Shown here: positions 1 through 24,000 of the stretch, in pieces
How the letters are laid out: each line of letters opens with the position of its first letter
How positions within the stretch are numbered: position 1 is the stretch's first letter
From: an uncultured Oscillospiraceae bacterium
GTDB lineage: Bacteria > Bacillota > Clostridia > Oscillospirales > Ruminococcaceae
Assembly: GCA_934539585.1 (NCBI GenBank)
Contig: CAKTCT010000032.1
Span: forward strand, 1-24,000
Direction: 5' to 3'
Length of the DNA: 24,000 nt
The notes under the pieces: generated by a model
Seen by the model: the letters and a program-made list of their open reading frames with translations, nothing else
Told to the model about the DNA's origin: nothing
Databases searched by the model: none
Position numbers and translations under genes: made by a program

Positions 1-60
1 GTCATCTGTTTATCCATAATTTCATTATATCACATTTGGCACTATCTCGCTCCTTTTTCT

Positions 61-744
61 GTGCGGTGTTGCCCTAACTTTATTTCCGATTCTGAGGCGG
101 AATGGGTCGCGGCTGAGGTTCCCACCGTAGACGGTACTCCTTATAAGAGTTCTTCACCATCGACTCCTAACTGGTTTGTCTTCGTAAAAAAAGGCATCGA
201 GCATCCCGAAGCTGTTGTCAAGCTGCTCAATTTGCAGTACAAGCTCAGCAACGAGGATCCTTCCAAATATGAGACAGACACCGCCGAAGGGGGACTTGAG
301 CGTCTCAAATACAAAATTTTCCCCACTGAAAAGGGCGCTTGGGGAAATCTGAAAACCTGGGCAGCTGTTAATGACGCTATCAATGCCGACAGCGATGCTT
401 CTCTGAGCAATGCTGATAAGCCTACCTATCAGAGCGTTAAAGCTGCCTTGGACGGCGATCGGTCTTCCATGGCCAACGCCATGGTCTTCGGGCCCAACGG
501 CACTTTTGCTATTATAAACAAGATGAAGAATGAAAATCGAATTCTCCAGGATGCTTACCAAACCCTCCCCACCGACACCATGACCCGGCGGAAAGCGGAC
601 ATTGGCGCTCTGCTGGACTCCGCCATCCTCAACGTTATCAACGGCGAGGACATCAGCGCCTTTGACGAGGCTGTGGAGGCCTGGAAGGCAGGCGGCGGCG
701 ACACCATGACCGAGGAGGTCAACGCCTGGTACCACAGCAAATAA
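61..744 (+). CDS. C-terminal fragment of an ABC-transporter extracellular solute-binding protein (family-1 / LplA-like sugar SBP); N-terminal half, signal peptide and lipobox absent
   Basis: The 227-aa ORF lies directly upstream of two LplB/LplC-type permeases. The sequence (…NWFVFVKKGIEHPEAVVKLLNLQY…, C-terminal …EAWKAGGGDTMTEEVNAWY) looks like the C-terminal lobe of ~500-aa sugar SBPs. The frame is open to nt 1, but nt 1-60 are ~33% GC and do not look like SBP coding sequence. Confidence 0.65.
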   Translation: MRCCPNFISDSEAEWVAAEVPTVDGTPYKSSSPSTPNWFVFVKKGIEHPEAVVKLLNLQYKLSNEDPSKYETDTAEGGLERLKYKIFPTEKGAWGNLKTWAAVNDAINADSDASLSNADKPTYQSVKAALDGDRSSMANAMVFGPNGTFAIINKMKNENRILQDAYQTLPTDTMTRRKADIGALLDSAILNVINGEDISAFDEAVEAWKAGGGDTMTEEVNAWYHSK

Positions 745-762
745 TCTCCCGCGCACATTCCC

Positions 763-809
763 GGGGGCCGCAGCCCATCCGATTCCAGAGCTGCGGCCCC
801 CTCTATTTC
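763..809 (+). terminator. Intra-operon stem-loop / partial terminator after the SBP gene
   Basis: A 12-bp perfect GC-rich stem, GGGGGCCGCAGC (763-774) with GCTGCGGCCCCC (790-801), is followed by the T-rich TCTATTTCT. This is typical of SBP-distal attenuators in ABC operons. Confidence 0.45.
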
Positions 810-855
810 TGAAAGGCGGACCCATCTCCCGGATTCCGCGAAAGGAAGGATACAC

Positions 856-1755
856 ATGGCCCATAAAAAGCTGCGGAGTCAAATCCCGTTTCATCTGATG
901 CTGCTGCCCGCCACGGTGCTGCTGCTGATCTACGCATACCTGCCCATGGCCGGAATTTCCCTGGCGTTTCTGGACTACACCCCGGCCTTGGGGTTTTCCC
1001 AGGCGAAGTTCGTGGGGTTCGGGAATTTCCGGACGCTGTTTCTGAACCCCGGCTTCTTCACCGCCATTGTCAACACCGTGGTCATTGCGGTGTGGAAAAT
1101 CGTCCTGGGGCTGATCATCCCGGTGGCCGTGGCGCTGATGCTCAACGAGATCGGCAGCAGCTGGTACAAGCGGGTGGTGCAGACGGTGGTGTATCTGCCC
1201 TATTTCGTCTCCTGGGTCCTCATGGCCGGGATCATTGTGGACATCTTCTCCCCTGCCAACGGCCTGGTGAACAAGCTCCTGGGGTTCTTCGGGGTGAAGC
1301 CCATCTTTTTCCTGGGGGACAACAAGTGGTTCCAGTTCGTCATCATCCTGACCAACGTGTGGAAGGAGTTCGGCTGGGGGACCATCATTTACATGGCGGC
1401 CCTTTCGGGCATCGACCCCTCCCTTTACGAGGCGGCGGTCATTGACGGCGCGGGGCGCATCCGCCAGACCTGGAGCATCACCCTTCCGGGGCTGATGCCC
1501 ACCATCGTCCTGACGGCCACCCTGAGCCTGGGGAACATCCTCAACGCAGGCTTCGACCAGATCTACAACCTCATGAGCCCCGTGACCATGAAAAGCGGCG
1601 ACATCATCGACACCCTGGTCTACCGCCTGGGCATGGAAAGCGCCCAGTTCGGCGTTTCCACGGCGGCGGGACTGTTCAAATCCGCCATTTCCTGCGCTTT
1701 GATCATCCTGTCCTACAAGCTGGCGGACAAAGCCGTGGGCTACAAAATCTTTTAA
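856..1755 (+). CDS. Carbohydrate ABC transporter permease (LplB/MsmF-like)
   Basis: 299 aa and multi-TM. It has an EAA-loop-like motif, LSGIDPSLYEAAVIDGAGRIRQTWSITLPGL. An RBS-like GAAAGGAAGG lies upstream of the ATG. Confidence 0.9.
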   Translation: MAHKKLRSQIPFHLMLLPATVLLLIYAYLPMAGISLAFLDYTPALGFSQAKFVGFGNFRTLFLNPGFFTAIVNTVVIAVWKIVLGLIIPVAVALMLNEIGSSWYKRVVQTVVYLPYFVSWVLMAGIIVDIFSPANGLVNKLLGFFGVKPIFFLGDNKWFQFVIILTNVWKEFGWGTIIYMAALSGIDPSLYEAAVIDGAGRIRQTWSITLPGLMPTIVLTATLSLGNILNAGFDQIYNLMSPVTMKSGDIIDTLVYRLGMESAQFGVSTAAGLFKSAISCALIILSYKLADKAVGYKIF

Positions 1756-1768
1756 GGGAGGGGAACGC

Positions 1769-2647
1769 ATGCGCATCAAGGAATCCCTTTCCAGAAGGGT
1801 CTATCTGGTCTGCAACTACATTTTCGTCGGCGTGCTGGCGGTGGTCTGCATCTACCCCATGCTCCACGTCCTGGCCATTTCGCTGAGCTCCACCCACGCG
1901 GTCAACGCCGGAGAGGTGAACCTGCTCCCCGTAGGCTTCCAGCTGGACGCCTACAAGTTCGTGACCCAGAGCAAGGAGTTTTACACCTCCTTCGGGGTTT
2001 CCGTCCGGCGGACCCTCCTGGGCGTCGTCGTCAACATGACCCTGACGGTGCTGGCGGGGTACCCCCTGTCCAAGAGCAAGGCCAAATTCTACGCCCGGAA
2101 CCGGTACATGTGGTACTTCGTCATCACCATGCTGTTCGGCGGCGGGCTGATCCCGGCGTACCTGTCGGTGCGGTTCACCGGGCTCATCGACACCATCTGG
2201 GCCCTGATCCTGCCCTGCGCGGTGCCGGTTTACAACGTCATCCTGTTCCAGAACTTCGTCAAGGCGCTGCCGGAGGAGATTCTGGAGTCCGCCTACATGG
2301 ACGGCGCCGGGGAGTGGACGGTGCTCCTGCGGATGGTCCTGCCCCTTTCCAAGCCGGTGCTGGCCACCCTGACCCTGTTCGTGGCGGTGGGCCACTGGAA
2401 CGCCTGGTTCGACGGCATGATCTACATGAACGACCCCGCCAGGTACCCCCTCCAGACCTACTTGCAGACCATCGTGGTCCAATTGAACCTCAAGAGCATC
2501 ACCAACATCAGCCAGGTGACGAAGATTTCCGAGCAGAACAGCAAGTGCGCCCAGATCATCATCGCCATGCTGCCCATTCTGGCGGTCTACCCCTTCTTAC
2601 AGAAATACTTCACCAAGGGCATCGTCCTGGGCAGCGTCAAGGGCTGA
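1769..2647 (+). CDS. Carbohydrate ABC transporter permease (LplC/MsmG-like)
   Basis: 292 aa and multi-TM. EAA-loop motif LPEEILESAYMDGAGEWTVLLRMVLPLSKP. RBS GGGAGGGG upstream. Tight spacing with the preceding permease. Confidence 0.9.
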   Translation: MRIKESLSRRVYLVCNYIFVGVLAVVCIYPMLHVLAISLSSTHAVNAGEVNLLPVGFQLDAYKFVTQSKEFYTSFGVSVRRTLLGVVVNMTLTVLAGYPLSKSKAKFYARNRYMWYFVITMLFGGGLIPAYLSVRFTGLIDTIWALILPCAVPVYNVILFQNFVKALPEEILESAYMDGAGEWTVLLRMVLPLSKPVLATLTLFVAVGHWNAWFDGMIYMNDPARYPLQTYLQTIVVQLNLKSITNISQVTKISEQNSKCAQIIIAMLPILAVYPFLQKYFTKGIVLGSVKG

Positions 2648-2669
2648 CCGGCGGGAAAGGAGCGTTTTT

Positions 2670-4780
2670 ATGGAGCATCCCTTCTTATTCGGGGCCCAGT
2701 ACTACCGCGCCCCCACCCCCGCCCGGGAAAACTGGGAAAGCGACCTGAAAAACATGAAGGCCCTGGGCTTCAACGCCGTGAAATTCTGGGTCCAGTGGCG
2801 GTGGGCCCACTGGAGCGAGGACGAATTCTATTTCGACGACATCGACGAGCTCATGGACATCGCTCACAAAAACGGCCTCCGGGTGACGCTGAACGTCATC
2901 TTCGACGTCGCGCCCCTGTGGGTGACGGAAAGGTACCCCGACGCCCTCATCGTCCTGGCCAACGGGAAGAAGGTCCTGCCGGCCACGGTGGGCCACTGGC
3001 AGATTGGCGGCTTCCCCGGAGTCTGTTACAGCCACCGGGAAGCCTTTGAGGCCCGGCAGCGGTTCCTGCGGGTCACGGTGGAGCGCTACCGGAACCACCC
3101 GGCCCTGGACATGTGGGACGTCTGGAACGAGCCGGAGCAGTGCGGCACCAACCGGGCCCCCGTCACCCAGGAGCTCTCCTGCTTCTGCGAAAACTGCCGG
3201 GCGGGATTCCTCCGGTGGCTCAAGGAAAAGTACGGCTCCATCGACCGGCTGAACCAGGTCTGGGGCCGGTGCTACCGGGATTTCGATGAAGCGGAGCTCC
3301 CCCGGGAGCACGGGACCTTCGGGGACTTCCTGGATTTCCGGGAGTTTCACCTGGACAAGATGACCCAGGAGGCCCGGGCCCGTCTCCGGCTGGTCCGGAG
3401 CCTGGACCCCGCCCATCCGGCCTACCTCCATGTGGTGCCCAACACCTCCTCCATCTTCAACTCCCTGACTGGGGTGGACGATTTCCGGCTGGCGGAGGAC
3501 TGCGACGTTTTCGCCTCCACCAACTTTGCAAAGCCCATCTGGAGCATCCTCACCCTCTCCGCAGGCCGGGGAAAGCTCTACTACAACGCCGAGTGCCACA
3601 TCGGCAGCGGCTCCATCCGGATGCACCAGAAGCAGATCGCCTTTTCCGACCTGGCCAAGGACCTGGTCCCCCAGATCGGCATGGGCATCCGGGGTTCCTT
3701 TTCTGGCAGTACCGCCCCGAGGTCCTGGGACCCGAGGCTCCGGCCTGGGGCGCGACCCTTCCCGACGGGCGGCCGGGCAGCGTCGGGACCGCCGCCGGGG
3801 AGTTCATCGCAAAGCTCCGGCCCTATCTCCCGGAGCTCCTGGCGGCAAAGCCCCCGGAGCCGGAGATCGCCATCTGGAAGGGGCGGAAAAACGAGATTCT
3901 CTCCTTCTGCATCAACGAGGAGACCACCACCTTCGCCCAGAGCATCGAAGCCTACGTGGACGCCCTCTACTCCCACAACTACAACTGTCGCATCGTGGAC
4001 GACCAGGGGGTCCTCTCCGGGCTGGAAGGGGTCCGGCTGCTGATCCTGCCCCAGTGCTACGAGCTGGACGCCAGGCTGGCGGCAGCCATCGACCGGTTCG
4101 CGGCGGAGGGCGGGACCGCCCTCTGCGAGGCCCATCTGGGGGGCTACAACGCCGACACCGGGCGGCACTCCTGTACCATGCCGGGGCTGGGCCTGGACAA
4201 AGCCTGGGGCATCCGGGAGGAGTACACCACCAGCTCCTATCATTTAAAGCTCCGGAGCCGGGAGATCGTCAACACCGACGGCATGGCCGACGACGTGAAG
4301 AAGGCCCTGGACGTCTACGGCGTCAGCGGCGGGAAATACTTCCCCATCCGGCTGGAAAACGGCTCCGTGGCGGGCTGCCAGCGGTTCGCCGCCTTAAGCG
4401 GCAGCGGCTGCCAGGTCCTGGGGACCTTTGACGGGGTCGGCTGCATCCTGAAAAAGAAGTACCGGAAGGGGACTATCTTCTACTGCGGCTCCGACCTGGG
4501 CCAGGGGGCGGCGGCGGACCCGGAGGGCTTCGCGGCCTTCCTCCTGGACGTGGTCCGGGAGGCGGGAGCCGCCGACAACGGCCTCTGCCCTCCGGCGGGG
4601 GTCCATGTGGACCGGATTTCGGAGAGGCTCCTGGCGGTGAACAACCTCACCGAAACCGACGTCCTTCTCCCCGCAGAGGGGCGGTACGCCAGCGTTTTCC
4701 ACCCTGAAAGGACCGGCGGGGCCCTCTGCGTCCCGACCGGAGAGGCGGATCTGTTTGTGAGGGAGGGGTTCGATGCGTGA
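2670..4780 (+). pseudogene. GH42-family beta-galactosidase interrupted by a 1-nt frameshift (or homopolymer assembly error) in the G-run at 3691-3694
   Basis: Frame A (2670 onward) reads GH42-like sequence (GAQYYRAPTP…NAVKFWVQWRW…WDVWNEPE…) up to …PQIGMGIRG, then becomes Pro/Arg/Ser junk. Frame B (ORF 3593-4780) carries the natural continuation from about nt 3695: GFLFWQYRPEVLGPEAPAWG… through the trimerisation-like domain and C-terminus. Joining the frames at ATCCGGGG/TTC gives ~703 aa, a typical GH42 length. Confidence 0.8.
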
Positions 4781-5972
4781 AGCTCTGATCACGGAATTCG
4801 GCGCATCCCCGGCCAGGGAGGACAACGCGGCCTTCATCCAGCAGGCCATCGACTCCCTTCCCGGCGGCCGGGTGGTGATCCCACCGGGAGTCTACCGTTC
4901 CTCCGGCCTGCGGCTGAAAAGCGGCCTCCAGCTAATTCTGGAAAGCGGCGCGGTCCTGAAGGCCTCCGCCGACCTTTCCCGCTATCCCGTCCGGGGGATG
5001 TTCGACAGCGGCACCAAGGAAATGCGGACCTTTCTCTCGGCGGAGGGCTGCGCCGACCTCTCCATTCAGGGGCCGGGGACCATTGACGCCTCCGGGGACG
5101 CCTTTTTCGACTTTTCCTTCACCGACGAGGACCGGGCCCTCTACGGCGACGGCGTCCGGGAAACTCCGGCCCGGTGCAGGGAGCGGCTCAGCCATCCCAT
5201 CTATTTTTCCGACTGCGAAAACGTCCGGCTCCGGGAACTGACCATCGTCAACTCCCCCTGCTGGACCGTGACCCTGAACCGGTGCCGGGGCGTGAAAATC
5301 CGTGACGTAGACATTTCCACCGGGATGCGGATTCCCAACAGCGACGGGGTTCACATCAGCGGCAGCCAGGATGTGGAGATCACCGGCTGCACCCTCCGCT
5401 GCGGCGACGACTGCGTGGCCGTGACCTCCATTCTGGACAGCAGCGCCGTCAGCCAGAACGTTCTCATCTCCCACTGCATCCTGTCCTCCAGTTCCTCGGC
5501 CATCCGGGTGGGACACCTGGACGCCCGGGTGGAAAACGTTCTGATCTCCGGGTGCATCATCGAAAACGCCAACCGGGGCATCGCGATTTTTGCCGGAGAC
5601 GGCGGCGCGGTGGAGGCCGTAAAGGTCTCCGGCTGCATCCTCCGGACCCGGATCCTGGAGGGCGGCTGGTGGGGCAAGGGCGAGGCCGTGGTGGTGTGCA
5701 GCAAAAATTCCTCAGGCCGCATTTCCGACGTCTCCTTCCGGGACCTGACCGTGGAAACGGAGAACCAGCTGATCTTTGTGGGAAACGTGGAGAACTGCAC
5801 CCTGGACGGCTGCTCCATCCGGATAAAGGACAGTCCCCGGCGGAAATTCGCCCGGCAGTACGACATTGCGCCCAACGGGACCCTGGACCGGAAAAACGAC
5901 TTTCAGGGCCCCTTCTGCATCGACCTGGACCAGAACTGCGTCCTCCGCGTCAACGGAGAACCTGCAGAATAG
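4773..5972 (+). CDS. Glycoside hydrolase family 28 (polygalacturonase / rhamnogalacturonan-hydrolase-like, parallel beta-helix), no signal peptide
   Basis: 399 aa. GH28-type motifs NSDGVHISGS and CGDDCVAVTS, with repeated beta-helix-like segments. The ATG overlaps the GH42 stop (ATGCGTGA). Confidence 0.8.
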   Translation: MREALITEFGASPAREDNAAFIQQAIDSLPGGRVVIPPGVYRSSGLRLKSGLQLILESGAVLKASADLSRYPVRGMFDSGTKEMRTFLSAEGCADLSIQGPGTIDASGDAFFDFSFTDEDRALYGDGVRETPARCRERLSHPIYFSDCENVRLRELTIVNSPCWTVTLNRCRGVKIRDVDISTGMRIPNSDGVHISGSQDVEITGCTLRCGDDCVAVTSILDSSAVSQNVLISHCILSSSSSAIRVGHLDARVENVLISGCIIENANRGIAIFAGDGGAVEAVKVSGCILRTRILEGGWWGKGEAVVVCSKNSSGRISDVSFRDLTVETENQLIFVGNVENCTLDGCSIRIKDSPRRKFARQYDIAPNGTLDRKNDFQGPFCIDLDQNCVLRVNGEPAE

Positions 5973-5974
5973 AA

Positions 5975-6020
5975 CACCGCCGTCTCTCAGGGACCTTCCT
6001 GCAGAGACGGCGGCGTTTTT
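5975..6020 (+). terminator. Rho-independent terminator between convergent GH28 and acetyltransferase genes
   Basis: Stem CCGCCGTCTCT (5977-5987) pairs with AGAGACGGCGG (6003-6013). A T5 run follows at 6016-6020. Confidence 0.7.
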
Positions 6021-6024
6021 CCGT

Positions 6025-6663
6025 TTATTCGATGACCTCGTTGTCCGCCAGGATTTCCGGCTTGTGCTTCATGCTGTCGGCGTCGGAAAGGGTGCGGATC
6101 ACCCGGCAGGGGACCCCTGCGGCGAAGCTGTTGGAGGGAATGTCCCGGGTCACGACGCTGCCCGCTCCGATGACGCAGTTGTCGCCGATGGTCACGCCGG
6201 GGCAGACCGTCACCGAGGCCCCGAACCAGCAGCTGTTGCCGATGTGAACGGGCTTGGCATAACAGAGCCGCCGCTCTGCGCCCTCCGGGGTGCGGATCTT
6301 GTTCCGCTCGTTGGCCAGAAGGGGGTGGATGGGGGTGACGATGGTAACGTTGGGGCCGAAGTTGCAATCGTCGCCGATGGTGACTTCAGCGTCGTCCTGA
6401 ACGGTCAGATTGAAGTTGCCGAAAAACCGCTTGCCGATCTTGGTGTGCTTGCCGTAGTGGAAGGCGATGGGCCCCTGGATAAAGCCGCCCTCGCCGAACT
6501 CGCCCAGAATCTCCGCCAGGATGGCGGCCCGCTTCTCCACCTCGTCCTCGTGGGTCTGGTTGTAGTCCACGTCCAGATTGTGGGTCTTACGCTTGATGGC
6601 CTTCAGCTCCGGGTCCCCGGGGAAAAAGAGGATTCCGGCCTGGATTTTTTCTTCTTCACGCAT
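6025..6663 (-). CDS. maa: Maltose/galactoside O-acetyltransferase family (left-handed beta-helix, hexapeptide repeats)
   Basis: MREEEKIQAGILFFPGDPELKAIKRKTHNL… is a typical Maa/LacA N-terminus. Hexapeptide-repeat core …VHIGNSCWFGASVTVCPGVTIGDNCVIGAGSVVTRDIP…. The ORF track extends to 6705, but the Met at 6663 matches the family N-terminus and length (~212 aa). Confidence 0.85.
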   Translation of the reverse strand: MREEEKIQAGILFFPGDPELKAIKRKTHNLDVDYNQTHEDEVEKRAAILAEILGEFGEGGFIQGPIAFHYGKHTKIGKRFFGNFNLTVQDDAEVTIGDDCNFGPNVTIVTPIHPLLANERNKIRTPEGAERRLCYAKPVHIGNSCWFGASVTVCPGVTIGDNCVIGAGSVVTRDIPSNSFAAGVPCRVIRTLSDADSMKHKPEILADNEVIE

Positions 6664-6783
6664 GATCTGCGCCCCGCTTTCGTCAGAATGTGTCTTTACC
6701 GTCATTCTAGCACAGATGGAGCCAAATGTCCACCGGTTTCAAAAGCTAACCATTGGTTAATCGAAAAATTTTTCCGGATACGG

Positions 6784-6789
6784 TATACT
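6784..6789 (+). promoter_or_regulatory. Candidate -10 box (TATACT) for the DUF2442/lipoprotein/LemA operon
   Basis: TATACT sits 35 nt upstream of the TTG start and is preceded by an A/T-rich tract (AAAAATTTTT). No convincing -35 was found. Confidence 0.3.
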
Positions 6790-6823
6790 GAAGCTGTACC
6801 ACTCTGGGAAAGGAGGATGCAGC

Positions 6824-7072
6824 TTGCAGCGGAAATACATCTCCGCCGTGAAGCCGTTGGCGAACCACATCTTACAGGTGGATTTCACCTCGGGGAGCCG
6901 GCTCCTGCTGGACATGACCCCTCACCTGGGCGGGCTGCGGTTCCGGCCCTTGCTGCGGCCGGAAATCTGGGGCAGCGCGGAGACCAACGGCATCTTCGTC
7001 CGCTTCGGCGGCGTGGAGCTGAGCCACGACGAGCTCCTCACCATGGCGGAACAGGGCAAAGACGCATTCTGA
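6824..7072 (+). CDS. Small DUF2442-like protein (82 aa), TTG start
   Basis: A strong RBS, GGAAAGGAGG, ends 7 nt before the TTG. The composition looks like a real protein, unlike the overlapping Arg/Pro-rich frame. The family assignment is from memory of DUF2442-type small proteins and is tentative. Confidence 0.5.
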   Translation: MQRKYISAVKPLANHILQVDFTSGSRLLLDMTPHLGGLRFRPLLRPEIWGSAETNGIFVRFGGVELSHDELLTMAEQGKDAF

Positions 7073-7089
7073 CAGAAAGGAATCTGCAT

Positions 7090-8151
7090 ATGAAACGAAT
7101 CCATTGGCTGGCCCTCCTGGTGGCGGCGGTCTTCTGCATCGCCCTGACCGGCTGCGGCGGGGAGGCGGAGAGCTCCATTCCCCCCGACGACGGCAAGGGC
7201 GGAGCGGCGGAATTCCAGGCCTTCGCAGGGGACTGGCAGGCCGAAGGCTCCGGGGAGTACGACTTCCTGGAGGTCGGCGACGACGGGGCCTGGGCCCTCT
7301 ACTCCGGCGGAGAGCTGGTTTACAGCGGCGAACTGGTTTACAGCGCCGACGACGAAAGCTACTACGCCTTCACCCATGGGGAGGACGCCGGATACCTGGT
7401 CCAGCGCGTCGGCGAGGAGCTGGAGCTGGGCCTCTACGGCCGCTTCACCCCCGGGACCGGCAGCGTGGACGACGCCCCCGCTGACCCCGACGGCTCCGAC
7501 GCCCCCGTAGGCCCGGATACCGCCCCGGACACCCTGTACAGCGACACCCAGCTGGTCTGCGACCTGGATTTCGGCGACGACTACGCCGGGAACTACCGCA
7601 GCGAGAACACGGACTTCTCCCTCTTAGTCGTCAACGAGGACAGCTCCTACGCCCTCTACGACGGCGACGACGTCATTGACGCCGGGGAGATCGGCTACGT
7701 CTACGACCCGGCCTACTACCGCTACTACACCATCAGCCAGATGTCCGACACCTTCCGCCTCATCGACACCGGAAACGGCGTGGACCCCGACGACGTACGG
7801 ATTCTCATCGCGGGCTGGGGCGAGTTCATCCGGACCGGCGATACGGCTCCGGAGGAGTACCAGTCGGTGGCCCTCTCCGAGCTGGAGGGCATCTGGTACC
7901 TGGACGGCGACACCGCCGCCGAGGACTTCCTGGACATCAGGGACGACGGCAGCTGGACCTACTACCAGCGCTATGACGGCCAGCCGGAATCCACCCAGGC
8001 CGACTCCGGCTATCTGACCCATGGGGCAGAAGGCGGCAGTCATTTCGACGCCGTTTCCGAGGAAACCGGCGTGTCCTATCCGGTGTTCCTCTTTGACACC
8101 GGGATTCTCGTCTGGGGCGAGGACGACCACTACTTTGAACGGATGGAGTGA
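7090..8151 (+). CDS. Secreted acidic lipoprotein of unknown function with three internal repeats
   Basis: MKRIHWLALLVAAVFCIALTGCGG is a signal peptide plus lipobox (LTGC). It is the last 353 aa of the artefactual 761-aa ORF 5866-8151. It is rich in D/G/Y. Confidence 0.8.
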   Translation: MKRIHWLALLVAAVFCIALTGCGGEAESSIPPDDGKGGAAEFQAFAGDWQAEGSGEYDFLEVGDDGAWALYSGGELVYSGELVYSADDESYYAFTHGEDAGYLVQRVGEELELGLYGRFTPGTGSVDDAPADPDGSDAPVGPDTAPDTLYSDTQLVCDLDFGDDYAGNYRSENTDFSLLVVNEDSSYALYDGDDVIDAGEIGYVYDPAYYRYYTISQMSDTFRLIDTGNGVDPDDVRILIAGWGEFIRTGDTAPEEYQSVALSELEGIWYLDGDTAAEDFLDIRDDGSWTYYQRYDGQPESTQADSGYLTHGAEGGSHFDAVSEETGVSYPVFLFDTGILVWGEDDHYFERME

Positions 8152-8156
8152 ACACC

Positions 8157-9470
8157 ATGAAACACCTTCTGCGGGGCTCCCTGAAACGCGCCGCCGCCCT
8201 TCTCCTGGCCGCGGCCTGCCTCACCGCCTGCGGCGGCCCGGCGGACGAAGACGAGCCGGTGGGCCAGGACTGGCGGGTCCAGGGCATCGTTGACGACTAC
8301 GGCACCATCGTCCGGAACGACGAGGAAATCCCGGTCTGCATCTGCATCCACGACGAGGACGCAGCCTTTTACTACGACCAGCCGGAGCAGGTCTACTACG
8401 ACGGCGTGACCTTCCCCATGGCCTTCCCCGACGCGGCCGATTACGTCACCGGCGTGATGTTCGACGACCGCAACGGCGACGGCCAGAGCGACGTCACCAT
8501 CACCCTGGAGCTGGCCGACGGCTCCGCCGTGGGCATGGTCTGGTACTGGGACGAGGAAAACGGCTTTCTCTTTGCCCCGGAGGACTCCTCCGTCACCGGC
8601 GGCATCCAGGTGGAGGACGGCGACATCAGTCCCTACGTGGGCCTCTGGCAGTACGAGGCCCAGCACCTCTGGCTGAACATCCATGAGGACGCCTCCTGGG
8701 AGTTTTTGAACTCCGACCAGGGCGTCACCTACTCCGGCACGGCCCAGGCCAGCGATGGCGGCGTGGAGCTGTTCTTTGAGGACAACGGCGACACCATGAC
8801 GCTCATCGCCGCCGACGGCGTTCTCCTGGACCGGGAGGGCAACCAGCTGGTCCCGGTGGAGGAGATCGTCTCCACCGGCCCTTACTTCGAGGAAAACACC
8901 CTGAGCATCGACGGCGTCGTCGGCAAAGGAAGCGCCCTCCTGCCCGGCGCCATTTCCAACTACCGGGCTGACGGCTCCGGCTATACCCTGGGCGACGCCT
9001 ACTGGGAAGTCACCGTGGACCGGGACGACACCCACGACGGCATCCGGGATCTGGAATTCACGGCGGTGTGCTACCTGCCGGAATCCTCCATCCCCCTCTT
9101 TGACACCGACTTCACCAGCAAGGTTTTCAGCGAGCTCTGCGACTATTACACCGGCGTGGTGTTCCCCATCCCCATGGACGACGACCACCTGCGCTACTCC
9201 TTTGAATGGCAGGGCGAGATGCAGGAGGCGGAGTTCTTCATCACCCGGACCTGGGAAAAGACCGGCGACTGGTTCTACGTCTTTACCAAGCATTTCAACG
9301 CCTACCTTCCCGCAGGCTACGACGGGCTGATCTTCGCGGCCATGCCCGCCCCCAACAGCTACGCCAATCAGCTGGAATGGGACCGCATCGACGAGGAAAA
9401 GGCCCTCTACTCCCTGACGGACCTGCCCTCCCTGGACCCCCACAGCTGCCTGTTCTTCCCCATGGGGTAA
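8157..9470 (+). CDS. Secreted acidic lipoprotein, paralog-like of the preceding gene
   Basis: MKHLLRGSLKRAAALLLAAACLTACGG is a signal peptide plus lipobox (LTAC). RBS GGATGGAG lies upstream of the ATG at 8157. It carries the same G-x-W…DG-x-W/F motif style as the upstream lipoprotein. Confidence 0.8.
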   Translation: MKHLLRGSLKRAAALLLAAACLTACGGPADEDEPVGQDWRVQGIVDDYGTIVRNDEEIPVCICIHDEDAAFYYDQPEQVYYDGVTFPMAFPDAADYVTGVMFDDRNGDGQSDVTITLELADGSAVGMVWYWDEENGFLFAPEDSSVTGGIQVEDGDISPYVGLWQYEAQHLWLNIHEDASWEFLNSDQGVTYSGTAQASDGGVELFFEDNGDTMTLIAADGVLLDREGNQLVPVEEIVSTGPYFEENTLSIDGVVGKGSALLPGAISNYRADGSGYTLGDAYWEVTVDRDDTHDGIRDLEFTAVCYLPESSIPLFDTDFTSKVFSELCDYYTGVVFPIPMDDDHLRYSFEWQGEMQEAEFFITRTWEKTGDWFYVFTKHFNAYLPAGYDGLIFAAMPAPNSYANQLEWDRIDEEKALYSLTDLPSLDPHSCLFFPMG

Positions 9471-9474
9471 CGCC

Positions 9475-10389
9475 ATGAAAAACGACAGAATCCCGCCCCA
9501 GAGCCCCGGGGACCAGGCCCTTTCCCGGGGGATCCGGGGATACGCCCTGGCCATCCGGGCCCTCCTTCTGGGAGCCGCCGCCTGCACGGTGCTGTTTCTG
9601 CTGAACCTCATCCTCTGGAACCGGACCGGGACCGCCTTCCTCTGGCTCTGCGGAGTGGTCCCCCTGATTTTCCTGACGGGGTGGGCCGCTTCCCGCCAGA
9701 AGCAGCTGATCTGGAACCACCTGGGCGGCGAAATCCACCAGCAGATCGAAGAACGCTTCGGCCCGGCCCTCCAGGAGCCGGGAATGACCATCGGCGAGGC
9801 CCTGATCCGGCAAGGCGCCATGATCCCCTGTCCCTGGGAGGAAAGCCGCATCACCGAAAACCGCGTGGGCCTTTATCACGGCCTCCGGTTCTTTGCCGCC
9901 AACGTGGAGCTGGTCCACGAGTACGACGCCATGATGAACCGGGAGGGCGTCACCGACGTCCTCCGGGAGACGGTCTTTTCCGGGTCGTGCCTGGCCGTGG
10001 AGGCCCGGCGGCCCTTCCCCGCCGCCTTCCGGGTCCTTCCCGGGGAGGACGGCGCGTTTACCGGGGACCCGGCCTTTGACCGCCGGTTTTCCGTCTCCGC
10101 CGACGACCCCCGGGCCGCCCGGGAGCTGCTGACCCCGGAGCGGCGGGCCCTCCTGCTGGAAATCGCCGACCTGCACCCCGTCTCCTTCGCCTTTCTGGAG
10201 GACCGGGTGCTCCTGGCCCTGGGCGGCCCGCCCCGGTTCCTGGCCATCGGCTCCGACATCGACGTGAAGAACATCGACACCCTGCGGCAGAGCTTCCGCC
10301 GCTCCCTGGACCACACCGCCGCCATCCTGGACATTCTGGCCCGGGACGACCGGCTCCATCCCACTGGCGAGAAAGGAAATGCAGTATGA
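9475..10389 (+). CDS. DUF3137-like membrane protein (two N-terminal TM helices)
   Basis: 304 aa. An N-terminal TM hairpin is followed by a domain resembling DUF3137 (…FFAANVELVHEY…, …DPAFDRRFSVSADDPRAARELLTPE…). The stop overlaps the lemA start (ATGA). DUF3137 and LemA are known genomic neighbours. Confidence 0.65.
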   Translation: MKNDRIPPQSPGDQALSRGIRGYALAIRALLLGAAACTVLFLLNLILWNRTGTAFLWLCGVVPLIFLTGWAASRQKQLIWNHLGGEIHQQIEERFGPALQEPGMTIGEALIRQGAMIPCPWEESRITENRVGLYHGLRFFAANVELVHEYDAMMNREGVTDVLRETVFSGSCLAVEARRPFPAAFRVLPGEDGAFTGDPAFDRRFSVSADDPRAARELLTPERRALLLEIADLHPVSFAFLEDRVLLALGGPPRFLAIGSDIDVKNIDTLRQSFRRSLDHTAAILDILARDDRLHPTGEKGNAV

Positions 10390-10919
10390 AAATCGCAATC
10401 ATTCTCCTGATTCTGGCAGTTCTTCTTGCCATTTGGTGCATCGCCACCGTCAACGGCTTCCGGAAAAAGGAAATCCGGGCCCAGGAAGGGCTTTCCGGCA
10501 TCGAGGTGGCCCTGGCCAAGCGCTACGACATGCTGACCAAGCTCCTGGACGCCGCCAAGGGCTACCTGACCCATGAGACCCAGCTGTTCACCGGGACCAT
10601 CCAGCTCCGCCAGGGCATGAACATCAGCCAGCTGAACCAGGCCCAGCAGCAGATGGAGGACCTTTCCGGCAAGCTCTTTGCCGTGGCCGAGAATTACCCC
10701 CAGCTCCGCTCCGACCAGGTCGTCGTGGAGCTCCAGCGGGGCATCCGGGACGCGGAGGAGCACCTCCAGGCCGCCCGGCGGCTCTACAACTCCAACGCCG
10801 CCAGCTATAACGCCGCCATTGCCATGTTCCCCGCAAGCCTCCTGGCCAAGGGCCGCCAGCCCCTGGAATTTTTCCAGGCCGACGCCAAAAAGCGTGAAGA
10901 CGTAACCATTTCGCTATGA
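10386..10919 (+). CDS. lemA: LemA family protein
   Basis: 177 aa. N-terminal TM anchor plus characteristic LemA sequence (…ALAKRYDMLTKLLDAAKGY…ENYPQLRSDQVVVELQ…AARRLYNSNAASYNAAIAMFPASLLA…). Confidence 0.9.
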   Translation: MKIAIILLILAVLLAIWCIATVNGFRKKEIRAQEGLSGIEVALAKRYDMLTKLLDAAKGYLTHETQLFTGTIQLRQGMNISQLNQAQQQMEDLSGKLFAVAENYPQLRSDQVVVELQRGIRDAEEHLQAARRLYNSNAASYNAAIAMFPASLLAKGRQPLEFFQADAKKREDVTISL

Positions 10920-10934
10920 CTCCGGGAGGATTAT

Positions 10935-11864
10935 ATGGAAAAGAAGAATCGAACGCAGGAAGCCGCGCCCACCCTTTCCGACGAGGAGCTTACCAGCCAG
11001 CTGGCCAAGTATAAGGCCCTCCTGGTCCTCGGGAAGCTCCTGGTGGGCGCGGGGGTGGTTGTCACCGGGATCAGCCTGTTCACGGGGATGATTCCTGGCG
11101 TTGTCGTCGGTATCCTCCTCGCCATCATCGGCAGCCTCGTCTCCCAGAAAGCCTCCGGCGCCATCAAGACCCGGACCAGCTCCAACCTGGTCCGGGCGGC
11201 CCTGGAGTCTGTTTTCGACAACGTAGACTACCAGCCCTTCCGGCACCTGTCCAGCTCCCAGATTTACAGCGCCGGGATGGCCTTCCCCTTCAGCTTTGAC
11301 GAAATTGAGGGCAGCGACTGCGTCAAGGCCGTCTACAAGGGCCTGAACATCGAGATGAGCGACATCTCCCTGGTCAGCGTCACCACCACGGAGGACGAAA
11401 ACGGCATGCAGAGCGAAAGCCGCTCCACGGTGTTCCAGGGCCTGTGGATGATCTGCGACTTCGGCAAGACCCTTTCCGCCGAGGTGAAACTGAGCAAGCG
11501 GAGCAAACTGGACCGGCTTTTCCGCAGCAAGGGCATCCAGACCGAAAGCGAGGAGTTCAACAAGCGCTTCTGCATCCAGTCGGAGAGCCCGGTGGAAGCC
11601 TTCTACATCCTGACGCCCCACATGATGGAGTACATCCTGGGGATGCAGTCCAAGGGCGGCGGCGACGTCTACATGAGCTTCCTCCGGGAGGGCAAGGTCC
11701 ACATCGCCATCAACTCCGGCCGGGACTCCTTTGAAGCGGAGAAGGGCACGGTAAACGCCGCCGCTCTCCGGGAGAAGTTCGTGGGCGAGATTCGGTACAT
11801 CACCGACCTCATCGACGAGCTGCGGCTGGTAGATACCTTATATCAGAAGGAGGGAACGGTATGA
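10935..11864 (+). CDS. DUF3137 domain membrane protein (second copy)
   Basis: 309 aa. TM hairpin, then …CVKAVYKGLNIEMSDISLV…FQGLWMICDFGK…EEFNKRFCIQSESPVEAFYILTPHMMEYIL…, which is typical DUF3137 architecture. RBS GGGAGG upstream. Confidence 0.75.
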   Translation: MEKKNRTQEAAPTLSDEELTSQLAKYKALLVLGKLLVGAGVVVTGISLFTGMIPGVVVGILLAIIGSLVSQKASGAIKTRTSSNLVRAALESVFDNVDYQPFRHLSSSQIYSAGMAFPFSFDEIEGSDCVKAVYKGLNIEMSDISLVSVTTTEDENGMQSESRSTVFQGLWMICDFGKTLSAEVKLSKRSKLDRLFRSKGIQTESEEFNKRFCIQSESPVEAFYILTPHMMEYILGMQSKGGGDVYMSFLREGKVHIAINSGRDSFEAEKGTVNAAALREKFVGEIRYITDLIDELRLVDTLYQKEGTV

Positions 11865-12085
11865 CCGTAGCCACCGCCATCATTCTCCTGATTTTCGCAG
11901 CCGCGGCCCTGGTCTGGGCGGTGATCGCCAAGCCCAGGAAGGCGGTGCGGATCGTCTGCATCGTCATCAGCGCCGTAATCGCCCTGGGATGCGCCGCCTA
12001 CATCGCCCTGGCGTTCCTGCTGGTCAACGGCATCCAGAACCAGCCCCCCATAGCGACAAGAATCGTCGAGACGATCCAACTCTAA
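11861..12085 (+). CDS. Small hypothetical membrane protein (74 aa, 2 predicted TM helices)
   Basis: The start overlaps the upstream stop (ATGA), suggesting translational coupling. It has two hydrophobic stretches separated by KPRKAVR. Confidence 0.5.
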   Translation: MTVATAIILLIFAAAALVWAVIAKPRKAVRIVCIVISAVIALGCAAYIALAFLLVNGIQNQPPIATRIVETIQL

Positions 12086-12104
12086 GCGCCGAAGGCGCTT
12101 AACC

Positions 12105-12720
12105 GGCACCACGTCAGGATGCCAGCCATCCACGTCAAGCCGCCGCGTATCTCCAAATCCTCATACAGGAGTCAAAGCGGTAAAAAGTGCTGCACGGTTG
12201 CCTACTGTCTGAGCACCGATAGCGGCGGCGGGAAGTGTCGCGTGCGGATATGTTTATCCAGCGCCTGCCGCCATTGGGGTCTTTAGGGGCGCAGCCCCTA
12301 AACGGTTTTTCTCCCCAATCTTTTTTCCGTAAAAAAGATTGGGTGCCCTGGTAGGACATAACAAATCTGTACAAACGTAAGTAGCCGCATAGGCTAGTAG
12401 GGCTTGCCGATTACGAATTAAAATCGGCAGCGCTACCGGCCTATGCGGCTACGTTCGCTTTGGATTATTGATAGGTCGGTCATAGCACCCCTTCTTTTCC
12501 CGCGTGGGAAAAGAAGGGGGAGAAAAGGACGCTCGGGTGGCTCCCGCCCCCCGAGGCCCCCTAAAGTCGCGCCTGAGGCTTCGGAGGACCCCGATATTAC
12601 CTCGCGGTGGACACGGCCGCCGCAATTGGTGGGGAGACAGTAGGCATCCAGCTGCCACTTTCGGACGTTTTGTTCCTCACGATGGGCTTTGGGGGCAGGC
12701 GGCGGCCTGACGTGGGTACC
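12105..12720. repeat. Copy A of a ~600-bp quasi-palindromic intergenic element (U-type arm ~12131-12412, apex ~12413-12421, inverted V-type arm ~12422-12716)
   Basis: Homologous to 16173-16806 (inverted) and 20337-20940 (direct). Terminal inverted motif GGCACCACGTCAGG…CCTGACGTGGGTACC. A 14-bp perfect central stem pairs 12381-12394 with 12439-12452. Local hairpins at 12282-12302, 12314-12343 and 12488-12519. Confidence 0.85.
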
Positions 12721-12721
12721 A

Positions 12722-13708
12722 TTATTTCTCACCCAAAATTTCTCGTAATACTTCTCTCGACACCAAAATGTCCTCTTTCGGAATTTTCTCCCAGGAAAAT
12801 TCCGGGATCAGCTCGGCGGCTTTTACCGGCTCCGGGCGGTCCAGCAACCCCGCCAGCCAGGCTAACAGCCCCAGAACCGCCTCCGGCCCGGTTACCCGCT
12901 GCCGCAAGGCCCCTAAATCCAGGTCGCCGTCCCGCTTGGACAGCCTCCGCCCGTCCTCGGCGGCCAGCAGGGGAATGTGCCCGTACCGCGGCGGCGAAAA
13001 TCCCCACAAGGATTGCAGCCAGATCTGCCGGGGACTGGACGAAAGCAGATCGCTGCCCCGGACCACCTCGGTGACGCCCATCAGCGCGTCGTCCAGGGCC
13101 GCCGCCAGCTGATACGCAAAGACCCCGTCCGCCCGCCGGAGGATAAAATCCCCGCAATCCCGGCTGAGCAGCTCCCGCTGGGGCCCGTAGTGGAGGTCGT
13201 CAAAGGCCACCCACTCCTCCGGGACCCGGATGCGGGCCGCGGGCTTCCGGGTCCTGGCCCGGAGCGCCGCTTCCTCCGGCGTCAGGTTCCGGCACCGGCC
13301 GGTGTACAGAAACCGCCCGTCGGAGCGGTGGGGCGCTTCCGCAGAATGGAGCTCCGTCCGGCTGCAAAAACAGGGGTATAAAAGCCCCATGTCCTCCAGC
13401 TTCCGGAAATATTTCCGGTAAATCTCCGTGCGCTGGCTCTGGAAATAGGGGCCGTTGGGCCCGCCTGCGGAGCACCCCTCGTCCCAGTCAAGACCCAGCC
13501 ACCGGAGGTCCTCCTCCAGAAGCCCGGCGTAGGCCCGGGGCGCACGCTCCGGGTCCAGGTCCTCGATGCGGAGGATCACCCGCCCGCCCTGGGACCGCGC
13601 GGAAAGCCAACTCAAAAGGGAACAGAACACGTTCCCCAGGTGCATCCGCCCGCTGGGCGTGGGCGCGAACCGCCCGGTAACGGCAGCCATGGCCATCATC
13701 CTTTCCAA
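12722..13708 (-). CDS. gluQ: tRNA glutamyl-Q(34) synthetase (GluQRS; truncated GluRS paralog)
   Basis: GRFAPTPSGRMHLGN (HIGH-like), ILRIEDLDPER, FAYQLAAALDDALMGVTEVVRGSDLL and LSKRDG (KMSKS-like). ~320 aa with no anticodon-binding domain. The exact start is uncertain (TTG at 13708 or a downstream ATG). Confidence 0.85.
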   Translation of the reverse strand: MERMMAMAAVTGRFAPTPSGRMHLGNVFCSLLSWLSARSQGGRVILRIEDLDPERAPRAYAGLLEEDLRWLGLDWDEGCSAGGPNGPYFQSQRTEIYRKYFRKLEDMGLLYPCFCSRTELHSAEAPHRSDGRFLYTGRCRNLTPEEAALRARTRKPAARIRVPEEWVAFDDLHYGPQRELLSRDCGDFILRRADGVFAYQLAAALDDALMGVTEVVRGSDLLSSSPRQIWLQSLWGFSPPRYGHIPLLAAEDGRRLSKRDGDLDLGALRQRVTGPEAVLGLLAWLAGLLDRPEPVKAAELIPEFSWEKIPKEDILVSREVLREILGEK

Positions 13709-13711
13709 ACT

Positions 13712-15595
13712 TTATACCGGGAGCTCATAAAGCCGGAACCACTTGAGCCCCGGCAGCCCCGATTCCAGCGTCCCCGCCCGGCGGAAGCCATAGGTCTCGT
13801 ACAGCGCGATCGCCGGGGAATTTTCCGTAAAAACGTCCAGCCGGAGGGCCTTGCAGCCGGTCTCCCGGCCCAATTTCCGGGCATGATCCAGGAGAAACCG
13901 CCCGCCTCCCCGCCGGGAGCACCCCGGGTCCACGCTGAGGGTGTGGACCGCCAGGACCTGCTCCTCCTCCGCCGGGACCTGCCAGGAGCCGCCGGCCCAG
14001 AACCCGGCCTGGTCGTGGTTCAGGATCACCGCCCCCGCCGGAAGGCCGCCGTCCTCCAGCAGCCAGAGGGTCCCGGCGGAAACGGTGGCCTCGGCCTCCT
14101 CACGCTCGGGATAAACCCCGCTGCGCCAGCCGCTGGGATTGACCAAGGCCCGCTCCGCCCGGCGGCAGATGCGCTCCCACAGGTCCGCCACCGCCGGAAT
14201 GTCCTCCCGGCGGGCCTGCCGGACCCGGAACTCCGGCTTCCGCGGGTACTCCGGGGAAAGCATGGGCCGGTGCTCCGGCAGCCAGCGGAGCAGCGCCGCC
14301 TTTTCGTTGGGGCACTCCCCATCCAGCACCCCTTCCAGTAGCTCCTCCAGCGACGCGCCGATCTCCCGGCCTGGGGCGACCCCCGCCGCCAGCAGGTCCT
14401 TGCCGCTGACGGCCAGCTGCTCCAGGGAAAGGCAGTCCCCGGCCTCCAGAATGTCCCGGGCCAGGGCCTCCAGCTTGTCCAAAAGGGAGCCCCGGTCGAA
14501 AGCCGGATTCTTAGCCCGGTCGTCGGCCCGCTTGACCTGCAGAAGGGCGAAAAAGTCCCCCGGCCCCAGCTCCCGGAGCCACCGGCACAGGACCGGCCGC
14601 TCCGGGGGAACCGCTGCGTCGTGCCACCGGACCAGGGTCCGGACCCGGCGGGCAGTCTCCCCGTCGGCGTCCAGGCGGCGGAGGACCTCCCTTGCGATGC
14701 CCTCGGAGGCGGCGGGGTGGCCCTTGAAATGCCCCCGGCCGCTGCGGTCCGTGAAGAAGCAGGCGGGCTTGCCGATGTCGTGGAGCAGCATGGTCAGCCG
14801 CAGCACCGGCTCCGGCGGGACCCCCTCCACCGCCCGGACCGTGTGCTCGTACACGTCCCAGAGGTGGTAGGGCGTGCGCTGGTCAAAGCCCCGCAAGGGC
14901 TCCAGCTCCGGGATGATCACCGCGAAGACCTCCGGAAATTCCCGGAGCACCCGCCCGGCCCCCGGCCCGCAGAGGAGCTTCAAAAGCTCCGGAAAAACCC
15001 GCTGGGGAGCCACCAGCCGGAGCCGTTCCCGATTCCGGCGAAGGCTCTGGGCGGTGGCCTGGTCCAGGGAAAAGTCCAGCGCCGCCGCAAACCGCAGCCC
15101 CCGGAGAATCCGCAGCGCGTCCTCCCCGAACCGCCGGTCCGGGTCCCCCACGCAGCGGATGATCCCCGCCGCCAGGTCCTCCCGGCCCCCGAAGCAGTCG
15201 GTGATTCCCTCCTCCGGGGACCAGGCCATGGCGTTGACGGTGAAATCCCGCCGGGCCAGGTCCTCCCGGAGGGAACGGGTGAAGGCCACGGAGTCCGGCC
15301 TGCGGCTGTCGGAGTAGGGCCCGTCCACCCGGTAGGTGGTGATCTCCAGGGGGCTGCCATCCAGGAGGACCGTCACCGTGCCGTGCTTTTCCCCGGTGGG
15401 GATCACCGGGACCCCGGCAAAGACCTCCCGGACCTCCTGGGGAAAGGCGGAGGTGGTGATGTCCCAGTCGTGGGGATCCCGCCCCAGCAGGCAGTCCCGG
15501 ACGCAGCCCCCAACGGCCTGGGCGGCGTACCCGGCGTCCCGGAGCCGGGCCAGGGCCTCCCGGACCGGTCCGGGGCAGGCTTCCGGCCGGATCAC
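13712..15595 (-). CDS. cca: CCA-adding enzyme (tRNA nucleotidyltransferase, class II, with HD domain) fused to a C-terminal GNAT acetyltransferase domain
   Basis: The GTG start overlaps the ybaK stop (GTGA). Head domain: AVGGCVRDCLLGR…DWDITT…RRDFTVNAMA. HD motif: LLHDIGKP. The C-terminal ~165 aa (about 13712-14215) carry a GNAT motif: HTLSVDPGCSRRGGGRFLLDHARKLGRETGCKALRLDVF…ALYETYGF. The ORF-track extension to 16099 is rejected. Confidence 0.85.
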   Translation of the reverse strand: MIRPEACPGPVREALARLRDAGYAAQAVGGCVRDCLLGRDPHDWDITTSAFPQEVREVFAGVPVIPTGEKHGTVTVLLDGSPLEITTYRVDGPYSDSRRPDSVAFTRSLREDLARRDFTVNAMAWSPEEGITDCFGGREDLAAGIIRCVGDPDRRFGEDALRILRGLRFAAALDFSLDQATAQSLRRNRERLRLVAPQRVFPELLKLLCGPGAGRVLREFPEVFAVIIPELEPLRGFDQRTPYHLWDVYEHTVRAVEGVPPEPVLRLTMLLHDIGKPACFFTDRSGRGHFKGHPAASEGIAREVLRRLDADGETARRVRTLVRWHDAAVPPERPVLCRWLRELGPGDFFALLQVKRADDRAKNPAFDRGSLLDKLEALARDILEAGDCLSLEQLAVSGKDLLAAGVAPGREIGASLEELLEGVLDGECPNEKAALLRWLPEHRPMLSPEYPRKPEFRVRQARREDIPAVADLWERICRRAERALVNPSGWRSGVYPEREEAEATVSAGTLWLLEDGGLPAGAVILNHDQAGFWAGGSWQVPAEEEQVLAVHTLSVDPGCSRRGGGRFLLDHARKLGRETGCKALRLDVFTENSPAIALYETYGFRRAGTLESGLPGLKWFRLYELPV

Positions 15596-16068
15596 TGGGC
15601 GATGGCGGCGGTCTGGCCGCGGGTGAGCTTTAACAGGTCGTCGGGGGAAAGCTCCACCTGGGTGCCGATCTTCCCGCCGCTGACCATAATGGTGGCGCAG
15701 GACCGGGCGCTTTCGTCCAGGGTTGTGCGGAAGGCTTTTTTCATCCCGATGGGCGAGCACCCGCCCCGGATGTAGCCGGTGACGGCGTTGATCTCGCTGA
15801 CATGAATCATCTCGATGGACTTTTCCCCCACAGCCTTGGCGGCGGCCTTGAGGTTCAGCTCCTTGTCCGAGGGGAGGACGAAGACGAAGTAGTTCCGGCT
15901 GGCCCCCCGGGTCACCAGGGTCTTGAAGACCCGTTCCACCGGCTGGCCCAGCTTTCCGGCCACGGAGACGGCATCGATCAGGCCGTCGTCGTGGGAGTAG
16001 TAGTGGGGGGTATAGGGGATTTTTCCTTTTTCCAGGATTCGCATGACGTTGGTTTTTTCTGCTGACAT
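15592..16068 (-). CDS. ybaK: YbaK/EbsC-type aminoacyl-tRNA deacylase (Cys-tRNA(Pro) deacylase family)
   Basis: 158 aa. MSAEKTNVMRILEKGKIPYTPHYY…FKTLV…VFVLPSDKELNLKAAAKAVG…VTGYIRGGCSPIGMKK…. A strong RBS (AAGGAG) lies upstream of the ATG at 16068. The ORF-track N-terminal extension into the repeat is rejected. Confidence 0.85.
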   Translation of the reverse strand: MSAEKTNVMRILEKGKIPYTPHYYSHDDGLIDAVSVAGKLGQPVERVFKTLVTRGASRNYFVFVLPSDKELNLKAAAKAVGEKSIEMIHVSEINAVTGYIRGGCSPIGMKKAFRTTLDESARSCATIMVSGGKIGTQVELSPDDLLKLTRGQTAAIAQ

Positions 16069-16100
16069 GAAAAAGCTCCTTTGTAAGGATTTCTCCCACC

Positions 16101-16129
16101 AGTATACCACGTTTCCGTGAGAAAGTCGA
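16101..16129 (-). promoter_or_regulatory. Candidate sigma-70-type promoter of the ybaK-cca-gluQ operon
   Basis: On the minus strand: TCGACT, 17 nt, TATACT, with an extended -10 (TGGTATACT). It lies ~30 nt upstream of the RBS and just outside repeat copy B. Confidence 0.5.
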
Positions 16130-16172
16130 GACAGTAGCGATTTCCCGGCGGAAACCGGAAAATGCCTGGGTG

Positions 16173-16806
16173 GGTGCGCTAATCGCACCAGGTCAGGCCG
16201 ACGCCTGCCCCCAAAGCCCATCGTGAGGAACGAAACGTCCGAAAGTGGTAGCTGGATGCCTACTGTCCACGCACCAATTGCGGCGGCCGTGTCCACCGCG
16301 AGGTAATATCGGGGTCCTCCGAAGCCCCAGACGCGACTTTAGGGGGTCTCGGGGGGCGGGAGCCCACCGAGCGCCCTTTTCTCCCCATTCTTTTCCCGCG
16401 CGGGAAAAGAATGGGTGCGATGAACCACCTATCGATAATCCAAAGCGAACGTAGCCGCATAGGCCGGTAGCACTGTCGAATCCGAATCGAATTTGGCAGT
16501 TCCTACCAGCCTATGCGGCTACTTACGTTTGTACAGATTTGTTTTGTCCTACATAGCGCACTTACTCTTTTCCCCGGAGGAAAAGAGTAAGCAGAAAAGT
16601 CCGTTTAGGGGCTGCGCCCCTAAAAACCCCAATGGCGGCAGGCGCTGGATATGGATGACCGCACGCGACACTTCCCGCCGCCGCTATCGGTGCTCGGACA
16701 GTAGGCAACCGTGCAGCACTTTTGGTCGCTTCGATTCCTGTATGAGGATTCGGAGATACGCGTCGGCTTGACGTGGGTATCGGTGCGGCGGCCTGACGTG
16801 GGTGCC
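16173..16806. repeat. Copy B (inverted relative to A and C) of the ~600-bp quasi-palindromic element (V-type arm ~16189-16478, U-type arm ~16495-16776, plus a duplicated terminal motif to 16806)
   Basis: The same invariant blocks as copy A in reverse order: GCCTACTGTC 16258-16267, GTAGCCGCATAGGC 16451-16464, GCCTATGCGGCTAC 16509-16522, GACAGTAGGC 16697-16706. Hairpins at 16384-16415, 16561-16591 and 16604-16624. Confidence 0.85.
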
Positions 16807-16810
16807 AGCC

Positions 16811-16835
16811 GCGGGATTTCCTCCGGAAATCCCGC
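16811..16835. other. Perfect 11-bp stem-loop GCGGGATTTCC-TCC-GGAAATCCCGC abutting repeat copy B
   Basis: The perfect inverted repeat was read directly from the sequence. No T-tract follows it. It sits between the element end (16806) and the -35 of the downstream promoter. Confidence 0.4.
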
Positions 16836-16842
16836 GAATCTA

Positions 16843-16871
16843 TGGACAAGCACCGGAAAATTCAGTATAAT
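16843..16871 (+). promoter_or_regulatory. Sigma-70-type promoter of the AI-2E/cls/membrane-protein operon
   Basis: TGGACA (16843-16848), 17 nt, TATAAT (16866-16871). It lies 32 nt upstream of the ATG, with RBS AAAGAGGAA. Confidence 0.6.
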
Positions 16872-16903
16872 AGCCTTATAACCTTTAGGAAAAGAGGAAC
16901 GCT

Positions 16904-18067
16904 ATGGAATGGAATCGAACCGTTTGGCTGAAACTGTCTTTGACGGCGGCCGGCGTGGTGGTTTTGTATTGGGCGCTCAATAACCTGAATACGCTGCGAA
17001 CGGCCCTGGGAACCATCATGGGCATCCTGTCCCCCTTCCTGGTGGGGCTCTGCATCGCCTATGTCCTGAGCGTCCCGATGCGCGGATTTGAAAAGCTGCT
17101 GTTCCGCCCGCGAAAACAGCGGAAGGGATCGCTCCGCCTCCATTTGGAGCGGTTCAAGGGACCTATCTGCCTGATCCTCTCCATCCTGACGGTGCTGCTC
17201 CTGGTGGCGGCGGTGCTGCTTCTGGTGGTTCCGGAGCTTGGGCGCACCGCTGTGACCATCCGGGACAGCCTCCCGGGCTTTGCGCTCCGCATGCAGGAGT
17301 TTGGCGGCCAGCTCCTGAACCGGTACCCGGCGATTCTCCAGACCGTCCAGAAAGTGGACTGGACCGGGCTCTGGGACAGCGTCCTGACCTTCCTGAAGTC
17401 CGGCGTGGGCAGCGTTCTGGGCTCCACCGTAGGGGTCATCGGCTCGGTGTTCAACGGCGCCACCGCCTTTTTTCTGGGCTGCGTTTTCGCCTGCTATGTC
17501 CTGCTCCAGCGCCAGACCCTGGCCCGGCAGCTGAAGCAGCTGTGCTACGCCCATCTCCGGGAGGACCGCGTGGACCGGCTCCTGGAAATCTGCGCCCTCA
17601 CCGACCGGACCTTCACCCGGTTTATCACCGGCCAGTGCGTGGAGGCGGTGATCCTGGGGACCATGTTCTTTGTGTCCATGAGCATTTTCCGTTTCCCCTA
17701 TGCCCTGATGATCTCGGTGCTCATCGCGTTTCTGGCCCTGATTCCGGTGTTCGGCGCCTTCGTCGGATGCTTTGTGGGGGCCCTGCTGATTCTGGTCGGC
17801 GATCCGATGAAGGCCATCTGGTTCGTTGTGCTGTTCCTGGTCCTCCAGCAGATCGAGGGAAACCTTATTTATCCCCGGGTGGTGGGCTCCTCGGTGGGCC
17901 TGCCGGGAATCTGGGTGCTGGTGGCCGTCACCATCGGCGGCAGCGCCTTCGGAGTCCTCGGAATGCTGGTCATGGTCCCGGCTGGTTCGGTGCTTTACTC
18001 TCTGGTCCGGGAAAACACCGCAAAACGGCTGAAACAGCGGGGAACTCCGCCCAAAAAGTACCGCTAA
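16904..18067 (+). CDS. AI-2E family transporter (PerM/UPF0118 permease)
   Basis: 387 aa with ~8 TM helices. Family-typical C-terminal core …LVLQQIEGNLIYPRVVGSSVGLPGIWVLVAVTIGG…. Confidence 0.85.
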   Translation: MEWNRTVWLKLSLTAAGVVVLYWALNNLNTLRTALGTIMGILSPFLVGLCIAYVLSVPMRGFEKLLFRPRKQRKGSLRLHLERFKGPICLILSILTVLLLVAAVLLLVVPELGRTAVTIRDSLPGFALRMQEFGGQLLNRYPAILQTVQKVDWTGLWDSVLTFLKSGVGSVLGSTVGVIGSVFNGATAFFLGCVFACYVLLQRQTLARQLKQLCYAHLREDRVDRLLEICALTDRTFTRFITGQCVEAVILGTMFFVSMSIFRFPYALMISVLIAFLALIPVFGAFVGCFVGALLILVGDPMKAIWFVVLFLVLQQIEGNLIYPRVVGSSVGLPGIWVLVAVTIGGSAFGVLGMLVMVPAGSVLYSLVRENTAKRLKQRGTPPKKYR

Positions 18068-18077
18068 AGGAGCGTTT

Positions 18078-19610
18078 ATGAAAAAAATCCTGCAATTTCT
18101 CACCCACCGCCTGGTGGTCTGCGTCCTGCTGATGCTGGTCCAGGCGGCAGTGCTGGTGGTCATGATCCTGGAATTCCAGAAGTACTTCGGCTACTTCTAC
18201 ATTTTCTGCATCGTTTTAAGCGTTCTGGCCGTCCTCTATATCATCAACAACCGCAGCAACCCGGCCTATAAAATCGCCTGGATCATCCCCATCCTGACAG
18301 TGCCGGTCTTCGGCGGCCTCATGTACCTGATCTTCGGCGGCAACCGCCTTTCCCGCCGGGAGCGGAAAAAGATGTCCACCGTGGCCCAGCGCTTCCAAAA
18401 GGCCGCCAAGGCGGTCCCCAACGCCATGGAGCAGCTGGAGGAGGAAAACGAGGACGCCGCCCACCAGGCCCGGTACATCCTGGACTACGCCGACGCCCCG
18501 CCCTTCCGGAACACCTCTGCGGAGTACCTTCCCACCGGCGAGGCCAAGTTTGAGCGGATGCTGGAGGAGCTCCAGAAGGCGGAGCGCTTCATCTTCTTAG
18601 AGTACTTCATCATCTCCGAAAGCTATATGTGGGACCGCATCCTGGAGGTCCTCAAGGAAAAGGCCCAGGTCGGCGTGGACGTCCGGGTCCTCTATGACGA
18701 CCTGGGCTCCATCATGACCCTCCCCCCGAAATACGACCGCCAGCTGGAGGAGTGGGGCATCCACTGCCGGGCCTTCAACCCCTTTGTGCCCATCCTCTCC
18801 CTGCGGTTCAACAACCGGGACCACCGGAAAATCTGCGTCATCGACGGCCGGGTGGGCATCACCGGCGGCGTGAACCTGGCCGACGAGTATATCAACAAGC
18901 GGACCATCCACGGCCACTGGAAGGACGCCGCCATCCTCCTCAAGGGCGACGCGGTGTGGAACCTGACCCTGATGTTCCTGAGCCTCTGGGACGACCTTTC
19001 CGGGGAGAAGGAGGACTTCACCCCCTACCGCTCCGCCCCCGCTCTGGAGCCGGTCCCCTCCGACGGCTACGTCCAGCCCTACACCGACAGTCCCCTGGAC
19101 AACGAGGCCGTAGGCGAAACGGTGTATATCAACCTGATCTACAAGGCCCGGAAGTACGTCTATATCAACACCCCCTACCTGATCCTCAGCAGCGAGATGA
19201 CCACGGCCCTCTGCACCGCGGCCAAATCCGGCATCGACGTCCGGATCGTGACCCCCCACATCGCGGACAAGTGGTACGTCCACGCCGTGACCCGGGCCAA
19301 CTACCCGGTCCTGGTGGAGGCCGGGGTCAAAATCTACGAGTACACCCCCGGCTTCATCCACGCCAAGACCTTCGTGGTGGACGGCGAATACGGCGTGGTG
19401 GGGACCATCAACCTGGACTACCGCAGCCTTTACCTCCACTTTGAGTGCGCGGTGTGGCTGTACCGGTGCTCCTGCATCGCCGCCATGGAGGCGGACTACC
19501 TGGAGACCCTGAAGGTCTGCACCCCAATCACAGTGGAGGACTGCCGGAACGTCAGGTGGTACGTCCGGCTGGGGCGGTCCATTCTGCGGGTCTTCGCGCC
19601 CCTGATGTAA
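18078..19610 (+). CDS. cls: Cardiolipin synthase (PLD superfamily, two HKD motifs)
   Basis: 510 aa. Two N-terminal TM helices. HKD motifs HRKICVIDGRVGITGGVNLADEY and HAKTFVVDGEYGVVGTINLDYRS. Confidence 0.9.
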   Translation: MKKILQFLTHRLVVCVLLMLVQAAVLVVMILEFQKYFGYFYIFCIVLSVLAVLYIINNRSNPAYKIAWIIPILTVPVFGGLMYLIFGGNRLSRRERKKMSTVAQRFQKAAKAVPNAMEQLEEENEDAAHQARYILDYADAPPFRNTSAEYLPTGEAKFERMLEELQKAERFIFLEYFIISESYMWDRILEVLKEKAQVGVDVRVLYDDLGSIMTLPPKYDRQLEEWGIHCRAFNPFVPILSLRFNNRDHRKICVIDGRVGITGGVNLADEYINKRTIHGHWKDAAILLKGDAVWNLTLMFLSLWDDLSGEKEDFTPYRSAPALEPVPSDGYVQPYTDSPLDNEAVGETVYINLIYKARKYVYINTPYLILSSEMTTALCTAAKSGIDVRIVTPHIADKWYVHAVTRANYPVLVEAGVKIYEYTPGFIHAKTFVVDGEYGVVGTINLDYRSLYLHFECAVWLYRCSCIAAMEADYLETLKVCTPITVEDCRNVRWYVRLGRSILRVFAPLM

Positions 19611-19630
19611 TCGAAAACGGAGGAATCGAC

Positions 19631-20326
19631 ATGCAGCGACAGTACAACGGCCATCTCCGCACCAACCGCAAGGATGCCAGCGGCTCCTTTGCCCACGACC
19701 TGAACTTCTACCAGCTTTTCTGGATTTTCTTCATCGGCTGCTTCCTGGGCGTGGTCATCGAGACCCTCTGGTGCCTCCTGACCCGCCACCACTACGAGAG
19801 CCGCACGGGGCTCATCTACGGCCCCTTCAACCTGGTCTACGGCTTCGGGGCGCTGTTCATGACCCTGGGCCTCAACTGGCTGAGCAAGAAGCGGGACGCC
19901 TGGATTTTCCTGGGCGGCGTGGTCATCGGCAGCGTATTCGAGTACCTTTGCAGCTGGATTCAGGAGACCCTGTTCGGCACGGTGTCCTGGCAGTACGACA
20001 AGATGCCCTTTAACCTCAACGGCCGGATCAACCTGCTGTACTCCCTGTTCTGGGGAGCCCTGGCCCTGGTGTGGGTCAAGGGGATTTACCCCCTGATGTG
20101 CCGGGCCATCAGCCGGATCCCCAACCAGATCGGGAAGCCCCTGACCTGGGTGCTGCTGGTGTTTATGGTCCTGAACTCCGCCATTTCGGGCCTGGCGGTC
20201 GCCCGGATGTCCGCCCGCCGGGAAGGCGCGGCCCCCACCACCGCCATCGAGTCCTTCTTAGACCGTCACTACCCCGACGAGCGACTGGAAAAGATTTACC
20301 CCAACATGGTATACGTGGAGAACTAG
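19631..20326 (+). CDS. Polytopic membrane protein, putative ABC-transporter type IV / CmpB (DUF1113)-like
   Basis: 231 aa starting at MQRQYNG…, with RBS ACGGAGGAA. …FWIFFIGCFLGVVIETLWC…TGLIYGPFNLVYGFGALFM… resembles the PF06541 family. This assignment is from memory and is tentative. Confidence 0.65.
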   Translation: MQRQYNGHLRTNRKDASGSFAHDLNFYQLFWIFFIGCFLGVVIETLWCLLTRHHYESRTGLIYGPFNLVYGFGALFMTLGLNWLSKKRDAWIFLGGVVIGSVFEYLCSWIQETLFGTVSWQYDKMPFNLNGRINLLYSLFWGALALVWVKGIYPLMCRAISRIPNQIGKPLTWVLLVFMVLNSAISGLAVARMSARREGAAPTTAIESFLDRHYPDERLEKIYPNMVYVEN

Positions 20327-20336
20327 ACCTTGATAC

Positions 20337-20940
20337 GTGCGCCAATCGCACCACGTCAAGCCGACGCGTATTTCCGAAGTCCCATACAGGAATCGAAGCG
20401 GTAAAAAGTGTTGCACGGTTGCCTACTGTCTGAGCACCGATAGCGGCGGCGGGAAGTGTCGTGTGCGGATATGTCTATCCAGCGCCTACCGCCATTGGGG
20501 TTTTTAGGGGCGGGAGCCCCTAAACGGTTTTTCTCCCCAATCTTTTTTCCGTAAAAAAGATTGGGTGCCCTGGTAGGACATAACAAATCTGTACAAACGT
20601 AAGTAGCCGCATAGGCTAGTAGGAACTGCCAAATTCGATTCGATTTCGGCAGCACTACCGGCCTATGCGGCTACGTATGTTTTGGATTATCGATAGGTGG
20701 TTTCTTGCACCCCTTCTTTTCCCGCGTGGGAAAAGAAGGGGGAGAAAAGGACGCTCGGTGGGCTCCCGCCCCCCGAGACCCCCTAAAGTCGCGCCATAGG
20801 CTTCGGAAAGCCCCAATACTGCCTCGCGGTGGAAACGGCCGCCGCAATTGGTGCGTGGACAGTAGGCATCCAGCTGCCACCTTCGGACGTTTCGTTCCTC
20901 ACGATGGGCTTCTGGGGCAGGCGGCGGCCTGACGTTGTAC
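20337..20940. repeat. Copy C (same orientation as A) of the ~600-bp quasi-palindromic element (U-type arm ~20352-20632, V-type arm ~20644-20936)
   Basis: By eye ~15 differences from copy A over the ~275-nt U arm; the V arm is more diverged. Invariant blocks at 20421-20430, 20603-20616, 20661-20674 and 20858-20867. Hairpins at 20503-20524, 20536-20565 and 20710-20741. Confidence 0.85.
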
Positions 20941-20962
20941 GCAATGGTACGCTGTACCTCAT

Positions 20963-22654
20963 TTAATGCACCAATTCCCCAGCCGTAACATCATAAATCC
21001 CTGCGTCAATGATCCGCAGCTCGGGGATCACCGGAAGGGAAAGAAAACTCAGCGTCATAAAGGGATCAATGTCCCCACGGACGCCCATCCCCCGGGCCAT
21101 TTCCTTCATCTGCTCTACGGTTTTCTCCACGTCCTGCCTGCGGTCGTTGGTGAAAAGCCCGCCCACCGGCAGCGGCTGGGTCAGCAAGGGCTTGCCCCCG
21201 GCTACCAGGGTGTACCCGCCCTGGCACCGCTGAAGTTCCCGGGCCGCCGCCAGCATGTCCTCGTCGTTGTCCCCCACCAGGATCATGTTGTGGGAATCGT
21301 GGGCAATGGTGGACCCGATGGCCCCGCCCCGGAGCCCGATGCCGGAAACGATGCCCACCGCCACGTGACCGTTGCGGCCGTGACGCTCCACCACGGCGAT
21401 TTTCAGCAGATCGTTGACCGGAGTGAAGTATCCGTCCTGCTCCGGAGGGTCCAAAATCAGCTTCCGGGTGACGATCTCCCCGGGAACGATGCCGATCACC
21501 GGGAACCCCGGATGCACCGGCAGCCGCAGCCGCTCCGCCGTCAGCTCCGGCAGATGCACCGTCCGCTTCAGTGAAAGACCGCAGCCCCGGTTGGGCAGCG
21601 TAAAGGGCTCCCCGGCCCGGCAGACCAGCTTTCCGCCTACATAGACCTGGTCCGGGTCCATGGCCTCCACGCTGTTCAGGACCACCAGGTCCGCCAGATA
21701 CCCCGGCGCAATGGCCCCCTGATGCTCCAGCCCGTAAGCCTGGGCGGGATTCAGCGTCGCCATGCGGATGGCCGTCACCGGCGGCACCCCCAGCTGAATG
21801 GCCCGGCGGACGCAGGCGTTGATGTGCCCCTCCCGCCGGACGTCGTCCAGGTGCTTGTCGTCGGTGCAGAAAACGAACCGGTCCAGAGGAATCCCCGCCT
21901 GCAGGGCCCCGGTGAGGATGGCGTCCAGGTTCCGGGCGGCCGTCCCCTGGCGGACCTGGACGTAAAAGCCCAGCTGAATCCGCTCTAAAGCGGCCTCAAA
22001 GGTGGAGCACTCATGGTCGGTGGACACCCCGGCCAGCCGGTAGGCCCCCAGAGGCTTGCCTGTGACACCGGGAGCGTGGCCGTCGATGCGGCGGTGGAAC
22101 AGGGAGAGCTTCTCCATCATCTCCGGCTCCTCGGAAAGGACCGCGGGAACGTCCATGACCTCCCCCAGGCCGAAAACCTGGTCGTCCCGGAGGAACCGCC
22201 GCATCTGCTGGGGGCCGAAGTCCGCGCCGTTGGTCTCCAGGCTGTTGGCGGGAACGCAGGAGGGCAGCATCCAGTGGACGTGGGCGGGGACGTCCCGGGT
22301 TTCCTTGAGCATGTATTCCATGCCCCGGGAGCCTGCCACGTTGACGATCTCATGGGGGTCGGCAATGACCGTCACCGTCCCGCAGGGGAGGATTTTTTCC
22401 AGAAACAGCCGGGGCGACACCAGGGAGGACTCGAAGTGCATATGAGCGTCCACCAGCCCGGGGATCAGGTACTTCCCGGTCAGGTCCACCTCCGTCTCCC
22501 CCGCAAAGCTGCCCACGCCCACGATCCGCTCCCCGCAGACCGCCACGTCCGCCTGGCGGAACCGGCCGGTGAACACGTCGGCAATGATCGCGTTTTTGAA
22601 CACCAGCTGGGCCTTTTTCCGGCCCAGAGCCATTTTCATCTCATCCCGTTCCAT
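20963..22654 (-). CDS. ade: Adenine deaminase
   Basis: 563 aa amidohydrolase. …LIPGLVDAHMHFESSLVSP…TVIADPHEIVNVAG…VFCTDDKH… is typical of Ade/AdeC. RBS GGGAGG upstream of the ATG at 22654. Confidence 0.9.
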   Translation of the reverse strand: MERDEMKMALGRKKAQLVFKNAIIADVFTGRFRQADVAVCGERIVGVGSFAGETEVDLTGKYLIPGLVDAHMHFESSLVSPRLFLEKILPCGTVTVIADPHEIVNVAGSRGMEYMLKETRDVPAHVHWMLPSCVPANSLETNGADFGPQQMRRFLRDDQVFGLGEVMDVPAVLSEEPEMMEKLSLFHRRIDGHAPGVTGKPLGAYRLAGVSTDHECSTFEAALERIQLGFYVQVRQGTAARNLDAILTGALQAGIPLDRFVFCTDDKHLDDVRREGHINACVRRAIQLGVPPVTAIRMATLNPAQAYGLEHQGAIAPGYLADLVVLNSVEAMDPDQVYVGGKLVCRAGEPFTLPNRGCGLSLKRTVHLPELTAERLRLPVHPGFPVIGIVPGEIVTRKLILDPPEQDGYFTPVNDLLKIAVVERHGRNGHVAVGIVSGIGLRGGAIGSTIAHDSHNMILVGDNDEDMLAAARELQRCQGGYTLVAGGKPLLTQPLPVGGLFTNDRRQDVEKTVEQMKEMARGMGVRGDIDPFMTLSFLSLPVIPELRIIDAGIYDVTAGELVH

Positions 22655-22686
22655 TCAAATACCTCCCGCTCCAAATGATTGATACT

Positions 22687-22715
22687 ATTATAGCGAATTT
22701 CCCCGGGGATGTCCA
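22687..22715 (-). promoter_or_regulatory. Candidate sigma-70-type promoter of ade
   Basis: On the minus strand: TGGACA, 17 nt, TATAAT. The spacer contains the palindrome CCCCGGGG. It lies ~30 nt upstream of the start. Confidence 0.55.
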
Positions 22716-22718
22716 CCC

Positions 22719-23570
22719 TTATTTTTCCCTGGCAGGAAGAATTTCCCGCTCCCGGTACTCCCGAGGGGAGACTCCCACGTACTTCCGGAAAATCCGGCTG
22801 AAGTAGAGGGCGTTTTCGTACCCCACCACCGCGGCGATCTCCCCGATGTTCAGGGAGGAGGCCGCCAGCAGCTCCTTGGCCTGGTTCAGGCGGATGTCCG
22901 TCAGGTACCGCTGGGGCGTCATCCCCGTGCGCTGCCGGAAGCAGCGGATGAGCCAGCTCTCGCTCATGTTGAACCGCCTGGCGCACTCCCGGACCTGAAT
23001 CTCCTCCTGAAAATTCTGGTGGAAAAAGGCCAGCACGTCCTCCATCCGGCTGTCAGGACCCTGACCGCCGTCGGCGGCGCTGCGGCCGATGCGGGAAAGG
23101 AGCTCCATGGCCTTCCCGGCGCAGACCGAGGAGTACCCCGTCCGCTTCAATTGCAACTCCCGGATGATGCCGTCAAAAAGCTCCGGGTACAGCGCCCGGG
23201 GCCGGACCCGGAACAGCACCCCCTCCATCCCCGCCTCGGAGAGGATGCGCTCCACCCCCCGGCCGGTAAAATGGACCCAGTAAACGTCGGTGCCGTCGGC
23301 CAGGGAGTAGTAGTAATCCTGGGGCATCCCGGGCCGGTAGAGGACGGCGCCCCCCTCCTCCACCAGGACCTCCCTACCGTCAAAAATGAACCGGGCCCCG
23401 CCTCCGGCCAGATACAGCAGCTGATAGTCCGCCCGCCCGTCGGGGCGGCCGGTGTGGAGCAGCGGCTGATGCAGCAGCCGGTAATGCCCGCACCCCGTCA
23501 CCAGCAGGTCCACGTCCAGGCGGACGATATCCTCATGGGGCTGGGCCAGATAGGCCACGGTCTGAAACAT
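22719..23570 (-). CDS. AraC family transcriptional regulator (N-terminal cupin-type sensor, C-terminal HTH)
   Basis: 283 aa from MFQTVAYLAQPHED…, with RBS AGGAGG. C-terminal HTH_18-like region: …IQVRECARRFNMSESWLIRCFRQRTGMTPQRYLTDIRLNQAKELL…IGEIAAVVGYENALYFSRIFRKYVGVSPREYR. Confidence 0.85.
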   Translation of the reverse strand: MFQTVAYLAQPHEDIVRLDVDLLVTGCGHYRLLHQPLLHTGRPDGRADYQLLYLAGGGARFIFDGREVLVEEGGAVLYRPGMPQDYYYSLADGTDVYWVHFTGRGVERILSEAGMEGVLFRVRPRALYPELFDGIIRELQLKRTGYSSVCAGKAMELLSRIGRSAADGGQGPDSRMEDVLAFFHQNFQEEIQVRECARRFNMSESWLIRCFRQRTGMTPQRYLTDIRLNQAKELLAASSLNIGEIAAVVGYENALYFSRIFRKYVGVSPREYREREILPAREK

Positions 23571-23599
23571 CGCAGACCCTCCTTTCGTCTTTGAATCCC

Positions 23600-23628
23600 A
23601 TTGTACCCCTCCGGAGGGGATTTGTCCA
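23600..23628 (-). promoter_or_regulatory. Candidate sigma-70-type promoter of the AraC regulator gene
   Basis: On the minus strand: TGGACA, 17 nt, TACAAT. The spacer contains the 14-nt palindrome CCCCTCCGGAGGGG. Confidence 0.5.
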
Positions 23629-23660
23629 GAGGCTGCCGCAACGCCGTCCCCGGAAGATAC

Positions 23661-23699
23661 AGGAAAACCCCGCCGCTGGCTTCCCAAACGACGGGGTTT
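23661..23699 (-). terminator. Rho-independent terminator downstream of the P-type ATPase gene
   Basis: On the minus strand: AAACCCCGTCG…CGGCGGGGTTTTCC. This is a GC-rich stem with one G-U pair, followed by a U-tract. Confidence 0.6.
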
Positions 23700-23706
23700 C
23701 CGGGAG

Positions 23707-24000
23707 TTATTCCTCCAGAAGATTGGTCATGCTCCGCAGGCTGATGGCCAGGGTGGAGGCGTTGTGGAGCAGCGCCGTAGTCGTCGGGGGCAGAACCCCG
23801 GCCACTCCCAGGCAGATCAGCAGGAAGTTGAAGCCGATGATGTTCCGGTAGTTCCGATGGATGCGGGCCATCAGGGCGTCGCTGAGCTGCTTCAGGGTCA
23901 GCAGCGCGGTGAGATCGTCGCCGCCCACGGTGATGTCGGCCACCTCCCGGGCAATGGCTGCGCCGTCCCGGATGGCAATGCCGGCGTCGGCCTCGGAAAG
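23707..24000 (-). CDS. Heavy-metal/cation-translocating P-type ATPase, C-terminal part (gene continues beyond the window)
   Basis: In frame from nt 24000: LSEADAGIAIRDGAAIAREVADITVGGDDLTALLTLKQLSDALMARIHRNYRNIIGFNFLLI… This is the hinge region after GDGINDxPAL plus the last two TM helices of P1B-type ATPases. Confidence 0.8.
   Translation of the reverse strand, partial: LSEADAGIAIRDGAAIAREVADITVGGDDLTALLTLKQLSDALMARIHRNYRNIIGFNFLLICLGVAGVLPPTTTALLHNASTLAISLRSMTNLLEE

Follow-up and report, generated by a model that had tools for sequence, protein, structure and literature searches.

A probable MITE-like or mosaic intergenic repeat with a whole-element foldback in one uncultured gut Oscillospiraceae species

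Is the structured intergenic sequence that recurs in this genome the gene of a large non-coding RNA, or a dispersed DNA repeat? We addressed this in a stretch of 24,000 nucleotides (the window; contig CAKTCT010000032.1), in which repeat finding and alignment revealed a ~590-bp sequence present three times, with copies A and C in direct and B in inverted orientation. Pairwise identity between these copies is 87-91% (by BLAST, copy A is 90.6% identical to C and 88.8% to B), rising to 87-93% over six loci, and overall conservation is ~89%. The first-pass annotation had already described three copies of one family in these orientations, and alignment and BLAST agree. The intervals that it gave are homologous, although the core delimited by repeat finding, alignment and BLAST is slightly narrower:

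12130-12715, + strand: core of copy A, 586 bp
16188-16776, - strand: core of copy B, 589 bp
20351-20937, + strand: core of copy C, 587 bp

Its coordinates for two paired motifs were exact throughout, with GTAGCCGCATAGGC/GCCTATGCGGCTAC at 12381-12394/12439-12452, 16451-16464/16509-16522 and 20603-20616/20661-20674, and GCCTACTGTC/GACAGTAGGC at 12200-12209/12636-12645, 16258-16267/16697-16706 and 20421-20430/20858-20867. Bases 12105-12129 and 16777-16806, which it had included, are real but represent accessory end-sites; the terminal inverted repeats and the foldback of the whole element had been missed.

Most loci that carry the element are gaps between convergent genes. Copy A lies between a 74-aa ORF ending at 12085 and a GluQ-RS-like gene with its stop at 12722, and copy C between a CmpB-like gene ending at 20326 and an adenine deaminase gene with its stop at 20963, both pairs being convergent; B is flanked by a divergent pair, a YbaK/CCA-GNAT operon on the left and an AI-2E transporter on the right. 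The copies adjoin gene 3' ends, next to stop codons or hairpins, and at A and C 6-25 nt separate the stop codons of the neighbours from the element, with no other hairpin in between. The promoter-like sites flanking B fall outside its core, as the first-pass annotation stated.

Terminal inverted repeats of ~17 nt, CCACGTCA(A/G)GCCGNCGC, are present at both ends of all three copies (terminal sequence of the element, CCACGTCARGCCG). This end motif occurs 7 times versus 0.23 times expected, a family likeness far beyond chance. Taken alone, the 17-nt end-site is no palindrome; over their outer 100 nt the two arms show 73% complementarity. The terminal and accessory features are as follows:

12130-12146, + strand: left terminal inverted repeat of A, CCACGTCAAGCCGCCGC
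12699-12715, - strand: right terminal inverted repeat of A, reverse complement CCACGTCAGGCCGCCGC
16760-16776, - strand: left terminal inverted repeat of B, from the end-motif search
16188-16204, + strand: right terminal inverted repeat of B, from the end-motif search
20351-20367, + strand: left terminal inverted repeat of C, from the end-motif search
20921-20937, - strand: right terminal inverted repeat of C, from the end-motif search
12107-12123, + strand: extra partial end-site in tandem, outside the left repeat of A, CACCACGTCAGGATGCC
16785-16801, - strand: extra complete end-site in tandem, outside the left repeat of B, CCACGTCAGGCCGCCGC
16809-16836, - strand: hairpin CGCGGGATTTCC-GGA-GGAAATCCCGCGG, abutting the outer end-site of B
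16128-16187, - strand: partial copy of an accessory module (module R), outside the right repeat of B, TGCGATTAGCGCACCCACCCAGGCATTTTCCGGTTTCCGCCGGGAAATCGC

At the left repeat of C the inverted-repeat similarity runs ~14 nt further out (20337-20350, GTGCGCCAATCGCA), and the extra partial end-site of A is immediately preceded by the hairpin TAAGCGCC-GAAG-GCGCTTA. Module R is common to B and to copies in L001, L005, L115 and L121; the hairpin at 16809-16836 is similar to the hairpin of this right-hand module. The ends are ragged and modular, with extra tandem end-sites, solo end-sites and an optional flanking module of 60-165 nt, and with modules the ~590-bp element reaches up to ~800 bp. When five full copies were compared at all boundary offsets for target-site duplications of 2-10 nt, nothing consistent was found beyond dinucleotide chance matches, and inspection by eye of A, C and D (a fourth copy), with the outermost end-sites as boundaries, was also negative.

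Every copy is nearly palindromic, its two halves being an imperfect inverted repeat, and either strand, as DNA or as RNA, therefore folds over its full length into one long rod with local hairpins. The whole-element foldback has z scores of -10.3 and -14.7 on the two strands and of -13.8 as single-stranded DNA, the latter fold being the same as that of the RNA. The consensus rod comprises 176 pairs with 98.9% of cells paired, versus 40-47% when the partners are slid. Eight of its pairs carry compensatory changes, which fall in hairpins H2 and H3 and in three long-range pairs. The hairpins (no strand assigned except for H1) are:

12381-12452: central hairpin of A, a perfect 14-bp stem with further pairs, at the symmetry centre of the foldback
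16451-16522: central hairpin of B
20603-20674: central hairpin of C
12282-12302 (+ strand), with equivalents at 20503-20524 (+ strand) and 16604-16624 (- strand): H1, a terminator-like hairpin with a T-run
12314-12343, also 20536-20565: H2 allele v1, 13-bp stem
16561-16591: H2 allele v2, in B, stem changes fully compensated
12488-12519, also 16384-16415 and 20710-20741: H3, 14-bp stem, one compensated pair
12532-12555, also 16348-16371 and 20754-20777: H4, CTCGG...CCGAG

The compensatory changes in H2 and H3 mean that these hairpins are maintained, which would also fit a functional RNA.

We found no sign that the element codes for protein or belongs to a described family. The ORFs cited by the first-pass annotation, which had itself judged the sequence non-coding, contain in-frame stops; gene callers left every copy without a gene, and a six-frame translation of copy A had 0 matches among 5.8 billion protein clusters. 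The cmscan run that it had proposed (Rfam 15) returned 0 matches at gathering thresholds, and at E<=10 (positions 12000-21000) or E<=1 (the fourth copy and its flanks) just generic hairpin look-alikes far under the gathering score. A tRNA/tmRNA search found none, in line with the earlier statement, and no tandem repeats were found. Blastn against plasmid and phage collections gave no match, and of three exact-pattern scans of viral contigs two had 0 matches and the third a single 21-nt chance match without extended similarity. A search of the literature on these motifs and on MITEs of Clostridia found nothing relevant. As had been noted for the immediate surroundings, genes for a transposase, recombinase, RT or IscB/TnpB are absent, here from ~65 kb of contiguous sequence around the copies, and neither this sequence nor the other contigs contained an autonomous partner or transposase. 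Several specific candidates were also rejected. An ORF-less group II intron (domains D1-D4 and V/VI, with 5' GUGYG and 3' AY boundaries) is at odds with the symmetric palindrome and its inverted ends; domain V is missing and none of the Rfam intron models matched, and although GTGCG is found in the extended ends, both inverted ends have it. Tn3-type ends would have a GGGG terminus, which is missing, and the flanks are inconsistent with the TA duplication of IS630/Tc1.

In one uncultured Oscillospiraceae species of the human gut the family occupies at least eight unrelated loci (A, B, C, D, L005, L006, L007 and L008, all differing in their flanks), and it was seen in more than 20 metagenome assemblies. 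Copy D lies ~9 kb beyond the window; these four copies are packed in 19 kb, and the 20 kb upstream has none. An exact-pattern scan of metagenome contigs matched 4 contigs, and a scan with the central hairpin pattern had 0 matches among 185,579 species genomes. Blastn and nhmmer found nothing in 1.29 Mb from 80 relatives (best nhmmer profile E = 0.08), and no copy was found in the conserved gene neighbourhood of the nearest species (81% amino-acid identity), where the junctions are not strictly orthologous. The first-pass annotation had stated that confinement to one locus with no transcript and no conservation in relatives would tell against its proposal; of these, conservation in relatives is indeed lacking. 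The comparison of strains for presence or absence that it had called for brought out no difference, A, B, C and D being occupied in all strains recovered, with no empty site or insertion polymorphism. The best match for the cardiolipin synthase of this species has 81% amino-acid identity, although in the assembly-collection index 54-149 blocks list proteins of the species.

The behaviour of the copies in these assemblies is that of repetitive DNA. Short-read contigs stop inside the element, contig size matches the spacing between elements, and in most short-read assemblies the contigs of this organism break every ~3.5-4 kb because of the repeat. One and the same locus bears different hairpin alleles in different strains while its flanks are 98-100% identical, and these discrete alleles reassort between copies and strains, showing that the copies trade segments by gene conversion. 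Strain rearrangements break within the element and include a hybrid copy that occurs in two independent assemblies, with the junctions adenine deaminase-element-Met gamma-lyase and ABC transporter-element-AI-2E; the copies are thus shown to be substrates for homologous recombination that rearranges the chromosome. A further junction, at L006 with a clpB-like ORF, may be a chimera.

That the element is a chimeric or collapsed repeat made by the metagenome assembler is exceedingly improbable. Some of the strain variation within copies could reflect mis-threading of de Bruijn graphs through repeats, and the L006 junction could be chimeric, as mentioned; however, the same three occupied loci with collinear flanks are found in more than 20 independent assemblies from different assemblers, on contigs that include lengths of 78, 197 (ERZ28760847 contig_21964) and 291 kb (GCA_964261755.1 CAXVQW010037746.1).

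We consider it probable that the three intervals are copies of a species-private DNA repeat that is dispersed, non-coding and non-autonomous, of the MITE, foldback or mosaic-intergenic kind. The core is small (586-589 bp, against ~600-800 bp or less for a MITE) and non-coding, it has terminal inverted repeats, and several dispersed copies occur in one genome; target-site duplications flanking the copies and filled versus empty sites between strains were not found. It is best described as a new, lineage-restricted MITE-like or mosaic intergenic repeat, not necessarily a MITE in the strict sense, that behaves like selfish repeat DNA, being copied, recombined and breaking assemblies. Several observations count against the MITE reading: the termini are no better conserved than the interior, unlike those of many MITEs; for a bacterial MITE the element is large, at ~590 bp and, where modules are present, as much as ~800 bp; no boundary offset gave a consistent target-site duplication, no partner was found in the ~65 kb or the other contigs, and no strain recovered had an empty site; the compensatory changes in H2 and H3 would suit a functional RNA too; and the four copies are clustered. 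The family would have spread by transposition in trans, through an enzyme encoded elsewhere in the genome that would recognise the repeated end-sites or the hairpins, the tandem end-sites resembling transposon ends with several transposase-binding sites. The missing target-site duplications suggest a non-canonical route, which might be directed by site or structure or go through single-stranded DNA. The copies now in place may be passive cassettes, acting as bidirectional terminators or RNA 3'-end hairpins for the genes that read into them.

The same ends and hairpins bear on an unlikely alternative, in which the element, instead of being a classical cut-and-paste MITE, would be a mosaic intergenic element of REP/BIME/RIME type that the host maintains. 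Recombination or gene conversion would mainly spread and homogenise its modular hairpin units, or else a RAYT-like Y1 enzyme present as a single copy would do so by working on DNA hairpins; the units would be kept as terminators, mRNA stabilisers or nucleoid-protein sites. Such an origin would accommodate the lack of target-site duplications, ends that are ragged and modular and have optional units or solo end-sites, the reassorting hairpin alleles, the maintenance of hairpins with compensatory changes, the location at gene 3' ends beside stop codons or hairpins, and the terminator-like H1. However, a 590-bp foldback with clear inverted termini is far larger than BIMEs or the short palindromic units of 20-40 nt that make up REP, no RAYT gene was seen in the sequence covered, which is part of the genome, and a terminator role is not obvious for B, between divergent promoters. 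Quite unlikely, in our judgement, is a multi-copy gene for a large structured RNA, with the rod and hairpins as its functional fold. Besides the compensatory changes and the high conservation, this reading can draw on the great stability of the fold, on UUCG-type loops on the + strand, and on a + orientation that is more stable by 6-18 kcal/mol in every copy in single-sequence folds. That advantage is small and gone in the consensus fold, where the opposite strand folds as well (alifold, -230.8 versus -220.6 kcal/mol) with equal G-U usage (251 versus 254 cells). Single stem mismatches show a weak excess of G.T over A.C (29 versus 17, in nine non-independent copies), and many are non-wobble. 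With a fold that is equal on both strands and as single-stranded DNA, the structure carries no RNA-strand signal. Moreover, the covarying changes travel as swapped whole alleles, none of the three window copies has a promoter-like site inside the element, orientation is unrelated to that of neighbouring genes, and the family is confined to one species. The first-pass suggestion of an ornate RNA (ROOL, OLE, GOLLD) or HEARO/omega-RNA type element therefore finds no support, given a DNA-type palindrome with inverted termini and the dispersed-repeat behaviour, and specific evidence for a new large RNA is not there. Individually, ROOL, OLE, GOLLD and raiA gave no covariance-model match in the cmscan run, and for HEARO/omega-RNA and TnpB reRNA, which are situated at the end of IS200/605-type elements beside IscB/TnpB, there is neither an Rfam match nor an IscB/TnpB gene inside or adjacent.

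We regard as improbable a more radical version, in which, rather than a decayed MITE, a duplication-less foldback element moves or copies itself via a hairpin or single-stranded DNA form, or by a guide- or structure-directed recombinase, beside pre-existing hairpins, or in which the ~590-nt rod is expressed as a functional RNA. If true, either would make it a mobile structured element of a new class, with a local density (4 copies in 19 kb) high enough to promote rearrangements and to fragment the short-read assemblies of a common, unbinned gut Oscillospiraceae.

As a MITE-like or mosaic repeat, the family adds a large, highly structured, lineage-private member to the few described for gut Clostridia, and gives a view of gene conversion between copies, and of rearrangements with breakpoints inside a repeat, in natural populations. 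The repeat may contribute to the missing close representative of this species among the 185,579 reference species. It is also a caution for RNA discovery, as a long, stable and "covarying" fold can arise wholly from a DNA palindrome.

Like ROOL, OLE, GOLLD and HEARO/omega-RNA, the element is in the range of ~300-800 nt, has extensive predicted structure and comes from Firmicutes or gut metagenomes; unlike them, its structure is strand-symmetric, its copies with inverted ends are dispersed in one genome of one species, it matches no covariance model, and it has no associated protein gene such as oapA for OLE or IscB for HEARO. With REP/BIME of enterobacteria, RIME of rhizobia, BOX of pneumococci and ERIC it shares modular hairpin units at gene 3' ends, no border duplications, concerted evolution and presumed terminator or RNA-stabilising side effects, but its unit is ~10 times larger, a single ~590-bp foldback with defined inverted termini, and it shows no sequence similarity to these repeats and no known RAYT association. 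Compared with foldback MITEs such as E622 of Pseudomonas syringae (reportedly 611 bp, with inverted repeats of ~168 bp), it differs in having extra tandem end-sites, an optional module and termini without added conservation, and in that no target-site duplication, parent transposon or presence/absence polymorphism was found. It resembles them in being non-coding and a few hundred bp long, with terminal inverted repeats and a long subterminal complementarity by which the whole unit folds back, and in being multicopy, intergenic in either orientation, lineage-restricted and a cause of assembly breaks and recombination.

Repeat finding, three-way alignment and BLAST all identified one sequence of ∼590 bp present in three copies in the window. 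This agrees with the first-pass annotation, which had described three copies of a single family filling intergenic gaps; the gaps are indeed filled at A, B and C, and its motif coordinates were all exact.

Copies of the repeat in the window
12130-12715, + strand: copy A, in the gap separating a 74-aa ORF from a GluQ-RS-like gene
16188-16776, - strand: copy B, in the gap between the YbaK/CCA-GNAT operon and an AI-2E transporter
20351-20937, + strand: copy C, in the gap separating a CmpB-like gene from adenine deaminase

Copy A shares 90.6% identity with C and 88.8% with B by BLAST, and pairwise identity across six loci is 87-93%. Conservation along the element is fairly even (0.78-0.96 per 40-nt window), with its minimum at the local hairpin H2 and a maximum that does not fall at the termini. 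Since the internal hairpin H1 is terminator-like, and a gap of 6-25 nt without another hairpin separates A and C from the neighbouring stop codons, the copies may serve passively as terminators or 3'-hairpin cassettes.

The element is non-coding. No genes were called inside any copy across dozens of assemblies, and six-frame translation of copy A gave zero similarity to 5.8 billion protein clusters; the apparently conserved ORFs, which the first-pass annotation had already discounted, contain in-frame stops. A comparison with Rfam 15, also suggested there, matched no family at gathering thresholds, and relaxed searches (E≤10 over 12000-21000; E≤1 over a fourth copy, ∼9 kb past the window end, and its flanks) returned just generic hairpin look-alikes far under threshold. 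The view that the repeat is neither tRNA nor tmRNA was borne out by an empty search for both gene types. No tandem arrays were found within the elements, and similarity to the element was absent from plasmid and phage collections. Among viral contigs the only match to the left end motif, a 21-nt identity at L128:3428-3448, was judged to be due to chance because the similarity extends no further.

At least eight loci with differing flanks carry the element, namely A, B, C, the fourth copy and L005 to L008 from other assemblies. A, B, C and the fourth copy all lie within 19 kb, and the 20 kb upstream contain zero copies. The element is restricted to one lineage: neither blastn nor an nhmmer profile, run as the first-pass annotation had advised, found it in 1.29 Mb from 80 relatives, and the central-hairpin pattern had no match in the genomes of 185,579 species representatives and matched only four contigs, all human-gut, among 241 million metagenome records. 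The nearest relative keeps the gene neighbourhood, with gaps that are short or filled by another gene. Among the species representatives the nearest genomes are uncultured Ruminococcaceae/Oscillospiraceae; cardiolipin synthase shows 81% identity to UMGS1826 and ∼57-65% to Angelakisella, Bittarella and Negativibacillus. Proteins encoded in the window are present in many human-gut metagenome assemblies, and those of the organism are indexed in 54-149 blocks of a public assembly collection. The species seems to be common yet poorly binned, possibly because the repeat fragments its assemblies.

Every copy opens with CCACGTCAAGCCGNCGC and closes with CCACGTCAGGCCGCCGC in reverse complement, forming a terminal inverted repeat (TIR) of ∼17 nt. 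This motif, or end-site, occurs 7 times in the window against 0.23 expected, and extra tandem end-sites lie outside the left TIR of A (12107-12123, partial), B (16785-16801, complete) and the fourth copy (three sites), recalling transposon ends that have several transposase-binding sites. An accessory module of 60-165 nt is present at the right end of B (16128-16187, partial), of the fourth copy and of L005 and L115; it contains hairpins of its own and, when complete, terminates in a further end-site. In four cases the outermost end-site is 3-4 nt from a pre-existing hairpin.

Hairpin-rich right-hand accessory module (module R, ∼90-165 nt), adjoining the right end of some copies
L121:2675-2868
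L005:531-680
L001:418-545
L115:2190-2290

Solo end-sites or element fragments come after module R. This module could represent another small repeat family, or it may form the genuine outer portion of the element. In the fourth copy of one sample (L001:1-417 compared with L121:2869-3454), ∼67 nt replace 15 nt of the element; this segment, consisting of two small hairpins (GCAAAGTCGC-AAA-GCGACTTTGC and GCATTTTCCATCAC-AAG-TGATGAAAAATGC), is absent from other strains and may be a nested mini-insertion. We detected no target-site duplication at any consistent boundary, which suggests that movement, perhaps driven by a trans-acting enzyme encoded at another site, would follow a non-canonical route.

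The element is a foldback structure. Its arms are ∼73% complementary over the outer ∼100 nt, a long hairpin whose 14-bp stem is perfect lies at the centre, and a rod fold spans the whole element end to end. Fold z-scores were -10.3 (+ strand) and -14.7 (- strand) as RNA, and -13.8 as ssDNA. The consensus fold, built from 15 sequences representing six loci and several strains, has 176 pairs with 98.9% of cells paired, compared with 40-47% when partners were slid; compensatory changes occur in 8 pairs (4 in the 13-bp H2, 1 in hairpin H3 and 3 elsewhere). The reverse-complement alignment folded nearly as well, giving -220.6 kcal/mol, 171 pairs and 254 G-U cells versus -230.8 kcal/mol, 176 pairs and 251 G-U cells for the forward consensus. 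Single mismatches in Watson-Crick-only folds of nine non-independent copies were only weakly biased towards G.T over A.C (29 vs 17), and many were non-wobble. This structure is that expected of a DNA palindrome and does not indicate a one-strand transcript.

When the same locus was compared between strains, the element differed by 2-9% while its flanks were 98-100% identical, and the differences formed tracts matching other copies; locus B, for example, carries H2 allele v1 (as in A and C) or v2, depending on the strain. These differences reflect gene conversion between copies. Assembler mis-threading could be behind some of the variation, yet independent assemblies repeatedly show the same states. 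The element also lies at rearrangement breakpoints.

Rearrangement at locus C (20351-20937), seen in two independent assemblies
L122:12634-13224: hybrid copy
L124:9428-10016: hybrid copy

Here adenine deaminase is joined through the hybrid copy to a Met gamma-lyase gene, two M42 peptidase genes and a MurD-like gene, which replace the usual genes beyond copy C. The half of the hybrid proximal to adenine deaminase is nearly identical to C and the distal half carries H2 v2, which points to homologous recombination between copies. At locus B, one assembly (L115:2066-3001) joins AI-2E across copy B to ABC-transporter/solute-binding-protein genes, with the YbaK/CCA-GNAT operon missing on the far side; this copy has the full right-hand module and outer end-site. 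The presence/absence comparison of strains proposed at first pass revealed no empty sites, A, B, C and the fourth locus being occupied in every strain recovered.

We consider that the element is probably a non-autonomous dispersed foldback repeat, working like a MITE or a mosaic intergenic element. Strict membership of the MITEs is not claimed, since target-site duplications were not found and no insertion polymorphism was seen. A REP/BIME-like mosaic element spread by recombination, and possibly domesticated, is a rather unlikely alternative. The multi-copy large structured RNA entertained by the first-pass annotation is more doubtful still: its specific support is nothing beyond what the palindrome itself supplies, and it is disfavoured by the strand symmetry of the fold, the confinement of the element to one species and the lack of a promoter-like site inside the window copies. 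Short-read contigs terminate inside the element, giving lengths of ∼3.5-4 kb that equal the inter-element spacing. An assembly artefact is excluded for practical purposes by recovery of the element in more than 20 independent assemblies, with contigs of 78-291 kb among them. The repeat is real and unassigned but ordinary in kind, a new addition to the bacterial dispersed palindromic repeats, and unusual in its size, its modular ends and its lack of target-site duplications.

Several further observations concern individual genes. In L006:951-2762 a ClpB/ClpC-like AAA+ ORF (...LIRLDMSEYMEKHS/ARISESS...) reads directly into an element copy, with the junction near 2606-2620; the copy is without its first ∼14 nt, TIR included, and the contig terminates within it. 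Either the repeat has disrupted a gene here or the contig is chimeric. The long ORF at window 13712-16099 (- strand) is two genes in assemblies, the first encoding a YbaK-like tRNA-editing protein (158 aa) and the second a 627-aa fusion of a CCA-adding enzyme/poly(A) polymerase with a GNAT acetyltransferase at the C terminus. A GluQ-RS-like gene comprising the catalytic domain only comes after them, making an unusual tRNA-related cluster. Window 9475-11864 (+ strand) holds a DUF3137-LemA-DUF3137 gene triplet; ahead of it are two proteins of 353 and 437 aa that are uncharacterised and gave no match to Pfam. Lastly, the GH35/GH42 beta-galactosidase at window 2670-4844 (+ strand) is called as two overlapping genes (457 and 261 aa), likewise in some other strains, and as a single 703-aa gene elsewhere (compare L130/L131/L133/L134 10902-13013), which points to a polymorphic frameshift or an error in sequencing.

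Follow-up and report, generated by a model that had tools for sequence, protein, structure and literature searches.

Enterobacterial BIMEs and the NIMEs of Neisseria are mosaics of short motifs in alternating orientation, with variable motif number at their edges, and act as substrates for recombination or gene conversion. Multi-site transposon ends (the IR/DR ends of Tc1-like elements, those of Tn7, Mu and IS21, and those of eukaryotic Foldback elements) have long arms with discrete conserved blocks, directly repeated terminal motifs and a variable number of sub-repeats. Prokaryotic MITEs are typically shorter than 500 bp, with terminal inverted repeats (TIRs) of ~4-30 bp; they have flanking direct repeats (target-site duplications), at least when young, and a related autonomous IS with the same ends that can mobilize them in trans, and their mobility is evident from sites that are filled or empty among strains (PMC10969869). 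REPINs are defined as two short inverted REP palindromes that form a near-perfect hairpin of ~90-110 bp, and are described as ~89-bp, near-perfect hairpins built from 16-bp REPs (PMC3337134).

In the window (the whole stretch of 24,000 nt that we analyzed, from an uncultured Oscillospiraceae bacterium), we found three copies, A, B and C, of a sequence of ~590 nt, which are ~90% identical and have sharp, common core boundaries. Each copy consists of two inverted, collinear arms, U and V, of ~290 nt, which are 56-65% identical to each other; the core measures 586-595 nt and the extended form ~680 nt. The sequence-only reading that drew attention to copy A had described two diverged, inverted modules, each arm type being kept across copies, that become collinear with a shared order of blocks once the right arm is reverse-complemented. 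This description holds on both counts, and all of the features listed in that reading are present where it placed them. The copies are arranged as follows.

12130-12716, + strand: core of copy A, with the U arm at 12130-12417 and the V arm at 12418-12716, between two convergent genes, a 74-aa gene (ends 12085) and a GluQRS-like gene (ends 12722)
16184-16776, - strand: core of copy B, inverted, with the V arm at low and the U arm at high coordinates
~16155 to 16800: extended element of copy B, between divergent genes with promoter-like sites at 16129-16101 (-) and 16843-16871 (+), both outside the element
20351-20941, + strand: core of copy C, between convergent CmpB-like and adenine deaminase genes

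Within the window there are six occurrences of the 14-mer GTAGCCGCATAGGC (0.11 expected) and seven of the terminal motif (0.17 expected), which has the consensus CACGTCA[A/G]GCCGnCGC in both arms. The positions at which U and V match are modestly clustered in one U-V comparison (by permutation, P = 0.03 for the longest run, of 14, and P = 0.017 for the number of bases that fall in runs of at least 8). The "six copies" of these blocks represent one ancient U/V split plus ~10% later divergence, and are not six independent samples. The element has a GC content of 56-58%, compared to 63% in its surroundings; its terminal 31-nt arms are 74-81% complementary, and a terminal motif of 16-17 nt is found at both ends. 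The motifs and hairpins of the arms, given for copy A, are these.

12130-12146, + strand: U-arm terminal motif CCACGTCAAGCCGCCGC, paired with the inverted motif at 12699-12715 and restricted to the edges of elements
12699-12715, - strand: V-arm terminal motif CCACGTCAGGCCGCCGC
12199-12209 and 12636-12646: TGCCTACTGTC
12214-12229 and 12616-12631: CACC-RAT-WGCGGCGGC
12199-12229, + strand: U-arm conserved block, TGCCTACTGTC-N4-CACCGATAGCGGCGGC
12616-12646, - strand: its V-arm counterpart, TGCCTACTGTC-N4-CACCAATTGCGGCGGC
12282-12302, + strand: U-arm hairpin H2, TTTAGGGGC-GCA-GCCCCTAAA, followed by the conserved linker CGGTTTTTCTCC at 12303-12314
12532-12555, - strand: V-arm hairpin H2, CTCGGGGGGC-GGGA-GCCACCCGAG, with CGTCCTTTTCTCC next on the inward side
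12314-12343 and 12488-12519: TTTTCTCCCC plus a T/A-rich hairpin
12314-12343, + strand: U-arm hairpin H3, CCCAATCTTTTTT-CCGT-AAAAAAGATTGGG (helix 11), with 4 of 13 pairs compensated between two alleles
12488-12519, - strand: V-arm hairpin H3, CCCCTTCTTTTCCC-ACGC-GGGAAAAGAAGGGG (helix 19), with a C-G to A-U compensated change in seven copies
12381-12452, either strand: central hairpin, with a 14-bp perfect stem of GTAGCCGCATAGGC (12381-12394) and GCCTATGCGGCTAC (12439-12452)
12405-12412 and 12422-12429: apex stem of the central hairpin, TGCCGATT and AATCGGCA

Conservation along the arms is not uniform. Of the columns that are identical in U and V, 19% vary within an arm type, compared to 37% of the other columns (Fisher P = 3.7e-6); thus, with shared columns varying about half as often, the shared blocks are under sequence-level constraint. 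Within the U-arm block at 12199-12229, TGCCTACTGT showed no variation among 32 distinct arms. Hairpins H2 and H3 were found in all 32 distinct arms, with several fully compensated versions of their stems, among them one compensated variant of the U-arm H2 (GGGGT/ACCCC), and are kept through compensatory change. In one V arm, that of copy D on a strain contig (L022, 68-415), 66 nt that form two small hairpins (TTTTTAATCAAGCATTTTTCATCACTTGTGATGGAAAATGCTAGCAAAGTCGCTTTGCGACTTTGCG) take the place of part of H2; they may represent a further, very small insertion element inside the repeat. The sequence-only reading had suggested that the blocks are recognized in a sequence-specific manner, by a protein or through tertiary contacts; their constraint fits recognition of the DNA by a protein, which would bind there. 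We can reject the explanation that the similarity of the arms reflects a recent inverted duplication followed by neutral decay, since the U/V divergence is common to all copies, and thus predates their dispersal, and since the decay is not uniform.

We considered two ways, both raised in the sequence-only reading, in which the element might act as RNA. If the whole element were transcribed as one long structured RNA, it would form an imperfect rod with side hairpins; the predicted fold is indeed very stable (-313 kcal/mol, z = -12.6), and the shared blocks pair across the arms (helices 4, 5 and 15). However, the opposite strand folds in silico equally well (z = -12.1), as it would for any inverted repeat, and ~19% of arm positions are transversion mismatches. 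Moreover, a transition difference leaves a G·U pair on one strand and an A·C mismatch on the other, and the wobble-compatible differences displayed no strand bias (32:24, 25:23, 36:29 and 37:24). Among 187 consensus pairs, 7 had changed on both sides, compared to 6.4 in shuffles (247 of 500 shuffles reached the observed number; 18 distinct copies), and 5 of these 7 lie in the local hairpin H3. The power of this comparison is limited by a mean column identity of 93%: shared blocks that never vary give no information about pairing, and in the central hairpin (helix 15), where 17 of 19 pairs are invariant, covariation is uninformative. RNAalifold on mixed U and V arms was likewise uninformative, because of indels in the hairpins. 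With neither a promoter nor an Rfam match in addition, we regard the single long RNA as improbable in the extreme, and the functional foldback rod of the sequence-only reading is not borne out.

The second possibility is that each arm encodes a separate RNA of ~290 nt, the two being convergent or divergent. Both arms keep the block order and the unit of H2, linker and H3 with compensatory changes, and a small number of G·U pairs in H3 variants favor the inward-reading strand. Against this, folds of single arms vary from copy to copy except in H2 and H3; a scan for sigma-70-like promoters found none inside any copy, at the center or the ends; and the Rfam search of the window yielded nothing at gathering score (only sub-threshold miRNA-hairpin noise at E up to 10). 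We found no tRNA or tmRNA. A candidate closing stem within the arm, GCCGnCGC/GCGGCGGC, was discarded, as most U arms have uncompensated mismatches in it. Separate arm RNAs are thus highly improbable as well. Taken together, the covariation that the sequence-only reading had proposed as a check lacks support for the long-range models and is seen for the two local hairpins, H2 and H3; the long-range RNA models are not supported. Coding potential fares no better: both strands have open frames, but frameshifts between copies disrupt the longest one, on which ground the coding hypothesis was rejected, and concatenated conceptual translations had no match among 5.8 billion proteins, in which no ORF had been called on the element.

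The limits of 12131 and 12716 first proposed for the element are correct for the core and do not hold as its true ends, since further modules lie outside them at several sites. These comprise a small hairpin (GTGCG-CCAAY-CGCAC), extra terminal motifs and an outer CCGGAAAAYGCCTGG module (~55 nt); the outer modules and extra terminal motifs occur solely at element edges, where they form tandem or nested ends, and the extra terminal motifs are in direct orientation, with a variable spacer of 6-12 nt to the U end. In the window they are found at the following positions.

12110-12118, + strand: incomplete version of an extra V-type terminal motif, CACGTCAGG, immediately beyond the U end of copy A
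16785-16800, - strand: full extra V-type terminal motif, adjoining copy B
20337-20351: outer hairpin GTGCGCCAATCGCAC, abutting the U end of copy C
16155-16188, - strand: outer end module CCGGAAAATGCCTGG-GTGG-GTGCGCTAATCGCAC, adjoining the V end of copy B and found only adjacent to the element

The extra V-type motif outside the U end has the same arrangement at sites B, D, F and H. On one strain contig (L003), the outer end module is present on both sides in inverted orientation (at 14294 and 14960); its two outer ends align over ~55 nt, and the U side has a partial V-type end before the U arm. Copy D has a solo V end ~140 nt beyond the element. Nested and truncated ends of this sort are typical of mobile DNA that inserts beside itself or recombines. 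In seven site versions we found no target-site duplication abutting both ends (the best words were no better than those in shuffles or off the ends), a result to be read with the age of the copies and the uncertainty of the true ends. Upstream of copy A, another strain (L031, ~20318-20343, corresponding to window 12092-12111) differs in length by a 20-nt deletion, which removes the beginning of the extra terminal motif together with the small hairpin GCGCCGAAGGCGC that follows the 74-aa gene; this difference was rejected as a clue to the element ends, as it is a deletion in the flank.

All copies are intergenic and lie among ordinary chromosomal genes, which around the various copies are DUF3137/LemA genes, an operon of tRNA_edit, CCA-GNAT and GluQRS genes, and genes for an AI-2E transporter, cardiolipin synthase, CmpB and adenine deaminase. 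The element recurs at identical sites on contigs of this species from many metagenomes. Long contigs or MAGs with this locus include GCA_964261755.1, GCA_964328705.1 and the contig set from ERZ28760847, and the organism is also present in samples such as the ERZ272xxxxx gut assemblies. Beyond the window, copy D lies ~9 kb past copy C, and copy E is located on an unrelated contig, downstream of a gene for an ammonium transporter; in all, at least five sites have full or partial sequence and three more are implied by chimeric flanks, with flanks that differ between sites. Many metagenome contigs terminate inside the element, as a repeat that interrupts assembly would cause them to do.

Beyond this species the element was not seen. 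An exact-block scan gave no match in 185,579 species-representative genomes or in viral contigs, and matched one contig in JGI metagenomes; blastn against plasmids and phages found nothing, nor did nhmmer profiles of the element and of its arms against the loci of 62 relatives or against seven sister-lineage loci (~77 kb; GluQRS 81-85% identical). The host shows 65-66% identity to Bittarella in GluQRS and 57% identity to Merdimmobilis in adenine deaminase, and the nearest MAGs reach 73-88%. The element is a dispersed non-coding DNA repeat of one uncultured Oscillospiraceae species. We saw no empty site or presence-absence polymorphism, the element being present on all strain contigs that read across sites A-D. 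In the search for an empty site, the sister lineages had no comparable synteny, the adenine-deaminase relatives had partial synteny only, GluQRS relatives had a convergent small gene 79 nt away that is not homologous to the 74-aa gene of the window, and the closest sister contig is short, with ends that are not element-like. Neither a transposase nor an autonomous parent was found in ~200 kb of the species' contigs or beside copy E.

Several features of the neighborhood are worth recording in their own right. The GluQRS-like gene belongs to a tRNA-centered operon (12722-16068, - strand) that also encodes a YbaK-like tRNA_edit protein and a CCA-adding enzyme–GNAT fusion (627 aa); these three genes also make up a set on a 3.4-kb contig (L114) of the closest sister MAG. 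On the other side of copy A, 9475-12085 encodes DUF3137, LemA, DUF3137 and the 74-aa membrane protein, the last two overlapping by ATGA (11861-11864). A GH35/GH42 beta-galactosidase-like gene at 2670-4780 is split into ORFs of 457 and 261 aa in the window, and is also split in five strain contigs (L001, L008, L009, L026 and L029) and intact, at 703 aa, in four (L002, L003, L027 and L028); the split looks like a polymorphic frameshift or a pseudogene. Between the U side of copy D and an adh_short gene (L098, 3543-3583) we noted a near-perfect 20-bp palindrome (AAAAACCCGCAATGCTGCGC/GCGCGGCATTGCGGGTTTTT), with a related half-sequence across D (2758-2780); it looks like an ordinary bidirectional terminator.

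Comparison of strains revealed how the copies have evolved. Identity is 97-100% within a site and 86-90% between sites, and the copies cluster by site, so that they are old and vertically inherited, with no recent burst. Synteny changes exactly at an element in three places: to the right of A (L002), to the left of B (L003) and to the left of C (L099 and L101), the last of these in two independent assemblies. Chimeric copies, in which the crossover falls inside the element, are found at these breaks. Furthermore, the U-arm H3 exists as two very different alleles, both of which are found at the same orthologous site in different strains, indicating sequence exchange between copies. Part of the chimerism and allele swapping could be an assembly artefact of short-read metagenomes, yet both states recur in independent assemblies. 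We conclude that the element is old and fixed and recombines between copies, giving rise to rearrangements and to breaks in assemblies. A phase-switch inversion was rejected, as the orientation of the element is identical in all strains.

Based on these observations, we think that the element, which behaves as an old miniature transposon that no longer moves, probably derives from a non-autonomous, MITE-like foldback-type transposable element, of which the arms are complex transposon ends. Each ~290-nt arm would be a diverged copy of one such end, with a terminal motif, often following a small hairpin and outer module, and internal constrained blocks (TGCCTACTGTC..CACCRATWGCGGCGGC and GTAGCCGCATAGGC). 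The blocks would be bound by a protein provided in trans, for which a transposase is the most likely candidate, and their arrangement resembles that in multi-site ends of the IR/DR, Tn7 or Mu type. The copies would have spread by transposition, and some may affect neighboring genes at present, for instance through weak termination at H2 in some U arms. The non-uniform conservation could also stem from gene conversion or from a function at the level of the host, instead of marking transposase sites.

A host-level function is the premise of an alternative that we consider rather unlikely, in which the element, whatever its origin, is a domesticated or host-useful intergenic module (BIME-, REP- or SPRITE-like) that is kept because it is useful to the neighbors on both sides. 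Possible roles are a bidirectional transcription stop, a stabilizer of mRNA 3' ends (H2 with its T-tract, and H3), or a platform at the blocks for a nucleoid or other host protein. Of the four sites with complete sequence, three are flanked by convergent genes. Owing to the symmetry, transcription from either side meets an identical order of modules, and the constrained blocks and compensated hairpins in fixed, old copies also speak for such a module. Sister lineages have a canonical bidirectional terminator downstream of GluQRS, and the terminator-like pattern (GC-rich stem plus U-tract) was scored at H2 followed by CGGTTTTTCT in the U arms of A and C. However, this call was made only for the GGGGT/ACCCC allele of H2 and in neither copy B nor any V arm, as the T-tract there is short and 3-5 nt from the stem; copy B is flanked by divergent promoters, so that it is not obvious what a terminator would do there, and 590 nt is far beyond what a terminator needs. 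In the sister lineage, the terminator (AAAAACCGGAGGGCAGGAGC...GCTCCCGTCCTCCGGCTTTT; L107, 11030-11108, and also L108 and L110) is accompanied by a non-homologous convergent 71-aa gene downstream of GluQRS, and copy A occupies the place of this post-GluQRS terminator in the source species.

Another alternative is a REPIN-type element, mobilized as a hairpin in single-stranded DNA and recognized by a single-copy tyrosine (HUH) transposase such as RAYT, which we judge very unlikely. GTAG is a hallmark of REP sequences, and the element has the GTAG-containing motif GTAGCCGCATAGGCyrGTAG at its center; in addition, H2, H3 and the central hairpin are conserved. An origin of this type would account both for vertical persistence and for the missing target-site duplications, and the foldback form, vertical inheritance and persistence of the element match those of REPINs (PMC3337134; bioRxiv 10.1101/2022.05.22.493013). 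In contrast, the element measures 587 nt, its arms are just 56-65% identical, and its conserved blocks are not themselves palindromic. REP/RAYT systems are, moreover, mainly proteobacterial, which also counts against this origin.

We also considered that the element might be a maintained, symmetric functional module rather than merely a decaying transposon. It would then be either the paired ends of an undescribed type of bacterial transposon that has long, IR/DR-like ends with multiple sites and targets itself in nested insertions, or a platform kept by the host, in which the blocks bind a specific protein and the series of H2, linker and H3 acts on transcripts entering from either side. Both of these versions agree with the constraint on the blocks and the compensation in the hairpins of old, fixed copies; nevertheless, we hold such a module to be distinctly unlikely.

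If the MITE-like foldback origin that we favor is correct, then one uncultured gut Oscillospiraceae lineage carries a high-density repeat, with four copies in ~44 kb, that fragments metagenome assemblies, marks strain-level rearrangement breakpoints and swaps sequence between copies, and that is thus relevant to binning, strain typing and synteny. Its candidate protein-binding motifs are TGCCTACTGTC..CACCAATTGCGGCGGC, GTAGCCGCATAGGC and GTGCGCCAATCGCAC-CACGTCAGGCCGCCGC. The element opens neither a new class of RNA nor a new biological mechanism.

The element is like BIMEs and NIMEs in the mosaic traits described at the outset, but differs from them in that a large, fixed core of 587 nt lies beside the edge motifs and in that the motifs never occur alone. 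It likewise has the traits given above for multi-site transposon ends; however, its blocks are mostly distinct sequences, of which only GCnCCAATnGC and GCCGCCGC recur, and it has no known cognate transposase; what it shares with such ends is a resemblance, which need not mean membership. Pneumococcal BOX, RUP and SPRITE repeats (cited in PMC10969869) are similar to the element as modular intergenic repeats of Firmicutes that cluster, insert into one another and in some cases have terminator-like hairpins, whereas the element has no sequence similarity to them, is much larger, and has a terminator-like feature that is not kept across arms.

REPINs and the REP-RAYT system (PMC3337134, PMC3116915) resemble the element in being foldback doublets of inverted units that are vertically inherited, long-lived and lineage-confined, without target-site duplications and with complex arrangements at the edges. 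In contrast, the element is six times longer, its units are not short palindromes and its host is a Firmicute; measured against the REPIN definition (PMC3337134), it departs in size and in the perfection of the hairpin, which is not near-perfect. Finally, foldback MITEs such as Correia, ERIC and QMITE (PMC10969869) are like the element in being non-coding, intergenic and dispersed, with TIRs and a stable predicted stem-loop (in the transcript or in single-stranded DNA), with a GC content below that of host DNA and with a tendency to promote rearrangement. The element has the non-coding nature, terminal inverted repeats and multiple dispersed intergenic copies of a MITE, and departs from the MITE definition (PMC10969869) in size, target-site duplication and demonstrated mobility: it is 587-680 nt long, with arms of ~290 nt that are 56-65% alike in place of short, near-perfect TIRs; it has no target-site duplication, known parent IS or observed presence-absence polymorphism; and its ends are nested, with tandem terminal motifs. 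If our reading is right, the architecture of this repeat, in which the arms are long and diverged with a few blocks under constraint, each arm has two compensated hairpins and the ends are nested, would widen the known range of bacterial miniature elements.

Follow-up and report, generated by a model that had tools for sequence, protein, structure and literature searches.

The window, by which we mean the whole 24,000-nt stretch of DNA analysed here, derives from an uncultured human-gut Clostridia species whose nearest named relatives are Oscillospiraceae at ~53% protein identity (the nearest named adenine deaminases, ~53% identical, are those of Faecalispora and Caproiciproducens). Among ordinary chromosomal genes, comprising those for DUF3137 and LemA proteins, a GluQRS-like protein, a CCA-adding/GNAT protein, an AI-2E transporter, cardiolipin synthase, a CmpB-like protein, adenine deaminase and AraC regulators, we noticed three copies (A, B and C) of a non-coding foldback repeat of ~586 bp (586-590), with ~90% identity between copies. 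The copies, together with the terminal inverted repeats and central hairpin of copy A, are positioned as follows.

12130 to 12715, plus strand: copy A, running from U arm to V arm
12130 to 12146, plus strand: left terminal inverted repeat of copy A, CCACGTCAAGCCGCCGC
12373 to 12460, no strand assigned: central hairpin of copy A, at the symmetry centre (equivalents 16443-16530 in copy B and 20595-20682 in copy C)
12699 to 12715, plus strand: right terminal inverted repeat of copy A, GCGGCGGCCTGACGTGG
16188 to 16776, minus strand: copy B, inverted
20351 to 20937, plus strand: copy C

Layout, gene context and distribution of the element

Similarity between copies ends at the 17-nt terminal inverted repeats, CCACGTCAAGCCGnCGC and GCGnCGGCCTGACGTGG, and the whole element forms a long imperfect palindrome comprising two ~290-nt arms, each with local stem-loops H1 and H2 at mirror positions. 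Because the U arm aligns with the reverse complement of the V arm over its entire length, at ~65-70% identity, we take the arms to be old inverted duplicates. They are overall only ~70% complementary and, when set against each other, show per copy ~200 Watson-Crick pairs, 18 G.T, 13 A.C, ~44 transversion mismatches and ~36 gapped positions. The core of the central hairpin is an invariant 14 bp, GTAGCCGCATAGGC / GCCTATGCGGCTAC, with an apex that varies. Open reading frames of the element are not conserved, differing from copy to copy, and gave no match in Pfam; Rfam returned no family at the gathering score, the hits at E-values up to 10 being only microRNA-like chance hairpin matches. No promoter-like site was found inside any copy, and nothing similar to the element turned up in plasmid and phage BLAST or in viral contigs (two patterns, no matches).

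Copy A lies between convergent gene ends, with the stop of a 74-aa ORF at 12086 and that of the GluQRS-like gene at 12722-12724, and copy C is likewise flanked by convergent ends, those of the CmpB-like gene and adenine deaminase, both stops being at a distance of 24-26 nt. Stops at sites A and C are 7-44 nt away, so that transcripts must extend into the element there. The 433-aa ORF at 16862-18163 (minus strand) is probably spurious, the real gene being a plus-strand AI-2E transporter at 16904-18067; copy B is therefore located between the starts of two diverging genes, those for tRNA_edit/CCA-adding and the AI-2E transporter. Taking all sites with both flanks known, four of five are between convergent gene ends. 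The 795-aa ORF at 13712-16099 (minus strand) is represented in other strains by two genes, tRNA_edit and then CCA-adding/poly(A) polymerase-GNAT.

The element was found in one species only, at a density of four copies in ~39 kb of one genome, the fourth site (D) being 9 kb past the window. Other strains carry it at the three sites of the window and at site D, with further sites on small contigs (L125, L126, L128, L130 and L142-L148). No insertion polymorphism was seen between strains at sites A-D, all strains examined being filled, and no transposase gene was found in the ~100 kb of the host species examined. Two sister species (77% and 73% protein identity) had no copy in 32 kb (L140 and L141), syntenic site D included; neither a target-site duplication nor a clean empty site was definable, the flanks at the syntenic D site being too diverged to read a duplication. 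Short-read contigs often end inside the element. A spurious element ORF used as query retrieved only eight small contigs, all with the same family, and a scan of genome contigs with the unspecific 14-mer GTAGCCGCATAGGC gave 120 chance matches and no real copy. Four of eight metagenome matches to the central hairpin (L127, L129, L131 and L132) were rejected as unrelated soil and marine hairpins, which share with the element just the 12-nt inverted pair TAGCCGCATAGG / CCTATGCGGCTA and no other similarity.

Variant arrangements were also seen. In the subfamily of L142, L144, L147 and L148, the outer U-side arm resembles that of the V side (~74% identity) and is joined to the usual U-type H1 and H2, which implies recombination between arms or modular assembly. 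A ~75-nt insertion with two extra hairpins (GCAAAGTCGCaaaGCGACTTTGC and AGCATTTTCCATCACaagTGATGaAAAATGCT) takes the place of part of the V-arm H1 in two loci (L121, about 150-270; L148, reverse complement, 3' end). At L126 (2570-2933), a copy missing 16 nt at the start of the U terminus directly adjoins part of a ClpB-like coding sequence (..LIRLDMSEYMEKHS); the copy could have inserted into a gene, or the metagenome contig could be chimeric. The syntenic intergenic region of one sister species (L140, 1940-2120), where the element is absent, harbors several short, perfect but unrelated hairpins in a row; among them, CTTAGGGGCagaGCCCCTGAG resembles the U-arm H1.

Additional repeats adjoin both ends of copy B.

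16101 to 16187, minus strand: extension beside the V end of copy B, containing part of a second repeat (~150 nt) as well as the small hairpin GGTGCGattagCGCACC
16785 to 16836, no strand assigned: outside the U end of copy B, a duplicated terminal motif (16785-16807) and the 12-bp perfect hairpin CGCGGGATTTCCtccGGAAATCCCGCG (16810-16836)

The extension overlaps a promoter-like site of the downstream gene. The second repeat ends in the V terminus (GGGGCAGGCGGCGGCCTGACG) and lies in tandem beside V ends (window 16101-16187; L133 1790-1950; L145, reverse complement, right of the element); a ~150-nt repeat sharing this terminus is as expected if the terminus is a recognition site. Its small hairpins also have compensated variants (CGCGGACgatGTCCGCG, CGCGGGCgttGCCCGCG and CGCGGGCatcGCCCGCG, as well as TGTCGC..GCGACA vs. 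TATCGC..GCGATA). Extra partial terminal motifs (CCACGTCAGG.. / ..CCTGACGTGG) flank element ends as short tandem units (12107-12119 and 16785-16807 in the window; element flanks of L130 and L133); in many cases a small hairpin comes next, GTGCG-N5-CGCAC, whose loop is CCAAT-like.

Local hairpins and the retention of pairing

The local hairpins of the three copies, for which no strand is assigned, are the following.

12282 to 12302: U-arm H1 of copy A, 9-bp stem, loop GCA
16604 to 16624: U-arm H1 of copy B, loop TGC as read at 16613-16615, which is GCA on the other strand
20503 to 20524: U-arm H1 of copy C, loop GGGA
12314 to 12343 (copy A), identical at 20536 to 20565 (copy C): U-arm H2, allele a, CCCAATCTTTTTTccgtAAAAAAGATTGGG, 13-bp perfect stem
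16561 to 16591 (copy B): U-arm H2, allele b, CTTACTCTTTTCCccggaGGAAAAGAGTAAG, 13-bp perfect stem with five pairs changed vs. allele a
12488 to 12519 (copy A), identical at 20710 to 20741 (copy C): V-arm H2, version 1, CCCCTTCTTTTCCCgcgtGGGAAAAGAAGGGG, 14-bp perfect stem
16384 to 16415 (copy B): V-arm H2, version 2, CCCATTCTTTTCCCgcgcGGGAAAAGAATGGG, C-G to A-T at pair 4
12532 to 12555 (copy A), equivalents 16348 to 16371 (copy B) and 20754 to 20777 (copy C): V-arm H1, 10-bp stem

Perfect hairpins (stem of at least 12 bp, loop of 3-6 nt) number seven in the window, compared to a mean of 0.02 expected from 100 dinucleotide-preserving shuffles. Six of these had been given in a preliminary description of this DNA, and the seventh adjoins copy B; the hairpin sequences and coordinates in that description were all correct, with perfect stems of 13-14 bp, and every hairpin is stable by predicted single-strand folding (z-scores of -6 to -9 for H2). 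Also borne out were its report that five of 13 pairs of the U-arm H2 differ between copies A/C and B, all five being compensated, and that of a C-G to A-T double change in the V-arm H2 of copy B, which we place at pair 4. In the same copy, the V-arm loop is changed from GCGT to GCGC, rendering 16384-16415 a gap-free 32-nt perfect palindrome. For the U-arm H1, the stem is indeed kept while the loop varies, with the same halves (TTTAGGGGC/GCCCCTAAA) in all three copies, but the window has two loops (GCA and GGGA) rather than the three described, because copy B is inverted and its TGC is the reverse complement of GCA. The V-arm H1 has one constant internal mismatch.

Across 18 loci, 42 instances of H2 comprise only four stem versions.

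U arm, version a: left half CCCAATCTTTTTT, right half AAAAAAGATTGGG
U arm, version b: left half CTTACTCTTTTCC, right half GGAAAAGAGTAAG
V arm, version 1: left half CCCCTTCTTTTCCC, right half GGGAAAAGAAGGGG
V arm, version 2: left half CCCATTCTTTTCCC, right half GGGAAAAGAATGGG

Defects among the 42 instances were restricted to a 1-nt deletion (L137), an uncompensated A-to-C change (L146) and a half-deletion (L142), one each. Placed in register, the four versions differ at six of 13 pair positions, requiring at least seven paired changes, with none left unpaired. H1 behaves similarly: between arms three pairs differ (TTTA../..TAAA vs. CTCG../..CGAG), all compensated, and within the U arm there is one compensated pair change from C-G to T-A (L133, L138 and L139), with a T.G state in one copy (L142). 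The local hairpins thus stay paired while the stem sequence changes between arms and alleles; independent compensatory events are few, and the copies are related.

A comparison of ten distinct full copies gave a consistent picture. In the stems of U-arm H1, V-arm H2, V-arm H1 and the central core (U-arm H2 having been set aside), five of 100 columns are variable vs. 121 of 459 elsewhere (Fisher p = 5e-7), i.e. the stems are about five times less variable, and four of the five variable stem columns make up two compensated pairs. The RNAalifold consensus, in which 98.5% of cells are paired, had seven pairs with both sides changed (shuffle mean 4.1; 0-2 pairs in slid controls) and 19 changed cells (shuffle mean 8.0; reached by none of 500 shuffles), but this whole-fold covariation is a modest signal and no more than supporting evidence, given the close relatedness of the sequences, from which the structure itself had been derived. 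As MAFFT aligned H2 versions a and b one column out of register, the U-arm H2 was not scored by RNAalifold or in the pair count, and its alleles were compared directly.

Haplotype blocks and the level at which hairpins are maintained

The flanks of the U-arm hairpin, described earlier as conserved, are not so: versions a and b are distinguished by 25-29 linked differences over a block of ~125 nt (element positions 119-244), non-palindromic flanks included. Which allele occupies a site varies between strains.

Site A: allele a in the window and L137; allele b in L133, L138 and L139
Site B: allele a in L133; allele b in the window and L134

Markers specific to each site are retained in the outer parts of the element throughout. 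Flanking genes of different strains are 97.5-100% identical, and the orthologous elements 91.8% (site A), 94.9% (site B) and 98.3% (site C), with the differences clustering in element blocks 119-244 and 272-349. No stepwise intermediate between H2 versions was found in 42 instances. These data reveal that the A/C vs. B contrast is one between two old linked haplotype blocks, not stepwise compensation in copy B, and that blocks of ~80-125 nt are swapped among paralogous copies by gene conversion or recombination, to which the arm chimaeras (L142, L144, L147 and L148) likewise point. Given block swapping and few old haplotypes, the contrast is not evidence of the stepwise compensated evolution read into it by the preliminary description; the alternative named there, that the B-type stem arose by a single replacement, largely agrees with the exchange of a ~125-nt block between strains with nearly identical flanking genes.

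With respect to DNA or RNA, the H2 stems are strictly Watson-Crick, without G-U in 42 instances, and the same hairpins form on both strands; among arm mismatches, G.T is not in significant excess over A.C (~18 vs. 13 per copy). By three clustered substitutions, the V side of the central stem has come to match the U side exactly, so that perfect pairing extends over 22 bp instead of 14, and mismatches beside the 14-bp core persist in most copies. Multi-base complementing changes and palindrome completion have been described as footprints of template switching (Monttinen and Loytynoja 2022, PMC8794818). Completion of the 32-nt palindrome and lengthening of the central stem make sense only at the DNA level, and fit template switching or arm-to-arm copying. 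On these sequence grounds, Watson-Crick strictness and palindrome-perfecting changes point to probable DNA-level maintenance and not to RNA-specific selection. There is still some room for an RNA role, considering read-through transcription, an RNA fold of the U-to-V strand that is 3-27 kcal/mol better in 10 of 10 copies, G-U intermediates among the long-range pairs and a weakly terminator-like U-arm H1. Of the earlier proposal that selection acts on the hairpin itself, as RNA or single-stranded DNA, we retain the kept pairing (42 H2 instances, stems five times less variable); its RNA-specific part found no support.

Candidate explanations and known systems

The explanation we favor, with about even confidence, is that of a new MITE/REPIN-type foldback repeat, in which constraint on single-stranded DNA folding and templated correction together keep the hairpins, and gene conversion homogenises the copies piecemeal. 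The constraint would bear on the hairpin or cruciform, and folding would be what a trans-acting enzyme, binding the shared terminus GGCAGGCGGCGGCCTGACGTGG, requires to recognise or mobilise the element. Template switching or arm-to-arm copying would then convert single mutations into restored or compensated pairs, and a role in RNA, if any (e.g. to terminate or insulate transcription reading through from adjoining genes), would come second. We also contemplated, as an unlikely proposition, a giant REPIN-like intragenomic replicator, whereby a dedicated and possibly domesticated enzyme that recognises hairpins copies a ~590-nt multi-hairpin foldback in its folded, single-stranded DNA form. Together with its shorter same-terminus relatives, this foldback would fill several per cent of the genome in a species common in the human gut, and selection would be on hairpin geometry only, not stem sequence.

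Function at the RNA level, with H1, a T-rich run and then H2, in this order on either inward-reading strand of the read-through transcripts, serving as bidirectional terminator, insulator or 3'-end stabiliser under selection for RNA pairing, we consider improbable. At sites A and C, the 7-44 nt between stops and element leave no space for separate terminators, four of five sites with known flanks are between convergent genes, the pseudo-symmetry presents the same motif order to transcripts from either side, and in each of ten copies the better RNA fold is that of the U-to-V strand. However, no read-through is expected at copy B, which has divergent promoters on its two sides, no RNA benefit comes from the GCGT to GCGC loop change, and neither G-U pairs in H2 nor a significant excess of G.T over A.C were seen. 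The U-arm H1 followed by CGGTTTTTCT was scored as terminator-like in just two copies (A and C), yet its T run begins 3-5 nt past the stem and the stem is T-upstream and A-downstream, the wrong orientation for a terminator; H2 has no T tail, and terminator-like sites overall (13 vs. 9.1 +/- 2.8 in shuffles) are not above expectation. We set aside the classic terminator reading as unlikely. A large structured non-coding RNA gene of ~590 nt with pseudo-two-fold symmetry, in which long-range U-V helices and side hairpins are all selected, appears most improbable. Both strands do fold at z-scores near -12, and the consensus fold pairs 98.5% of cells with seven covarying pairs, but this structure was built from the same closely related sequences, the copies are many, dispersed and in both orientations, no Rfam family matched (OLE, ROOL, GOLLD and HEARO included), no copy has a promoter-like site within it, and the arms are poorly complementary (~70%), each copy having ~44 transversion mismatches and ~36 gapped positions between them. 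On these grounds, we rejected the reading as an independent RNA gene.

A neutral origin was also considered, by a mechanism that is documented (PMC8794818): functionless quasi-palindromes would be perfected by replication template switching and gene conversion would spread the resulting alleles, mimicking compensatory evolution. Palindrome-perfecting changes are observed, alleles are few, lack intermediates and are exchanged in blocks, and unrelated neighbouring repeats of the same genome also have compensated perfect hairpins. We nevertheless hold this origin to be rather unlikely, as exemplified by the following: 1) H1 and H2 are kept in both arms despite ~30% arm divergence; 2) the stems are five times less variable than the rest of the element; 3) persistence of mismatches beside the central 14-bp core in most copies argues that symmetrisation is not general; 4) palindromes are deletion-prone, yet a half-deleted H2 was found in only one of 42 instances.

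If the model of a MITE/REPIN-type foldback repeat under folding constraint is true, the element would represent a repeat family not described before, of very high abundance in a lineage of uncultured gut Clostridia, its copies would be hotspots of recombination and gene conversion, and its practical effect would be to break short-read assemblies. It would also provide a natural test set, with structure kept and sequence free, for separating selection from template switching as the source of "compensatory" change. A word of caution is that, where a palindromic repeat is multicopy, covariation among a small number of its copies can reflect block exchange of old alleles and not stepwise RNA evolution.

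Among known systems, integron attC sites recall the element as proposed here, recognition being of a folded single strand and structure being conserved far above sequence. They measure 57-141 nt, with R and L boxes and extrahelical bases, and occur in arrays of promoterless cassettes beside an integrase. We rejected this candidate, as the size of the element is wrong and the DNA between copies is ordinary housekeeping sequence, with multiple genes in mixed orientations. Quasi-palindrome correction by template switching (the Ripley model; PMC8794818) yields the same clustered arm-complementing changes, palindrome-completing loop and compensatory-looking differences without intermediates; it is, however, a mutational mechanism and not an element family, and alone offers no explanation for four hairpins kept through ~30% divergence. 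Bacterial MITEs (e.g. Correia/CREE, RUP, ERIC and bcr1) have in common with the element terminal inverted repeats, absence of coding capacity, folding into long hairpins, dispersed intergenic copies ~90% alike and shorter relatives with the same termini. As a short (<~700 bp) non-coding sequence with terminal inverted repeats and many dispersed copies, the element has most of the features by which MITEs are defined, but it is a foldback over its whole length and not at its ends only, and is at the upper end of MITE sizes.

The REP/REPIN sequences of Pseudomonas and Enterobacteria, which go with a RAYT transposase (Y1 HUH) encoded by a single-copy gene that the repeats flank, are, like the element, extragenic, high-copy and non-coding. 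Again like the element, REPINs comprise two conserved inverted terminal motifs around a hairpin-forming spacer, which keeps its hairpin via compensatory changes (PMC3116915), evolve partly by gene conversion and are often positioned between convergent genes; furthermore, element termini occurring as short tandem units and then small hairpins (GTGCG-N5-CGCAC) recall REP clusters (BIMEs) and REP-like units. No sequence similarity between element and REPIN was found. A REPIN is about 70-110 nt with two inverted REP palindromes of ~20-40 nt, in contrast to the ~586 nt, nested local hairpins and diverged-duplicate arms of the element, and because size and architecture differ in this way, we have not filed the element as a REPIN. 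Overall, the element most resembles repeats of the MITE/REPIN type, with the REPIN as the closest known system.
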